IMG/VR virus record: IMGVR_UViG_3300034170_000039
Coordinates: 1-53,127 of that record
Source: a virus
Lineage: Duplodnaviria; Caudoviricetes
Strand: one strand, 5' to 3'
Length of the DNA stretch: 53,127 bases
Below are positions 1 to 53,127 of the stretch, piece by piece. The position numbers were made by a program, and so were the translations under genes. How positions within the stretch are numbered: position 1 is the first letter of the stretch; the number at the start of each line of letters is the position of its first letter. The notes below the pieces were generated by a model. That model was not told the origin of the DNA. It saw only the letters and a program-made list of their open reading frames with translations, and ran no database searches.

Positions 1-61
1 CCATTTCCAGTGACTTGACTATCCCCATCACCCAGCTTGCAGAAGTTGTTCGTTCGCTCAT
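1..61 (-). CDS. 5' end of host gene, probably AraC-family transcriptional regulator (partial)
   Basis: ATG at 61 reads MSERTTSASWVMGIVKSLEM off the window edge; lies outside the att repeat. Family call is from recollection of similar Pseudomonas N-termini only. Confidence 0.4.
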   Translation of the reverse strand, partial: MSERTTSASWVMGIVKSLEM

Positions 62-104
62 GGCGTCTTCTTAATCAAAGCAGGCTGAAACAGCAGCCAG
101 AAAG

Positions 105-117
105 CCAAGGATACTAA
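105..117 (+). repeat. att core, left copy (CCAAGGATACTAA)
   Basis: Exact direct repeat with 53001..53013; sequences diverge on both sides. Confidence 0.85.
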
Positions 118-210
118 CCTGTAGAGGGTAACTCACAGCCCTTTAAACGCAAGGACTCCAGCTCGATAAAAATATCGTGCTGGGGTTTCATGGGGCCTCT
201 TGGGGCCCGC

Positions 211-230
211 AATGCCAACATTATGACAGC
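211..230 (+). promoter_or_regulatory. Putative integrase arm-type sites
   Basis: AATGCCAACATTATGACAGC matches AATGCCAAGGTTATGACAAC at 52946..52965 (17/20); each lies just inside an att core. Confidence 0.6.
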
Positions 231-382
231 TTGTCATTTCCCTCGGCGTCCTGCCGACCGAACACAATCCCTGGAAAATCTGAAAAAGTCGTACAGCTGC
301 ACGGGCAAAGCGACCCTCATAGGTCGTGGTCGCCAGTGATTACGATATACTCACCTGCTGCCTAAACTCAACGGAGAATAAA

Positions 383-1438
383 TTGACACGCATTGTCGAG
401 CAGGCCCAGCAAGCCTACAGCCACTCCAAGAATCTGGACTTTATCAGGAGCATTGCCGTTCTTTTGGTAGTCGGTCGGCATGTGGCCGGCCAAATTGGAT
501 ACACGCATATCGGTCCGATATCGCTCCAGCTCGTCGGAATATTCGGCGTAATGCTGTTCTTCGTATTAACTGCGCATGTCCTAATGTTCTCAATTGAGAA
601 AATCGCAAGGCCCGGAGAAAGCATAGCGTCCATCCACAAGATATTTTTTATCAGGAGGGCTTTCAGGATTTACCCGCTGAGCATTTTTACCGTTCTGTCC
701 GTATTCGTAATTTCGCAATGGCTATCAATTAATGACCTTGGAAACATAAGCGTCCGCGAGCTTGTAGACAACGTATTTCTAATTCAGAACCTGACAGGGG
801 CAAGAGATATAATTAGCCCTCTCTGGAGTCTGCCATTAGAAGTTCAAATGTATCTACTGCTTCCAGTTATTTATTTATTGGTTTCTAATTGCTCACCTTT
901 GCGTTTAGTTCTAATATACTGCACATTAGTTGCAATTGCATTTTTCTCTGTAAAATCAAAATTACCTAATGTTTTTATTTTTGCACCATGCTTTGTGCCT
1001 GGAATTATCGCGTATTGGATTGTAAAGAAGGAGCCTAGGCGATTTTTACCATTCTGCATATTGCCAGCAGTTTTACTGGCACTACTTTTTCTGTATGGGA
1101 AGATTGGCCAGAGGTACCAAATGATCGGCGCATACCCATCATGCTTTATATTGGGGATGATATTTCCATTTATCCGAGAGACTTCATTTACAATAATCAA
1201 TACCGTATCAGAATCAATTTCAAAGTACGCATACGGAATTTATCTTACTCATACCCCAATACTATATGCATGCTTCCAAATTGAAATACCAATATATTTA
1301 AAAATCACGCTGTTTTTTGTACTGACTTTTGTCCTGTCGGTACTCTCATATCACTACATCGAGAGTCCAATGATAAAAATAGGTCGGGATATCACTATAC
1401 CTAGACGCTCTAATACTACTGAGACGTCAGGTGCGTAG
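383..1438 (+). CDS. Acyltransferase-3 family membrane protein (putative O-antigen/polysaccharide O-acetyltransferase), lysogenic-conversion moron
   Basis: LDFIRSIAVLLVVGRH, GVMLFF, FFIRRAFRIYP, LWSLPLEVQMYL, YGIYLTH and SYHYIESP motifs; many TM segments; low GC; GGAG RBS before TTG at 383. Confidence 0.88.
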   Translation: MTRIVEQAQQAYSHSKNLDFIRSIAVLLVVGRHVAGQIGYTHIGPISLQLVGIFGVMLFFVLTAHVLMFSIEKIARPGESIASIHKIFFIRRAFRIYPLSIFTVLSVFVISQWLSINDLGNISVRELVDNVFLIQNLTGARDIISPLWSLPLEVQMYLLLPVIYLLVSNCSPLRLVLIYCTLVAIAFFSVKSKLPNVFIFAPCFVPGIIAYWIVKKEPRRFLPFCILPAVLLALLFLYGKIGQRYQMIGAYPSCFILGMIFPFIRETSFTIINTVSESISKYAYGIYLTHTPILYACFQIEIPIYLKITLFFVLTFVLSVLSYHYIESPMIKIGRDITIPRRSNTTETSGA

Positions 1439-1454
1439 TAATATCGCTATCAAT

Positions 1455-1940
1455 CTATCGGCACACATTCATGACATATGCCTGGAGCGCCTTCAAGGCT
1501 GATTGATCAGCAATGATTCCGGCGCGGATATCGAAAACAGTTGATCCAGTAGCTGCAGAGAGTTCGACGGAGCCTGCATAGCCCAGGCTGGTGGAGCTGG
1601 TGGAGCTGGGCACGTCGCTGCTACTGGTACGACAACTTCCCGCGATGCGCAGCCGGCGAGTACCAGCAGCAACATCAGCGCGCAGCTTTTCATTTTCGGC
1701 GATAGCATCGGTCTTCTCCTTCTGGGCTTTCTGGTCAAGGTCGGCAAGCGCTTGTTCGGTTTGCTGCTGCTTTTCGAGCGCCTGGCGAGCCTGAGCGGCA
1801 CCAGCGTTTGCGATGGTGGTTAGATCAGCTTGATAGCTGGCCTTGTTGTCAGAGATGATCTTGCCGTAGCTGTTGGACTGCCACACCCAGGCACCTGCAG
1901 CGCCGATCAGCAGCGCGACTATATAAGGAAGGATCTTCAT
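1455..1940 (-). CDS. Rz-like inner-membrane spanin
   Basis: N-terminal TM, coiled coil, LRADVAAGTRRLR...LQAYV pattern, follows endolysin. Confidence 0.88.
   Translation of the reverse strand: MKILPYIVALLIGAAGAWVWQSNSYGKIISDNKASYQADLTTIANAGAAQARQALEKQQQTEQALADLDQKAQKEKTDAIAENEKLRADVAAGTRRLRIAGSCRTSSSDVPSSTSSTSLGYAGSVELSAATGSTVFDIRAGIIADQSALKALQAYVMNVCR
1493..1693 (-). CDS. Rz1-like outer-membrane lipoprotein spanin, embedded in Rz
   Basis: MKSCALMLLLVLAGC lipobox followed by Pro-rich CPAPPAPPAW, in an alternate frame inside Rz. Confidence 0.85.
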   Translation of the reverse strand: MKSCALMLLLVLAGCASREVVVPVAATCPAPPAPPAWAMQAPSNSLQLLDQLFSISAPESLLINQP

Positions 1941-2470
1941 GCCAGCACCTTCAATGCCTTGTCGTACAGCGCCTGGCGGTCGGCCATGCCGTTGATCCCA
2001 CCGTTAATGCGGCGGGTGATTTTCACGAAATAACTCTGGTCCGCTAGCGTGTTCAGGCCTTTCGTAGACCAGAACCACGCCGCAGACATCGCGGCATATT
2101 GCGGCTGCTCGAGCAGCTCAGGCTGATTGATCAGGTCAAGGCCCAAGGCTTCACCGCACGCGGCGTAGTTGGCCCGTCCGGTGATCTGGATCAAGCCACG
2201 GCCACGGTACTTGGAGCCGTCACCCGCGACGGTATTGCCAAGGTCGGCGCGCCCTTCATAGCCGATCTGTTGTGCCGTCGGCCCCCAAATCTCGCGCACG
2301 TAACGCAACTGGCCCGACTCATGGCCGACTTGGGCGATGAATGCGGCGGCGCGCAGCGTTCCGACGATGCCGTAACGGTTCATGGCCGCGTTCAGGACAG
2401 GAACAAAAACGCCGGCTTGGCGACCGGCGCTCAGGAGGATCTGCAGCAACTGCTGCTCGGTGATTGGCAT
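1937..2470 (-). CDS. Endolysin, glycoside hydrolase family 19
   Basis: AFIAQVGHES, YRGRGLIQITGRANY, SAAWFW, ITRRINGG motifs. Confidence 0.95.
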   Translation of the reverse strand: MPITEQQLLQILLSAGRQAGVFVPVLNAAMNRYGIVGTLRAAAFIAQVGHESGQLRYVREIWGPTAQQIGYEGRADLGNTVAGDGSKYRGRGLIQITGRANYAACGEALGLDLINQPELLEQPQYAAMSAAWFWSTKGLNTLADQSYFVKITRRINGGINGMADRQALYDKALKVLA

Positions 2471-2487
2471 GGCTTTTCTCCAGACGC

Positions 2488-2512
2488 AAAAAAGCCGCCC
2501 TAAGGCGGCTTA
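2488..2512 (-). terminator. Intrinsic terminator before endolysin
   Basis: AAGCCGCC/GGCGGCTT stem with U-tract on minus strand. Confidence 0.65.
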
Positions 2513-2522
2513 TGCATGGCGG

Positions 2523-2849
2523 TTATGGGAGCGTCGGGAAAGCTGTGGCCTCGAGCGCAGCCAGGCGTGCAGCAATGCTCCCAGGCAGCGTTTCAATGGC
2601 AATCTCGACCATCGTGTCGGCGTTCTTCAGCTTGCCCTCGTGATAAACGACGTTGAAGGGCGGGTCGGGGTATTTCACCCACTCCCACTCACCAGTTTCC
2701 CGAGCAAACCAATCACCAAAGCGATCCGGGCGAATTGCCGGCCACGGACTATTCATTAGCAACCAGCCAGCTGGTATTGGGTTCAAAAATTGATCATCAG
2801 GCATTGGACAAGTATCAATAGCATCAGTTTTTCCGTACCAAATTGTCAT
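2523..2849 (-). CDS. Tail-fibre-associated hypothetical protein
   Basis: Probable start MTIWYGK at 2849 with GAGG RBS; follows fibre chaperone. Confidence 0.6.
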   Translation of the reverse strand: MTIWYGKTDAIDTCPMPDDQFLNPIPAGWLLMNSPWPAIRPDRFGDWFARETGEWEWVKYPDPPFNVVYHEGKLKNADTMVEIAIETLPGSIAARLAALEATAFPTLP

Positions 2850-2865
2850 GACGCTTACCTCATTA

Positions 2866-3237
2866 TTAAGCAGGGACTTGCGGCCAATCAATTGTTGCGG
2901 GAAAGCCTGTCTGGCTTGAGACTCGATTAACATCGACCCGGTATTGCTTCCAAAGTTTAAGGTTTGCTTTGTCGGCATCGGTAGCGCTGTCGAGGTCTAT
3001 CGCGTCTTGCAGCGGAGCAATACGCAATGCAGCAGTTGTAAGCAGTGAGTCGCGCTGCATGTTGGCTACAATAATTGCATCAGCTGGAAGTAAAGCATTC
3101 TCAGAAGACGGCTGTGTTTTCGAATATGTCTCTGTGTTTGGATCTGGAAATAATTTTGACTCATCATTTGGGTCGGCTTCTGGGCCATCTACCATTCTCC
3201 AGCTAGACCCATTTTTCATTACTGCATAACCACTCAT
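2866..3237 (-). CDS. Tail fibre assembly chaperone
   Basis: IAPLQDAIDL...LKLWKQYRVDVNRV...IDWPQVP C-terminal motif. Confidence 0.88.
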   Translation of the reverse strand: MSGYAVMKNGSSWRMVDGPEADPNDESKLFPDPNTETYSKTQPSSENALLPADAIIVANMQRDSLLTTAALRIAPLQDAIDLDSATDADKANLKLWKQYRVDVNRVSSQTGFPATIDWPQVPA

Positions 3238-5288
3238 ACGCTATCCTCGTATCCATCACATGCAATAAACCCATTGACAAAGCATGCCCAGTAAATAGTC
3301 ATGGTCTCAAGAATCATTCTTTTTGACAGTACACACCATCCATATGTACCGCTACCTCCTGCCGCAGCTACTACCATTGGAGGCGGGTTTGTCGTGCTTG
3401 TATATGCTCCGTGCTGGCCCGAAGGTGATGCTATAGCAGTGCCAGCGCTTATTGCGTTAAGCAGTATTGACGCTGAGACGGCTGTTGTCGGAACGACTCC
3501 AGCTAGCGATACAGCAGTATATGCAGGAGTAGCAGGGCTACCGGTAACTCCTGATGCGATGACCGACATGTTTGTGCGATTTGTACCTGCTTTGACAGTG
3601 AAATCAACGATCTTGTCACGCTTCGTCATGAGAAGCGGGTACTTGCTTCCGGTAGCGTCTGTAAAGTCCCAGCCGACCCTAGCTTTGTGAGTATACCCAG
3701 ACGGCATAATTGGGCTTGTAGCGCTTAATGACCACAGTCCGGCAATTGTAGTGCCATTCCAAATAACCCATATACTATACCAAGTACTAGGAGCCACTGT
3801 GCCAGTATCAAGACCGTTTGCGCCGGCAGCAGATAGCGATGGGGAGACGCTTACCGAGCGTAACACTTGATACGTATTTGCTGAGCTTTCAACAATTAAT
3901 TCATCGGCTGTGATTGCTGCAAGTGCGCTCAGCCCTGTAGTTGTGATTAGAAGATTCTTGTATGCACCCTGAATGCCTGCAAAGTTACCGATTAAAGCTG
4001 GCAATTGATCAAGCAAAACAAAATCAGTGCCGTCATATTCAACGTCAGAAAGCTGGTTAGCTGCAAAGATAGCGGCCACCTTTGCTCCAGTTGAGTCGTA
4101 CTGCTTGATGCTCTTCGCGCCAAGACCGGAGATGTTCAGCGTATCTGCGCCAGTGCTGGCCAGGCCAAATTTCACTCGAAAGCGTTGGTTTGCAGCATAA
4201 GCAGTGATAGCCGGGGTCGGTGCCAGCGTCAGCGCTGTTGAAACGCCGGCCGTAGTGAAGGCGGTAACACTCTGGGCCTGGGCCTGGCTAGCGTTGGTTG
4301 CGTGCTGAGACTTGGTAGCCGAGGCGACCTGAAGACCGCCACCGCTGCTTTCAACAAGCACCCATGACCCTCCGCCAATGGAGCTGTTCCACTGCACCCA
4401 TACGTCACCAGTCGCCGCGATTTCACCGCCCTGTAGGGCCGCATGGTTGCCACCAACGATGGGGGCTGCAGAGATGCCGTTAGGGCTGAATGTGGTCGCT
4501 CCGGTGTTGCTGTTGGCGGCCTTGAATCTCAGCGTCAACCCGTCAACCAGCGCTGTAATCGCTGGAAAGAAGGTGGCGGCGCAAGCATTTACGGCGCCGG
4601 TGTCCAGGGCATAGGTGGTATTGCCGCCCTGAATTGACTGCAGCACGCCAGACGGCAGCAGTGGCGCGCCTGCGTACTGGGTGATATTGCCGGAGGTGAT
4701 TGTGGTCTGCCCATAGGCGACGGTTGCCACAAACAGGCCGACATAGCCGCTGTCTGGGGCTGGCGTAACCTGGCTGCCAGTGGCGGCAGATGCGCCAGCC
4801 TTGACCTGTACGATCGCCACACCCTTGCGGGAGGTGTTTTGAGTGAGTCCGTTGTTGCCCATTCCGCTATACGGCAGCGCTGGGTTGGCGCTGTTGTAGT
4901 AGGGGAGCAGGACAGGCGTCGAATCCTGGTCCTGATAGGTCACCTGCACCAGGTAGTTGATCGACTGGCCTGTGGTGGTCGGTGCCGGGCAGCTCAGCGT
5001 CACCCCGTCCAGCATGATCCCCTGTTTCAGGATCGAATGCGTGGTGTCGGCCGGCAGCGTGGAGAAAGCCAGCGAGTCAATGTTGGCCATGGCATAGATC
5101 TCGCCTGGCGCCACAACGATCTGCAGCGAAGCTGGACCTGTCGGGGTCACGGCAAAGCCATTGGCGATGGTGCTGGTGCCGAGCATGGCGGCAGCCAGCT
5201 TGGCGCTACCGATCATCGCGTCCTTTGCCATCTGCAAAAGCGTGGTTTCAGGCAGGATCTGGCCTGGATATACGATCTGTCTGTCCAT
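3234..5288 (-). CDS. Tail fibre protein
   Basis: Between baseplate genes and fibre chaperone; Gly/Thr/Ala-rich with internal repeat and lower-GC distal part. Confidence 0.85.
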   Translation of the reverse strand: MDRQIVYPGQILPETTLLQMAKDAMIGSAKLAAAMLGTSTIANGFAVTPTGPASLQIVVAPGEIYAMANIDSLAFSTLPADTTHSILKQGIMLDGVTLSCPAPTTTGQSINYLVQVTYQDQDSTPVLLPYYNSANPALPYSGMGNNGLTQNTSRKGVAIVQVKAGASAATGSQVTPAPDSGYVGLFVATVAYGQTTITSGNITQYAGAPLLPSGVLQSIQGGNTTYALDTGAVNACAATFFPAITALVDGLTLRFKAANSNTGATTFSPNGISAAPIVGGNHAALQGGEIAATGDVWVQWNSSIGGGSWVLVESSGGGLQVASATKSQHATNASQAQAQSVTAFTTAGVSTALTLAPTPAITAYAANQRFRVKFGLASTGADTLNISGLGAKSIKQYDSTGAKVAAIFAANQLSDVEYDGTDFVLLDQLPALIGNFAGIQGAYKNLLITTTGLSALAAITADELIVESSANTYQVLRSVSVSPSLSAAGANGLDTGTVAPSTWYSIWVIWNGTTIAGLWSLSATSPIMPSGYTHKARVGWDFTDATGSKYPLLMTKRDKIVDFTVKAGTNRTNMSVIASGVTGSPATPAYTAVSLAGVVPTTAVSASILLNAISAGTAIASPSGQHGAYTSTTNPPPMVVAAAGGSGTYGWCVLSKRMILETMTIYWACFVNGFIACDGYEDSV

Positions 5289-5299
5289 GAGTGCCCCAT

Positions 5300-5325
5300 A
5301 AAAAAGGCCCGCACATGGCGGGCCT
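5300..5325 (-). terminator. Intrinsic terminator
   Basis: AGGCCCGC/GCGGGCCT stem plus U-tract. Confidence 0.6.
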
Positions 5326-5343
5326 AGATTCGAATGAAAGGTT

Positions 5344-6000
5344 TCAGTTGGTAATGCGATACCAGACCGTTGTGCCGTATGGCTTGGTCGCCTCGATAGC
5401 AGCGACGATGTCTGCGTCAGAGACTTCGGGGAATAGCTGGGCGGCTGGCAGGAGCCCGCTGGTCATGGACAGGCCAAACCAGTTGGTAGCAATGCCAGGC
5501 CAGTTCGAGGCACCGTTGCCAGTTGGGCGATAAGCCGTGACGAAGGCTTGATAGGGGCAGCTTGTTGACCCGAGCGGGCCCGCTACGCCAAGACCAAGCG
5601 TCAACCCAAGACAGCCACAATCGTCTGGTTTTGCAGGCTCAATAATCAGCGGCCGCCGGCCGGTAAGGTCGAACAGAACCTGTTCCATGCCGTGCCGTGT
5701 TGCCCGCTCTCTGAAAATGTTGATCAGGATTCGGTTGCGATAACTGGTGTCAGACTGCCCGGATAGCCTGATCAGGCCGCCTCCGAAGAAGTCGAGCCCA
5801 ATCATGTCGAGCCAGCCATCCGCGGCCGTCTTGATACGGGTCTGCGCCTTCGCATATAGATAGAGGGTGAACCCCCAGGAAAGCGCCTGCGCGTAGCCCC
5901 ACAGCAGAGCATCGCGCACCGGGTTGTTGTCGGTGAACCACCCGAGAGGTAGCAGGCTTTTCAGCCGTTCAAACATATCGCTTTGGTCGCCAATACTCAT
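5344..6000 (-). CDS. Baseplate wedge protein (gpI/gp48-like)
   Basis: TAADGWLDMIGLDFFG...DTSYRNRI motif; directly follows J-like gene. Confidence 0.7.
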   Translation of the reverse strand: MSIGDQSDMFERLKSLLPLGWFTDNNPVRDALLWGYAQALSWGFTLYLYAKAQTRIKTAADGWLDMIGLDFFGGGLIRLSGQSDTSYRNRILINIFRERATRHGMEQVLFDLTGRRPLIIEPAKPDDCGCLGLTLGLGVAGPLGSTSCPYQAFVTAYRPTGNGASNWPGIATNWFGLSMTSGLLPAAQLFPEVSDADIVAAIEATKPYGTTVWYRITN

Positions 6001-7128
6001 TTAAGCCACCGTCACTGTGCCCGGCCGGATGACCTGCTTATTGGTTGCGGCCAGGTCGGCCGTGCCGCTGTTCAAAAGAACAGCGGAGACGTTGGTGATG
6101 GCCGGCGTGACGCCGTATGCAACTGCGGCGAGCTGCGTATATGGAAGGATCTGCCCGAGCGCCAGGCTGGATATGTAGGTCTGAATCGCGGCCACCACCT
6201 GGGCAACGACAACGCTATGCACAACCGTGGAGTCGGTGGTGATGGTCATGCCGACGTTTGCTGTCACCAGCACCGGCGGGAACACTCCATAACGTGTAGT
6301 AAATGCCCTGGCCGATTCGATAGCGGCGCCTGCGGTTACCAAAAATGACCCAGGGGGCGCCCCGCTACCATCGTCCACCACCGCATAGAAGTAGCCGTAG
6401 TTCAAGCTCCCGTCGTAATTCTGGTTCTCGGTCAGTGTGTAGCTGACTCCCTGCTGTATGGAGGAAAGAGCGTACTGGATGGCGGCTTTCGTACCTTTCG
6501 ACAGCGACTGCACCCAAAGCACAAAGCGCGCCCGGAACGGAGAGTCCTCTTCTTGGTCGACGCCGCCAGCGAACACGGCAGAATTCGTCACGGTATCAAT
6601 GCCGCTGATGCTGCCAACGATCACGGTCACGGTGCCGATCAGCGCGTTACCAGCAGCACCGGCGGTGCTAGCCACCACAGGAACGGTTGCAGATGCCGTG
6701 CCGGCCGGGATCAGGTAACCCCCAAGACCGGCGCTATACATCGTGTTGGTCGTGTTGATCGTGACCGTGTACTGCTGCGACCCGTCGGTAGAGCCGACGA
6801 TTGAGCCAATAGGGATCAGCGCGGAAACCGTGGGCGTGAACCTGGAGTACGTGACGCTTCCGGTAGAGAAGCTCGCGGACAGCCGGTAGAAGCCAAAATC
6901 AGCCATCCAGCTATCGAGATCGGCGTCAGACGACGTGGAAGCGCGCGTTGTGACCAGCAGCGTGACGATCAACTGCTGCAGCCACTGCAAGATGCTGGCG
7001 TTGCTTTCGGCGCAGGCCCGCAGCAGGGAGCCGATAGTGAAGTCCACGAGGCCGGCGGCGCGACCCTGGATCGCCGTCACCTGGTCACGTACCAGCGTGG
7101 TGAAGTCCTTGATATTGAGCGATGCCAT
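6001..7128 (-). CDS. Baseplate J-like protein
   Basis: DFTIGSLLRA, DLDSWMADFG, GGVDQEEDSPFRARF motifs. Confidence 0.9.
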   Translation of the reverse strand: MASLNIKDFTTLVRDQVTAIQGRAAGLVDFTIGSLLRACAESNASILQWLQQLIVTLLVTTRASTSSDADLDSWMADFGFYRLSASFSTGSVTYSRFTPTVSALIPIGSIVGSTDGSQQYTVTINTTNTMYSAGLGGYLIPAGTASATVPVVASTAGAAGNALIGTVTVIVGSISGIDTVTNSAVFAGGVDQEEDSPFRARFVLWVQSLSKGTKAAIQYALSSIQQGVSYTLTENQNYDGSLNYGYFYAVVDDGSGAPPGSFLVTAGAAIESARAFTTRYGVFPPVLVTANVGMTITTDSTVVHSVVVAQVVAAIQTYISSLALGQILPYTQLAAVAYGVTPAITNVSAVLLNSGTADLAATNKQVIRPGTVTVA

Positions 7129-7129
7129 A

Positions 7130-7495
7130 TCAGCGATTTACCTCAAACGAGAGCGTCACCGGCTCGCCAAGTGGCGCATCGGTGTAGCTGATAGTCACGG
7201 AAAAGGTCTCGTTGTCAGTCGAGACCGAAATGACCGGCGCCGGCTTTTTCGCCACGCAGTCCTCAAGCAGGATCTGCCCGCGAATCAGGGCGATGATCTC
7301 GGGGATGTTGGTGAGCGCGCCGACGTATCGGCCCAGGCCTGCGCCGTACTCCGGATGGAACAGGTAGTCGCCTGGATTGGTGATCAGCCGCCGCAGGATT
7401 CGCTGCTTTCCGCGCTCGATGCCCTCCACCGTCGAAAGGCTGCCCGTCGGCGACAGCGATAAGTCGCCGCCGGCGTAGTGATTCAGGTCTTTCAT
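7130..7495 (-). CDS. Baseplate gpW/gp25-like protein
   Basis: QRILRRLITNPGDYLFHPEYGAGL motif; position. Confidence 0.75.
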   Translation of the reverse strand: MKDLNHYAGGDLSLSPTGSLSTVEGIERGKQRILRRLITNPGDYLFHPEYGAGLGRYVGALTNIPEIIALIRGQILLEDCVAKKPAPVISVSTDNETFSVTISYTDAPLGEPVTLSFEVNR

Positions 7496-8070
7496 GGTAT
7501 AGGCGTCCCTGTTTTGCCGCTGATGGTGCCGCCTGTGTGGGTGTGGGATTTCAGGCTGACTGTGTCGGCCTTGACATCGCCACCGGTTACGACAATGCCG
7601 GTCGAGTCGGTAACTGTGAGGGTGTGATCCATCGTGACTGGGCCGCCGGTGAACTGGTGGGCCGGCGCGTCATAGCTGATTGCCACGGCAGAATGCAGCG
7701 TGACAGTGCCGTCGGAGTTGAACTTGAGCCGGGAGCCGGACTGGTGAACCATCCAGATCTCGCCGGACGGAACCGGCATCGGCAGGTTCAGCGAGTTGGC
7801 GTGGCGCGCCGTGACCTTGCCGAGGTTTGGGTCGGATGAGTCGAACGATACCGTTACCTCGTCGCCGATCTGCGGGCCGATCTGCACGCCCCAGCCGTTG
7901 CCGACCCCTGGGCAGTCCAGCTTGATCCAGTTCGTCTCGCGGCCTTCGGGCTGGATGGCAACCTTCACCGCGCCATTGTCTTTGTCGTAGCTGGTGATGG
8001 TCCCGGTGCGCGGTCCGGTGCCGTCATCGCCGAGGCGCTGCCTGGCCGCATTCATGAGGTTTTCGATCAT
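7492..8070 (-). CDS. Baseplate spike (gpV-like)
   Basis: PQIGDEVTV OB-fold motif and C-terminal SLKSHTH (HxH) tip. Confidence 0.88.
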   Translation of the reverse strand: MIENLMNAARQRLGDDGTGPRTGTITSYDKDNGAVKVAIQPEGRETNWIKLDCPGVGNGWGVQIGPQIGDEVTVSFDSSDPNLGKVTARHANSLNLPMPVPSGEIWMVHQSGSRLKFNSDGTVTLHSAVAISYDAPAHQFTGGPVTMDHTLTVTDSTGIVVTGGDVKADTVSLKSHTHTGGTISGKTGTPIP

Positions 8071-9173
8071 GGCTGCACCAGTGAGTTGGGGTTATGGTTC
8101 TTGGCGGTCAGGCTCATCGTGTAGCCGGCGTCAACGCTCATCGAGCGGCGCACCGCGTCTACGTAATAGAGCTGGTCAAACCCGGAGCCCGTGCCTTCCT
8201 GACGCACGATGGTGTTCGGCATGAGTAGGTTATCGCCCGGCATCGAGCAGGACATGCGCATTTCGTGGTCGGTGATCTGCTTGTGGATCTTCTGGGCCAA
8301 CTGCACCGCCTGGGCCTTGTCCAGGCCGTTGCGCTTGATCTCGTAGACCTGGCGCTTCGACGTGGATTGACCTGGCGCAATACCCTTGGCTGAGTTGTTC
8401 GGGTACGTCGCGGTGACCGTCTTCCCGTCCTTGTAGGAGATGACCTGCACAGTCACGCCAAGGGCTAGGGTCAGGTCGCGCTCGAAGGTGATGTCGTCGG
8501 CCGTGTTCGATTGCGGGTAGTTATAGGCGCCTGGCTGAACCCAGCGGATCACGTACTGATCGGTAGTCTGCGGGTCTAGCGCCGGCTCGTAGTGCAGCTC
8601 ATTGCCGGAAACATAGACCTGAAAACCGTCCAGTCCGGCGAAATAGGCCAGCACATCCCACTCGGTGCGCTCGTCAGTGACGTGCGCATGGTCCCACTTG
8701 GTGATACCGCCGACCTGTGTTTTGGTTGCGGTGACGACCGGCGTGAGTCCGCGCCGAATAGCCAGCAAAGTTGCCACCTCGCTGGTGGTCATGTTGGCGA
8801 ATTTCTCGTTGGTCTTGTGATCGATGAAGCGGCTGGTGTAGTCGCGGCCGCTTATAGAGACCTCAAACTTTGCCGGGTGGATGGATAGGTGATCCACGGC
8901 TCCGACGATCAGCTCCTTCCAGTCCTGAACCCCCTGATTGATCAGGCCGGCCCAGATCGAGACATCAATCGATGTCTGCGAGCCCCACCAGTTCATGGTG
9001 TTGTATGGCGCTGGCAAATCACTCATCACCAGCACGGCCGAGAAGGTATCGGCCGAGTAGAAGGCGTTGCTGTCGACATCGAACGAGTAGAACGGAACAT
9101 GAACGCCGTTCAGGAGCAGGCGGCCCACCACCTGCCGGACAAGCTGCTCCGTCTCCTTGGTATTCAGGTCCAC
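8067..9173 (-). CDS. Baseplate hub (late control D-like)
   Basis: Size, position, ISGRDYT and ERTEWDVL motifs. Confidence 0.75.
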   Translation of the reverse strand: MDLNTKETEQLVRQVVGRLLLNGVHVPFYSFDVDSNAFYSADTFSAVLVMSDLPAPYNTMNWWGSQTSIDVSIWAGLINQGVQDWKELIVGAVDHLSIHPAKFEVSISGRDYTSRFIDHKTNEKFANMTTSEVATLLAIRRGLTPVVTATKTQVGGITKWDHAHVTDERTEWDVLAYFAGLDGFQVYVSGNELHYEPALDPQTTDQYVIRWVQPGAYNYPQSNTADDITFERDLTLALGVTVQVISYKDGKTVTATYPNNSAKGIAPGQSTSKRQVYEIKRNGLDKAQAVQLAQKIHKQITDHEMRMSCSMPGDNLLMPNTIVRQEGTGSGFDQLYYVDAVRRSMSVDAGYTMSLTAKNHNPNSLVQP

Positions 9174-10160
9174 TTATTCACCTACTGGGATTTTGATGGT
9201 CTGGATGCCGTCGAGGCGCGGGTCGGTGATGCTGTTCGCCGCCGCAATCTCGGTCCATCTGGACTGGTCGCCATAGGCGTCGGCTGCGACTTTCTGCAAG
9301 CTGCTGTTGCTGGTGGTGACGCTCGACGTGCCGTTGGCCAGCGGACCGGACAGGACGTTCTTCTGCATCCGGTCCAACACGCTTTGCATCTGATACAGCG
9401 GCGCGAGCTGGGTCAGTGCGGCACTCTGGCGTAGGACGTTGTTGGCGGCGCGGGCTACCGGGTTGCCAGGCACCAAGCCGCCGAGGGTTGTGATGTCGTT
9501 CACCGACGCCCCAACCTGTGCAATCACGGACTGAACAATCGCCTGAGCGGCTACCAGCGGCCGGATCACCGTTTGAACAGTGTTGATTGTCGCGTTAGCG
9601 AACCCCTGGACCTGCGACACCGCGCTTTTCACAGCATTGATGGCCGTTGTGACCGAGCTTGAGTTGATGATGCTGGCCAGGCCTAGAGATTCGCCGACAT
9701 CGCTGTTGATCAGCGCGTCGAGCGTACCGGCCAGGGCGTTTTCGGTAACTGGCGTGTCGAGGCTCGACACAATAACCAACTCAATGGTGTATGGGCGGCG
9801 ATAAACATGCTCAAACCTTGGCGTAAACGATTGGATGACCACGCTGTAGTAATAGCCGTCCATGCTAAATGTCAGGGGGGCCCCGACATCACGCATGGTT
9901 TCAAGCTCGCTAACGCGATCGCCGGCCGTCGCCCCAATAATCCACCCAGACCATGAGAGGTTGTCGTAATCGACGCCCAAGACGTCGACTTTGCGCTTCC
10001 CCCCAACCATCTTGTGGATCACCAGTTGCTGTTTGCCGGCTCCAGGAGAAACTGACTCTGGAACCTCAAGCCCGGTGAACTCAAAATCCCCCAATATCAA
10101 CCTCGTGGCGAACGGGTCCCCGCCCGGGGCGAAGTTGTCCAGGAAGGTGACGAGACTCAT
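9174..10160 (-). CDS. Tail tube initiator/baseplate protein with C-terminal LysM-like domain
   Basis: SLQKVAADAYGDQSRWTEIAAANSITDP...IKIP; follows tape measure. Confidence 0.7.
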   Translation of the reverse strand: MSLVTFLDNFAPGGDPFATRLILGDFEFTGLEVPESVSPGAGKQQLVIHKMVGGKRKVDVLGVDYDNLSWSGWIIGATAGDRVSELETMRDVGAPLTFSMDGYYYSVVIQSFTPRFEHVYRRPYTIELVIVSSLDTPVTENALAGTLDALINSDVGESLGLASIINSSSVTTAINAVKSAVSQVQGFANATINTVQTVIRPLVAAQAIVQSVIAQVGASVNDITTLGGLVPGNPVARAANNVLRQSAALTQLAPLYQMQSVLDRMQKNVLSGPLANGTSSVTTSNSSLQKVAADAYGDQSRWTEIAAANSITDPRLDGIQTIKIPVGE

Positions 10161-10163
10161 CGG

Positions 10164-12179
10164 TTATCCCCTTGGTAGTGCTGTGCTTGGGGTTCCAGGC
10201 ATCAACATGCTGCGAGTCGGGTCGAAGCCCTGTGTGCCGGTGCGCGGCTTGGTTGCAGACTTGGTCATTCGGTCGACTACCACCTCAGCCACGCGCTTGC
10301 CGTCCATGTTCATCTGCACAATGATTGGGTCCCTGCTGTAATCCCTGGCCGGGACGGGAGCGACAAGCTGGGCGGCCCCAGGAACGGTTTTTCTGTAGTC
10401 GTCGGCGAAGGTAGTCTTCGAGATCTGCATCGACGCCGGCAGGATGGTGTTGGCGCCTGCAATCAGCGTGTTGAAGATCGTCTGCCAGCCGGTCAGGAAC
10501 ACCAGCGCGAAGGACTTGAAAGCCCCGCCGATATCACCGTGAAAGAGCTGAATAAAACCGGTCTTCATGTCGCTCCACATCAGCTTCAGCGCCCCGCTGA
10601 TCTCCGACCAGTTGTTCCAGAGCAGGAAGGCGGCGGCGGCGATTGCAGTGACGACCAGGCCGATCGGGTTCAGCAGCAGCGCGCGGCCCAGGAACAGGAT
10701 GGCCTTGCCCACATTCATGGTGAACATGACCAAATACGTCCCCATCCTTGCGAGCCACGGAATGAGTGGGGCGAGACCACCGGTTGCGACGAAGAACAAG
10801 GCCTGCCCAAGCAACACGAACCCGCGCCCCGCGGCGATGATCATGTTGATCAGGCCGCCGGTGATCAGGAATGCCGACAACCCCATGAAGGCGTATGTCA
10901 GCGCCCTGACTTTGCCCGGGTTGGCGTCGATCCAGACGGTCAGGTTCTTGATGGCGTTATTGAGACCATCCACGGCCCTGATAGCCAGGGGCAGGATCAC
11001 CTCGCCGAGCTTGAGCTGCAGGTCGAGCCACTTCTTGTCCAGCTCAATCAGCTTGCCGGTAAGCGTCTTTTTGGCGTTCGCATCAAGTTCATCAATTCCG
11101 GCGGCACCGCTGTTCAGCTTGAAGTTCTTCGCGATGTTCGCCTGTTGCAGGTACATCGTCGAATAGAGCTGTGAGGCGGTGCGGTTCGTGAAGATGGCGC
11201 CGATTTCGTTGAGGATCGCCTGCTTGTCAGTGATCCCCTTGCTGGCAAACGCAGGCAGCATGACCGTCTGCATCCACTTCATGGGGTCAGAGATCATGAT
11301 GTCGCTACCCGACACGGCGCCGGGCTTGATCTGCTTGATGTTGCCGACCTTGTCGTAGTCGACCATTTTCGGATTGAGCATCCCGATGCGCATCAGCTCG
11401 TTGGCTGCGCGCTGGGTGGTGCGGCCCTGTACCAAGTTCTGATAGGCCGACATCAGGCCTGTACCTACGCGGTTGCCGCCCATCTCCTGGATCAGCGGTT
11501 CCATGGCGTAGTAGAAGTTTTCGTCCTTCATGCCCTTGGCAGCCACGCCACCGGTTTTGATGAAGTTCAGGTACTCGTTGGCCCCTACCCTGCCGCCGGT
11601 TGCGGTCTGTACGCGTTGGACCATGTTGGCTTGGTTGGTGAATGCTTCCTGGCTGGACAGGCCGCCGCGCATCTCGATGACCTTCAGCATGTCCATGAAG
11701 GCTCGGTCTTTCATGGCGCCGCCTTCATCGCCGTACAGCGCGGCGTTGGCAAATTTCATCTTCGCCAGGAGCGGTGTCACCATCTGCGCTTCGTGGAAGT
11801 CGCCGAAAACCGTCTGGGCGTCACGCAGCAGCCCGAGGTTTTCCCGGATGCTGGTGCCGTAGGTATCCATGCCGCTGGCGAACTTCACCGCGTCGGCGGT
11901 TACTTTGTCGCCCAGGCCAAGGGAGCGGAAGCGTTCCGTCTCGTTTTGGAATTTCTTCGCCTCGTCCAGCGGGCCTTTGAACATCGCAGCCAGGCCCAGG
12001 CCGCCGGCGAACATCGCGGCGCCAATCGCGCCCTGCTTACCGATCGAGGCCAGCTTTGCATTCAGCTTGTCGACGTCACCACCGGTAGAGGCCAGGCTCT
12101 TGCTTATCATGGCCATGCCAGCGCTGACGTGGTTGATCAACGACAGCTTGACAGCGACGGAATACGCCTCAAATGCCAT
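10164..12179 (-). CDS. Tail tape measure protein
   Basis: 671 aa, Ala/Gly-rich helical, LLLNPIGLVVTAIAAAAFLLWNNW motif. Confidence 0.88.
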   Translation of the reverse strand: MAFEAYSVAVKLSLINHVSAGMAMISKSLASTGGDVDKLNAKLASIGKQGAIGAAMFAGGLGLAAMFKGPLDEAKKFQNETERFRSLGLGDKVTADAVKFASGMDTYGTSIRENLGLLRDAQTVFGDFHEAQMVTPLLAKMKFANAALYGDEGGAMKDRAFMDMLKVIEMRGGLSSQEAFTNQANMVQRVQTATGGRVGANEYLNFIKTGGVAAKGMKDENFYYAMEPLIQEMGGNRVGTGLMSAYQNLVQGRTTQRAANELMRIGMLNPKMVDYDKVGNIKQIKPGAVSGSDIMISDPMKWMQTVMLPAFASKGITDKQAILNEIGAIFTNRTASQLYSTMYLQQANIAKNFKLNSGAAGIDELDANAKKTLTGKLIELDKKWLDLQLKLGEVILPLAIRAVDGLNNAIKNLTVWIDANPGKVRALTYAFMGLSAFLITGGLINMIIAAGRGFVLLGQALFFVATGGLAPLIPWLARMGTYLVMFTMNVGKAILFLGRALLLNPIGLVVTAIAAAAFLLWNNWSEISGALKLMWSDMKTGFIQLFHGDIGGAFKSFALVFLTGWQTIFNTLIAGANTILPASMQISKTTFADDYRKTVPGAAQLVAPVPARDYSRDPIIVQMNMDGKRVAEVVVDRMTKSATKPRTGTQGFDPTRSMLMPGTPSTALPRG

Positions 12180-12210
12180 AATGAGCTTTCCTTTTGTGGT
12201 GTTGGATCAC

Positions 12211-12408
12211 ATGGCAAATAATCAGCGCACGTATCAGTGGGTGAATGGCCGGATTCAGGACGTGGACGCGGTGGAGGCACCGAGGCGTCAGGGAATGGGC
12301 ATCCAGACGGGCCTACTCGTGTTCACGCTCAGCAGCCTGGTGATGATCTTTGCCGGCGGCGCGCTGGCAGTAGTTGCGGTCATCCTCTACTCAGTCCTTT
12401 TCGGGTGA
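12211..12408 (+). CDS. Small membrane protein (antisense moron gene 1)
   Basis: MANNQRTYQW... 65 aa with hydrophobic C-terminus, filling the gap upstream of tape measure. Confidence 0.55.
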   Translation: MANNQRTYQWVNGRIQDVDAVEAPRRQGMGIQTGLLVFTLSSLVMIFAGGALAVVAVILYSVLFG

Positions 12409-12412
12409 CCAA

Positions 12413-12721
12413 ATGAGAAAAGCAGCAGCTTTTATTGCGTTGGCCGCACTCTCTGGCGCCGTGATGGCGGCCGAGTTGCAGCTCAATGGTGAATATGGGT
12501 GTGAAGATCAGGTGACGCAGCGGTCGCGCCTGGTACTGATGCAGAACATCATGTCCGACAACCCGCACTACGTGGCCCAGCGGGCAGAGATGCGGGAATC
12601 GCTGATCAACCTCTCGACCTACATGTGCAAGCCGCTCAGCGGCAGCTTCAAGGTGATCAAGCGGGAGAGCCCGTACATCCAGGTAAAGACCGACAACGGG
12701 CCGATGTGGGTCACAGAGTAG
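12413..12721 (+). CDS. Secreted protein (antisense moron gene 2)
   Basis: Signal peptide MRKAAAFIALAALSGAVMA; two Cys. Confidence 0.65.
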   Translation: MRKAAAFIALAALSGAVMAAELQLNGEYGCEDQVTQRSRLVLMQNIMSDNPHYVAQRAEMRESLINLSTYMCKPLSGSFKVIKRESPYIQVKTDNGPMWVTE

Positions 12722-13202
12722 AGTCATACCCCAGCGATGCGTGGATCGCCTGGCCGCCGATCAACCCGGCCACCGTCGCGGCGCCCAGCGTTCGGCGGAT
12801 GAACTCCTTGTTTGTCAGCAATGCCGGCCCCATCACTGGGCGCGCCGGCATTTTTGGCGTCCCAAATTCGTGGTAGACCATCTTCGGGTCGGTTGAGCCG
12901 ATGACGGCTTCCAAGATGCCTGTGGTGTGCGTAATGCTGGCCTGCATGGCGCCGCTGGCCAGGAGCGGCGAGTCGGCCGGGTAGCCCATCTTCGCCTTGT
13001 GCTCTTCGGTAGACTCGGCCAGCTCGGCCCAGGCCGGGAAAGGACCAATACCTGCCTGATAGTGGCCGATCTCCGCTTTTGCTGTGCGCTCAACGCGCAC
13101 GGCGCACTTCTCAAGCCCGGCGCGCAGGCTGGCAAGCAATGCCACCTCTTGCCCAGCCATATGCAGCGCCAGGCTGCCCAGGTCTTTGAACTCCGTCATC
13201 AT
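12711..13202 (-). CDS. HK97 gp10-like tail/neck component
   Basis: YHEFGTPKMPARPVMGP motif. Confidence 0.75.
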   Translation of the reverse strand: MMTEFKDLGSLALHMAGQEVALLASLRAGLEKCAVRVERTAKAEIGHYQAGIGPFPAWAELAESTEEHKAKMGYPADSPLLASGAMQASITHTTGILEAVIGSTDPKMVYHEFGTPKMPARPVMGPALLTNKEFIRRTLGAATVAGLIGGQAIHASLGYDSTL

Positions 13203-13393
13203 TTGTTCTCAACAAATTCGTGCGTGAACCAGTTGAAGGTCGAATTCACCTCGATCTCAGAAAAGACGACCGAAAACGCCATGAGCTCGTAGGGGGATAG
13301 GCTTTCGCACCCATCAAAAACAACGCTGAAAGGAACCCCGTTTTTCACCGCCCAGCACTGCTGCCGAAAAACGGGGTCCTTCGTCAGTTTTTT
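13199..13393 (-). CDS. -1 frameshift extension of tail assembly chaperone (G-T type)
   Basis: Slippery A AAA AAC just before the stop; -1 frame open for about 63 codons to a TGA overlapping the next ATG. Confidence 0.8.
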   Translation of the reverse strand, partial: KKLTKDPVFRQQCWAVKNGVPFSVVFDGCESLSPYELMAFSVVFSEIEVNSTFNWFTHEFVENK

Positions 13394-13791
13394 GCGGCGG
13401 CCTGCTCTGCGCTAAGAGCCTGGCTTGAGCTTTCTTCGTCGCGCTTGGCCTTCTCCGCTTCGTATTCGGCCAGCATATGAGCCTCAATAGCCGCATACCC
13501 TTCGGAGCCGAGCTCAGCCAGCACAGAGTCAATCTGCTTGAGGGTTTGAGGCAGTCCGAAGCCGACATCATCGATATAGACAACCGATGCAACAGGGAAG
13601 GCAAAGGCGTTCATATAAGGGCCGTTCGCGGAGAGCTCCCCACCAACCGCCATGATGATCCGCGACTTTTGCAGTGGGTCGAGGGTTCGTAGCTGAATGG
13701 CCCGGCTGCGACTGTCGTGGATCGTGGTGAACTTGGGTTTCTGGTCAACGTGGACCGGTGCTGCTGCTTCGGTAACTTTTACGGTAGCCAT
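13384..13791 (-). CDS. Tail assembly chaperone
   Basis: Follows tube gene; ends in slippery ...GCA AAA AAC TGA. Confidence 0.8.
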   Translation of the reverse strand: MATVKVTEAAAPVHVDQKPKFTTIHDSRSRAIQLRTLDPLQKSRIIMAVGGELSANGPYMNAFAFPVASVVYIDDVGFGLPQTLKQIDSVLAELGSEGYAAIEAHMLAEYEAEKAKRDEESSSQALSAEQAAAKN

Positions 13792-13880
13792 GGGTAAAAC
13801 CTCTGGTCAGTGAGTCGTCAAGGAGCATGGCATGCGGGGTGACGAGTCCCGCGCCCTGCCGGGCTGCCATGCAAACAGGG

Positions 13881-14309
13881 TTAGGAAACTTTTTGACGAC
13901 GGCGGGCGGTGAAGGACATCGACTGACGGATCGTCTTGTCGCCCTCCTTCTTGCCGGCATCCTCAAGCTTCAGGATCACGTGGATATAGCGCCAGGTAGT
14001 TTGGCCGCCACCGACTTCCTGAATGGTCTCGGTGATCGTGGTGGTGCCCTGGTTGACCCCTGCGTAGTAGTCGCTTTCAAACTGCGCCCACCAGTCATCG
14101 AGGGTCGAATCGACGCGCTCAGCTTCGAAGGTGCCGGTCCAGCCTTTAGGGATCATCAGCTCATCGGTTTCTCCGTTGAGCGGTGTAATTTCCTGGCTGG
14201 TGACCTTCGGTTTCGAATCGAAGGACATGATTTTGCTCAGCCTGATCGGGCCATTGGGGGTGTTGATGTCGATCGCGACGTCTTTCCCCGTGTTGTATCC
14301 ACCTTGCAT
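13881..14309 (-). CDS. Tail tube protein
   Basis: About 142 aa directly after sheath; GGAG RBS before MQGGYNT. Confidence 0.78.
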   Translation of the reverse strand: MQGGYNTGKDVAIDINTPNGPIRLSKIMSFDSKPKVTSQEITPLNGETDELMIPKGWTGTFEAERVDSTLDDWWAQFESDYYAGVNQGTTTITETIQEVGGGQTTWRYIHVILKLEDAGKKEGDKTIRQSMSFTARRRQKVS

Positions 14310-14324
14310 GGCGTTCTCCAAACG

Positions 14325-14349
14325 AAAAACCCGGCGCTAGGCCGGGCTT
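14325..14349 (-). terminator. Intrinsic terminator between sheath and tube
   Basis: CCCGGC/GCCGGG stem plus U-tract. Confidence 0.55.
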
Positions 14350-14366
14350 GATAGTGGTTTCGTCGC

Positions 14367-15926
14367 TTACGCGGCGCGGGGGGTGGCTGACGCAACGATA
14401 AAGACCGATTGACCGGCCTCGAGATTCACGAGGAAGTAGCGGATCACGGACAGGTACTTCACCTGCACGTCGGCCTGCATGTAGCCCAGGGCAACGCGGG
14501 AATCCGGGTTGTTTGCGGCGTCGATCTGCACCGAAAACGCCGCCCCGCCGTTGACGTCGCCGATCATCCCCTGCTGCACCAGGTTCTGGAGGAAGCTCTC
14601 CATGGTGGACTTGGTGGTGCGGCGCACATCCGGCGTCTGCAACTGGCCGATCACGCCGCCGAACGAGGCTGCAATGGTCAGCGAGATGAAGTTGGTCATC
14701 CGGGTGTAGTTGTCGCCGTTCACCGCCGAGTTGCTGGAGCAGTTCAGGCCGGAACGATGGCCGAAGTAGCTGCCGCCCGGGCACGGGTTGGTGATGACGT
14801 CCAGGCGCGCGGCGTTGATCGCGCCGATCTCGGCAATGCTGTAGGGCTGCTGCGCCAGGTTGCGCTGAGTCGACACGGCGTTGGTGATCGACTTGTTCAG
14901 GGCGTTCTGGTGCGGCGAAAGGGATGCGATCTTGGCGGCAGCAAAGGTAGCCGGTGCGATCATGCGCTGCTGACCGTTGACCTGGTCCTGCCAGTAGACC
15001 CAGTCACCGCACATCACCTTCAGTGCGTAGCTGTCACAGCCGGCTGTAGTCAGCGCGGTGGCGACGGTGGTGTAGGAAGCACCGGCAACGCCCTGGGTTA
15101 CCGGGTAGCAGCCTTCGGACAGGCCGTAGGTCAGCATGGTCGGCCACTGGGTGCTGTCGGTAACGTCGACCAAGTTGGCGACCTGGGCGCCGGTGCCGCG
15201 CAGCGCATACATGCCTTTGCGGGCCGAGCCGATAACGCCGTCCACGCCAACCAGCACGGCGTCAGTCAACGTGGTGTTGCCCGACGTGCCAGACGTGAAC
15301 GCAACGGTCTGGGTCAGCGCGACCGGGGCCAGCGTGGTAGCGCCGACGGTGGCCACGACCAACTGAGACGCGCCGCGAATGCCGGATTGGCCGTTGTTGA
15401 CCGCGCTGACGATGTTCTGCCACAGCGCCAGGCCGGTGCCGGTGATGTTGTCGAACACTTCCGGCGACACGCCAGGCAGCGAAATGGTCAGCTTCCAGCT
15501 CGATGCAGCCGAACCTGTGGCCAGGGTCGCGCTCAGCGAGTTGCCCAGGGTGCCGGTGTAGTAGGCGGTCAGGGTTGCGCCGGTTGCGGCGGCGGTGTCC
15601 TTGAGCGTGCTGGTCGCCGCGGTATCGGTGCCGTCGGTTACCCGCACAGCGCGGATGTTCGAGGCGCCGATCTGGATCGACACAGCGATAGCGGTGCACA
15701 GGTCGTACTTGCGCACGGTCTGGGTGCCGAACTTCTGCGAGGCATCACCGGGCGAGCCGATCAGCGTGGCGCTGTTCACCGGGCCCCAGTCAGCAATGCC
15801 GACGATGCCCAGGATGTCAGTGGCCACGCCGTTGATGTAGCGGGTCTTGGGCGCCACTATTTGGATGTAGAGATCCGGGGCCTGAAGTGCCGCCGTGTTC
15901 AAGCTGCCTGCCGGGTAAATGGGCAT
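14367..15926 (-). CDS. Tail sheath protein
   Basis: PDLYIQ...GIVGIADWGP N-terminus; sheath-type C-terminus (FSVQIDAANNPDSRVALG). Confidence 0.9.
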   Translation of the reverse strand: MPIYPAGSLNTAALQAPDLYIQIVAPKTRYINGVATDILGIVGIADWGPVNSATLIGSPGDASQKFGTQTVRKYDLCTAIAVSIQIGASNIRAVRVTDGTDTAATSTLKDTAAATGATLTAYYTGTLGNSLSATLATGSAASSWKLTISLPGVSPEVFDNITGTGLALWQNIVSAVNNGQSGIRGASQLVVATVGATTLAPVALTQTVAFTSGTSGNTTLTDAVLVGVDGVIGSARKGMYALRGTGAQVANLVDVTDSTQWPTMLTYGLSEGCYPVTQGVAGASYTTVATALTTAGCDSYALKVMCGDWVYWQDQVNGQQRMIAPATFAAAKIASLSPHQNALNKSITNAVSTQRNLAQQPYSIAEIGAINAARLDVITNPCPGGSYFGHRSGLNCSSNSAVNGDNYTRMTNFISLTIAASFGGVIGQLQTPDVRRTTKSTMESFLQNLVQQGMIGDVNGGAAFSVQIDAANNPDSRVALGYMQADVQVKYLSVIRYFLVNLEAGQSVFIVASATPRAA

Positions 15927-15941
15927 GGCGTCCTCCTAATG

Positions 15942-15969
15942 AAAAAGCCGCCTCAGTGGGCGGCTTTTT
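15942..15969. terminator. Bidirectional intrinsic terminator
   Basis: AAAAAGCCGCC-loop-GGCGGCTTTTT. Confidence 0.7.
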
Positions 15970-15987
15970 GTGTGTGGGTTTCGCTTG

Positions 15988-16185
15988 TTAGGCGTTGGCG
16001 ACTTTCAGGACCTTGCCGTCGCAGTCGCCGGCCAATACGGCGGCAACCTCGGTGGCATCGGAGATCTCTTCGCCGACCTGATAGTCAGCGAAGGCGAACT
16101 TGACGATCAGCTTGTAAGGCGATGGCGCTGCCTGAGCCTTTGGGGCCGGCGCAGCGACTGGGGTGTCTGGGGTATCGGAGTCCAT
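15988..16185 (-). CDS. Small hypothetical protein preceding sheath
   Basis: GAGG RBS; slot typical of small sheath-adjacent genes. Confidence 0.6.
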   Translation of the reverse strand: MDSDTPDTPVAAPAPKAQAAPSPYKLIVKFAFADYQVGEEISDATEVAAVLAGDCDGKVLKVANA

Positions 16186-16193
16186 AGCGGGCC

Positions 16194-17015
16194 TCAAGGG
16201 TTTCGAATGATTTCAGGAAGCCCGGTCTGGGCGTTGTCGATTTCCAGCACCGGCGCAATGGCCTCGGCCGCTTGCATCGTTTGCGTTGTTGCGTAATCGA
16301 TCATGTAGAACAGGTCGACCCGATACAGGTCGGCCTTCTGGAGCTGGTCGGTCATCAGCGAGCCGTTTGAACGGATGACGCCGAACGATCCATCGACGAA
16401 CGAGATGTTGTTGCTGTCGGACAGGGCCGAGTCGAGCGGACTGGCTACCGCGTCACGCGCCGCCGGGCTGTTGGCCCAGACGATGACCTGCACCGACTGC
16501 TCCTGGCGCTTCGTTTCCTTGTAGGCCGTGCCGAAGCCACCGACCCTGGCGAGGACCGCATGAGCCCCTGTGAGCGTGATAACCGGTCCAGAGCTAGTCG
16601 CGCCAGGGATCAGGTATGCAAGCGCGGTGGATGCGCTCGTGAGCGTGTCTGACTGCTGCACGGCATAGACATAGCTGGTGCCGTTCAGGTTGATCATGAT
16701 GTTATGGGCGCTGATCGTCCCTGAGAGGGTCACGACTGACCCGGAAACGGTCATCACCAGCGTGTGGACCGGTGCCGTCAGCGGAATCCATGAGCGTCCC
16801 AGGTAGCGGGTCGTGCTGCGGTCCTTGCCGTGCGGATACACGCTGATGTGCGCAATCCCTGCGGCCAGGTCAGCCTCAAGCTGCTCGGGCACAGGCCAGC
16901 CCGGGTAAACCCGAATCGGGAATCCGGCAACGCTTGGCTGCCCGGTGCCGCTCGGGTAGACGATGGCCGCGATCTGGGCCGCGACCTGTTTCAGTGCGTC
17001 GGTAAGGCTCGCCAT
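16194..17015 (-). CDS. Putative tail completion/terminator protein
   Basis: 273 aa between head-tail genes and sheath; call by position. Confidence 0.55.
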   Translation of the reverse strand: MASLTDALKQVAAQIAAIVYPSGTGQPSVAGFPIRVYPGWPVPEQLEADLAAGIAHISVYPHGKDRSTTRYLGRSWIPLTAPVHTLVMTVSGSVVTLSGTISAHNIMINLNGTSYVYAVQQSDTLTSASTALAYLIPGATSSGPVITLTGAHAVLARVGGFGTAYKETKRQEQSVQVIVWANSPAARDAVASPLDSALSDSNNISFVDGSFGVIRSNGSLMTDQLQKADLYRVDLFYMIDYATTQTMQAAEAIAPVLEIDNAQTGLPEIIRNP

Positions 17016-17212
17016 TACGCCAACTCCCAGTCTTCGGCGGTGAAATCTTCGAAGCTGAAGGCGTAGGGATAGCCCTCAGGGTCATGCCGGCGATGAATAG
17101 TCAGGCCGAGGCCGCTGTATCGAATGTAGGCCTCGCCATTCCACGACTTTCGGAGCGCGCAGGCTGCCGGACTGGACTGAAGGTGATTGCGAAACTCGCT
17201 TCCTGTATTCAT
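17015..17212 (-). CDS. DUF2829/Tad2-like small protein
   Basis: RKSWNG and FSFEDFTAEDWE resemble the R.GWNG / S..D.LA.DW motifs of DUF2829. Confidence 0.5.
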   Translation of the reverse strand: MNTGSEFRNHLQSSPAACALRKSWNGEAYIRYSGLGLTIHRRHDPEGYPYAFSFEDFTAEDWELA

Positions 17213-17214
17213 CG

Positions 17215-17853
17215 TCACACCTGCGCCTGCATGGCCGTGCATCGCCAGCCCATGTCCGTGAGCTCAGCGCTCGAAATGATGTATTTGCGGCCCAAATCGC
17301 ACCGAATTACATCGCTGGTGCGCAGAACAATGCCTGGATAGGCGGGCATGAGGATCGCCCACCAAGGAGTGCGCACGTCGAGCGGCAGCTTGGTGTCGTT
17401 CCCCTCGCCTTTTGTGCCCTGCAAGATGCTTGCGGGCCAGCCGGTCATGAGCGGGACCTCTGCTGCCTTGGTGCCACCTGAGTAGGCGCCCAAGCCGACG
17501 CTTTGGTCCTGCACGACATGCGTCACGCTGACAAAGCGATTCGTCTGCACGCAGTAGATCGGCAGCGTGTCCTGCATGGCGGCGACAAAGAACGTGCCTT
17601 GCTGGCCGACGAGGAAGTCACCAGGCTGGAAGGTGCGTGCGTCGAACAGACCAAGCCAAGTGGCCTGGCCGTACTTGTTCGGCGCGGAGTAGCTGAAATT
17701 CGTGGTAAACGACGCAGGCAGCGTCTGCAAAGCGGTTGACGACAGCGGGTTACTGGCGCTCGTGGCGCGAAATTGCTGGTAGTCGAAACCGATACGCTTG
17801 GCTGCCTGCCCGTACCCTTTGTAAATCTTGGCCTGGAGCTTTGTGCCGTCCAT
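17215..17853 (-). CDS. Putative head-tail joining protein
   Basis: Start MDGTKL with AGGAG RBS; position. Confidence 0.55.
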   Translation of the reverse strand: MDGTKLQAKIYKGYGQAAKRIGFDYQQFRATSASNPLSSTALQTLPASFTTNFSYSAPNKYGQATWLGLFDARTFQPGDFLVGQQGTFFVAAMQDTLPIYCVQTNRFVSVTHVVQDQSVGLGAYSGGTKAAEVPLMTGWPASILQGTKGEGNDTKLPLDVRTPWWAILMPAYPGIVLRTSDVIRCDLGRKYIISSAELTDMGWRCTAMQAQV

Positions 17854-17854
17854 A

Positions 17855-18247
17855 TCAGCTCCTGGAGATTCGAGTCCCGCCATTGCCAAGGCTTGGGCCT
17901 GGCGCAATGCCAATGAACGAGCAGAGTTCGCGACGCCAAAGCCTGTAAAGCTTCATGCGGTCGGACACTTCGTTCTTGTTGTGAACCCAAACCGCCGCTT
18001 GATCGGTGTCAAGGTTCTCGGTCGAGTCGGTCACCGCAGTTTCCAGCCCTGAAAGGGTTGTCAGAAACGTGACGATGCGAGCCTCTTCTTCCGGGCGCAG
18101 GGTTGAGAGCCGGTGATAAAGCGTCTGCCAGGTGCCTGGCGAGACCCAGCCATAAGCCAGGTCGCGGCTATTGTCAGCAATGGTGTCACCAAGCATCGGG
18201 TAGCCAATGAAGCGCCGAACGTCGGCCAATTGCTGATCAGTTAGCAT
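17855..18247 (-). CDS. Putative head-tail connector/adaptor
   Basis: 130-aa helical protein after capsid; position. Confidence 0.55.
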   Translation of the reverse strand: MLTDQQLADVRRFIGYPMLGDTIADNSRDLAYGWVSPGTWQTLYHRLSTLRPEEEARIVTFLTTLSGLETAVTDSTENLDTDQAAVWVHNKNEVSDRMKLYRLWRRELCSFIGIAPGPSLGNGGTRISRS

Positions 18248-18430
18248 TTACTCGGCCTCTTTCGCCGGAACCCAGCCACCGGAGTAGTAGTTATGCACTT
18301 CGTCAGGATGAACCTGGGCCGTGTGCGGAGCGCTGTATACGTCCGGATCGCGAACCATGCTCACGTAGGCAATATCGTCAGCGGCAACTTCAGCTACACC
18401 GTCGTCGGTACCATCAGATTTTTTAGCCAT
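18248..18430 (-). CDS. Small hypothetical protein after capsid
   Basis: GGAG RBS; abuts next gene. Confidence 0.6.
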   Translation of the reverse strand: MAKKSDGTDDGVAEVAADDIAYVSMVRDPDVYSAPHTAQVHPDEVHNYYSGGWVPAKEAE

Positions 18431-18475
18431 GATCTTCTCCATGAATGGCCGCCAGTCGCCCAGCGGCCAGGGCGA

Positions 18476-19600
18476 TTAGCCCAGCAGAACAGCGGTGTGG
18501 GCTGGCTTGATGTTCGCGCAACCCCAGGCAACCGAGATTTCGTAACGAACGCGGCGGTATTGCTTGTACATCGCCACTTCGAAGCTCATGCCGGTGCGGG
18601 GATCGGTGATCAGCATGCGGTCGTCGGCCATGTCGCCTTCTTCCGGCAGGGCCGGAGTACGAGTGGCCAGAACGATTGCGGAGCGCGGGAACGCGAAGTT
18701 GGCGGTGAATGCGCTCGCAACGGTTACGGTTGCGCCGCTTGCAACTGCTGCACGCAGACCTGGCGCGCCGATGGTGAGGTTGCCGCCCGAGAGCGCGGTG
18801 GTTACCACGTACTTGTAGGAACCGATGGTCAGCACGTCGCCAGCAACGATGGTGCCGGTGCCGGTTTGGACTGGGATCACAGTTGCGCCGACAGCAAGAG
18901 CGCCGTTAGTGACGTAGCTCGCGCCAGTACCTGGGGTGTGGGAAGCCACACCGGCCGATTCGCGCAGAGTGAAACCGTGCAATTCAAGCAGGGTGCCTTG
19001 GGCGCGGAGGCTGGTGGTGCCAGCTTCGTTCGCCTTGGTCAGCTGTGCCAGGGTACGCAGAGCGGCGCCAGAGGTGGTGTCAATCACGCACTGCAGGTCG
19101 CTCAGGGGGGCACCGTTGTCGGACAGAATCTTCCGAACTTGGGCGGTATCACCGAGGGTCGATGCGAAAGGCGTGGTGCCGGCAGTACCAGTTGCGCGCG
19201 AGGCGCCATAGGCCAGTTGGCCCAAGTCAACTTCGATCTCGTTAACCAGAGTACGCATTGCCTGCGAGATCTGGTCGCGCCGGATGCTGGCGTAGCCTGG
19301 GCCGGTGTTAACGCCTTTTTGCTCTTCACCAGTCCAGCGGAATGGAACCATCCGGGATTTGGTGATGCTGAAAGGGGTGTTACCGACAGTCTGGTCGCCG
19401 TCATCTGGAGGCAGCTGGCCTGGAGTGACGTTCTCAGCAGCCTGAGCTGGGGTGATCGGAATGCGGATCGCTTGGTTGAGCGCGGCACGCTCGGCGGTCG
19501 CATCCAGGGTAACGGACGGGATGAAGCCGGCCAGTTCGCGAGATACGATATCGAGCGATTCGTAGAGGTCGGGGACCAGGCTGGTAAGGGTGTTGGCCAT
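18476..19600 (-). CDS. Major capsid protein (P22 coat-like)
   Basis: 374 aa after scaffold; LVNEIEVDL and YEISVAWG motifs; strong AAGGA RBS. Confidence 0.88.
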   Translation of the reverse strand: MANTLTSLVPDLYESLDIVSRELAGFIPSVTLDATAERAALNQAIRIPITPAQAAENVTPGQLPPDDGDQTVGNTPFSITKSRMVPFRWTGEEQKGVNTGPGYASIRRDQISQAMRTLVNEIEVDLGQLAYGASRATGTAGTTPFASTLGDTAQVRKILSDNGAPLSDLQCVIDTTSGAALRTLAQLTKANEAGTTSLRAQGTLLELHGFTLRESAGVASHTPGTGASYVTNGALAVGATVIPVQTGTGTIVAGDVLTIGSYKYVVTTALSGGNLTIGAPGLRAAVASGATVTVASAFTANFAFPRSAIVLATRTPALPEEGDMADDRMLITDPRTGMSFEVAMYKQYRRVRYEISVAWGCANIKPAHTAVLLG

Positions 19601-19614
19601 TTGGATGAATTCCT

Positions 19615-20367
19615 TTAATCAGAAATAGGTGCGCCAGCCTTGACGTGCTCCATCTGCTTGGCAGGTGGCAGAGCTTCAAACTGGGCGCGGGAAAGTTTTT
19701 GCGCGCCACCCGTAGCCGCACCGCCCGACGCACCGCCGCCGCTGGCGCCGGAGCTTTTCAGGATTTGGTCGCGATACGGGTAGCTGTCGACGAGAAGTTC
19801 CAGGGCTTCGTCAAAGTTGGCGATTTCACCTGGATTGCTGCGACTGAAGAGCTTGTTGCCGGTCTTGTCGTATGCAACGACCTTCCCGTCCTCAACCTTG
19901 AACTGCTCGCCGAAGCGCGCTCGGACCAGATCAGATGGGATCGCCAGCTTGTCGGCGATGAACTTGGAGCGATCGAAGCTGCCACCAACCTTTTCGGTTA
20001 CGAGGTCGGATTTCAGCGAATCACGCTCGGCAACGATTGGTGCGTACTTGTCTTCGACGGCCTTGATGGCCTCGGCTCTGACCTTTTCGACTTCACCGGC
20101 ATCCACCAGCTTTTTAGCGTCGAAATTCTTGATCGTTTCCAGTGCTTTGCGGGCTTCGGAAGGATCGGAGATCCCTTCAAAGGCCTTAAGAGCGCCTTCA
20201 GCACCCTCAGCACGTTCACGATTGGACTTTGCTTCAGCATTCAGCCGGCTGATCGTTGCCACGGTGCCTTGGGCATCGAAAGCAACATCTTTGCCGTCCT
20301 CGCTGACATAAACAGGCTTGCCATCAACAACTACTACGTGGCCTTCTTCGTCGAGTTTGAGTTTCAT
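19615..20367 (-). CDS. Capsid scaffolding protein
   Basis: MKLKLDEEG start, coiled coil, Gly/Ser linker and LSRAQFEALPP C-terminal helix. Confidence 0.8.
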   Translation of the reverse strand: MKLKLDEEGHVVVVDGKPVYVSEDGKDVAFDAQGTVATISRLNAEAKSNRERAEGAEGALKAFEGISDPSEARKALETIKNFDAKKLVDAGEVEKVRAEAIKAVEDKYAPIVAERDSLKSDLVTEKVGGSFDRSKFIADKLAIPSDLVRARFGEQFKVEDGKVVAYDKTGNKLFSRSNPGEIANFDEALELLVDSYPYRDQILKSSGASGGGASGGAATGGAQKLSRAQFEALPPAKQMEHVKAGAPISD

Positions 20368-20436
20368 TCTGGTCATCCAACCCTTTGGTAGGCCATCCGG
20401 CCCGGCGCGGCGCTATCCATCCGGAATCGCACCCAT

Positions 20437-20463
20437 AAAAAAGCCCCGGCGAGTGCCAGGGCT
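20437..20463 (-). terminator. Intrinsic terminator after portal
   Basis: GC stem (one mismatch) plus U6 on minus strand. Confidence 0.55.
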
Positions 20464-20480
20464 GTATTCGGTGTTCGTGG

Positions 20481-21866
20481 TCAAACGCCCGGGAGCGTTA
20501 CGCATTGTTTTTTCGGCTGAACCTTGATTCGTTCGGCCTCTTGCTGCCAGGTAATGCCGTCCTTGACCATCCCGCGCCGCTGAATCTCGCTGAACAGCGT
20601 TTCATTGGAAAGGACACCAGCAACGTTCATCTCTAGCAACAGGTCAGCAGAGGCTTCGGCAAGCGATGCAGCGCCGAAGTCTTTGTAAATGGAGAGGTGC
20701 CCGCCTTCGCTCTCGCCGATCCACTCAGCCATGAGCTGCATAGCCTGGTCGAGCGAGTCCTCTACGTCCTGGGCGATGCGCTGTAGGGCGCACATACCGG
20801 GCTCATTGTCGGAAAGGGTCTGCGCCACGGTGATCTTGCCGGGCTTGATGACAAGCAGCTCGGCACCCACCTGACGCATGCGGTCCTCAATGTCGAGGAT
20901 TGAAACGCGTCCCGACTCAATCGCTTTGCCGGTGTGCTCAACGTAGGTAAGCGTGGCGCCAATCTTGTCCGAGGTGACAGCAGTAGCGGCGCCGACTGTG
21001 ATGTTCTCATCATCGCTGAACCCAACCCCGAATAGGATTGGTACTCGAGCAACGTGCAAAATGGTCTGCTGATCCGACTTCGACTGCCAGTGCTCTACGT
21101 TCATGAACGCAAGCTCGCGCAGAGGCGGCATGGCCTGCATGAAGCCAAGGCGCTTACCGTAAACGGGAATGAATGGAATCTTGGTTAGGCTTGATGCCCC
21201 TTGAGCGTGAAGCAGCCACTCTAGGTCGCCCTGAGCGTTCTGCTTCTCGCGGTAAGTCTCCCAGCGGCCCTGAAAAAGTACGCGGACCTGCTCGATTTGC
21301 TTTTCGCTGAACTGGTCGATCGTCTCAGTCACCACCTCGAGGAATCGCAACATCGTGAAGGTCTCTACCCCTTTGATACGCTCAGATGCGTAATCAAGGA
21401 GATTGTCTGCGCAGATCTGCACAAAGTACGGCCTTACACCCGCAGCGACCTCTTCGGCCTTGTTCCGGATGCCCTCTGCCTGCGGATAGTCCACTAGAAT
21501 CCCGCAGATGCCGTATGCCATCGCCTCTTCCGTAATGCTGGCGGCAAAGGAATGCATGTTGCGGCCTTGCAAGTCGATATCCTCGCAATACTCAAGGATC
21601 GTCTTGGGCGTGTCTTCGCCGTAAGTGAGCGGCCTGGAAAATGGCTTGCCGCAAAGAACATCTATGGTCCTGGCGAAGGCCGGGAAGAGAGTCGCTGTGC
21701 CCAGGCGAGCGTTGTAGAAGCCTTGATCTTCATTCGGCCACTGAGGGAGGTAGGTGGTTCCTGCCTCCCGCATCTTTCCAGTCCCGCCAAGCAGGGCCTT
21801 GATCATGGGCCAGCATTCCGCCATCGCTTCGATTTTGGCGGAGCGCTTGCGAACGCTATTGCTCAT
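20481..21866 (-). CDS. Portal protein (DUF4055-like)
   Basis: Follows TerL; LLGGTGKMREAGTTYLPQWPNE and NVEHWQSKSD motifs. Confidence 0.88.
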   Translation of the reverse strand: MSNSVRKRSAKIEAMAECWPMIKALLGGTGKMREAGTTYLPQWPNEDQGFYNARLGTATLFPAFARTIDVLCGKPFSRPLTYGEDTPKTILEYCEDIDLQGRNMHSFAASITEEAMAYGICGILVDYPQAEGIRNKAEEVAAGVRPYFVQICADNLLDYASERIKGVETFTMLRFLEVVTETIDQFSEKQIEQVRVLFQGRWETYREKQNAQGDLEWLLHAQGASSLTKIPFIPVYGKRLGFMQAMPPLRELAFMNVEHWQSKSDQQTILHVARVPILFGVGFSDDENITVGAATAVTSDKIGATLTYVEHTGKAIESGRVSILDIEDRMRQVGAELLVIKPGKITVAQTLSDNEPGMCALQRIAQDVEDSLDQAMQLMAEWIGESEGGHLSIYKDFGAASLAEASADLLLEMNVAGVLSNETLFSEIQRRGMVKDGITWQQEAERIKVQPKKQCVTLPGV

Positions 21867-21878
21867 GGCGTAGTCCAG

Positions 21879-23363
21879 TTATGCGGAGAATGGGCGGATG
21901 GTTGTTTTGCGCACGCGCTTGGTCTTCGCCACCGCGAAGTAGCGGAATCCATCGGCGCCGTGTGATGTCTTGTCGTGCAGCGGCTTGTCTTTCCAGCAGC
22001 CGCGCTTGTCGTCCCATTCCTTGCGGTAGGACTCGAGGTGGCTGATGCCGAGCTCGCACTTGGATTCATCGAAGTAGCAGAACGCAAGAATCTCGCGCGC
22101 GGCCTCGATGCCGTCGTCGACGCCGGTTTTCGGCACAACCTCGAACCGAATGGCGTATCGCTGGCCGTCGATCTCGTAGCCCTCGGCGGCGATGTCCTTG
22201 CGGCTCTTGGCGTCACTGCCGAACTCGCGGTTCTCGATGTCGTGCGGCCCCCAGTGCTCGGAGTAGGTGTAGCCCTTGTCCTTGAGCACCTTCATGTAAT
22301 GCCGCAGGCCTTCGCCGGAGTTCTCGTAGTAGTCGATGACGTGGTACTCGGTGCCAACCTGGCGCACGAACCAGATGGCCGTGGAGTCGCCGACACCGAT
22401 GTCCCAGAAGGTCATCACGGGCTGATGGCTGTTGTCAGGCACAATGCCGATGCGCTTGCTGGCATAGAGCTTGGCGAACTGTTTTGCGTAGTAGGCGCCT
22501 TCGACCGACTGCTGGAACGCTTCGACAGGCAGCGATGGGTATTCACGCTTCATGTCGTCGCCGAGGGACTTCTCCTTGGCGGCGTACCAGGCGCGCTGGC
22601 CGTCGTTCGTGATGATTCCGTGCTTAGCTGCCAACTCATCAAAATAGTCGGTCAGGCGCTGCGGGATGACCACTCCGGCTGGGTCGAGCCGGTACTCCTT
22701 GTTTTTCCACCAGGCGAAGAAGAAGAACTTCCAGTCCAGCAGGCCCAAAGGCGTCCCGGAAGCCTGTTGCTTCTCGGCGCTCTGTGAGTAGTCGAAGAAA
22801 TAGCCAGCCCTGCCCTCGGCCGTCGATTCGATCGTGACAAAGCAGTCAGTGGCCACAGCCTCAAAGGCGCCAGTGACGATCTCGCGGGCCTTATGAGGGA
22901 ACTTGGCGCAGATCTTCCCGAACTCAGACACGTGCAGGTAACGCAGCGTGCCGCCCCGGAAAGACGTGGAAACGTAGATCGAGCCGCCCTTGCTGAATAC
23001 CAGCTCGCCGGACGCATCGTTGCGCGCCGGATTGGCCTTGCGTATCTCGACCGGCAGGTTGTCGTAGGCGTACTTCACCTTTTCCCGGAACAGGCGCTTG
23101 GCGTCATTCAGTGTGTGAGCGATAAGAGCGCACTTGGCCGACTCAAACAGAGCCGCGTCGAGCTGGATGATGCAGCACTCAGTGGTAAAGCCAAGCTGCC
23201 GGGCCTTCAAGATGATGTTGCGGGTATGCAGCCCGTCGAAGTACTCGATCTGCTCGTCCGTCATCCGGAAGCGGACCTTCTTGCCCGCTTTGTCGGTGAT
23301 GAAGTAGAGATTGTTCAGCCTCCAACGCTTATCCCGGAGCAGCTTCAAGTGCTCGGGCTTCAT
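21879..23363 (-). CDS. terL: Terminase large subunit
   Basis: Walker A ILKARQLGFTT, Walker B LHVSE, ESTAEG, nuclease WDIG and HGADGFRY. Confidence 0.96.
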   Translation of the reverse strand: MKPEHLKLLRDKRWRLNNLYFITDKAGKKVRFRMTDEQIEYFDGLHTRNIILKARQLGFTTECCIIQLDAALFESAKCALIAHTLNDAKRLFREKVKYAYDNLPVEIRKANPARNDASGELVFSKGGSIYVSTSFRGGTLRYLHVSEFGKICAKFPHKAREIVTGAFEAVATDCFVTIESTAEGRAGYFFDYSQSAEKQQASGTPLGLLDWKFFFFAWWKNKEYRLDPAGVVIPQRLTDYFDELAAKHGIITNDGQRAWYAAKEKSLGDDMKREYPSLPVEAFQQSVEGAYYAKQFAKLYASKRIGIVPDNSHQPVMTFWDIGVGDSTAIWFVRQVGTEYHVIDYYENSGEGLRHYMKVLKDKGYTYSEHWGPHDIENREFGSDAKSRKDIAAEGYEIDGQRYAIRFEVVPKTGVDDGIEAAREILAFCYFDESKCELGISHLESYRKEWDDKRGCWKDKPLHDKTSHGADGFRYFAVAKTKRVRKTTIRPFSA

Positions 23364-23364
23364 G

Positions 23365-23973
23365 TCAGGCTTCCTTCGATAGCTCGTCCATTAGTTTGGA
23401 TAGGTCTTCGGAATCATCGCCGCCAGACTTGGCATCGAGATCGTAGGCTTGTCGCTCAAGAAGGACCAAGTTCTTCAACGTCTCGGTCATCTCCTTCATT
23501 GTCTTGGATCGCCCGCCAAGGCTTATGACCTTCCCGTACAGTTCGTTACGGCGGTCGAAGCCCTTATCGTCAGGGTTGCGCATCAGCTCGCCAAGCTCTT
23601 CGAACAGTTCTCTGTTGTCAGTCAGGTGCTCGAGCTCATCCAGCAGCTTGTTGGCCAGACGCCGGGAGCGACCGATGTCGGTGCGGTGGGCCATGCGGAT
23701 GTCAGCAATTACCTCGGCATTGGCCTCAACGATTCCACGCTCGGTTGCCAGTGTTTCCGTGGAAACCTTGGTGGAAACCTCACGCTTGGAAACCAGTGAA
23801 TCAGCCTTAGCCTTGATCTTGGCTTTAAGGTCTCGCTCCCATCCTTCCGCTTTTGCGCGCTTGTTGATTGCGGTATGTGATACGCCGCTTGCCGATGCTA
23901 TCTCTCGGACGGAGAGCAGACCGGCCCGGAAGAGCTGTTCAATGCGCTCCCAGTCGGATTGCTTTGCCGCCAT
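23365..23973 (-). CDS. terS: Terminase small subunit
   Basis: N-terminal HTH (DWERIE...SVREIA...GVSHTAINKRAK..GW) directly upstream of TerL. Confidence 0.85.
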   Translation of the reverse strand: MAAKQSDWERIEQLFRAGLLSVREIASASGVSHTAINKRAKAEGWERDLKAKIKAKADSLVSKREVSTKVSTETLATERGIVEANAEVIADIRMAHRTDIGRSRRLANKLLDELEHLTDNRELFEELGELMRNPDDKGFDRRNELYGKVISLGGRSKTMKEMTETLKNLVLLERQAYDLDAKSGGDDSEDLSKLMDELSKEA

Positions 23974-23983
23974 GTTGAATTCC

Positions 23984-24418
23984 TTATTGCTGCTCGACCT
24001 TCACGGTGAACGTTCTGATCTTGCCGCCAGTGCCTGTATCGCGCTTGGCTGCCATCTCTACGGCTTGGTAGGCAGATGCGCCCATGTCGAGAGCTGTGTA
24101 GGCGTGATCTCGACCGCTGCCGATGGCGTAGGCCTTGTCAGGGAGCACAGAGCTCTCCACGATCCTGCCGTCTTCATAGCTGATCAGGCTTAACTCGCCG
24201 CTCTTGCACACAATGGCAGAGGCCCCGCAGTCGCCTGCGATCTCTTCGCCGCTGTATGCCTTGATCAGATCATTGATCTCTGACATGCCACCAGCGCCGA
24301 AGAAGAAAGCCCCATCGCGCTCATGCATCTTGTCGAAGTCGTCATAGACGATCGTGCCGCCGGCAGTGCAGCGGCCGTCATAGGCGATGATGCCGTCTTT
24401 GTAGGCGATCGTCGTCAT
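23984..24418 (-). CDS. Ntn-hydrolase (HslV/proteasome beta-like) peptidase
   Basis: MTTIAY N-terminal Thr, AIGSG, D..TGG motifs. Confidence 0.8.
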   Translation of the reverse strand: MTTIAYKDGIIAYDGRCTAGGTIVYDDFDKMHERDGAFFFGAGGMSEINDLIKAYSGEEIAGDCGASAIVCKSGELSLISYEDGRIVESSVLPDKAYAIGSGRDHAYTALDMGASAYQAVEMAAKRDTGTGGKIRTFTVKVEQQ

Positions 24419-24530
24419 GGGGTCACCGTGGATATGCAACACATTGCGCAACTACCGAGGAATCCTCGGGGGTTCGTGCAATCTATTGCGGAATAGAGTG
24501 GCGCCGGCACTTGGCCTGGCGCCCTTTGGT

Positions 24531-24761
24531 TTAACTGAACGGGTCAGCCGGCTTGGCGATCGAGCGCACGAACCACATGAACCCCTGCTGCAAGTTGGTC
24601 TTGGCCAATGCCAATAGGCGGGGGTCGACGCCTTCGATCGTGCCGATCTGCTTGAACAGCTCACCCGCATCAGCCTCCAGGGCTTTGATGGAGTTCATGC
24701 CATCGATCTCGGATTGGGTCAGATCGCGGTAGCCGGTGATTTTCTTGTGCTGATTGTCCAT
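24531..24761 (-). CDS. acb2: Anti-CBASS cyclic-nucleotide sponge, Acb2 family
   Basis: MDNQHKKITGYRDLTQSEID.MN.IK and LALAKTNLQQGFMWFVRSIAKP match the Acb2 signature as recalled. Confidence 0.88.
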   Translation of the reverse strand: MDNQHKKITGYRDLTQSEIDGMNSIKALEADAGELFKQIGTIEGVDPRLLALAKTNLQQGFMWFVRSIAKPADPFS

Positions 24762-24790
24762 CGGGAGTCACCCTTTTGCTGTGAATTGAG

Positions 24791-25084
24791 TTACAGAGCC
24801 TTCTTCGCCAACGCTACAGCCTCATCCCAGAACACTGGGAGCTCATGACCGAGGGCGGACAGGATGGTTTCGAGCTTGGCGATCAGGTCGGGCGCTGGGG
24901 CGCCGACGGGTGCAGGCTCGCTTACCTGGGCCACAGGCGCTGCAACCTCAGGGACCACAACGACCGGCGCCGACGACGCAATGGCGGCTTGTACTTCAAC
25001 TGGCAATTCGGACATGACTGGAGCCTCTACGAAGAGTTTCGCAATCCATGCGACGATTGATTTCAGGAAGTCAGGGGTTTTCAT
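24791..25084 (-). CDS. Hypothetical protein (Pro/Ala/Val-rich linker)
   Basis: Fills gap between holin-like gene and acb2; start uncertain. Confidence 0.55.
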   Translation of the reverse strand: MKTPDFLKSIVAWIAKLFVEAPVMSELPVEVQAAIASSAPVVVVPEVAAPVAQVSEPAPVGAPAPDLIAKLETILSALGHELPVFWDEAVALAKKAL

Positions 25085-25295
25085 TCTTGTCACCGTCAGG
25101 CTGGGGCTGTGACAGCACACGGACAACAGCAACGCCGACCCCGAGAGCCATATTGATGGCGGCGTAGATCAGCGGGTTGACTGCGCCCTGGAATACCGTC
25201 CAGCCGATAGCGCCTGCGTTCAGCGCTGCGCCGGCCAGGGCCAGGCGAACCGACCAGAGCTTGTGGCAAGCGGCGACATTCTCGATCAGCTTCAT
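25071..25295 (-). CDS. Small two-TM protein (holin-like or lysis accessory)
   Basis: ATGA overlap with holin; KLWSVRL then two hydrophobic helices. Confidence 0.6.
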   Translation of the reverse strand: MKLIENVAACHKLWSVRLALAGAALNAGAIGWTVFQGAVNPLIYAAINMALGVGVAVVRVLSQPQPDGDKNENP

Positions 25296-25606
25296 ATCTC
25301 ATCTGCCTTGCGCTCAGACCAGCGCTTACCGAGCTGCCGAACTTGGTCAACGCCCAGGATTCCAACGAACCCAGCAGCGAAGAATGACCAGCCAATGCTG
25401 AACCCGAATTCCTTTACGGTCAGCCCTACCACCATCACCATCAGCGCGCCGAGAGTTGCCTCGATCAGCTTGCGCACCGTACTGGTCTCCTTACCGTCGT
25501 ATTGGACGCGCAGGTAGATCAGCAGGAAGGTGAGAGCCATTGCTAGGCCGTTATCCCGAAGTGCGGAGAGGACGAGCGCCCAGAAGGAAGGGTCTTTTTC
25601 GGGCAT
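25292..25606 (-). CDS. Holin, lambda S-like family
   Basis: MPEKDPSFW...LRVQYDGKE...GFVGILGVDQVR; three TM segments; first late gene. Confidence 0.85.
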   Translation of the reverse strand: MPEKDPSFWALVLSALRDNGLAMALTFLLIYLRVQYDGKETSTVRKLIEATLGALMVMVVGLTVKEFGFSIGWSFFAAGFVGILGVDQVRQLGKRWSERKADEI

Positions 25607-25821
25607 GATTTTCAATCCGAAGTCCTCCCTTCTGGGAGTAGGAGAATAAAAAAGGCCGTCAGGTGGCGGCCAAACGCTGGGGAGCAGCGGCGAATAGATC
25701 AGCCCCGGCGGCACTCCCAGCTCAGAGCGAAGGGTGTGGCGGGGCCGAAAACGACAAAGCCCCGCACAGTGGCGAGGCTTCGAAATGAACCATGGCAGTT
25801 TTTGCCATAGTTGGAATTAGG

Positions 25822-25925
25822 TGCAGATGGCCGGTGCTGAACTCCGGCTCACTCTCGCCAGCGGTTGCCCGCGATAGCCCGAGAGGTTGGGCTTGGCTGC
25901 GCATCAGCCTGCGCATTCATCTGCA
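25822..25925 (-). ncRNA. tRNA-like structured RNA in late leader
   Basis: Closing stem TGCAGATG/CATCTGCA, arms TGCGCA/TGCGCA and GCCGG/CCGGC with complementary loops. Confidence 0.55.
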
Positions 25926-26005
25926 TCGGGATGCTTCAGAACTATCAGTGCTACCGTAGTTCAAGCGCCTCAGGATAACCCTGAAGCATTCCGATATAGA
26001 CGAAC

Positions 26006-26033
26006 AAAAAGCCCGACACAGTGGCCGGGCTTT
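26006..26033 (-). terminator. tR'-like terminator of late leader
   Basis: AAAGCCCGGC/GTCGGGCTTTTT. Confidence 0.7.
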
Positions 26034-26072
26034 CTTCCTGCGCTACATACAAACGTACATAACCCAAGATGA

Positions 26073-26105
26073 CGCAATATTCGGACACGCGGACATTTAA
26101 TGCAA
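26073..26105 (-). promoter_or_regulatory. Putative late promoter (pR'-like)
   Basis: TTGCAT...AATATT with tandem TGTCCG repeats in a long (19-bp) spacer, about 40 nt ahead of a terminator at the head of the late operon. Confidence 0.45.
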
Positions 26106-26112
26106 GTGGTAT

Positions 26113-26490
26113 TTATGCCGTCGCGAGCAATTCGTCGGGAATTTCGATTCCATCGCCAAGTTTCGCATTCACTAGCGCGCGGCAAAATGCAATCAATCGA
26201 GTCTCGCCGACTCCGCGCCCTACCCCCGCGCCACCTCCAGAGCGATCAAGCCAAATCTCGGCATATCGGTCTCGTTCTGGTAGTCGACGCTCCTCTGGAT
26301 CGTACCTCTCAATCAGCGGGCCACCCTGAATCCATTCGGTTGAAGGCTGAAAATTCGAGCAATACAGCTCGCCTCCCATATACCAATAAGGCTTGTTGAA
26401 TCCATCGGGAACTTTAAGCTCAAGACCGATGGCAACGCCAACAGCCCAATCCAGCGCAGGGCCATTCAACTCGCTGACTTTGACTTTCAT
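26113..26490 (-). CDS. NinX/DUF2591-like protein
   Basis: LNGPALDWAV, FQPSTEWIQGGPLIER, LIAFCRALV motifs. Confidence 0.75.
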   Translation of the reverse strand: MKVKVSELNGPALDWAVGVAIGLELKVPDGFNKPYWYMGGELYCSNFQPSTEWIQGGPLIERYDPEERRLPERDRYAEIWLDRSGGGAGVGRGVGETRLIAFCRALVNAKLGDGIEIPDELLATA

Positions 26491-26774
26491 GATTCACCTC
26501 GGGCCTTGGCGATGGCGGCCTGAGCGCTTTCCCACCACTGCTCAAGGTCGAATAACATATCTTCGGCCTCGAGCGCAGATACGAAAGGCGCAGTTTTACG
26601 CAGAAGCTCATCAAGCACATGGAAAAGATCCGGAGCGGCGGCGATTAGGTCGGCATTGTCTCCGCAGTGGCGCGCTACAGGGCCAAGATTTACATCGGCC
26701 GGCCGAATCCATGTTCCCCATATGGGTCCACATGACGGAATTACGGTCCACGGCCCGGGTGCATGCTTGCTCAT
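26487..26774 (-). CDS. Phage hypothetical protein
   Basis: KHAPGPW...NADLIAAAPDL...AAIAKARG motif; ATGA overlaps. Confidence 0.75.
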   Translation of the reverse strand: MSKHAPGPWTVIPSCGPIWGTWIRPADVNLGPVARHCGDNADLIAAAPDLFHVLDELLRKTAPFVSALEAEDMLFDLEQWWESAQAAIAKARGES

Positions 26775-27109
26775 GGCATTGCTCTCCCGATCTCAGCAGC
26801 GGCGCGGACGATGCAGCGGCGCAGGCTGCTCATGTGGTTAGCCTCATCGCACTCAGGTGCGGTTGCGTGCGCTTCAGGGGTTTGCCCCGGCGTAGTATGA
26901 GCGCCTACACCCATGCAATGAGTGTTCAGCACAAGTCCTAGGCCCGCGGCTAGGCGCAGCGCATCCCCATCGTCGGTAAGTGGCGACCATGCATGCCAGA
27001 CTTTATCGCCTCTTTGCGCTTGCCAGTGGTTTGGTGTCTGGTCGGGATAATCGGAAAACCTTGCGCCCGCAGCTTTCGCCGCCAGCGCCATCAGTTCGCG
27101 GTCACTCAT
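26771..27109 (-). CDS. Phage hypothetical protein (W.PL.DDGDALRLA family, paralog 1)
   Basis: ATGA overlaps; similar to 49888 and 50938 ORFs. Confidence 0.75.
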   Translation of the reverse strand: MSDRELMALAAKAAGARFSDYPDQTPNHWQAQRGDKVWHAWSPLTDDGDALRLAAGLGLVLNTHCMGVGAHTTPGQTPEAHATAPECDEANHMSSLRRCIVRAAAEIGRAMP

Positions 27110-27342
27110 GACCGCCCCAGCGAGCGCAAGAGCGCGTCGTTCAACGATTGATTGATGTTGCTCATGAGACTGTCATATTCAGTGTCATGACGAGGCGAGT
27201 AAATCATATGTCCAGCTACTTCGGCTTCGCCATGCTCGTCGTACTGGGTATCGTTCGGTACCTGCAGCGTCTTGGTCGTCAGCGGCTCGATGACGTTACC
27301 GTCGAGATCCATGGTCATGCTGACGTAGCTGACTGTTTTCAT
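27106..27342 (-). CDS. Hypothetical protein
   Basis: GGGAG RBS, ATGA overlap. Confidence 0.65.
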   Translation of the reverse strand: MKTVSYVSMTMDLDGNVIEPLTTKTLQVPNDTQYDEHGEAEVAGHMIYSPRHDTEYDSLMSNINQSLNDALLRSLGRS

Positions 27343-27379
27343 GGTATTGCTCTCCCGATCTTAGCAGCGGCGCGGACGA

Positions 27380-27835
27380 TCATAACCGAGCCTCGATATG
27401 GACCTTAACCACTTTGAGCGCAGCAAACGACGGTACGACACCCATCATATGCGCCAGAATCTCGACCGGGGTCGGCCTTCTCGATGCCATCATCTCGTTT
27501 GCCTGATGCGCAAGAATTTCGTCAGCTCTATGTAGCGTCTGCTGTGTGGCCATCAGCCTCGTTGGCGCATTTAGCAGCGCAGAGAACGGCTGCATGTCGA
27601 TCACAGAACAGGCCTCACCCCATGCCATTTCAATTCGGTCAAGTACCGCGTCACGATCTTCGATTGGCGTCATATCAAAAATATGTTGAACCCAATCTGA
27701 TTTGATGGCCAGGCTGTCGTGGTCGCCAAACGTAAAGTGCAATGCTTTGGGCAGGCAACTGCTGACGATTTCCCTTGCGGCCAACCATTGCGGAAACATC
27801 TGTTCTATCGGCTTAAATTCAATGATATTGCTCAT
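27380..27835 (-). CDS. Hypothetical protein
   Basis: 151 aa, GAGG RBS, lower GC. Confidence 0.65.
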   Translation of the reverse strand: MSNIIEFKPIEQMFPQWLAAREIVSSCLPKALHFTFGDHDSLAIKSDWVQHIFDMTPIEDRDAVLDRIEMAWGEACSVIDMQPFSALLNAPTRLMATQQTLHRADEILAHQANEMMASRRPTPVEILAHMMGVVPSFAALKVVKVHIEARL

Positions 27836-27998
27836 GCCGCCGGCGCCTCAAGTCGTGTCATTGCGTAGTAGGTCGCGCATAGCAGAATGATTACAACGGC
27901 TCGTCGCCATATTTCCATGTCAGCAAACGGAATGAAGGCTATTGCTAAAAGGGGAAGGCCCGATGACCAGGACTTGAGACGCTTTCGAGTTACCTCTT

Positions 27999-28679
27999 TC
28001 ATGCTGCCTGCTCCCCAAGTACGCCAGCTTCCTCAAGAATCAATTGTGCTTCGACCAGAGCGGTATCCACAAGGCTTTCGAGGGCTTTATGGATGGACTG
28101 CCTCCAGCGGCGATAGGTGCGGTCGTCGAGGCCCTGGCTGTCCCAAGTGGTCATGTCGTAGTTGGAATCAGCCAGGATTATCGCCCCATCCTGCTGCGAG
28201 GTCCGGCGCTTGGCCGCTGATGCGTTTGCGCGCTCGACTGCGGCCTTTGCCGCCTCTGCCCGCCATGCCGGTGCGTCTTTGTCGAGCTCTACCGCTACGG
28301 CCTTCACAGGCTCCTTGCGCACGCCTTTGATTTGAGGGATGGCCCAGGCTGTTACGGCCTTCTGCGTGAATAGGTGTGGCGCCGGACTTTTCACGATCGC
28401 CACCAGCTTGCACGTCGCCTCTATTCTGCGTTTGTTGTGCGTGCTGAACTTGGCTGTAAGCGCATTCCAGTGCCGCGGGATGAGCACTTGGCGCAGTAGC
28501 GTGTGAATAAGGCAGTCCTGCAACAAAGCCCACTCCGCCCCGCAGATTTCACCCTTTTGTTTCGCGCACTGAACCTTTGGGTCATACCCTCCTGACGCTA
28601 CCTTGCTCATGGTCTCGGCAGCCAGGGCGCGGACAACAGCGGATACCACGTTTCTGTAGGTCATCAGATCAATCTCCAC
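27999..28679 (-). CDS. Putative late-gene antiterminator (Q-like)
   Basis: End of nin region; YRNVVSAVVRALAAE start, C-terminal HTH-like RTYRRWRQSIHKALESL. Confidence 0.6.
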   Translation of the reverse strand: MEIDLMTYRNVVSAVVRALAAETMSKVASGGYDPKVQCAKQKGEICGAEWALLQDCLIHTLLRQVLIPRHWNALTAKFSTHNKRRIEATCKLVAIVKSPAPHLFTQKAVTAWAIPQIKGVRKEPVKAVAVELDKDAPAWRAEAAKAAVERANASAAKRRTSQQDGAIILADSNYDMTTWDSQGLDDRTYRRWRQSIHKALESLVDTALVEAQLILEEAGVLGEQAA

Positions 28680-28728
28680 AGGGATGCGACAAAGAGGCCC
28701 TTATAAGTCCCGCTATTAGCAATCGACT

Positions 28729-29862
28729 TCATGCCGCACCTTCCTTGAGCATGTCCGAGTTGATCGTCAGGCGCCCGACCTCACCGTAGCTCTTGTGGTA
28801 GGTGATGACCTTGGCGTCACGCCCGCTGATCCAGCCGCCACGGCTTGCATAGGCGTCCGGCGCCGCCAGGGTGCGGTGCTGCTCTACGATCATCAGGTTG
28901 TTTTCCTTGACGTCGACGTGGTGCAGGTGACCCAGGTGCGCATAGCTGTGCTTGGTGCGACCGAAGACGTCGCGGAACTTGGCGACGAACACGTCCGCCA
29001 CTGCCGTCGGCTTCTTCTTGTGCCCGTGGTGGAAGAACAGGCTGGTCTGGCCATGCTCCACGCAGTAGTAAGGATCTGGACTGCGGTCGACGGTGATGCG
29101 CGGCTCGTTCTCGTAGATGGCCGAGAACCATTCGCGCAACCAGATAGAGCTGGCGGTGTCGTGGTTACCCTCGGCCATCAGCACATGAACCCGCTGGTGC
29201 TTGGTGAGCAGCATGTCGACGACGCGGCGGGTAACCCGGATTGCCACACGGACGAGCTTCTGGAACCTGGTGTCGGCGTCGAGTAAGTGCTTGCTGGCCG
29301 GCGTCACGGCATCGAGGCCGTCCCAATGAAGGTAATCCCCGAGCTGCGCGAACACCCCGAGCTCTGCATCCGGCGCCATGCGGATGGCCTCGGCGAACCA
29401 AGCAACGAGCTGATGCTCGGCAATGTTCAGGTCGTAGTCGGCGCCAGTTTCCTCGTGCCAGGACAAAAGGCCAAGGTGGTAGTCCGTGACGACATAGCAG
29501 TTCAGCAGGTCGGCGTTGCACGCAGACGGGGCTGGCGAGAACGCCATGCGTGGCAGGTCTTCACCCATAGCTGCAACGGCAGCCTCCATGATCTCGCGCT
29601 GGCGCTCATGGTCAATATTCGTCTTGACCCACTGCAAGACTGGGGCTTTCACCCCGTCTTTGTAGAGGCTTGAGGTGCCCTTGAGATGAAACCCATCCGG
29701 CACGATGTGGGTCATGTCGTGCTCAGGGCTCCAGCCTTTGCGGGCCATACGCGCCTTGCGCTTCTGCAGGCTGCGCAGGTGGATACCCAGGTGCTTAGCT
29801 GCTTCCGGCATCGTCCGGTTGTTGAGCGCTTCAATGACCTGTTCGTCGGTTACTTTGATCAT
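28729..29862 (-). CDS. Calcineurin-like metallophosphoesterase with N-terminal HTH
   Basis: TDYH, GDYLH, GNHD, HHGH, GHLHH metal motifs; EAAKHLGIHLRSL HTH. Confidence 0.8.
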   Translation of the reverse strand: MIKVTDEQVIEALNNRTMPEAAKHLGIHLRSLQKRKARMARKGWSPEHDMTHIVPDGFHLKGTSSLYKDGVKAPVLQWVKTNIDHERQREIMEAAVAAMGEDLPRMAFSPAPSACNADLLNCYVVTDYHLGLLSWHEETGADYDLNIAEHQLVAWFAEAIRMAPDAELGVFAQLGDYLHWDGLDAVTPASKHLLDADTRFQKLVRVAIRVTRRVVDMLLTKHQRVHVLMAEGNHDTASSIWLREWFSAIYENEPRITVDRSPDPYYCVEHGQTSLFFHHGHKKKPTAVADVFVAKFRDVFGRTKHSYAHLGHLHHVDVKENNLMIVEQHRTLAAPDAYASRGGWISGRDAKVITYHKSYGEVGRLTINSDMLKEGAA

Positions 29863-30083
29863 TAGGCGGCTCCGGCGGCTTTGTTTTCGAGTTCGATCAG
29901 CAGCTCCAGAAAGTGCTTTGCCTTCTCCAGATCCTTGATGCCGCCCTTGGCGCGCCACCGGCTGACGTATTTGATGACGCTACCCTCGGCGAAGGGGATG
30001 CCGTTCGCATGGATGTACTCGATGGGCTGGATCTTCAGGTCTTTGTAGTGGTCGCCGGATACTTGCTTCTCGAGTGCGCTCAT
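29862..30083 (-). CDS. DUF3310 protein (T7 gp1.7-like nucleotide kinase family)
   Basis: GDHYK...IQPIEYI...FAEGSVIKYVSRWRAKGGIKDLEKA. Confidence 0.85.
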   Translation of the reverse strand: MSALEKQVSGDHYKDLKIQPIEYIHANGIPFAEGSVIKYVSRWRAKGGIKDLEKAKHFLELLIELENKAAGAA

Positions 30084-30283
30084 GCTGCATTCCCCATTTT
30101 CGATTCAAAGTGTTTGACGCTTGCAGCCTTGGCGCTGTCCTCGTGCTCACCGGAGTAAATAATCTTTGCCTCCGGAACTGGCGTGCGCGCGATGAACATA
30201 TTTCCGAATTGCTGCCGGTAGCGGCTGACCAGATAGCCTTCCTCGGATGAGAGGCAGTTCGTGCTGATGCCTTTCCACTTCAT
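30080..30283 (-). CDS. Hypothetical protein
   Basis: Start MKWKGIS with GGAGG RBS; ATGA overlaps. Confidence 0.6.
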   Translation of the reverse strand: MKWKGISTNCLSSEEGYLVSRYRQQFGNMFIARTPVPEAKIIYSGEHEDSAKAASVKHFESKMGNAA

Positions 30284-30372
30284 GGCCGAGCCCTCCACCA
30301 GTTGATGACGTGGCCTTCCAGGAAGAACCAGGAGATGCAGAACAGCGTGGTGATGGTGACGGTGGTGGTCAT
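30280..30372 (-). CDS. 30-aa hydrophobic micropeptide
   Basis: MTTTVTITTLFCISWFFLEGHVINWWRARP; ATGA overlaps at both ends. Confidence 0.55.
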   Translation of the reverse strand: MTTTVTITTLFCISWFFLEGHVINWWRARP

Positions 30373-30623
30373 GGCGCCACCCTCTTCGCGCATCTTTTGC
30401 AGCGATCCCAGTTGCCAGGCTCAAACATCGGCATCTTGTCGGTGCTGGCTGCAGCAATGCCGCAAAGCGAAAGCCAGTAGGTCGCACGGCCATGGCTCGT
30501 CAGAACCGCCAAGCCCTTCTGTTTCGTGAAGTAGTGCGCCTTCCCCGTAATTGGGAACATTGGTTTGAGCCAGCCTTTTGCGGGACTGCTCGCACCGCCA
30601 GTGATTTGCGCAATCTGGTTCAT
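30369..30623 (-). CDS. Hypothetical Zn-binding protein
   Basis: KAHYF...SLCG...RCKRC. Confidence 0.65.
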   Translation of the reverse strand: MNQIAQITGGASSPAKGWLKPMFPITGKAHYFTKQKGLAVLTSHGRATYWLSLCGIAAASTDKMPMFEPGNWDRCKRCAKRVAP

Positions 30624-31216
30624 GCTGCAGCCCTTTTCAGTTCTCTGGTCTTTGCCCGGTACTCGGCCTTGATGGCCTTGATCTCTTCCACGGTGTACTT
30701 GCGCACGCTCTGGTCGGATTCCAGTGCGTCGACCGCCTCCTGGCCAATGCGCGCGATCAGGCCAATCCGGTAGTCCACGGCGTTGCCGGATAGGAATCGG
30801 TTGTCCTGCTTGCTCTGTGCATGGCAGTTGCGCTCATCGAAGCGCAGGTGCGGCGCGGAGCCGACGCTGCGGTAATGGCCGGCATCTACTGCGTTGCCGC
30901 TCCAGTCCAATGGCTTGCCGCTGGAGATGCAGAGGTGACCGGCGGCCTGGTCCCGGGTGCGGATGTACTCGTTGAACGCCTGCTGAGCCTCGCGCATGTG
31001 GTCGCCGCGACTTTTCAGCGCCTCCTTTCGAACCTTGATGTCGGCGCGGCCAACCTGGGCCAGCGACTTGCGCGCCTTCACCTCGTTCACATGCTTGATG
31101 GCCAGGCCGCACTTCGGACTGCACACGGCCTGCCCGAGGCGCTGCGGGACGAATGAGGCCCTGCATGCTGGGTTCTTGCAGGTCTTGGGCTTGGGTTGTT
31201 TGGCGGGAAGGCTCAT
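30620..31216 (-). CDS. ninG: NinG/Rap recombination endonuclease
   Basis: QQAFNEYIRTRD, DAGHYRSVGSAPHLRFDERNCHAQ motifs. Confidence 0.92.
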   Translation of the reverse strand: MSLPAKQPKPKTCKNPACRASFVPQRLGQAVCSPKCGLAIKHVNEVKARKSLAQVGRADIKVRKEALKSRGDHMREAQQAFNEYIRTRDQAAGHLCISSGKPLDWSGNAVDAGHYRSVGSAPHLRFDERNCHAQSKQDNRFLSGNAVDYRIGLIARIGQEAVDALESDQSVRKYTVEEIKAIKAEYRAKTRELKRAAA

Positions 31217-31386
31217 GCGTCGCGCCCCCACAAAAACCCAACGAGGGCCATTGCATCCGCAATAGCTGCTACCGCCCAGAACGAGGCCGGTGCATCAAAC
31301 GGGCCTATTCCGGCCTGCTTCAGCACTGCGCACATTGCAATGACGAGGATGCACTGAATCATTAAAAAGATAGGGCCCTGGTTCAT
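31213..31386 (-). CDS. Small membrane protein
   Basis: MNQGPIF..., two hydrophobic segments, ATGA overlaps. Confidence 0.55.
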   Translation of the reverse strand: MNQGPIFLMIQCILVIAMCAVLKQAGIGPFDAPASFWAVAAIADAMALVGFLWGRDA

Positions 31387-31661
31387 GCCACCACCTCCCG
31401 CGACTTCTGCTGCTCGGGCGCGAAATCGCCTCGCAGGGGCATCAGGTTCTTCTGAGAGAAAAGCCAAACATCGCCACCTCCTAAATCAATGAAGGCTGAT
31501 AGAGACCCGTCTGCGGCACCGGTGTGGAGGCATCCGTATGCGTCGTACTCTTTCTTGGAGTCGATAAGCAGCTCTAGAACCTCCACGGCTTTGCCTATCA
31601 GAGATTTATCGCCACAATTTATGATCAGCGCCAGGTCGCCCGGCTTGAAGTTATGGCTCAT
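31383..31661 (-). CDS. Hypothetical protein
   Basis: FKPGDLALI...LMPLRGD motif common in Pseudomonas phages. Confidence 0.7.
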   Translation of the reverse strand: MSHNFKPGDLALIINCGDKSLIGKAVEVLELLIDSKKEYDAYGCLHTGAADGSLSAFIDLGGGDVWLFSQKNLMPLRGDFAPEQQKSREVVA

Positions 31662-32128
31662 GCGGCCTCCTTGCTCAGCAGATCGGTGAAGACGACGCCC
31701 TGGCCGGTGAAGTACGTGGCCATGCGGTCGGTGTACTGGACGCCCTGAGCGCGATTGAACAGGCTGGTCACCGGGAAGCCGTCAGGGCCGAACAAATGGC
31801 ACTCGCCCATCATGGCCAGCTTGGTTTCGTAGGGCAGATGACGCATGACCCGATACCACTCGGCCTGGAACCCGGCGTCCTCGTTCAGCAGGATCTGCAC
31901 GCCGAAGTGCAATTTGCAGTAGCGACGGGCGTCGGCCGCGTCGCCTATCTGGGTCATCTCGGCAATCCGCTTGTACATCGCGAACCACAGGGCGTTCTGG
32001 TCGAGGGTGCGGTCCTTGCCAGGACGAAGGGAGACCACCACGAACTTCTTGTCCCGGTACATGGTGGTCAGGCAGGTGATGGCCTCGGAGAGCTTGGCCT
32101 GGCAGTTGACGCTTATTTTGTCCGTCAT
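31658..32128 (-). CDS. NinB-like protein
   Basis: RTLDQNALWFAMY..IA motif, nin position. Confidence 0.7.
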   Translation of the reverse strand: MTDKISVNCQAKLSEAITCLTTMYRDKKFVVVSLRPGKDRTLDQNALWFAMYKRIAEMTQIGDAADARRYCKLHFGVQILLNEDAGFQAEWYRVMRHLPYETKLAMMGECHLFGPDGFPVTSLFNRAQGVQYTDRMATYFTGQGVVFTDLLSKEAA

Positions 32129-32442
32129 GGCTTCCTCCGGTCGTGGAAGTTTCCGCCACGGCGCTTGTACAGAGTGTTGACTTGCGAATCGGCGGCACGC
32201 CCCGCATCGCGCAGACTCACATCGGCGTTATCCGCGAAGCCCTTCCACACGACCTCATCCCCAGCTTTTCCAGAAAGGACCAGTAGCACTGCGGTGGGCT
32301 CGCTCTTGACGTCGTCAGCCTGAATCCACTTGGCGACGGTACGCAGGTACTCGGCGATCTCGTTGCGCTTGGCTTGCTCTCCAGCGACACGCCTGTTGTG
32401 CAGGCAGCGGGAGGCTGGGAACTGATGAATTTCGGCGCTCAT
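32125..32442 (-). CDS. Hypothetical protein
   Basis: ATGA overlaps in nin operon. Confidence 0.65.
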   Translation of the reverse strand: MSAEIHQFPASRCLHNRRVAGEQAKRNEIAEYLRTVAKWIQADDVKSEPTAVLLVLSGKAGDEVVWKGFADNADVSLRDAGRAADSQVNTLYKRRGGNFHDRRKP

Positions 32443-33155
32443 GACTGCTCTCCCTGGCCCAGGGCGGCGTCGACCGTCCAGTCCTTGTGCTTGGCGCGCA
32501 GGCGGCTCAGCTCGCCCGCCAACTTTGCTCGGCTCGATTCAAGCCCCTCCACCTCGGCCTTCAGCTCAGCATTCACCCGCTCGTAGGCTTCGTAGCCGGT
32601 CTTGAGGCCTGCGACTTCAGCGCGGAACTGGTCGCGCTCGATAAGCACAGATGTGGTCAGCATCGACTTAGAAGCGGCATTTGCGGCTCGGTAGGCACTT
32701 TCAAGGCGCTCGTTCTCGGCCTTGAGCTGGTCGCGCTCGGAAACTACCGTCTTTACACGGGATGGTAGGTCGTGGAATCCGTGGCGCGATTTAGGCTCTT
32801 CCGGGCCGCGCACCGCCACTGCGATTTCCCCGAGAAGAACGGACAGGGTGTCGCAAAGCTCGGTCGCCTCTTGATCGCTCTCACGCAGCCGCTCGTTCTC
32901 GGCGATCAGGGCCAGGACTGCAGCAGGGTTGGCGGCCGCGATGAAGTCAGCGTCCGGCCGACGGATAACCCCTAACGGGTCGCTTTCATAACTCCACTCG
33001 TACACCACTACATCCATGCCGGTGTGGGTGCCGTGCTCGTTCCAAATATCCTGAACAATCTCGAAGCCTTGAGTGCTGTCGACCTCCCCGCACACACTCC
33101 ATGGCCCTGGGGTCGCAGCCTTGGCCAGCCGCTTCAGTTCGGCGTTGTCGGTCAT
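32439..33155 (-). CDS. Ead/Ea22-like protein
   Basis: LKRLAKAATPGPW...DADFIAAANPAAVLALIAENERL. Confidence 0.8.
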   Translation of the reverse strand: MTDNAELKRLAKAATPGPWSVCGEVDSTQGFEIVQDIWNEHGTHTGMDVVVYEWSYESDPLGVIRRPDADFIAAANPAAVLALIAENERLRESDQEATELCDTLSVLLGEIAVAVRGPEEPKSRHGFHDLPSRVKTVVSERDQLKAENERLESAYRAANAASKSMLTTSVLIERDQFRAEVAGLKTGYEAYERVNAELKAEVEGLESSRAKLAGELSRLRAKHKDWTVDAALGQGEQS

Positions 33156-33481
33156 AGCTCAGCCTCATCATCAAAGTCAGACGGGGTTCCAGCCTTCGCC
33201 AGCGCAACAACCTTCTCGGCCCGCTCTACCAGCTCGGGGTACTGATCGTTCCAGTTCTGCTTGTAGGCCTTGGCCATCAGCTCTTCCAGCATTGCGAGCA
33301 TTTGCGGGGCAGTTCGGATCAGGTAGGCGTTGGCCCACGACTCTTCGGCGATCACGAACTTGATGCCGTTGTGGTCCATCGCGCCAATCGTGGCTATCTC
33401 AAGCGGCTCACCGTCTCGCTCTACGCTGATGCAGTAGTCCTGGCGATCTACCAGCCATTCTTCTTTTGTGTGATTGCTCAT
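33152..33481 (-). CDS. Hypothetical protein
   Basis: MSNHTKEEW...ANAYLIRTAPQML; ATGA overlaps. Confidence 0.65.
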   Translation of the reverse strand: MSNHTKEEWLVDRQDYCISVERDGEPLEIATIGAMDHNGIKFVIAEESWANAYLIRTAPQMLAMLEELMAKAYKQNWNDQYPELVERAEKVVALAKAGTPSDFDDEAEL

Positions 33482-33750
33482 GCCCGCTTCTCCCCTGCTT
33501 CTGCGATCACTGCCATGCGCTCCAACTTGCGCGCCTGGAGCCACGCTTCTGACATGCGATCTCGCTCGCTACCCTTGTCGACCCATTCCCAGACCGGTCG
33601 GCCGTTGCAGACCATGTAGGCGCGGTACATCTTGCTGTACTGCTGCTGGCGGATCTGGGTGACGCCGCGACCCTTCAGGTAGCGCTCGTCCCCGGCTTGC
33701 GGCTTTGGCTTGGTTGATGCTGTGCTGTATCGAATGCTGGTAACGGTCAT
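33478..33750 (-). CDS. Hypothetical protein
   Basis: Start MTVTSIR overlaps stop of P gene; GGAG RBS. Confidence 0.6.
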   Translation of the reverse strand: MTVTSIRYSTASTKPKPQAGDERYLKGRGVTQIRQQQYSKMYRAYMVCNGRPVWEWVDKGSERDRMSEAWLQARKLERMAVIAEAGEKRA

Positions 33751-34490
33751 GGCCGCTGCTCCTGAGTCTTGTTCTTGCCGAACTTGGCCATCAGCAGCTC
33801 GCGCGCTGACTTGCCGTCGGCCGGGATGCCTTGCTGAAGGATTCGCGCCTGGGTTTGTTGGTCGGCCAGCTCGTTGGCGAGTTCGAAGGCGGTCTTCTGG
33901 CTGTCGTGGCCAATACCGGTGAGGATCTTCCCGTCGAGCGGCTGGCCTTCCTGGGCGCGGCGGATCACCACGGCGTAGTTGTGATCGAAGCGCTGGCGAA
34001 GGCCCTTGTCTTCCTGCTTGGCGGAACGCAGGTCGAACAGCCCGGTGGCAACAGCCGCGATCTTGACGCCCTCGTGGCTGTAGACGCCCATCAATGCCTC
34101 CACCCATGCGTCAGCGCTCGCTGGCAGGCCGAACACCTCAGGTCCAGGCTTGCACCAGCCTATGAACTGGCCGACGCTTGGAGCGAACGGTGAACCGCTT
34201 TTCCGGCACTGCTCGATTCCATAACGGATCTGCTCCAGCGTGCGGATGCCGGCGGCCATAAACCCCATCGTCCAGTTGCGCATTGCGGCGGCCTTGGCCT
34301 TGTCGTCCGGCCATGCCTGCTTGTGCGCCGGGAAGATGGCCTGTAGCTGGCGGAACAGGCGCTCGACCACTTCGCCGGTGGCGTCATCCACTACACCGAG
34401 CTGGGTGCCGGTTTGTGCCGTGGCCTGATAAGGGGCCGAGGTGCCCAATGCCCGGGCAGCGCCGGGGATCATCTGAGTGACGTTCTTCAT
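33747..34490 (-). CDS. Replication protein P-like (helicase loader)
   Basis: LFRQLQAIFPA, GIRTLEQI, PFAPSVGQFIGWC motifs. Confidence 0.85.
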   Translation of the reverse strand: MKNVTQMIPGAARALGTSAPYQATAQTGTQLGVVDDATGEVVERLFRQLQAIFPAHKQAWPDDKAKAAAMRNWTMGFMAAGIRTLEQIRYGIEQCRKSGSPFAPSVGQFIGWCKPGPEVFGLPASADAWVEALMGVYSHEGVKIAAVATGLFDLRSAKQEDKGLRQRFDHNYAVVIRRAQEGQPLDGKILTGIGHDSQKTAFELANELADQQTQARILQQGIPADGKSARELLMAKFGKNKTQEQRP

Positions 34491-35212
34491 AGGTCATCAC
34501 TCGTATCGGTGCGCCACGACTGGTCGTAGAAGTCAGGGCCGTTGCCAACAGTCCTGCCGCCCGCAACAACCTTCTCCGGGAACAGCCCGGTCCAGCCATT
34601 GCTGATGGACTGGTTGATCACGGCGTCAGCATCGTGGTGCCCTGCCAGGGTCTTGGCTTGCTTGGCGCAGGTGGTGGCGGTCAGTGGCTTCTTGATCTCG
34701 CGGCGGTGCTGGCACCATTCAGCCCAAACCTGCTCGCTAACGTTGGCCGGCTTGCAGGTGAGCGGGTCGAACTTTGGCGCCTTCTTTTTTCCCGCAGAGG
34801 GAGCGTCAGCGACCGGCTGTTCTGCTGGTTCAATGACTGGTTCAAAAGAGTGGCTGGTTCTGGTGCTTTCTGGGCCTACAGGGGGTGTAGGCTGTGTGCC
34901 TACACCTGTGCTTTTTGGGCCTACAGGGGTGCTGTTTGTGCCTACACCCCCAAGGGTCAGAAAATATAGGTTCGACGAGTTGCCTTTCGGACCATCGCGA
35001 TTCTCAATTTTCAGCAGGTTCTGCTCTTCCAAGTGCTTGATATGACGACGAACAGTGCTACGGTCGATCTCGCACTGATCGGCAATATGCTGGTAGGACG
35101 GCCAGCACTCACCCATGTCGTTGGCGTTATCGGCCAGCTTGATCAGCACCAGCTTGCGCAGTGGGTTGCCGACCTTGGTCTTCATGGCCTTTACCATCAA
35201 CTCCATACTCAC
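34487..35212 (-). CDS. Replication initiator (O-like, HTH)
   Basis: KLVLIKLADNAND.GECWPSYQHIA..CE HTH; WAEWCQHRRE...SISNGWTGLF; internal iterons. Confidence 0.88.
   Translation of the reverse strand: MSMELMVKAMKTKVGNPLRKLVLIKLADNANDMGECWPSYQHIADQCEIDRSTVRRHIKHLEEQNLLKIENRDGPKGNSSNLYFLTLGGVGTNSTPVGPKSTGVGTQPTPPVGPESTRTSHSFEPVIEPAEQPVADAPSAGKKKAPKFDPLTCKPANVSEQVWAEWCQHRREIKKPLTATTCAKQAKTLAGHHDADAVINQSISNGWTGLFPEKVVAGGRTVGNGPDFYDQSWRTDTSDDL
34863..34946. repeat. Replication origin iterons (four 18-bp repeats)
   Basis: GTGCTNTNTGNGCCTACA-like units at 34863, 34887, 34908, 34929 inside the initiator gene. Confidence 0.8.
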
Positions 35213-36006
35213 GCTGCACCCCGCATAGCCTTGTCATGGGTGAACAGGCCGTCCCAGGTCTTTTTCATTGGAAGTTCGCCGGCCAGGTACAGGTCGTACA
35301 GGCGTGCGGCGCCCTTCTTCAGCAGGACTGGCGTGTAGGAGATGAACGGGTCTTTGCCGTGCGGGGTGACTTCGACCTGGTGCTCGGTCATGTACTTGTC
35401 GCGGGCATACGAGCCAACACGGTGACGGGTGCCGGACTTGCTCTCGTTGTAGAGCCAGCTACGCGATTCAAGGTAATTACCCACCTGCATCACGTTGACC
35501 CCATTGAGTCCCTTGCAGAATTGGGTATGGGTCATGCCTTCCTTGAACAGGTTCTCCAGGGAATGGATCTTCGTGGCCTGCTGCTCGACCTGGGCGGTGA
35601 GCATCAAGCGGGCCTTTTCAGACTCCATGGCGATCTGCAGGATTTCGATGGTGGAGAGCTCAGGCGTTTCCAGCGCATTAATCTTGGCGACAACATTTCG
35701 GCGAACCGCTTTCGACTCTCGCATGGAGACCAGCAGGCACTGATCCTTGGTGAGCATCAGCCCTTCGGACGCCGGACCACGCTGATTCCTTACTACGAAA
35801 GTTTCGTAGTATTCGCCTTCAAGCTCATCACGGCACCGGGCCGTAAAATCATTGCGGCGAACTTCGCTTTCGCCAAACTCGGTGCGCGCAGAGTTCACGA
35901 GTTCGAGCAGATCAAAACTGCTCATCTTGTCTCGCGCCACGTTTTGCGATTGCAGAAAACGTGGCGCGGATTCGTTGGTGTTGACGACTGATTGGGGAAT
36001 AGGCAT
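35209..36006 (-). CDS. Antirepressor (KilAC/ANT C-terminal domain)
   Basis: MSSFDLLELVN, MRESKAVRR, YTPVLLKKG..RLY motifs. Confidence 0.8.
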   Translation of the reverse strand: MPIPQSVVNTNESAPRFLQSQNVARDKMSSFDLLELVNSARTEFGESEVRRNDFTARCRDELEGEYYETFVVRNQRGPASEGLMLTKDQCLLVSMRESKAVRRNVVAKINALETPELSTIEILQIAMESEKARLMLTAQVEQQATKIHSLENLFKEGMTHTQFCKGLNGVNVMQVGNYLESRSWLYNESKSGTRHRVGSYARDKYMTEHQVEVTPHGKDPFISYTPVLLKKGAARLYDLYLAGELPMKKTWDGLFTHDKAMRGAA

Positions 36007-36041
36007 TATTCGCTCCAGACATTAGTTGTATGTGCTGCACG

Positions 36042-36070
36042 AAAAGCCACCATTGCCCGGTGGCTTTTTT
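36042..36070. terminator. Bidirectional terminator (tR1-like)
   Basis: AAAAGCCACC/GGTGGCTTTT. Confidence 0.65.
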
Positions 36071-36133
36071 GTGCGCCTGATTTACTGCTTGGTTGTTTCA
36101 CTGGCAGATCCTCAATAGTCCCTGAGGGGCTAA

Positions 36134-36322
36134 TCAGCCCTTTCGTCCTATGGAAGCGACGTTGCTCCGGCTCTTTGGTGGCCGGGTCATTCGATCAAGC
36201 GCCCGGTTCATAATTGTTGCGGCCAGCTCTTCTGGGGTTACGCCGTTGCGTCTGGCTAGCAGCTCCAGATCGGCGACTCCCTGCCAGTCGAGCTGGATTT
36301 CCAGCGGTTTTCTTTCAGGCAC
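36134..36322 (-). CDS. Small DNA-binding-like protein
   Basis: AGGAGG RBS, GTG start; RHH-like pattern. Confidence 0.6.
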   Translation of the reverse strand: MPERKPLEIQLDWQGVADLELLARRNGVTPEELAATIMNRALDRMTRPPKSRSNVASIGRKG

Positions 36323-36340
36323 AGGGCCTCCTGGGCCACT

Positions 36341-36529
36341 TCAGGCCACGTCTGTTTTCGCGTTAAGCTCTTCCATCATCTGGTTCAGGCCGCGCTCGAG
36401 GATTTCCCTGGCGAGTACTGCTTTCTGTGTGCGCTGAAAACGAGCCATCGCTGTCAGCAGGTCGTCGGCCACCTCGTCGAGGCGGACCTTTGTGGGCTTG
36501 TCGTGCATATGGCTTGGGTCGAAGTGCAT
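36341..36529 (-). CDS. Small regulator in CII position (RHH-like)
   Basis: AAGGAG RBS; KVRLD...QKAVLAREIL; directly after cro. Confidence 0.6.
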   Translation of the reverse strand: MHFDPSHMHDKPTKVRLDEVADDLLTAMARFQRTQKAVLAREILERGLNQMMEELNAKTDVA

Positions 36530-36560
36530 CGTTATTGCTCCTTTGAGCAGGCAAGGTGGG

Positions 36561-36764
36561 TTAAGCGGCTGTTCTTTTGGCGGACTGAACTGGAAATGGG
36601 CGCAGCTCTTCGGCGGTGAAGGAGCCGTCGCAGTGCTCGATCACGTACACGTCGCGGCCAACACGGAGAGCCTTATTCAAGGCTCCCTGAGTCATGCCGA
36701 GCAGTACGGCAGTCTTTGTCTGCCCATTTGTTTCGGCGAATTTGGATAGCGGGATTCGGCTCAT
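36561..36764 (-). CDS. cro: Cro repressor
   Basis: GQTKTAVLLGMTQGALNKAL...AEELRPFP, lambda Cro-like; divergent from cI. Confidence 0.9.
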   Translation of the reverse strand: MSRIPLSKFAETNGQTKTAVLLGMTQGALNKALRVGRDVYVIEHCDGSFTAEELRPFPVQSAKRTAA

Positions 36765-36794
36765 AGCCATTCCTCCATTGGCGTTCATGCTCGC

Positions 36795-36863
36795 ATTATT
36801 ATCTCCCTTGGAGATACTTTGCAACTCCAATGGAGATGGTTAACTATCTCCGGTGGGAATATT
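36795..36863. promoter_or_regulatory. OR operators (three 17-bp sites) with pR/pRM
   Basis: TATCTCC-N3-GGAGATA-type palindromes at 36800, 36822, 36845; TTGCAA..AATAAT on minus strand. Confidence 0.85.
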
Positions 36864-36871
36864 CTTCATAA

Positions 36872-37663
36872 ATGACTAAAGAAAGACGCCAGTTGCTTGA
36901 TTGGGAGCGGGAAGAGTGCGCGGCCTTGAAAAAGGCCATTGCGGACTACAACGCCGCGCGCCCGAAAGACAAAAGGCTTACCCAGGATGAGATTGCACAC
37001 GCGGTAGGCATGAGTCAGGGGACTCTTGGAAGCCACCTGAATGGACATAGGCCTCTAACTCAGAAACTGGCCGTTTCAATGGCCGAAATGCTTGGAGTGC
37101 CTATAGGGGTATTCAGTGAAAGGATTGAGGGCGACATAGAGCGGATCGCCTCTCGGCTTCCTGATTTTCGCCCATCTCACCGAGAGTTCGAAGATATGCG
37201 CACCCCTCCGCGCAGCTTCGATCTGAAGGATGAGCCCAGCTACACCGGCGTAATGCAGCTAACTGCGCGCGGCTCGACCGGGAGTGGCGACGACAACCCT
37301 CACGTCGAAATTCGCGGCGTGATGGCGTTCAAATCGGCATGGCTGCGCGCCAACAACCTCAACCAGAAGCACCTTGACGTGATCTACGCCAACGGCCACA
37401 GCATGGAGCCGACCATCAATGATGGAGACGTGCTACTGGTGGATGAGTCGAAGGTGGAACCGAAGGACGGCCAGATCTTTGCGCTGCAGAGCGAATCGAA
37501 AGGCACGATCGTGAAGCGCCTGGTGAAGTCCGACTTCGATGGCTGGATCATTCGAAGCGATAACCCGGACAAGGCGCGCTACGGTGACGAGACGCTGCGA
37601 GATGGGGAGATAAACGAGGTTCGCATCATCGGGCGCGTCGTTTGGCGCGGCGGGATGCTGTAA
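36872..37663 (+). CDS. cI: CI repressor (HTH + S24 peptidase)
   Basis: LTQDEIAHAVGMSQGTLG HTH; GHSMEPTI and IVKRL catalytic Ser/Lys; IIGRVVW. Confidence 0.95.
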   Translation: MTKERRQLLDWEREECAALKKAIADYNAARPKDKRLTQDEIAHAVGMSQGTLGSHLNGHRPLTQKLAVSMAEMLGVPIGVFSERIEGDIERIASRLPDFRPSHREFEDMRTPPRSFDLKDEPSYTGVMQLTARGSTGSGDDNPHVEIRGVMAFKSAWLRANNLNQKHLDVIYANGHSMEPTINDGDVLLVDESKVEPKDGQIFALQSESKGTIVKRLVKSDFDGWIIRSDNPDKARYGDETLRDGEINEVRIIGRVVWRGGML

Positions 37664-37710
37664 TCGACGAGAAGATGGGCTCTACTGATCTTAAATAACA
37701 GAAGGGATTC

Positions 37711-38043
37711 GTGGTGAGTGACAATAAAACAAACAATGTTTCTGGTGAAACAGAGTCGGAGAATACGCCCGAGCAGGATCGAGCGCTCACGGTCCCTGGG
37801 AGGGATCTGGTGGAGTTCCTGAACAGGGTTGCGCCTGACAATAAGTGCAGCTTCTGCAATCGAGGCGATTACAACGTGATATCTGCACCCACAAAGGGCG
37901 GTATCGCAGGAGTCGTCGCAACACCCGTCCCCAACGTTCAACACTTGGGGATATGGTTTTTCGTAGCATCATGCAATGTCTGTGGACATACGGCGCTGTT
38001 CAACTCGAAAGAGGTCCTTGATGCTATGGACAGGAATGATTGA
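37711..38043 (+). CDS. Zinc-ribbon protein
   Basis: CSFC...CNVCG; downstream of cI. Confidence 0.75.
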   Translation: MVSDNKTNNVSGETESENTPEQDRALTVPGRDLVEFLNRVAPDNKCSFCNRGDYNVISAPTKGGIAGVVATPVPNVQHLGIWFFVASCNVCGHTALFNSKEVLDAMDRND

Positions 38044-38519
38044 TGCGCATTGCACAAGGCTCACCCTATGATTTTATGGGCGAATTTTCCTCATTTTTAG
38101 AGGTTGTTGAGAAAAATGTTGGGGGATTCTACTACATCTCGAACATTGACCCTTCTTCAATGTCTGAAGACTCGCTGCCCCTTGACAGGGTGTATACTGC
38201 CGATACACCAAAGGATTTGATAACCATCATGAGCGCATTTCGAAAAGATCTGTTTATGTCTGTGACTCTGCCACTCTTAGGGTCGGCGGTAGGCGCGCTG
38301 GCGCTTGTGTGGGCGGCTTATACTCATATTGATTCGAAACTAGACGCTGTAAGATCTGATGCCTCGAATAGCCTTGACCATCTGGGCGATACGCTAAGGG
38401 TCGAGCTGCGAGCAGACCGTGATGCTCGAGCAAAAGAGTTCGAAGCTATACGCGTTGAAATGAGAGAGGACAGGAAGGATACGAGAGATGCTCTTAAAGA
38501 GCTCATAAACCGCTCATAG
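38040..38519 (+). CDS. Single-TM coiled-coil protein
   Basis: Overlaps stop of zinc-ribbon gene; central TM, charged C-terminus. Confidence 0.7.
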   Translation: MMRIAQGSPYDFMGEFSSFLEVVEKNVGGFYYISNIDPSSMSEDSLPLDRVYTADTPKDLITIMSAFRKDLFMSVTLPLLGSAVGALALVWAAYTHIDSKLDAVRSDASNSLDHLGDTLRVELRADRDARAKEFEAIRVEMREDRKDTRDALKELINRS

Positions 38520-38534
38520 CTTAGGCTGTTCTCT

Positions 38535-38566
38535 AAAAAGAAACCCGGACCAGAGCCGGGCTTCTT
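38535..38566. terminator. Terminator between convergent genes
   Basis: CCCGG/CCGGG stem flanked by A- and T-rich tracts. Confidence 0.55.
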
Positions 38567-38575
38567 GTTTCTGCC

Positions 38576-38917
38576 CTACTCAGCCTTTCGTATATCCACG
38601 CCTGATACGTAGTCTGCGGCGCGGCGCGTCGCCATTTCCTGACATTTCACAACCCCGCCAAGCCCCCGCGCCATCTCCCAGCCATCCATGTACAGCTTGT
38701 TGACGGCGATTCCCTTGATGCCTTTAAAGGTTTTCACGGCGTCGCCAACCCGCAGCCAGCCACGAAAATCTCCCGCGTTCATACCTGCCTTGAAATCCGT
38801 ACAGCCTGATGCCCATATGAACCTGGCATCCTCGTTGGCATCCTGCTGCGTATAGCCGAAAGCCAGGATCGGCATGCAAAGCAGCGATAAAGCACCCACC
38901 ATGAAAATCCGATTCAT
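38576..38917 (-). CDS. Exported protein
   Basis: Signal peptide MNRIFMVGALSLLCMPILAFG; GGAG RBS. Confidence 0.7.
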   Translation of the reverse strand: MNRIFMVGALSLLCMPILAFGYTQQDANEDARFIWASGCTDFKAGMNAGDFRGWLRVGDAVKTFKGIKGIAVNKLYMDGWEMARGLGGVVKCQEMATRRAADYVSGVDIRKAE

Positions 38918-39013
38918 TGCTCACTCCACTCGCTGATTGAGCAGATTGTAGCAGCCCTTCTTCGCCAATCCTGCTCGCCGTTGAGCGGGCTTTTTATCGC
39001 CATCCATAAAAAT

Positions 39014-39056
39014 TATCTCCATTGGAGTTGACATGAATATCTCCATAGGAGATATT
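39014..39056 (+). promoter_or_regulatory. OL operators (two 17-bp sites) and pL
   Basis: Operators at 39014 and 39038; TTGACA(39028)-17-GATATT(39051). Confidence 0.88.
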
Positions 39057-39105
39057 AGCCCCATCGAGTCACCCAACAGGGACTCGCCAGGGCCTCAGGG
39101 CCCGC

Positions 39106-39117
39106 CGCTCTTTAACA
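39106..39117 (+). promoter_or_regulatory. boxA antitermination element
   Basis: CGCTCTTTAACA consensus boxA about 45 nt after pL, preceded by a GGGCC/GGCCC hairpin. Confidence 0.8.
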
Positions 39118-39377
39118 GCACGGGAACCTCGCAGATCGATCCCCAGCAATGGGCACAGGGCGAGCAATAAATTCGATCTCCACGCCAGCTCTGGAACTGG
39201 CCGTACTCCCACATGTGAGTACGCGAAACCACGCACACAAACTGGCAATGCATCGAACACGAAATGTGCGGCGCCGGTGAGAGACGACTCGGACCGATGC
39301 GTGGTGGAGATGAAACACCCACAGATTTACTGATGCCGCTTCTATGAGGCGGCATTGGAAATCAACGGAGACTGACC

Positions 39378-39506
39378 ATGACCATGACATTCGACAGCAT
39401 CACCCAGGCAGAGCAATTCAAGTTGGAAATGACCGGTCTGGGCTACACGGCCTACGTGCTGAGCATGAACGCAACTTTCCACCAGGTGCGCTGCTGGAAG
39501 CGCTAA
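39378..39506 (+). CDS. 42-aa early protein
   Basis: GGAG RBS; MTMTFDSITQAEQFKLEMTGLGYTAYVLSMNATFHQVRCWKR. Confidence 0.55.
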   Translation: MTMTFDSITQAEQFKLEMTGLGYTAYVLSMNATFHQVRCWKR

Positions 39507-39857
39507 CTGCCCGATCCTCTCTATGAGAGCGCATCGGGGTGTGATTTGGAGTTTGCCTCGGCGGATCAGGGGCGCCCTGCGTGCGGGGTGGGGTCGACTA
39601 GGTAGCGCTGCCGAAATCGACGTAATTCTTTTGGGTTCGAATCCCTGCCAAATCATACCCCGATGCGGACGACCACCACACACCGCGCAAAGCGGCCCCC
39701 TGCATCGCACCTATGACGAATCACCCCGGCCCGACTCCAGCAGAGTGACCGGGTACAGATGGCTCCCTGCTGATTCAGGTGGCCATCTGTTATCTTCACA
39801 ACTGCCGCTTAAAACCCCTAGGCGGCAATTGGAAGGGAACAGAACTGAGGACGGATC

Positions 39858-40031
39858 ATGACCAAGAAAGAGTTGCAGGCCTTGGCGCCTGAGCTGCTAG
39901 CGGCTCTTGAGGAGCTGTACAAGGAGTTTAAAGAGACGCAAGAGGCTGAGTACAACACCTGGGAGCCTGACGCCATTGGCTACCCCGCAGCGCTCGAAGC
40001 CAAACGCCTGATCGACCTCGCCAAGCAGTAA
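39858..40031 (+). CDS. 57-aa acidic early protein
   Basis: GAGG RBS; MTKKELQALAPELLAALEELYKEF...; followed by terminator. Confidence 0.65.
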   Translation: MTKKELQALAPELLAALEELYKEFKETQEAEYNTWEPDAIGYPAALEAKRLIDLAKQ

Positions 40032-40049
40032 CCGGCAACGATTCACAAC

Positions 40050-40072
40050 AGCCCGCACTTAGCGGGCTTTTT
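40050..40072 (+). terminator. tL1-like terminator
   Basis: AGCCCGC/GCGGGCT plus TTTT. Confidence 0.75.
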
Positions 40073-40140
40073 CATGGGTTTCACAAATGCCTCTAGACCC
40101 CCTGGAGGTATTTGGAAGCCCTATCCACTGGAGTAGCGAT

Positions 40141-40335
40141 ATGAACCTAACAGATAGCAAGCAAGACGACCGCATCAGAACCGCGCTCCGCAATGCTGAT
40201 AAGTCGGGTCGGCTGAGTGTCGTTGCGGCCGTTATCGGCATTGCCGGCGGCGAGAAAGAGTTGCGCAAAATCATGAATAGCACCGGCGAACTTTCCATCA
40301 TGGATCGCGGCATGCTGTGGATTCACCTGAACTGA
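40141..40335 (+). CDS. 64-aa early protein
   Basis: GGAG RBS before MNLTDSKQ. Confidence 0.65.
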   Translation: MNLTDSKQDDRIRTALRNADKSGRLSVVAAVIGIAGGEKELRKIMNSTGELSIMDRGMLWIHLN

Positions 40336-40536
40336 TTAACCCTCTCCTTGCACGTCAGCCAGACGAAAATTGGCCCGATCCTTTCCTTGGGGAGACTCGT
40401 ATAGGAAAGCAGCCCGCACATGCGGAACCACCCTTCTCGCCTCTACCCGTCAGCACTCACCCCGCGCCCATCGGCAACCAGCGGGAGGCATGAGTGTTGA
40501 GCGAATACAGGTGAACCAACGAATGGAGTTCCCGAA

Positions 40537-41124
40537 ATGCCAAAGATTTTGGATGTGATCAAAACCAAGCAGGGTCAGATGTTCCTGCTGCTGGATGAAA
40601 TGCCGCGCCGTGTATACGAGCGCACCGGCAACCTGCTTGTTTCGAGCCACGATGGCTTCTTCGACTTCATGAAGATTCAGCCGGGCACCCGTGATGCGTT
40701 TGCGGGCCGATCTTTCACTATCAATCTCGCTGACGGCTCGACCCTGGAGTGCAAAGGCCAGGTCTGGGATTGCGGCGGTGATCCTGGTGTCCCCACGCTT
40801 CATGCCGGCATTGGCACCCGTGAGTCACTGGAGAGTTGCTACGTGTTCAGTGGCGCCACCGTCGCGAGGTCACTGGTAGAGGCTTGGCTGTCCGAGAACA
40901 AGCCGAGCAGCCGTTACTACAAGTACGACAAGAGAGAGACCGTCGAGTACTGGGAAGTCATTTACCGCACCGAGGGATGGGGGAATCGAATTTCTCCGGC
41001 TCGGGCCCGGAAGCTCCGCAAGCGCGGCGCGACCATCTGGCGCGTAGATGGCAGGCCAACCTGGAGCGCTCGCTTCGAGAAGCGCAAAGCTCAAATCCTC
41101 GCGGACATTGCCGCAGACGCCTAA
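40537..41124 (+). CDS. Hypothetical protein
   Basis: 195 aa, GGAG RBS. Confidence 0.75.
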   Translation: MPKILDVIKTKQGQMFLLLDEMPRRVYERTGNLLVSSHDGFFDFMKIQPGTRDAFAGRSFTINLADGSTLECKGQVWDCGGDPGVPTLHAGIGTRESLESCYVFSGATVARSLVEAWLSENKPSSRYYKYDKRETVEYWEVIYRTEGWGNRISPARARKLRKRGATIWRVDGRPTWSARFEKRKAQILADIAADA

Positions 41125-41145
41125 CCCCAAACACTGGAGGTCGCC

Positions 41146-41376
41146 ATGAGCGATTGGATCAAGTGCAGCGACAGGCTGCCGCCACTGGCTGAAAGGCTTG
41201 AAGCGCCATGCGAAGTAGGCGGAAGGGTCATCCCGCCGCTGAATCGCTCGGTCGAGGTGATCGTCTTCTCGAATGGCGGCGTTTTTAGCGCCTCTGTCGA
41301 GTGGTTCGATGGCGAGGAAGCTCCTACCAGCAGCATCACCCACTGGCGGCCACTCCCTGCCCCGCCCACCGAATAA
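41146..41376 (+). CDS. DUF551-like protein
   Basis: WIKCSDRLP...ITHWRPLPAPP. Confidence 0.85.
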   Translation: MSDWIKCSDRLPPLAERLEAPCEVGGRVIPPLNRSVEVIVFSNGGVFSASVEWFDGEEAPTSSITHWRPLPAPPTE

Positions 41377-41395
41377 CGCCACCCTGGAGGTGATC

Positions 41396-41833
41396 ATGAA
41401 CGCAGCATTGAAGATATGCCAGGAGCGTTTCGACGCTCAGTTGCCTCCAGATGTCAGCGAGGCGAGCCCTGAACAGGATTGGCTTGAACACTCGGCTGAA
41501 CAGTTGGTGTGCGGCGTCGACATCAAGTGGAAGCGCCGATACGGCCGACCACGAGTCGTTACCTTTGACCAGTACTGCACCTACCTGCAAGGCATCCTGA
41601 ATCATCGCCAGGAAGAAGGCCTGGACGAGCGCGATTCACTTGCCCGGCTGTTCCTGTCGTCGATCCTTGGCAGCCAGTCAGATTCACGCGGCCATGCGGC
41701 CGACTTGATCGGCCAGCAACACCCAATCGCAGCCGCCGAGAAGGTGGCTATAGACCTGCTTAGACCCTACGCCGCCGACGCGGTGGCAGCAGAGCGGGAA
41801 GCGGCCGAAGACGACGTGGATGGTGACCTATGA
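41396..41833 (+). CDS. Hypothetical protein
   Basis: GGAGG RBS before MNAALKICQ. Confidence 0.7.
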   Translation: MNAALKICQERFDAQLPPDVSEASPEQDWLEHSAEQLVCGVDIKWKRRYGRPRVVTFDQYCTYLQGILNHRQEEGLDERDSLARLFLSSILGSQSDSRGHAADLIGQQHPIAAAEKVAIDLLRPYAADAVAAEREAAEDDVDGDL

Positions 41834-42015
41834 GCGCGCACATCCTCATCGACGAAGCACTCGAAAGCCTCACGCATGCCGCCAGCACGGCGGACGAGGC
41901 GCTAATTGTTCAGCGGATGATCGCCCAGTTCTTGATTGACGAAACGATCACCCTCAAGGAATTCGACCACTACTGCGCACGCCTCAACAAGGTCTCGCGC
42001 AAGGAGGCTGCATGA
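41830..42015 (+). CDS. Hypothetical protein
   Basis: ATGA overlaps. Confidence 0.65.
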   Translation: MSAHILIDEALESLTHAASTADEALIVQRMIAQFLIDETITLKEFDHYCARLNKVSRKEAA

Positions 42016-42206
42016 CCACTTCGCCAGTAAAAACGATCGTAGACGAGCAGCTCGACGATATTGAGCGCCGTATTGCCATCCTTGGTTTTGGCCTTCCCTT
42101 TAACGAACTGATCGGCCGCAAGCGGGAAGAGCTGGTGCGTGACCTGCCGCAGCGCCTGGCACCGACCATGAAGGGCGGGAGGATTGCAGTGAGGGTTCGG
42201 CCATGA
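42012..42206 (+). CDS. Hypothetical protein
   Basis: AGGAGG RBS, ATGA overlaps. Confidence 0.65.
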   Translation: MTTSPVKTIVDEQLDDIERRIAILGFGLPFNELIGRKREELVRDLPQRLAPTMKGGRIAVRVRP

Positions 42207-42442
42207 CGATGATTTGCGGCAATTGCAACCAGGCCGGCATTCGTTGGGTTGGCCCATTCAGTAACCTGACCCACACCGAATGCCCACACTGCGGCGGCAC
42301 CAACTGCCAACTAGCTGACCAGTCAGATCAGGCGGAGGAGGAAGTCGAGGAGGAAGTTGAGTGCGGGTGCGGGCGTAAATCCGGCCCTCCGAACTTTGAT
42401 GATGGTCGCTACTACTGCGGAAGCCAGTGGTGTATGCCATGA
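42203..42442 (+). CDS. Cys-rich Zn-finger protein
   Basis: CGNC, CPHC, CGC, C...C clusters with acidic linker. Confidence 0.65.
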   Translation: MTMICGNCNQAGIRWVGPFSNLTHTECPHCGGTNCQLADQSDQAEEEVEEEVECGCGRKSGPPNFDDGRYYCGSQWCMP

Positions 42443-42555
42443 CCGCCCACCAGCGCACCCGGCGCACGCTCATCTGGCGCGGATCTTTCTCTGCCCTCTC
42501 CCTCTGCACGTTCCTGATGTTGCTCGGCGCCCTCGCTGATCGAATCACCTCCTAA
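42439..42555 (+). CDS. 38-aa membrane micropeptide
   Basis: MTAHQRTRRTLIWRGSFSALSLCTFLMLLGALADRITS; ATGA overlap. Confidence 0.55.
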   Translation: MTAHQRTRRTLIWRGSFSALSLCTFLMLLGALADRITS

Positions 42556-42599
42556 CCAACACCTTCAATCGCTGCGAGCATCGCGGCAAGGATTCCCAC

Positions 42600-43746
42600 G
42601 TGTCCGCAAATCAGCAAGTCATCACCATTGACGACATCAGCGCCGACCATCTACATCGCCGGCGGCCTGGGTCAGTTCTTCGACGCGGTGCAGGCCGAGG
42701 TCGCCGGTGAGGTGCCCGATCTGGCCAGCCGCAAGGGCCGCGAGCGTATTGCCTCGCTGGCCGCGAAGGTCAGCAAGTCGAAGGCAGCAGTCGAGAAGCC
42801 GGGCCGCGACTACCTAAAGCGCCTCAAGGAAATGCCGAAGGTGGTCGAGGCTGAGCTCCGCGAGTTTGTCACCAAGATGGACAACCTGCGCGACGCTACC
42901 CGCAAGCCGCTGACGGACTGGGAGCAGGCAGAGCTGGCCCGCACCGACAAACACGTCGACGGTATCCAGAGCATCAAAGACCTGGCATTTTTCGAAGAAT
43001 CGCCGAGTGCTACCCGCGTCGCCAAGATCATCGCCGACCTGGAGCTGATCGCGATCAACGACACATGGGAAGAGTTCTTGGCCGAAGCCGCCCAGGTGAA
43101 GGATCAGACCCTGACCAAGCTGCGCGGCATTCTGGCCGAGCGCACCCAGTACGAGGCCGAACAGGCCGAGCTGATCAGGCTGCGGGCCGAGGCAGAAGCA
43201 CAGGCCCAGCGCGACCGCGATGCAGAGATTGCACGGGTAGCGGCTGAGCAGGCCCAGCGCCAGGCAGAAGAGCGAGCACAAGCCGAGCGTGACGCAGCGG
43301 CGCGCCGCGAACAGGAGTTGCTGGATCAGGCCGCAGCAGCGCAACGGGCAACCGAACAGGCCGCCCGTGATGCAGAGGCCGCCGCCGAACGCCAGCGCCT
43401 GCAACTACAGCTCCAGGCGGAACAGGCAGAGCGCCATGCCGCCCAGGCCAAGGCCGACCAGTTGGCAGCCGAGCAGCGCGCCGAGCAGGAGCGTCTTGCC
43501 TCCATACGCCGCCAGGAAGAAGCCGTAGAGCGGGCTCGACTGGATGAGGTTGCCAGAGCCAACGCAGCGGCAGATGAAATCCTGCGCCAGCAGAAGGCTC
43601 GCCAGGATGACGTAGCGCACAAGTCGAAAATCCTGGGCGAAGCCAAGCAAGCCTTGATCAGCATGAACATCAGCGAAGAGCTGGCCAAGGCCATCGTCCT
43701 AAAGATTGCCCGGGGCGAAGTGCCGAACGTGTCCATTCAATTTTGA
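42600..43746 (+). pseudogene. Coiled-coil (TolA-like annotated) protein, frameshifted near 5' end
   Basis: RBS-supported GTG at 42600 is out of frame with the 372-aa body. Confidence 0.6.
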
Positions 43747-43756
43747 GGTAATCAGC

Positions 43757-44518
43757 ATGTCCACCGAAATCATCATGCCTCCGGAGCAGCGCCGCCAGTT
43801 GGCCGCGCCAACGGCAATGGATACCAGCATCATGGCAGTCATCAGCCGCGCTGCTGCTGACCCAACCTGCGACATCGAAAAGATGGAGCGCCTGCTGGCT
43901 ATGCATGAGCGCATGCAGGCCAAGGATGCTGAGCAAGCATTCAACGCAGCGATGGCCGAGATGCAGTGCAACATCCCCACAGTCTTCGAAGGGGCGGTAA
44001 ACCTGCACACCGGCAACTCCTACGCCACTCTGGACCACATCACCCACACCCTAAAGCCGATCATGCAGCAACACGGGTTCGCCATTACCTTCAAGGTTGA
44101 AAACGCGGACAAGTTGATCAGCGTCACGGGGATATTGATGCATCGAGGTGGGCACCGCGAGCAAACGACCATGACCCTTCCGACTGATATCGGAAAGGGC
44201 CGCAACGACGTCCAGGCGGTCGGATCGTCCACCACCTACGGCAAGCGCTACGTCATGTGCGCTCTTCTCAACATCACAACAGGCGAGACCCGTGACGATG
44301 ACGGGCAGTCAGCGGATGGCTCAGATACGGATGACATGCGCGCCCAGGTCGTCGCCGACATCCTTGAGCGTGTCGGGCAAACCACGACGCCGGAAGAACT
44401 GAAAGATGTCTGGCAGGCGAGCCTAAAAGTCCTGCAAGCGTCGGGAGACTCCAACGGGTATTCCACGGTGAAGACCGCAGTAACTGTCCACAAAGCAAAG
44501 CTGGAGGCGCCTCAATGA
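43757..44518 (+). CDS. ERF-family single-strand annealing protein
   Basis: YATLDHI, QAVGSSTTYGKRY, DDDG motifs. Confidence 0.92.
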   Translation: MSTEIIMPPEQRRQLAAPTAMDTSIMAVISRAAADPTCDIEKMERLLAMHERMQAKDAEQAFNAAMAEMQCNIPTVFEGAVNLHTGNSYATLDHITHTLKPIMQQHGFAITFKVENADKLISVTGILMHRGGHREQTTMTLPTDIGKGRNDVQAVGSSTTYGKRYVMCALLNITTGETRDDDGQSADGSDTDDMRAQVVADILERVGQTTTPEELKDVWQASLKVLQASGDSNGYSTVKTAVTVHKAKLEAPQ

Positions 44519-45282
44519 TCATTGTGAATTGCACCCAAGGCTCACCGGAATGGCTGCAGGCCCGCGCCGGGGTCATCACCGCAAGCATGTTCAGCACCGC
44601 CCGCTCCAAAGTTAACGGCCTGAACGCCCAGCAGAAGAAATATGTCGACGCCATGCTTGCCGGAAAGGGCGAGACGAAAGCGATGGAGTTGGCAGGATAC
44701 AAGGCCTGCCCAAAGGCCGAGGTTGTTCAGCGAGCCCTGGACGGCGAGAAGGTCGGCGAGCCATCCAACGCCGCGCTTACCTACGCCTTTGAGCTGGCGG
44801 TTGAGCGGATCGGCGGTGCGCCGCTGGATGGCGGGTTCGAAACTTGGCAGATGCGCCGAGGGCATGAACTGGAGCCAGAAGCCCGCATGGAGCACGAAAT
44901 TCAGACGGGCCTGATCGTCACACAGGTCGGGCTGGTGAAGACTGACGATGGCGTGTTCGGCGCCAGCGCAGACGGATTCATCGGCGAGGACGGCGGTGCT
45001 GAGTACAAGTGCTTCCTGGCCCCTGACAAACTCCGCGCCTTCCACATCGACAACGATGCCAGCGAAGTCATTGACCAGGTGCAGGGCTGTATGTGGATCA
45101 CCGACAAAAAGTGGTGGCACATCGGGATGTACTGCCCACTGCTCAAACCGGTCGGCCGCCAGCTCTGGTGGAAAGAGTTCAAGCGTGACAACGACTACAT
45201 CGAAAGCCTTGAGGAAGACCTGTGGGAATTCAAGCTGCTGGTCGACGGGTATGAGGCGGCGCTCAGGAGTAAAGCAGCATGA
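44515..45282 (+). CDS. YqaJ/lambda-exonuclease family nuclease
   Basis: QGSPEWLQARAGVITAS, RGHELEPEAR, GASADG, EYKC, QVQGCMW. Confidence 0.92.
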   Translation: MIIVNCTQGSPEWLQARAGVITASMFSTARSKVNGLNAQQKKYVDAMLAGKGETKAMELAGYKACPKAEVVQRALDGEKVGEPSNAALTYAFELAVERIGGAPLDGGFETWQMRRGHELEPEARMEHEIQTGLIVTQVGLVKTDDGVFGASADGFIGEDGGAEYKCFLAPDKLRAFHIDNDASEVIDQVQGCMWITDKKWWHIGMYCPLLKPVGRQLWWKEFKRDNDYIESLEEDLWEFKLLVDGYEAALRSKAA

Positions 45283-45872
45283 TCAGCAACCACCTAGGCA
45301 TGGTCGAGGCTCTTCGGCCAGCATCGAACGAACTGGCCGCCGCGGTCGAGCAGTTCCTGGCGGCAGGCGGGCATATCGAAGAAGGACCGGCCTGCGGCTA
45401 CATCCCCAAGCCCATCACCTACAGCAACCAGATGCCGCCGGCGCCGAAGCCGTTTGTGCGGCACCGGGTCGAGCCGGCTCCCCTGCCGTTTGCGCCGCTC
45501 GATGTCAGGAGCGACAAGCGCGCGGAGAAGGCTGAAATGGTAAAGGCCCTGGCTGAAACGCACACCCAAACTGAAGCCTCGGTAGCCACAGGCATGACCC
45601 TTAGGACGCTCAGGGAGCTTGCCAGGGATTTTGGATTCTCGTTTAAGCGCGCAAGCCACGGCGGCCACTATGGGAAAAAGTGGAGAGAGGAAACCAAGAT
45701 TCGAGACGCCAAGTACGCCGAGCGAATCCTTACTTTCAAAGAGCTGGGTGTTTCAAGGCGAGTGGTCTGCGGAAAGCTCGCTATATCGCACGGGACGCTT
45801 GATCGAATTCTGAGCGAGTACGCCATCGACTACCCGAAGGCGCGCCAGGGAAAAGCCTCGTGCGCCGCATAG
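45279..45872 (+). CDS. Hypothetical protein with HTH-like segments
   Basis: VEQFLAAGGHI motif; ATGA overlap. Confidence 0.7.
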   Translation: MISNHLGMVEALRPASNELAAAVEQFLAAGGHIEEGPACGYIPKPITYSNQMPPAPKPFVRHRVEPAPLPFAPLDVRSDKRAEKAEMVKALAETHTQTEASVATGMTLRTLRELARDFGFSFKRASHGGHYGKKWREETKIRDAKYAERILTFKELGVSRRVVCGKLAISHGTLDRILSEYAIDYPKARQGKASCAA

Positions 45873-45935
45873 CCCAGCAACGAAAACGTCAAACCTGGCT
45901 CGCACTGCCGGCCAGCGGAATAGAAGAGGTAGGCT

Positions 45936-46259
45936 ATGGCAAAGACTGTGCAGGAACGATCGGCCAAAACTGCCAGGAAGCGCGTGGCGAATGCCGAAGA
46001 GGAATTGAGGCTCAGGGTTCGCCCAGGCACACGCCAGGCCCTGGCCGACCTGATGGAGTGGTCAGGCATTACTGAGCAGGGCGAGGCGATGACGCTGATG
46101 ATTCATCACCTGCATGCGCTTGGCTCGAAAGCCACATTCCTGCTTGATCCGCCGCGCCACAAAATCCAGATATCCGAAAACGTGGCGCGGGAATTCCGCA
46201 ACAAAAGCCTGCTCGCCATCCAGAAAGACCCTGGCGACGAGATCATTGAGCCCGCATAA
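45936..46259 (+). CDS. Hypothetical DNA-binding-like protein
   Basis: GAGG RBS; EELRLRVRPGTRQALADLM. Confidence 0.7.
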   Translation: MAKTVQERSAKTARKRVANAEEELRLRVRPGTRQALADLMEWSGITEQGEAMTLMIHHLHALGSKATFLLDPPRHKIQISENVAREFRNKSLLAIQKDPGDEIIEPA

Positions 46260-46304
46260 CCCCTTCCTAAATCACCGAATCACGCCAGCCGGCGAGGCGA
46301 AGCC

Positions 46305-46793
46305 ATGCCTATCACCCCGGAATACCTGAAATCAATACTTGCCTACTCGCCCGAAACGGGCGTCTTCACCTGGCTTGTCAGTCGAAGCCGAACAGTTGCG
46401 GGCACGGTGGCGGGCAGTTTGGTTTCCAGTGGCTATCTGACGGTGATGATCGACAGGAAGCGCCACAACCTGCACCGACTCGCATTCGTCTACATGCTCG
46501 ACCGGTACCCGCCCGAGTTCGTGGATCACATCAACGGCCAGAAGACTGGCAACCGCTGGATCAACCTGCGCGCGGCGAGCCCAGTGGAAAACGCCAGAAG
46601 CCAAAAGCGCAGTTGCAAAAATTCCAGCGGAATCTCCGGTGTCTCGTGGGATTCGCGAGGCCTATGGCGATCCTTCGGATGCCTGGCAGGCAAACAAATC
46701 ACCCTCGGTCGCTACTCATCAAAGTTTGATGCAGCGGCCGCCAGAAAGTCCTTCGAAAACATTCTCGGCTATCACGAAAATCACGGGAGATAA
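46305..46793 (+). CDS. HNH homing-type endonuclease with AP2-like C-terminus
   Basis: YSPETGVFTW, HRLAF, VDHING...NLR, SGISGV motifs. Confidence 0.9.
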   Translation: MPITPEYLKSILAYSPETGVFTWLVSRSRTVAGTVAGSLVSSGYLTVMIDRKRHNLHRLAFVYMLDRYPPEFVDHINGQKTGNRWINLRAASPVENARSQKRSCKNSSGISGVSWDSRGLWRSFGCLAGKQITLGRYSSKFDAAAARKSFENILGYHENHGR

Positions 46794-46799
46794 GCCCCT

Positions 46800-48896
46800 A
46801 TGTCCGCACAACAGAAGAAACACCCATTCGATTTCAAAACCCAATACGGACTCGGCTTCAACCCTCAGGACGATGAGATCGTTGTCGACTTCTTCTGTGG
46901 CGGTGGCGGCGCCGGTACCGGCCTGGAAATTGGACTTGGTCGCGCTGTAAACGTAGCCAAGAACCACAGCCCGCAAGCCATCAGCATGCACACCGTGAAC
47001 CACCCAGGTGCCCAGCACTTCACCACCGACGTGTTCGAGGGTGACCCGGACACCGAGTGCGGCGGCAAGGCAGTCGGCTGGTTCCATATGTCACCGGACT
47101 GCACGCATCACAGCCAGGCGGCCGGCGGCCAACCGCGCAAGCGCGAGATCCGCAACCTGTCGTGGATCGGCTTGAAGTGGGGAGGCAAGAAGCGGCCCCG
47201 GGTGATCAGCCTGGAGAACGTGAAGCAGATCCTGCAGTGGGGCCGGCTGATTGCCAAGCGCGACAAGGCCACCGGCCGCGTGGTGACCCTTGATCAGATT
47301 CCGCACCCAAGCAAGAAGGGAGCGACCACCAACCGAGTGGCATCGCCAGGCGAACAGGTGCCGGTTTCCAACCAGTTCTTGGTGCCTGACCCGAAGCAGC
47401 GCGGCCGCACCTGGCGCCGCTTCGTGGCTCTGCTGGAAGGCATGGGTTACGTGGTTGAGTGGAAGGTGATCAAGGCCTGCGACTTCGGCGCGCCGACCAG
47501 CCGGGAACGCCTGTTCATGATCGCCCGGTGCGATGGACAACCGATCGTGTGGCCAGAAGCGACCCACGCAAAGAACCCATCCAAGGGTCAGCAGAAGTGG
47601 AAAACAGCCGCTGACTGCATCGATTTCAGCGACCTGGGCAAAAGCATCTTCGGCCGCAAGAAGGACCTGGCCCCGGCCACCCTGCGCCGCGTTGCCAAGG
47701 GCATGAAGAAGTTCGTTATCGACAGCGCGGCGCCATTCATTGTCCCAATTGCCAACTGGTCCGGCGAGGCAGTGCAGTCAGCCGAAGAGCCCCTGCGCAC
47801 GATCACCTCCTACCCAAAGGGCGGCGCCTTCTCGGTGGTCAGCCCGATAATTGCACCGGCAACACACCAGGGCAGCGACCGTATCAATGACCCACTCGAC
47901 CCGCTGCCGACGGTGACTTGCGCTAACCGCGGCGAGCTGACGCTGATAAGCCCCACTTTGATTCAGTCAGGCTATGGCGAGCGCGCAGGGCAAGAGCCAC
48001 GGGTTCCGGGCTTGGATCAGCCACTCGGCACAGTTGTCGCCGGCGGTGTGAAGCACGCACTGGCTTCGGCCTGCATCGTCCAGGCCGGGCACGGCGAAGG
48101 TTCCGGCGCAAACAAACGGCGCTCCCACGGGGTGAACGATATATGCGGGCCGATCGGCACCGTTACAGCCAGCGGCGGCGGCCAGTCCATCAGCACGGCG
48201 GTGATGATTCAGGCCAACGGCGGATTCAACACCACCCATGCCAAGGACATCCGCGAGCCGATGACCACGGTGACCAACACCGGCAGCCAGCAGCAGTTGG
48301 CGGTGGCGAACCTGATCCACTTGCGCGGCAACTGTGATGCACGCGACTTGAATGACCCGCTGCACACCGTCAGCGCCGGCGGCCAACACCACGGGTTGGT
48401 CAGCGCATTCATGGAGCGGGCATTCGGCGGCAGTGTTGGCCAGGGCCTGGAAGATCCGGCACCGACCATCACCGCCGGTGGCGGCGGCAAGAGCTCGCTG
48501 GTGTCGCTCACCTTGTCGCCTGAACACGAAGCCGGTGCCCTGCGGGTCGCTGCGTTCCTGATCAGCTACTACGGCACCGAGAACACAAGCGCCTGTGACG
48601 CGCCAGCACCGACCATCACCACCAAGGACCGCCTCGCAATGGTCACCGTAATGGTGAAAGGCACGCCATACGTGATCGTCGACATCTGCCTGCGGATGCT
48701 GAAACCCACGGAGCTGTACAAGGCCCAGGGCTTCCCGGCCGACTACATCATCAGCCACGGCGCCGACGGCAAGCCGTTCACCAAGACCCAGCAGGTGCAT
48801 ATGTGCGGCAACAGCGTCAGCCCGCCGCCGATGGCCGCGCTGGCCAGGGCCAACGACCCTTGGCGAGCCGAACAACGCCAAGCCCGCGCCGCATAA
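46800..48896 (+). CDS. DNA cytosine-5 methyltransferase
   Basis: DFFCGGGG, SPDC, LENV, RERLF, CGNSV; long repetitive variable region. Confidence 0.93.
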   Translation: MSAQQKKHPFDFKTQYGLGFNPQDDEIVVDFFCGGGGAGTGLEIGLGRAVNVAKNHSPQAISMHTVNHPGAQHFTTDVFEGDPDTECGGKAVGWFHMSPDCTHHSQAAGGQPRKREIRNLSWIGLKWGGKKRPRVISLENVKQILQWGRLIAKRDKATGRVVTLDQIPHPSKKGATTNRVASPGEQVPVSNQFLVPDPKQRGRTWRRFVALLEGMGYVVEWKVIKACDFGAPTSRERLFMIARCDGQPIVWPEATHAKNPSKGQQKWKTAADCIDFSDLGKSIFGRKKDLAPATLRRVAKGMKKFVIDSAAPFIVPIANWSGEAVQSAEEPLRTITSYPKGGAFSVVSPIIAPATHQGSDRINDPLDPLPTVTCANRGELTLISPTLIQSGYGERAGQEPRVPGLDQPLGTVVAGGVKHALASACIVQAGHGEGSGANKRRSHGVNDICGPIGTVTASGGGQSISTAVMIQANGGFNTTHAKDIREPMTTVTNTGSQQQLAVANLIHLRGNCDARDLNDPLHTVSAGGQHHGLVSAFMERAFGGSVGQGLEDPAPTITAGGGGKSSLVSLTLSPEHEAGALRVAAFLISYYGTENTSACDAPAPTITTKDRLAMVTVMVKGTPYVIVDICLRMLKPTELYKAQGFPADYIISHGADGKPFTKTQQVHMCGNSVSPPPMAALARANDPWRAEQRQARAA

Positions 48897-48939
48897 CTCC
48901 CCACTCCACCGCCCGGGCATGGCCCGGCAAGGACTCCCC

Positions 48940-49587
48940 ATGCCTACAGAAAACAAACCGGCTGATCCAAAGCGAACCGGCCTGTCACAAGGCTGGAATC
49001 TGACACGCAAGCATGACGGCTTTGTCGTGGGCCACCAGTCTGTGGCATATCCGCCTGAAGAAAAGGCGATTGAGCGTGCCGAACGTGACGGCTATGTGTG
49101 GGTGCCGTTCCTCGTGCCAGCCGCCCAGCCCGAGGGCGAGCCGGTGGCACATATGCCGGTTGAACGCTGCTACGACGTTCGGGCAAAGATGATCATTGCC
49201 TTCAACGAGGCCAAGAAGGCTGGCGGCGATTTGGATGATGCGCTTGATGCTGCATACAAATCTGCCTTGCGCTATTCGCCAAACCCAATGAACGCAGAGC
49301 AGTCCGCACCGGTAGAGGTGGTGCCCGATGGCTACTGCATCATGCCCCGCCAACTTACCGCTGAGAATGGCGCCAAAGCCTTGCTGCTCGGCGAGTTCAA
49401 GCTGCTGGCCACCAAAGAATGCCCTGAATGCTGCGAGCTTGAAGAGCCAACCGAAGGTTGCTCAATGTGCGACGGTGAAGGCGAGTACGGGCAGAAACAC
49501 ACCATCCCGTGGGATCAGATCAAGTTCATCTACAGCAAGGCAGTAGAGGGCCTGGCCGTGAAGGCCGAGCCAGCCAAATCCCGATAG
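48940..49587 (+). CDS. Hypothetical protein with C-terminal Zn finger
   Basis: AAGGA RBS; CPEC...CSMC. Confidence 0.7.
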   Translation: MPTENKPADPKRTGLSQGWNLTRKHDGFVVGHQSVAYPPEEKAIERAERDGYVWVPFLVPAAQPEGEPVAHMPVERCYDVRAKMIIAFNEAKKAGGDLDDALDAAYKSALRYSPNPMNAEQSAPVEVVPDGYCIMPRQLTAENGAKALLLGEFKLLATKECPECCELEEPTEGCSMCDGEGEYGQKHTIPWDQIKFIYSKAVEGLAVKAEPAKSR

Positions 49588-49637
49588 GAGTACATCCGTA
49601 CTCCACCCGCAAAACCTGTAACCCCTTCCCCCTTCAA

Positions 49638-49875
49638 AGTCAGCCGCTATAGCGGCTAGCTACATATGGAATGTCAGTTCTTCGGCTTCTGAGAGATCCC
49701 AATGACCATAAAGACGATACCGGGGATCCAGATACCAGGGATCGAGGTGGCCAGGCCCACGGCTAGAAATGACGCGCCCACAATGAACATTGGTCGTTTG
49801 ATTGTGTTTTCCATAACTCACACCCTCCATTAAGAATTTTTCACATTTAACCATAGAGTCAGCCGCTATAGCGGC
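49638..49875. repeat. 19-bp direct repeats AGTCAGCCGCTATAGCGGC flanking a 200-bp insert
   Basis: Exact copies at 49638..49656 and 49857..49875. Confidence 0.9.
49674..49814 (-). CDS. 46-aa membrane micropeptide
   Basis: GGAGG RBS; MENTIKRPMFIVGASFLAVGLATSIPGIWIPGIVFMVIGISQKPKN. Confidence 0.7.
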   Translation of the reverse strand: MENTIKRPMFIVGASFLAVGLATSIPGIWIPGIVFMVIGISQKPKN

Positions 49876-49887
49876 AAGGACGAAGTC

Positions 49888-50277
49888 ATGCCTGAAGAAA
49901 ACAAACACGACCTGGCTGCAGCTGATCGCAAGCTACTCATTCAGGCCGCGCACTCCGCCCGCATCGATATCGAACCGTGCACCTGCAGCGATCCTAAGTG
50001 GCCTTTCCGGCTGGCTCGCAAGTCCGGTGTCCGTGGACACTGGAACCCGCTCATCAACGACGGGGATGCGCTGCGCTTGGCGGTAGTCATGGGCCGCATG
50101 GAGCGCCTGGGCGTGGCCATCCACATCGTTGAGCCGTTCGACGGCGACACCGGACCTTACACCTACGTGGACGCTGAGCGTTTCGGTGAGCACACCATGT
50201 ACCACCACGCCGATCCGTTCGGGGCGACTCGCCGCGCGATCGTCGAAGCCGCAGCTGAAATCGGGAGACGTTCATGA
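49888..50277 (+). CDS. Phage hypothetical protein (paralog 2)
   Basis: WNPLINDGDALRLAV...RRAIVEAAAEIG. Confidence 0.75.
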   Translation: MPEENKHDLAAADRKLLIQAAHSARIDIEPCTCSDPKWPFRLARKSGVRGHWNPLINDGDALRLAVVMGRMERLGVAIHIVEPFDGDTGPYTYVDAERFGEHTMYHHADPFGATRRAIVEAAAEIGRRS

Positions 50278-50888
50278 CGGTAATCAAAGAACGCCCCATC
50301 CTGTTCTCGGCGCCGATGGTGCGCGCCATCCTGGAAGGCCGGAGGACGGTCACGCGGCGGGCGGTGAAGATTCAGCCACGCTCGAAAGCCGATATCGGCA
50401 GCTATGGCCTGGGCCAGCCCTTCATTCGAAACCCTGATGTGGCGAAGCCTAACCCGGAGTGCCCCTATGGTCGGCCCGGCGACCGGCTGTGGGTGCGCGA
50501 GACCTGGGCCCGTGTCGGCAATGACGATCCGGGCTATCTGACCTTCGGCGCCACCTACCCTTCCTGTCTTCCGCCAGGACTGGAAAACATTCCGCCTGCC
50601 AGCCAGATCCGCTGGAAGCCAAGCATCCACATGTTCCGCCGCGACAGCCGCATCCTGCTGGAGATCACCGACGTGCGCGTCGAGCGGTTGCAGGACATCA
50701 CCTACGAGCAGGCCGCAGCCGAAGGGATTCACCGAGGCCCGCTACGTGAGTGGTGCGCGAGCGACGAAGGTGGTAACTGCCACAAATACCCGGTTCCAGC
50801 ATTCCGCGACTTGTGGCAATCCGTCGGCGGCAACTGGGACGCCAACCCGTGGGTCTGGGTGGTTGAGTTCAAGCGGGTGACGCCATGA
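50274..50888 (+). CDS. ASCH/PUA-like phage protein
   Basis: ERPILFSAPMVRAILEGRRTVTRR, GDRLWVRE, VERLQDI, NPWVWVVEF. Confidence 0.75.
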   Translation: MTVIKERPILFSAPMVRAILEGRRTVTRRAVKIQPRSKADIGSYGLGQPFIRNPDVAKPNPECPYGRPGDRLWVRETWARVGNDDPGYLTFGATYPSCLPPGLENIPPASQIRWKPSIHMFRRDSRILLEITDVRVERLQDITYEQAAAEGIHRGPLREWCASDEGGNCHKYPVPAFRDLWQSVGGNWDANPWVWVVEFKRVTP

Positions 50889-50937
50889 TCGCCACCCTCT
50901 GGTTCGCCTACGTCTTCATCTACAAAGAGGCCAGGCC

Positions 50938-51261
50938 ATGACAGACCATGAATTGTTGCGGATATCTGCCAAGGCCATGGGCTTCGAGCTGGAATACAGG
51001 CACGGAAGCGATGCCTTCTACTACGACGATCCAGAATCCGGCCGTGAGCAATGGCAGCCACTCAGTGATGATGCCCAGGCCATGCGCCTGGCGGTAGACC
51101 TTCAGCTCAGCATCCTCTGGCTCACCAACCTGCAGTACGTGATGGTCGAGCGTCGCGGCTTCGGGGAGAACATCGGCTGGACCGACGACGCGGATCGAGG
51201 TGGCGCGCTCCGCCAGGCAATCACAGTCGTAGCAGCGCAAATCGGCAGCACGCTTCCCTAA
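50938..51261 (+). CDS. Phage hypothetical protein (paralog 3)
   Basis: WQPLSDDAQAMRLAV...RQAITVVAAQIG. Confidence 0.75.
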   Translation: MTDHELLRISAKAMGFELEYRHGSDAFYYDDPESGREQWQPLSDDAQAMRLAVDLQLSILWLTNLQYVMVERRGFGENIGWTDDADRGGALRQAITVVAAQIGSTLP

Positions 51262-51310
51262 CCCCAATCCCCCTACATGCCTGCCGGTGAGCGGCGGGCG
51301 AGGTATTCCT

Positions 51311-51556
51311 ATGTCCATAGAAAATATGCCAGTCATGCGCGGGAAGAAAATCAAGTCGATCCCGATGCATTTACTTGCGCCATACAAAGAGCAGGCCCAG
51401 CGCAATCACAGCCAATCCTTGCAGCGTCTCGCCGAGCGCGGCGGCATGGATTCAACCGAGATCCTAGGCATGGTTCGTGGGATTGGGTGGAGTCAGCTTG
51501 TAGTTCGGCCGGATGACGAGGTCGAATTGATTAAGTGGGTTGAAAGTAAATCCTAA
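51311..51556 (+). CDS. Hypothetical protein
   Basis: GAGG RBS; QAQRNHSQSLQRLAERGG motif. Confidence 0.7.
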   Translation: MSIENMPVMRGKKIKSIPMHLLAPYKEQAQRNHSQSLQRLAERGGMDSTEILGMVRGIGWSQLVVRPDDEVELIKWVESKS

Positions 51557-51638
51557 CCACCTTCTGCCGCCCAGCGCGGCAAGGACACTAAATGACCATC
51601 AATTCAGCACGGCCCGGAGTGGGCTGCGGGAGCGAGCC

Positions 51639-51926
51639 ATGAGCGGACCAGTCAGATACAAGACCGTCGAACAATTCTCGCGAGAGTCTGGCTATACACC
51701 GGATGCCATCCGAACCAAAATCCGTGACGGCATTTGGCCGAAGCACGCCGTCTGGAAGAAAGCGCCGGACGGTCGGGTACTTATAGATGTTGAGGGGTAT
51801 TACTCATGGGTAGAGATGGGGGAGGCGTCCGCGCCGCGTCTGCAAGTAGTATCGAGATCACATTCCAATACCAGGGCGTCCGGTGCCGCGAGAGGGTCCA
51901 ACTCAAGCCCACCACCGCTAACCTGA
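51639..51926 (+). CDS. xis: Excisionase
   Basis: YKTVEQFSRESGYTPDAIRTKIRDGIW...PDGRVLIDVEGY; overlaps int start. Confidence 0.82.
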   Translation: MSGPVRYKTVEQFSRESGYTPDAIRTKIRDGIWPKHAVWKKAPDGRVLIDVEGYYSWVEMGEASAPRLQVVSRSHSNTRASGAARGSNSSPPPLT

Positions 51927-53047
51927 AAAAGGCCGAGCTGCATAAGGCCGCAATTGAACACGCCATCCTCGGCGGCACATTTGATTACGCCAAGACATTC
52001 CCAAATTCAAAGAAGGCCCTGGCTTTCAAAACGCCGGAGGATCGGCAGAATCTGGGCGTGTATCTGCTTGAGTGGCTTGATAAGAAAAAGGCTCAGCTCA
52101 AATCCAGCACGGCCGAGCACTACCGGGAGATGATCGCCGGGCGGCTGATACCGATGTTTGGCCACCTTTCATTGGGAGAGCTTTCCCGGAAGCACGTCAG
52201 GGACAGGCTCTCGCAGTACAAGGTTGGCAACAAGACGATGACCAACCTGCAGAGCTGCTTGAGGTCATCTCTTGATGATGCGGTAGAAGACGAGATCTTG
52301 GAGATCAACCCGATGGTCGGGTGGAACTACAAAAACCGGGAAGAGCTCAAGGAGGACGATGATGTCGATCCGTTCACCGTCGAAGAACAGGAAGCTCTTC
52401 TGGCTGCGACACCACGTGATCAGCGCGCGCAGATGATCTTCTCGTTCTGGACAGGCCTTCGCCCGAGCGAGCTTATTGCTTTGGAGTGGGGGGATGTCGA
52501 TTGGATTGGCGGAGCTGTTCGCATTGTTCGCGCCAAAACGCGAGCGGCGAATTCGCCGGAGACACCGAAAACCGCAAGCGGCCGTCGGACGGTGAAATTG
52601 TTGAAGCCTGCCCTGGATGCTCTGACGCAGCAGAAGGCTCTGACATTTTTGGCGGGGGGAAGGATATTTTTGAACCCGCATAGTGGCGAGCCATGGGAAG
52701 AGTCTGGGCGCATTAGAAAGCTGCTTTGGCTTCCCGCTATGAAGAAGTCAGGCGTCCGCTACCGTAGGCCGTACCAAACTCGCCATACCTACGCGTCAAT
52801 GATGCTTTCTGCCGGAGAGCATCCGATGTGGGTGGCGAGCCAGATGGGGCACAAAGATTGGACCATGATCGCAAGGATTTATGGTCGCTGGATGCCATCG
52901 GCTGACACCGGGGCGGGCAGCAAGGCAGAGGCTCTTTTCGGGGGTAATGCCAAGGTTATGACAACATCGCCTCTACAGGCCGCAATTTACGCGACCGAAA
53001 CCAAGGATACTAAAGTGGCATCTAATGTCACTGGCTGTTACCACTGA
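51806..53047 (+). CDS. int: Tyrosine integrase with arm-binding domain
   Basis: TGLRPSEL, YQTRHTYAS, QMGH, IYGRW catalytic motifs. Confidence 0.96.
   Translation: MGRDGGGVRAASASSIEITFQYQGVRCRERVQLKPTTANLKKAELHKAAIEHAILGGTFDYAKTFPNSKKALAFKTPEDRQNLGVYLLEWLDKKKAQLKSSTAEHYREMIAGRLIPMFGHLSLGELSRKHVRDRLSQYKVGNKTMTNLQSCLRSSLDDAVEDEILEINPMVGWNYKNREELKEDDDVDPFTVEEQEALLAATPRDQRAQMIFSFWTGLRPSELIALEWGDVDWIGGAVRIVRAKTRAANSPETPKTASGRRTVKLLKPALDALTQQKALTFLAGGRIFLNPHSGEPWEESGRIRKLLWLPAMKKSGVRYRRPYQTRHTYASMMLSAGEHPMWVASQMGHKDWTMIARIYGRWMPSADTGAGSKAEALFGGNAKVMTTSPLQAAIYATETKDTKVASNVTGCYH
53001..53013 (+). repeat. att core, right copy (CCAAGGATACTAA)
   Basis: Exact repeat of 105..117, inside the 3' end of int. 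Confidence 0.85.
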
Positions 53048-53127
53048 TCACTCTAGACTCAAATAAGCTCCCCGCCGAACAACTGTTCGACGGCATAACA
53101 ATCAAAGGGCCCGCTGCCGTGGAAAAC

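Follow-up and report, generated by a model that had tools for sequence, protein, structure and literature searches.

The locus behind the repressor gene

The window (the whole stretch of 53,127 nt that was analysed; GC 0.583) carries cro (36561..36830, minus strand; Pfam Cro, E 3.4e-20) and, divergent from it, a cI-type repressor gene (36872..37663, plus strand), the product of which contains an HTH_3 domain (7e-07) and a Peptidase_S24 domain (4.4e-16) and matches the transcriptional repressors of phrog_4 (2.1e-37); this gene, encoding an HTH protein with an S24 autopeptidase, is presumed to be the first of the lysogenic operon. It is followed by a 47-nt spacer (37664..37710, plus strand) with a ribosome-binding-like GAAGGGA motif (the corresponding gap is 22–92 nt in related loci) and by two genes of the same strand, here called A and B. 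Gene A (37711..38043) encodes a 110-aa acidic zinc-ribbon protein, gene B (38043..38519) a 158-aa single-pass membrane protein. The start of B overlaps the TGA codon of A (38041–38043), by 1 nt if translation begins at the ATG at 38043 and by 4 nt if it begins at an alternative TTG at 38040. The in-frame ATG, which yields 158 aa, fits the lengths of the B homologues (158–162 aa, covering 99% of B); the TTG is a possible start, and one database record of the window's own B protein has a later one (147 aa). A and B are translationally coupled. GC content falls from 0.572 in cI to 0.514 in A and 0.476 in B, and GC3 from 0.69 to 0.57 and 0.47, respectively.

Operator-like sequences lie on both sides of these genes. 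Three palindromes of the ATCTCCnnnGGAGAT type (repeat families D1–D3), spaced 22–23 bp apart, form a putative OR between cro and cI (36801..36860), while two more form a putative OL (39015..39056, plus strand), where they overlap a promoter-like site (TTGACA-17-GATATT) facing the early-left genes. The palindrome has five matches in the whole 53-kb window, all of them in OR (three) or in the OL cluster (39015–39053), and the two clusters thus bracket cI, A and B. The cassette ends with a stem-loop terminator shared with the convergent gene (38544..38570; terminator-like site at 38544–38560, then a T-rich tail), and of the 13 loci listed, 12 have a GCCCGGCC...GCCGGGCTT stem-loop behind B or the gene in its place, the exception being L007, where a further gene follows. 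The consensus scan listed no plus-strand terminator-like site between 36725 and 38544, no operator-like site in the cI–A spacer and no promoter-like site belonging to the A–B cassette itself, which appears to depend on the promoter of cI. An RNA-library contig of 1839 nt spans 36892–38707, i.e., cI, A and B, with 0 differences, its strand, its ends and DNA carry-over not being resolvable; gene layout and contig are consistent with one transcript. Depth in RNA run X1 was low over 29001–35003 and moderate over parts of 40–48 kb, contig depth being a quantity that cannot rank genes.

The first-pass annotation had placed the pair in the slot of the immunity region that is occupied by rexA and rexB behind cI in lambda, and the operator clusters on both sides bear this out. 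Its description of two overlapping genes of lower GC right behind cI agrees with the coordinates, the stop/start overlap and the GC values; the absence of a terminator between cI and A and its presence after B were recovered by the consensus scan, the terminator being conserved in related loci. The order of a CxxC...CxxC protein and a single-TM protein with a charged helical tail was likewise found by sequence, hydropathy and AlphaFold model. Other genes of the phage include an O-acetyltransferase-like gene (326–1435 of the window), and a secreted-protein gene adjoins B.

Proteins A and B

Protein A (pI 4.85) consists of a disordered tail (residues 1–16), two helices (20–40), a beta zinc-ribbon core and a C-terminal helix (structure model at pLDDT 71), with CxxC motifs at residues 46–49 and 88–91. 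All 20 aligned relatives keep the four cysteines (C46/C49/C88/C91), as do all 39 proteins of a wider set. A matches phrog_4293 weakly (E 3.3e-4) and over residues 84–108 only; the same PHROG is matched by 34 of the 39 members of the wider A family (alignment A5, E up to 0.001; best 9.4e-12). Judged from these profile matches, A belongs, if distantly, to phrog_4293; as this family has no assigned function, membership leaves the finding unexplained. At E up to 1, Pfam returned solely Zn_ribbon_13 (0.032) and ApoM (0.13) for A, and the ESM Atlas placed A with unnamed clusters (0.93).

Protein B comprises a variable acidic N-terminal region (residues 1–57), a TM segment (approximately 70–90; Kyte-Doolittle segment approximately 70–88) and a charged C-terminal helix (97–158), one 30-residue window being 63% charged. 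In the AlphaFold model, residues 1–57 are of low confidence and 58–157 form a single helix. Mean identity among homologues is 26% in the N-terminal region, 77% in a near-invariant juxtamembrane motif (MSAFRKDLF) and 68% in the tail. The conserved charged helix probably lies on the periplasmic side. From charge and from relatives with two TM segments we infer that the N-terminal region is cytoplasmic: the partner proteins of L007 and L027 begin with a stretch similar to the N-terminal region of B (YDFM... and N.D.S... motifs, by eye) and have a different, two-TM end, which argues for a cytoplasmic N-terminal region in B and would suit a docking role. Complex prediction of A with residues 1–75 of B gave a score of 0.01 and a mark of 0.32, values that carry no weight on either side of the question of binding. 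For B, the Pfam scan returned solely OsmC (E 0.3), and the ESM Atlas gave sub-threshold leads of 0.84 or less, among them the Mu releasin DUF2730 at 0.76. An i-spanin (Rz) or holin role was considered for B and rejected; there is no match to a spanin or holin PHROG, and the lysis genes of the phage are located elsewhere (holin 25295–25714, endolysin 1940–2470, Rz-like spanin 1458–1940).

Divergence between relatives speaks against chance reading frames: dN of A is 0.17–0.62, with dS saturated in five of five pairs, and dN/dS of B is 0.07–0.13 in the three of five pairs that gave a value; by this measure both genes are under purifying selection.

No family in Pfam, NCBIfam, PADLOC or the PDB fits A or B. 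PADLOC-DB 2.0 (models to 2023) had no family matching A or B up to E 1, nor any matching five other A-family proteins; partner proteins from other loci gave coiled-coil noise only (E 1e-3 to 1e-4). The initial view that the pair belongs to no known family is correct for Pfam, NCBIfam and PADLOC, the PADLOC check proposed at that stage having matched no known defence family to either protein, but it has to be amended for the PHROG collection, where A finds its weak match to phrog_4293. Open-access PMC and bioRxiv literature contained no description that we could find of a zinc-ribbon and single-pass membrane pair behind cI.

Related loci and their membrane partners

The A-family set comprises 39 loci from Pseudomonas, E. 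coli and Yersinia phages and others; a Binatia MAG locus (L002) was dropped as spurious, its match being 42 residues long without the Cys pairs. Immediately upstream of the A-family gene, 24 of the 39 loci have a Pfam-confirmed S24 repressor gene; at one further locus a single small gene separates the two, two loci have HTH-only regulators, and at ten a repressor gene was unseen within the approximately 1.3 kb scanned upstream, several of these loci being short. The gene of a predicted TM protein begins at the stop codon of A in 31 of the 39 loci and probably in two more (L001, L034). Four A-family genes are without a partner (L022, L023, L040, L042), one of them (L023) lying 2 nt behind the repressor gene, and at L026 the partner is soluble; A can therefore stand alone or use non-membrane partners. 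At L028, zinc ribbon, coiled coil and a C-terminal TM segment are fused in one 216-aa protein. Longer fused forms (229–2000 aa) were not found in a search for them, which is weak evidence; three long multi-stretch matches (589–1469 aa) did occur in the A-family search.

The membrane partners fall into several non-homologous types (hhalign probability 0.4%), most of which are predicted to have a coiled coil on the cytoplasmic side and a short tail outside. A reciprocal search from one partner type found an A-family gene just upstream in 16 of 26 loci and a different small, non-zinc protein in eight of 26, so the zinc ribbon is not obligatory. The module is best described as combinatorial: one small and soluble protein, in most cases a phrog_4293 zinc ribbon, is joined by a single-pass coiled-coil membrane protein of exchangeable, non-homologous type. 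The unit of A, B and terminator was found behind repressors of different sequence types, and at two loci (L001, L020) a remnant of another cI 3′ end precedes A; sequence comparison indicates that the cassette moves among phages with different repressors. Lack of co-occurrence elsewhere had been set beforehand as a result that would speak against the pair, and the linkage of A-family genes to membrane partners in many loci answers this in its favour. The accompanying claim of a candidate new defence system is fair as a hypothesis, with the correction that this phage is not alone in having such a pair, A and B being part of a wider family of zinc ribbons and membrane partners.

The family occurs patchily, with an A-family gene in 23 of 401 Pseudomonas genomes and in 4 of 400 genomes of a class-wide sample. 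Distant zinc-ribbon relatives lie behind repressor genes in one E. coli phage and one Yersinia phage and, with partners, also occur in three betaproteobacterial genomes. With A as the query, tblastn hit a single phage, Aurca01 of P. syringae, in which gene A is unannotated; tblastn of B had no match, nor did megablast of 36500–39000 against the phage collection. Searching genome contigs with a profile of the B alignment confirmed 0 of 281 pattern matches, though B relatives exist in NCBI genomes, and megablast did not find the PHB10-type module in 5,426 complete E. coli genomes.

Comparison with known systems and possible function

Few sites allow expression in every lysogen to be predicted from gene position alone; the slot behind a prophage repressor is one of them and has already been the source of RexAB and related exclusion systems. 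In that slot a compact pair without a known family is now found. Position behind cI is, at the same time, common to morons of many functions. Lambda RexAB is an established exclusion system expressed behind the repressor gene, and A/B resembles it in lying behind cI within the immunity region, in a layout that fits the repressor's operon. The two differ in their proteins: the sequences are unrelated, and Pfam scans of A and B returned no Rex family; RexA has approximately 280 aa and binds DNA, whereas A is an acidic zinc ribbon of 110 aa, and the fold searches of A have no RexA among the rows listed. Among mycobacteriophages, the prophage pairs gp30/31 of Sbash and gp30/31 of Butters reportedly lie next to the repressor, are expressed by the prophage close to its immunity region, consist of a soluble and a membrane protein and exclude heterotypic phages; their membrane proteins are said to be multi-pass, and the hosts are different.

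According to a report on P. putida prophage P1, RexABpp is located downstream of a cI-like repressor gene, and RexB and RexBpp have four TM helices (PMC12894663), as opposed to the one predicted TM segment and long charged helix of B. Both Rex systems share with A/B the two-gene unit behind a repressor and between operator regions, the soluble protein coming first and the membrane protein second, and the same logic, cytoplasmic sensor to membrane effector, is expected for A/B. In the same report, cells lacking either of the two genes that separate rexABpp from the cI-like gene were no more sensitive to the two phages tested (PMC12894663); if these genes were to belong to the A/B family, this would be a negative result for those two phages.

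A second point of comparison is Rip1 (ring interacting pore 1), gp37 of Escherichia phage HK446 (PDB 9oox), the sequence of which has a zinc ribbon, a coiled coil and a membrane-inserting helix; as described in a review, this one small protein is both sensor and pore (PMC13434031). Rip1 is prophage-borne as well, and its C4 zinc ribbon, coiled coil and membrane-inserting helix are all present in the single chain of L028. Yet the domain order is reversed, and the system of the window is split over two genes, whereas Rip1 is a single polypeptide. Homology is not indicated: hhalign probability is 0.7% for the A family (A5) and 0.1% for the B family (A4), BLASTP of the fused L028 protein gives E 4, and five PDB profile or sequence searches (A3, A4, A5, A6, L028; E up to 10) did not hit 9oox, which is in the library. 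The rows that Foldseek and two VIA-align runs listed for A, from the model of pLDDT 71 and from fold libraries that may lack 9oox, do not include it either. The gene slots are different, too; in HK446 the Rip1 gene lies between N and an anti-restriction gene, and in P. aeruginosa, according to the review, between terminase genes (PMC13434031). A 229-aa ORF of the window (23504–24190, plus strand) was considered as a Rip1-slot gene and discarded, its translation being Ser/Arg/Leu-rich and antisense-looking and without a PDB match.

By analogy with RexAB, RexABpp and Rip1 we infer a sensor/effector and defence role for A/B, which most likely would work like RexAB or Rip1 while being homologous to neither. 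That this lambda-like temperate phage of Pseudomonas carries, in its cI operon, the A–B cassette as a prophage exclusion or abortive-infection system is the likeliest reading and has about an even chance. In such a system A, a soluble acidic zinc ribbon, would be the cytoplasmic sensor or regulator and would act by protein–protein contact and not by binding nucleic acid; B would be anchored in the inner membrane, its variable N-terminal region meeting A in the cytoplasm and the charged helix lying on the opposite side of the membrane. When another phage infects the cell, B would be released or triggered by A and would then either form oligomers that damage the membrane (Abi type) or keep DNA from entering at the envelope (Sie type).

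Alternatively, B might be a small membrane toxin (holin-like or depolarising) and A its antitoxin, such that the prophage is stabilised by addiction and any anti-phage effect is secondary. Overlapping, coupled genes with the small soluble protein first are what such a module would show, and so is the combinatorial shuffling of small proteins and membrane partners; moreover, the top Foldseek rows for A are the N-terminal domain of MqsA, which binds zinc and toxin (E 0.11–0.4, TM 0.18–0.38), and a holin family is matched, weakly, by one of the partners of other types (phrog_689, E 1.8e-4). However, these fold and family hints are all sub-threshold: MqsA is not among the top VIA-align rows for A, and neither fold search lists a row above Z 4.4, the best VIA-align value. 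A lacks a DNA-binding domain with which it could autoregulate, the scan shows the cassette to be without its own promoter-like site and apparently dependent on the promoter of cI, and A-family genes without a partner exist. We regard addiction as improbable.

It is also unlikely that the pair is part of the phage switch itself, for instance by modulating repressor cleavage, by tying the state of the envelope or membrane to induction or by holding back lysis functions in the lysogen. The A family is indeed tied to self-cleaving S24 repressors (directly in the 24 loci above, in Pseudomonas, Yersinia and other hosts), and the lone A-family gene of L023 begins 2 nt behind its repressor gene. The cassette is dispensable, though, its A-family gene being found in just 23 of the 401 Pseudomonas genomes searched; its GC lies below that of the backbone, as in imported cargo, and the P1 report shows RexABpp to be other cargo behind a cI-like repressor gene (PMC12894663). 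A-family genes also follow HTH-only regulators or, in the ten loci of which several are short, no repressor gene seen in the region scanned, and an arms race accounts for the non-homology of the membrane partners better than a regulatory circuit under conservation would.

Still less probable is lysogenic-conversion cargo that modifies the host envelope (receptor, pili, secretion or stress tolerance) without sensing phages directly, for which the probably periplasmic conserved helix of the membrane protein B and the O-acetyltransferase-like and secreted-protein genes of the phage would speak, but to whose periplasmic function the cytoplasmic coiled coil and short outer tail of most partner types are ill-suited and which leaves the constant pairing with a cytoplasmic zinc ribbon unexplained.

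To return to exclusion, a wider version of this reading, in our opinion doubtful, would make the cassette one of a large combinatorial class of prophage immune modules, in which the phrog_4293 zinc ribbon recognises a structural or assembly protein of the invader and switches on an interchangeable pore-forming partner; it would be a two-gene counterpart of Rip1 in the repressor operon, with every lysogen armed. Should the pair exclude phages, it would add a new design of sensor plus membrane effector, give a function to phrog_4293 and several unnamed PHROGs, and provide a natural set of swapped partners for studying how small membrane effectors are triggered. The cassette is relevant to phage work on plant-associated pseudomonads as well, whose prophages carry it, as in phage Aurca01 of P. 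syringae.

Gene content and the immunity region

By its gene set, as read from PHROG scans of 65 ORFs, the window, a virus record of 53,127 bases, is evidently a lambda-like temperate phage of Pseudomonas: it encodes an integrase (51806–53044), Erf-like and exonuclease recombination genes, a DNA methyltransferase, O-like and P-like replication genes, terminase, portal and tail genes, and a lysis set of holin (25295–25714), endolysin (1940–2470) and Rz-like spanin (1458–1940) that lies apart from the gene pair A–B considered here. Relatives of A and B in the protein database matches are from Pseudomonas wherever the source gives a name. Adjoining the lysis genes is an O-acetyltransferase/O-antigen-acetylase-like gene (326–1435, plus strand; phrog_3333, 4.3e-38) of low GC3 (0.44), likely a lysogenic-conversion gene; an anti-repressor (Ant)-like gene (35209–36006, minus strand; phrog_63, 6.1e-38) is situated in the early-right operon, between two small post-cro genes and the O-like replication gene.

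The repressor gene cI (36872–37663, plus strand; Pfam HTH_3 and Peptidase_S24) is divergent from cro (36561–36830, minus strand; Pfam Cro, 3.4e-20). Over the whole window, and with up to two mismatches allowed, five copies of a 15-base palindrome (ATCTCCnnnGGAGAT type) are present: three copies, 22–23 bp apart, lie between cro and cI (36801–36860), and two, 24 bp apart, lie at 39015–39053, where they overlap a promoter-like site (TTGACA-17-GATATT) pointing toward the early-left genes. The count alone is not significant, as five copies were reached in 8 of 100 shuffles; it is because the palindromes cluster in the two expected intergenic places that they are taken as OR and OL. Between these clusters are cI, A, B and one convergent gene, just as cI, rexA and rexB sit between OR and OL in lambda.

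Gene A (37711–38043, plus strand) encodes 110 amino acids with CxxC motifs at residues 46–49 and 88–91 and starts 47 bases after cI. Its TGA overlaps the start of gene B (38043–38519, plus strand; 158 amino acids), and the two are translationally coupled; for B, the ATG at 38043 is preferred over the alternative TTG at 38040 because homologues of 158–162 amino acids align from that first residue. In the scans of the window neither an operator-like nor a promoter-like site was found in the cI–A interval, and a consensus scan of the plus strand detected no terminator-like site within 36725–38544; the same scan placed a stem-loop with a T-rich tail directly after B (38544–38560, plus strand). GC content falls from 0.583 for the window and 0.572 for cI to 0.514 for A and 0.476 for B, and GC3 from 0.69 (cI) to 0.57 and 0.47. 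The first-pass annotation, which had described two overlapping, lower-GC genes behind cI with a terminator after but not before them, was thus accurate. The terminator is shared with the convergent ORF (38576–38917, minus strand), whose 113-amino-acid product has an N-terminal signal-peptide-like segment and matched nothing in Pfam, PHROG, PADLOC or NCBIfam; this gene, too, may be cargo that is expressed in the lysogen.

Ten sequencing runs contain part of the stretch, one of which, the peat metatranscriptome X1, is recorded as RNA and contains 84% of the sampled words. Compared over 29001–49000, X1 yielded one contig of 1839 letters which spans 36892–38707 with neither differences nor gaps, that is, from 20 nt inside cI across A and B and past the terminator. 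This fits a single cI–A–B transcript, with the proviso that strand, ends and origin from one molecule are not readable from a contig and that the library may hold DNA; A–B is probably expressed from the promoter of cI in lysogens.

The two proteins

The clustered protein database contains 9 relatives of A and 21 of B. All four cysteines of A are invariant in the 20 aligned relatives, as well as in the 39 of a wider set. Compared with five related loci, dN/dS of B is 0.07–0.13 in the three pairs with unsaturated dS; for A, dN is 0.17–0.62, with dS saturated in all five pairs. Judged from these comparisons, both A and B code for protein and evolve under purifying selection.

A is acidic (pI 4.85), which speaks against the label “nucleic-acid-binding” given by one source to a relative. 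Its predicted model (pLDDT 71) has a disordered tail (residues 1–16), two helices (20–40), a four-to-five-strand sheet bearing two zinc knuckles, and a C-terminal helix. Foldseek (top row: the zinc domain of antitoxin MqsA, E 0.11) and VIA-align (best Z 4.4 in the wide search, 4.2 upon re-ranking) revealed no convincing fold likeness in the PDB, and PDB sequence profiles gave no match. In the predicted model of B, residues 1–57 are of low confidence and 58–157 form one unbroken helix, with a single hydrophobic segment at about 70–90 and a tail that is 63% charged in one 30-residue window; the CxxC...CxxC protein and the single-pass protein with a charged helical tail, as noticed originally, are thus both present. 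Mean identity over the 21 relatives of B is 26% for the N-terminal region, 77% for the juxtamembrane stretch (MSAFRKDLF...), 51% for the transmembrane (TM) segment and 68% for the tail.

Neither protein has a family in Pfam, NCBIfam or PADLOC, in keeping with the initial failure to recognise one. No model of PADLOC-DB 2.0 matches A, B or five other A-family proteins, and the membrane partners gave weak coiled-coil matches. The sole family link is that of A to phrog_4293 (E 3.3e-4), a family without assigned function which is matched by 34 of the 39 wider relatives (best 9.4e-12).

In two related loci, L007 and L027, the N-terminal portion of the partner looks like that of B, sharing YDFM... 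and N.D.S... motifs by eye, and the partner ends in two TM helices with basic flanks and no charged tail; this layout puts the N-terminal region in the cytoplasm. By extension, the charged helix of B is probably on the periplasmic side.

A mobile cassette with exchangeable partners

In close relatives, drawn from viral contigs, a named genome and phage Aurca01, the order is always repressor gene, then A, then B, then terminator. The stop of A overlaps the start of B (TGATG or TAATG) in 11 of the 13 close loci compared; 2 nt separate them in L010, and in L015 a divergent zinc-ribbon gene replaces A. The cI–A gap is 22–92 nt, and the stem-loop after B or its counterpart is kept in 12 of 13 loci, the exception being L007, with a further gene behind. 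The repressors are of differing sequence type, with Peptidase_S24 in all 14 tested. On the P. lactucae chromosome (L001, beside nadC) the repressor gene is absent and its last codons are kept before A; Aurca01 carries a second repressor 3′-end remnant behind its own cI. Therefore, the mobile unit is the A–B–terminator cassette, at times with a repressor 3′ end. In Aurca01 (PP179334; L020, 3432–3770) the 112-amino-acid homologue of A, located between cI and an annotated 170-amino-acid gene, is itself unannotated in GenBank. Two further small genes were seen near the cassette: one with a KKPNQQLRR motif and no Pfam match (L009, 4612–4899, 95 amino acids; L001, 5670–5948, 92 amino acids) is placed after the repressor gene, or what remains of it, and before A; another, downstream, encodes 83–85 amino acids that include two hydrophobic segments and, at the C terminus, a CxxC...CxxC motif, again a small membrane zinc-ribbon protein (L004, 3875–4132; L005, 1467–1724; L010, 2594–2845).

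Searched with a profile, a set of 1.84 billion representative proteins yielded 119 A-family clusters at E ≤0.001, nearly all of 80–145 amino acids. In whole-genome searches, with one genome unscored, the gene was present in 23 of the 401 Pseudomonas genomes and, within a class-wide sample, in 4 of 400. Distant members in Escherichia phage PHB10 and Yersinia phage vB_YenM_30.14 are both the next gene after a repressor or regulator. Thirty-nine loci were tabulated; six were dropped, namely L002, ruled out as an A-family locus since it has no zinc ribbon, L005 (repeats the L004 cassette on a truncated contig), L021 (same site as L001), L035 and L045 (A unresolved) and L050 (a second identical copy in one genome). 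A Pfam-confirmed S24 repressor gene is immediately 5′ of A in 24 of the 39, and in one more with a small gene between; two have HTH-only regulators, L001 only the cI remnant, L024 an S24-like ORF three genes upstream (by eye), and in the remaining 10 no repressor gene was found in the approximately 1.3 kb scanned upstream, several of these loci being short.

Co-occurrence elsewhere, on which the proposed pairing depended, is borne out: in 31 of the 39 loci a gene for a predicted TM protein starts within about 12 bases of the stop of A. Two more partners are probable (in L001 the hydrophobic stretch is below threshold, in L034 the gene is cut by the contig end), the partner in L026 is soluble, and L022, L023, L040 and L042 have none. 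In L042 a CsrA/RsmA-like ORF of 70 amino acids (by eye; ~1240–1460) overlaps the start of the partnerless A-family gene. L028 encodes a single 216-amino-acid protein of zinc ribbon, coiled coil and C-terminal TM helix which matches phrog_4293 and a partner PHROG, by its sequence a natural fusion of the two functions.

At least four partner types can be told apart by eye: that of the window, “ITREEL” (coiled coil, then TM helix), “MEARVAxLE” and a two-TM type; they spread over several PHROGs without function, with one weak holin match, and hhalign found no relation between the window's type and ITREEL (probability 0.4%). Viewed from the partner, the association holds as well: a search that set out from the ITREEL type gave 26 loci, including Duganella, Chromobacterium and Pararobbsia, and an A-family gene is just upstream in 16, an S24-type gene being present in 18 (home-made profile). 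In eight (L052, L056, L057, L061, L063, L064, L066 and L071; ~2050–2470 in each) the partner is preceded by a different protein of 75–115 amino acids, helical by eye and without paired cysteines, which looks like an alternative first gene of the same module; often it is still behind an S24 repressor gene. Of the two loci left, one carries another CxxC...CxxC protein in this place and the other is unrelated. Taken together, the loci suggest a two-gene module of combinatorial make-up, located behind prophage repressor genes, in which a small soluble protein is paired with a coiled-coil membrane protein of the single-pass kind.

Known systems and possible function

A–B resembles RexAB in its slot and in combining a soluble with a membrane protein, but the protein families differ and A–B lacks the four-TM effector. 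RexApp/RexBpp of P. putida is reported as a working Abi system in this slot in Pseudomonas; in the same prophage, PP_3897 and PP_3898 lie directly behind the cI-like gene, and deletion of either left sensitivity to two tested phages unchanged (PMC12894663). The same parts recur in Rip1: gp37 of Escherichia phage HK446 is the chain of PDB 9oox (E 2e-106), and its sequence runs from a hydrophobic helix at the N terminus through a coiled coil to a C4 zinc ribbon at the C terminus. No homology to Rip1 was detected for the A family, for the B family or for the L028 fusion protein; Rip1 is therefore an analogue made of the same parts and not a demonstrable relative. It is described in a review as a pore-forming protein that assembles around rings of the small terminase or portal of an invading phage (PMC13434031).

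A–B is of a known kind, the repressor-linked soluble-plus-membrane prophage modules. Chances are about even that it is an exclusion system expressed in lysogens, where the zinc-ribbon protein would sense or gate and the membrane protein, presumably in contact with it, would execute; for B, membrane damage (Abi) seems likelier than a block of DNA entry. Three other functions, each improbable by comparison, are that of an addiction or toxin–antitoxin pair, a part in the switch by which the phage controls its own lysogeny, and lysogenic conversion directed at the envelope. Of the first-pass annotation, then, the observation of the pair behind cI is confirmed and the defence interpretation partly supported. 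A–B is one member of a broader, undescribed family of such modules and lends itself well to simple phage-challenge experiments. Another occupant of the post-cI slot is gp39 of HK446 (L077, 7183–7587), a hypothetical gene of 134 amino acids directly behind a LexA-family cI, with a 4-nt overlap.

Follow-up and report, generated by a model that had tools for sequence, protein, structure and literature searches.

In lambdoid phages, conserved boundary or 'linker' sequences have been proposed as points of exchange between modules. Integron cassettes are promoterless and co-oriented with a common promoter, and the integron attC site is an inverted repeat tens of bases long that is imperfect, some of its bases being left unpaired. 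HK97 gene 15 is described as a lambdoid moron, of which the product, gp15, is a small inner-membrane protein (PMC3594210); the moron criteria set out in that account are extra DNA, a differing GC content, an own promoter, an own terminator and expression in the prophage. The SAS/ESAS elements of the Cluster K mycobacteriophages are presented as a conserved motif upstream of start codons, with an adjacent inverted repeat and many copies per genome (PMC3203893). PfsE of Pseudomonas phage Pf4, as summarized in PMC8764522, is a very small inner-membrane protein that blocks superinfection and has PilC as its partner.

The locus analyzed here is located in a viral record of 53,127 bp, the whole of which is referred to as the window. 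In short, a gene for a 46-residue peptide, antisense to the surrounding operon, is flanked in the window by two copies of the core of a junction module that is otherwise found once per phage genome. This insert was read as a small moron, moved by recombination at the module that the phages share, with a probability of about 0.7. Like the HK97 gene 15 moron as described in PMC3594210, it consists of extra DNA with a GC offset and one gene for a small, here predicted, membrane protein, with presumed expression in the prophage. Compared with the same account, the insert is much smaller (200 bp), lies antisense to an early operon whereas the moron lies within a late operon, yielded no promoter-like or terminator-like site in a scan, has a duplicated portable module at its boundaries and is unrelated to gp15/YebO. 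The comparative and compositional properties of a moron are found in the insert; its promoter and terminator are putative.

If true, this reading brings in a family of prophage membrane peptides of 46 residues that is unannotated and under clear selection, and provides a route to the portability of a very small moron, with two overlapping junction pieces as built-in homology arms. It also bears on the question of phage mosaicism, conserved linkers as opposed to random joints only, and makes the hyper-conserved element of approximately 60 bp a possible neutral insertion site for phage engineering. The interest lies mainly in the shared junction module, which confers portability on a small moron.

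Genomic setting and structure of the insert

The window is a whole viral record with an estimated completeness of 97%, and its nearest DNA matches are Pseudomonas phages. Plus-strand genes run from approximately 36 kb to the end, heading toward an excisionase (51540-51926, phrog_9668) and an integrase-like ORF (51806-53047); the element is a temperate Pseudomonas phage or prophage. The insert is positioned in the distal part of this integrase-directed operon, at a distance of about 2 kb from the phage integrase, and another conserved hairpin module is found at 51279-51299. The peptide gene is antisense to the operon, of which the transcripts would cover it completely. The following features were delineated:

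48919 to 49587, plus strand: upstream gene, 222 aa, without a family, convergent with the peptide gene; its 3' part is common to locus L034
49587 to 49604, plus strand: hairpin 1, GGAGTAC-ATCC-GTACTCC, beginning at the last base of the TAG stop of the upstream gene
49622 to 49637, plus strand: upstream arm, a C-rich tract and TTCAA, consensus cCCCTCCCCCTTCAA, beside the left repeat only
49638 to 49656, strand not applicable: left 19-bp repeat AGTCAGCCGCTATAGCGGC, with the palindrome at 49643-49656
49657 to 49856, minus strand: cargo, comprising ORF, leader and conserved upstream motif; GC 0.46, without terminal inverted repeats
49674 to 49814, minus strand: gene for the 46-aa predicted two-helix membrane peptide, MENTIKRPMFIVGASFLAVGLATSIPGIWIPGIVFMVIGISQKPKN, with Lys/Arg at both ends
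49824 to 49828, minus strand: Shine-Dalgarno sequence GGAGG, 9 nt before the ATG
49845 to 49853, minus strand: motif TGGTTAAAT, putative leader or promoter region, overlapping a TATGGT at 49850-49855 that was named in an earlier note on this DNA
49857 to 49875, strand not applicable: right 19-bp repeat, adjoining both the 5' control region of the minus-strand gene and the Shine-Dalgarno sequence of the plus-strand gene
49876 to 49900, plus strand: downstream arm, AAGGACGAAGTC (Shine-Dalgarno) and ATGCCTGAAGAAA, the latter being the start and first codons of the gene at 49888-50277
49888 to 50277, plus strand: downstream gene, 129 aa, phrog_5086, function unassigned, also present in locus L078 and in the X7 contig

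The sequence AGTCAGCCGCTATAGCGGC is found exactly twice (49638-49656 and 49857-49875), with a start-to-start spacing of 219 bp; no further copy occurs anywhere in the 53,127-bp record, which thus has one flanked unit. It forms the first 19 nt of a 22-nt direct repeat (49638-49659 versus 49857-49878) with one mismatch. Inside each copy is a perfect 14-bp palindrome, GCCGCTATAGCGGC (49643-49656 and 49862-49875), the extended flanks of which are not symmetric. The DNA between the repeats, 49657-49856, measures exactly 200 bp and has a GC content of 0.46, compared with 0.58 in the window as a whole and 0.58-0.64 on either side of the insert. The total addition amounts to 219 bp, namely the 200 bp of cargo and a second copy of the 19-bp core.

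The earlier note had reported two exact, palindrome-containing 19-bp repeats around 200 bp of lower-GC DNA, as well as an opposite-strand ORF of 46 aa at 49674..49814 with a GGAGG ribosome-binding site. The former was confirmed by repeat search and by the GC content of the cargo, and both the ORF and the GGAGG were found in place. When the 14-mer was searched with at most 2 mismatches, 2 matches were obtained against a mean of 0.32 expected, a weak excess that was equalled or surpassed (at least 2 matches) in 5 of 100 shuffles. By simple counting, two exact copies of a 19-mer at a distance of 219 bp far exceed what chance would give; the duplication is biologically explained by the context of the module. 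A MITE, an ultra-small phage mobile element of the MPME kind (mentioned in PMC3203893) or another transposon was considered and rejected: more than half of the shuffles (1044 of 2000) attained the best end-to-end inverted-repeat score, L136 and L139 do not conserve the ends, and in place of the several copies per genome of MITE-like elements there is one flanked unit in the 53-kb record.

The junction module in Pseudomonas phages

Both repeats belong to an intergenic module of approximately 60 bp that is composed of a C-rich tract, the palindrome, a Shine-Dalgarno sequence and ATGCCTGAAGAAA. The stretch shared across loci consists of cCCCTCCCCCTTCAA, the core and AAGGACgAagTcatgCctgaA.AAA, and sequence beyond these approximately 60 bp is unrelated. 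The exact 19-mer was retrieved from at least 121 viral-contig stretches, representing 120 loci (one contig gives two). Among the matches listed, the canonical upstream arm was present in 108 of 120 distinct contexts, and an AAGGA-type arm followed by a start codon in 114 of 120. The module is single-copy, with unrelated neighboring genes, in at least 120 Pseudomonas phage contigs. Reading frames after it differ widely, the commonest beginning being MPEE. Following blastn of the window against all loci, a typical single-copy locus matched 49616-49659 and 49857-49901 only. Single-copy modules beside differing genes were also found in GenBank, in phiAH14a, PseuP_222, SC_8_H2H8_2017 and one unverified fecal contig.

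In a scan with the arms only, leaving the 19 core positions free, the exact core was recovered in 110 of 120 matches. The 10 core variants were mostly single substitutions, without compensatory pairs, and by covariation speak neither for nor against selection on an RNA structure at the palindrome. Hairpin 1 is an optional upstream extension of the module, present in about one-quarter to one-third of the loci (e.g., L003, L022, L034, L035 and L084); blastn matches in loci with this hairpin begin at approximately 49572-49585.

The module is similar to the lambdoid linkers in being a short conserved intergenic sequence with unrelated genes on either side, at which homology starts or stops. It differs from them in being one specific element of approximately 60 bp with a perfect palindrome, a Shine-Dalgarno sequence and first codons, which is single-copy per genome, occurs in at least 120 contigs and is duplicated around a cargo. 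With the SAS/ESAS elements, as these are described in PMC3203893, it shares a position directly upstream of the starts of unrelated genes (the AAGGA count given above, among the matches listed); it differs from that description in occurring once per genome, or twice with a cassette, and its sequence is unrelated. A search of the open-access literature for the exact palindrome string returned no paper.

Empty sites, related cassettes and other cargo

Insertion into a junction module had been proposed in the earlier note, which named single-repeat (empty-site) alleles and alternative cargo at the same site as checks. The proposal holds: the module core is duplicated in the window, and single-copy alleles are abundant elsewhere, as in L078, L034 and two contigs (X7 and X2). 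Both L078 and L034 carry one module. In L078 the upstream hairpin region matches at 90% over 49576-49659 and the whole downstream gene at 91.9% over 49857-50277; in L034 the 3' part of the upstream gene matches at 88% over 49324-49659. In the X7 contig, which carries the downstream gene, position 49631 is followed by TTCAA and then by 49857, and the X2 contig joins 49656 to 49875. Besides L078 and L034, at least 100 other loci have the module in single copy. No locus was found that shares both flanking genes with the window.

The same cassette was detected with flanks unrelated at the DNA level in five loci (L129, L130, L132, L263 and L264). L129 and L130 are 98.5% identical to the window over 49616-49880 and otherwise match in the right arm only. 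The match of L132 is limited to 49619-49900, and those of L136 and L139 to approximately 49626-49905. An in-frame 15-bp deletion is present in the cassettes of L132 and L263. In L136 (80% protein identity) and L139 (61%, with a degenerate left copy) the palindrome is found on both sides and the left junctions differ, so that left junctions are of three kinds: that of the window, that of L136 and that of L139. L131, L135 and L137 have a right palindrome only, which is degenerate in L131. Both palindromes are exact in L136, although the ORF has diverged to 80% protein identity. One homolog, L138, is located outside any module, in a chromosomal patch adjoining an IS3-type transposase and an AT3-SGNH acyltransferase.

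Alternative cargo was obtained as well, namely a second cassette family and single cases in L068 and L141. At least two palindromes (at most 1 mismatch) were counted in 12 of 133 loci with the exact 19-mer, the other 121 of 133 having a single copy. An unbiased 19-mer scan gave 5 of 120 loci with at least two palindromes (L008, L028, L030, L060 and L068), which is an undercount, since 41 of those loci have flanks of 300 bp only. The conserved right end of the second family reads ACGATACCTCTCCCCTCTATGAATTTGATA followed by the palindrome (L028, L129, L130, L131, L135 and L140). Its ORF is directed against the operon, with the 5' end adjoining the palindrome, and is listed as 85 aa, probably being about 76 aa when started from a GTG. 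Cassettes of both kinds, arranged in tandem with three palindromes, were found in L129, L130 and L264. In L068, two full module copies are located 648 bp apart, with an opposite-strand 88-aa ORF and a truncated plus-strand gene stub between them; in L141 a plus-strand gene lies between two palindromes. Junctions fall 0-6 bp from the palindrome edges, at positions that are not fixed. An automatic screen for backward ORFs beside the module was too noisy, because the C-tract reads as a Shine-Dalgarno sequence on the other strand, and no count from it was used.

The peptide gene and its product

Protein searches with the 46-aa product yielded 9 relatives, 8 of which had E ≤4e-13 and 63-100% identity, including entries named from P. 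synxantha and P. antarctica. All but one are 46 aa long, the exception having 41 aa following a 5-residue deletion. Further homologs of the gene were located at 6 viral and 5 genome loci, and the length of 46 aa is constant over 61-100% identity in 7 DNA homologs. These 7 (the window, L131 and L135-L139), giving 21 pairs, were used for analysis of selection; L129 and L130 (identical protein), L132 (deletion) and L133 and L134 (other lengths) were omitted. Pooled pN/pS was 0.241 in the ORF frame, the lowest of the six frames, the others giving 0.41, 1.10, 1.11, 1.61 and 2.50. Pairwise dN/dS ranged from 0.04 to 0.29 where defined, with several pairs synonymously saturated. Judged by these substitution patterns, the ORF is a conserved gene under purifying selection.

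Coding by the plus strand, in the form of a 43-aa ORF at 49702-49833, was considered as an alternative and rejected: its pN/pS of 0.41 is higher than that of the minus-strand frame, and its start codon is gone in L136. The antisense frame with shared wobble positions is open in most homologs, scores less well than the ORF frame and has no start codon in L136.

Structure prediction by AlphaFold2 from an 11-row alignment gave helices at residues 2-23 and 26-41, with a mean pLDDT of 81 and a pTM of 0.54. On this model the peptide is a predicted two-helix membrane hairpin, and the hidden membrane-peptide gene announced by the earlier note is sustained by the prediction together with the pN/pS of its frame. 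The Lys/Arg residues found at either end point to a cytoplasmic location of the two termini, and the peptide is probably inserted in the inner membrane as a hairpin of helices in that orientation.

A profile search retrieved 81 representative clusters at E ≤0.001, 8 of them at E ≤1e-10. Of these 81 representatives, 22 were scanned against Pfam and none scored above the curated cut-off; the distant profile matches may reflect a shared hydrophobic composition. For the peptide itself, Pfam gave sub-threshold matches only (best DUF3040, E 0.084), and no family or defence assignment was returned by PHROGs or PADLOC. Nothing was retrieved by tblastn against GenBank phages or, at E ≤0.001, by Foldseek against BFVD. 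The best score in the ESM Atlas was 0.80, below the useful range, and Rfam returned no match.

Transcription signals

On the ORF strand, the order of hairpin, TGGTTAAAT, AATTCTTAAxGGAGG and ATG is kept among homologs. The Shine-Dalgarno sequence is retained as (A)GGAGG or GGGAGG in L129-L136 and L139. In the upstream alignment, TGGTTAAAT is identical in the window, L129, L131, L135, L136 and L139, with a single-base change in L132, L137 and L134 and three changed positions in L133 (TGAATTAAT). The exact palindrome is kept at the 5' side of the ORF in the window, L129, L130, L132, L135, L136, L137 and L139. What is conserved upstream of the peptide gene is TGGTTAAAT and the palindrome itself.

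These positions differ from the promoter put forward in the earlier note, TTGCCG (49872-49877), a spacer of 16 nt and TATGGT (49850-49855). The letters are present and match 8 of 12 positions; a promoter scan of 49000-50500 on both strands returned no promoter-like site, and the TTG of the proposed -35 is lost in L131, L135 and L137, of which the ORFs are intact. The left palindrome was also suggested to end the transcript. It folds as a hairpin, with only about 4 T following on the minus strand and no U-tract; neither palindrome was reported as terminator-like in a terminator scan, and the left one is absent from L131, L135 and L137. The description of the unit as self-contained was too strong, the upstream control region being common to the phage module. 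The CI-independence put forward in the same note is conjectural, as are the roles in exclusion or as a type I toxin.

In a peat metatranscriptome run (X1), a 408-bp contig corresponds to 49410-49817 with 0 differences; such contigs carry no information on strand, start or level, and DNA may be present in RNA libraries, so the match is not taken as a sign of expression. Minus-strand transcription probably starts from the region of TGGTTAAAT and the palindrome in the lysogen, with the plus-strand operon silent.

Proposed movement of the cassette

The preferred reading is that of a small moron moving by recombination at the shared module. The left flank of the cassette is C-tract and core, and the right flank is core, Shine-Dalgarno sequence and start. 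These would act as two homology arms of approximately 41 and 45 bp, which overlap by 19 bp in any naive module. Through homologous or palindrome-palindrome recombination, the cassette could enter a naive module, swap its flanking genes, stack and loop out. The observed structure could be reached by a double exchange (route A), through one crossover within the palindrome by a looped-out circle (route B), or by loss of a neighboring cassette from an L129-type array through palindrome exchange (route C). By any of the three routes, the upstream gene would retain its 3' context and the downstream gene its translation-start context. Such recombination would explain how the cassette spread, how arrays formed and how flanks were swapped. 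It gives no explanation for the origin of the first duplication; in view of the three left junctions and the missing left palindrome in L131, L135 and L137, the duplication may go back to a single old event followed by divergence or to repeated events.

The exactness of the palindrome amid divergence hints at a function or mechanism beyond plain homologous recombination. One such mechanism is dedicated cassette capture, in which the palindrome would be a recombination site (attI/attC or a Campbell-type core), and small circles with one palindrome and a promoter-proximal gene would be inserted and excised by a phage or host recombinase, building arrays. Although unlikely, it is kept as a minority reading because of the exactness of the palindrome and because the 5' ends of two unrelated cargo families each lie against it. 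Every cargo is bounded by complete palindromes with junctions within 0-6 bp of their edges, two-cassette arrays with three palindromes exist in L129, L130 and L264, and the palindrome is exact in 110 of the 120 arms-only matches; by reasoning, a single crossover in the palindrome between a one-palindrome circle and a module would reproduce the junctions. However, the junction positions are not fixed, and the known core sites of recombinases are longer than this perfect 14-bp palindrome with its 5-bp arms. No recombinase travels with the cassettes, the nearest being the phage integrase about 2 kb off. In L068 the duplication takes in the module from end to end, which is what unequal homologous exchange would produce. 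The circle or tandem junction predicted by capture had 0 matches among metagenome contigs, which is weak evidence, as the search was by exact match in assembled contigs only and such a form would seldom be retained in assemblies.

A bolder form of this proposal takes the module for the docking site of a phage 'micro-integron', at which backward, promoter-bearing GCCGCTATAGCGGC micro-cassettes would be captured, stacked and excised by some recombination activity, the hairpin module at 51279-51299 being a neighboring slot. We consider it unlikely; if true, temperate Pseudomonas phages would possess a plug-in slot for lysogen-expressed genes. The likeness to integron cassettes lies in small single-gene units with palindromic bounds that are stackable at one docking site. 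Unlike attC, the element here is a perfect 14-bp palindrome. Both recurrent families and the L068 cargo face against the operon, in contrast to the orientation of integron cassettes, and the two recurrent families have their own conserved leaders. No integron integrase was identified, the nearby recombinase being the phage integrase ORF at 51806-53047, and the junctions are variable.

Possible functions of the peptide

Returning to a moron that spreads by recombination at the module, the peptide would most likely provide a membrane-acting benefit to the lysogen, for example a block of phage entry or modulation of a membrane complex, as judged by analogy with HK97 gp15 and PfsE of Pf4. PfsE, as described in PMC8764522, is likewise a very small phage protein, and the peptide is also predicted in the Pseudomonas inner membrane; there is no detectable sequence similarity between the two. 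On the same analogies, an exclusion-type function may apply with about one chance in three, and a role as another small regulator of a membrane complex has similar odds.

A toxin function was rated at about one in ten. In the type I toxin-antitoxin or addiction reading, a membrane-damaging peptide would be checked by an antisense RNA, either a small RNA or plus-strand read-through. In common with type I toxins, the peptide is small and hydrophobic, with charged ends, is located on a mobile element and is encoded with full antisense overlap, as the operon transcripts would cover its gene completely. Against this, the search for an antitoxin RNA gave neither a promoter-like site on either strand from which one could be made nor a match in Rfam; read-through from the operon may still supply an antisense transcript. 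The leader of approximately 40 nt in a 200-bp cargo is short compared with the long structured leaders of such toxins, and the predicted two-helix hairpin with conserved Pro/Gly motifs differs from single-helix toxins. A toxin would, moreover, go unchecked in the lysogen, where the plus-strand operon is expected to be silent. The reading is improbable on these grounds.

A non-functional chance ORF in junk from illegitimate recombination or hairpin replication slippage would accord with the empty promoter and terminator scans and the lack of a family match, but is very improbable in view of the 46-aa length kept at 61-100% identity in 7 DNA homologs, a pN/pS of 0.24 that is the lowest of six frames, the conserved Shine-Dalgarno sequence and leader, and the 8 representative clusters at E ≤1e-10 in the profile search.

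Distribution of the bare palindrome

The bare 14-mer was also considered as a genus-wide marker and rejected as not specific, a reversed control palindrome seeming about equally common as judged by eye from the per-genome columns. It was found in 118 of 401 Pseudomonas genomes, including G104 and G156, which are flagged as unpublished. The 14-mer also occurs within unrelated GC-rich tandem repeats, in L262 and L265.

Additions at the palindrome module

In several phages, long, low-GC, opposite-strand ORFs were found immediately upstream of a single-copy palindrome module, the intergenic junction that carries the 14-bp palindrome (database loci L004, L018, L045, L052, L059 and L071). The ORF of L004 (phage PseuP_222, 1760-2425), annotated as a 221-aa hypothetical protein, lies directly upstream of the module. 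The module thus seems to mark a site where backward-facing DNA of various kinds tends to be added, beyond micro-cassettes, the small palindrome-bounded inserts with a backward ORF.

Outside any phage module, an 80% identical homolog of ORF46, the minus-strand peptide gene between the two palindrome copies of the window, was located at 3001-3138 of locus L138. It is flanked by a META/DUF4377 gene on one side and an AT3-SGNH acyltransferase gene on the other, with an IS3-type transposase near. The 14-bp palindrome also occurs in metagenome contigs (L262 and L265), where it belongs to a GC-rich repeat unit, ~220-230 bp long, that contains REP-like inverted repeats and has no relation to the phage module.

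Second junction module

Downstream of the palindrome module, the following features were identified in the window:

49888-50277, plus strand, phrog_5086 gene (family of unknown function)
50274-50888, phrog_874 gene
50938-51261, phrog_5086 gene (family of unknown function)
51262-51313, second junction module, with a hairpin at 51279-51299

The second module repeats the layout of the palindrome module, in the order stop codon, C-rich CCCCAATCCCCCTACAT, hairpin GCCTGCCGGTGAGCGGCGGGC, GAGG and ATG. The exact 21-mer of its hairpin was found in at least 120 viral contigs, one copy each. In two loci (L020 and L141) it directly follows the palindrome module, so the window genes at 49888-51261 fill a variable slot with a conserved module on each side. 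The two phrog_5086 genes around phrog_874 look like a local duplication or a repeated acquisition. The distant ORF46 homologs in L133 and L134 adjoin a hairpin of the second-module type.

RNA folding

For a canonical single-copy module (L078:1440-1560), the minimum-energy fold (z-score -4.0) paired CCUU of the C-tract with AAGG of the Shine-Dalgarno, lengthening the palindrome hairpin; this pairing was absent from the centroid structure. At the right palindrome copy of the window the C-tract partner of the Shine-Dalgarno is lost, which might alter translation of the downstream gene.

Upstream hairpin and other features

Three further features were recorded:

46800-48896, protein of 698 aa that carries a C-5 cytosine DNA methylase domain (PF00145 at E 2.8e-23)
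49053-49064 and 49890-49901, 12-nt direct repeat GCCTGAAGAAAA, inside the upstream gene and at the downstream gene start
49587-49604, hairpin GGAGTAC-ATCC-GTACTCC

The first base of the hairpin is the last base of the upstream gene's stop codon. Common to many single-copy loci, it is an optional extension of the palindrome module; its variants, inspected by eye, mostly had one-sided changes, and no covariation was seen. The repeat GCCTGAAGAAAA, a two-copy family, is probably due to chance. The methylase-domain protein, encoded two genes upstream of the palindrome module, is unusually long for its family.
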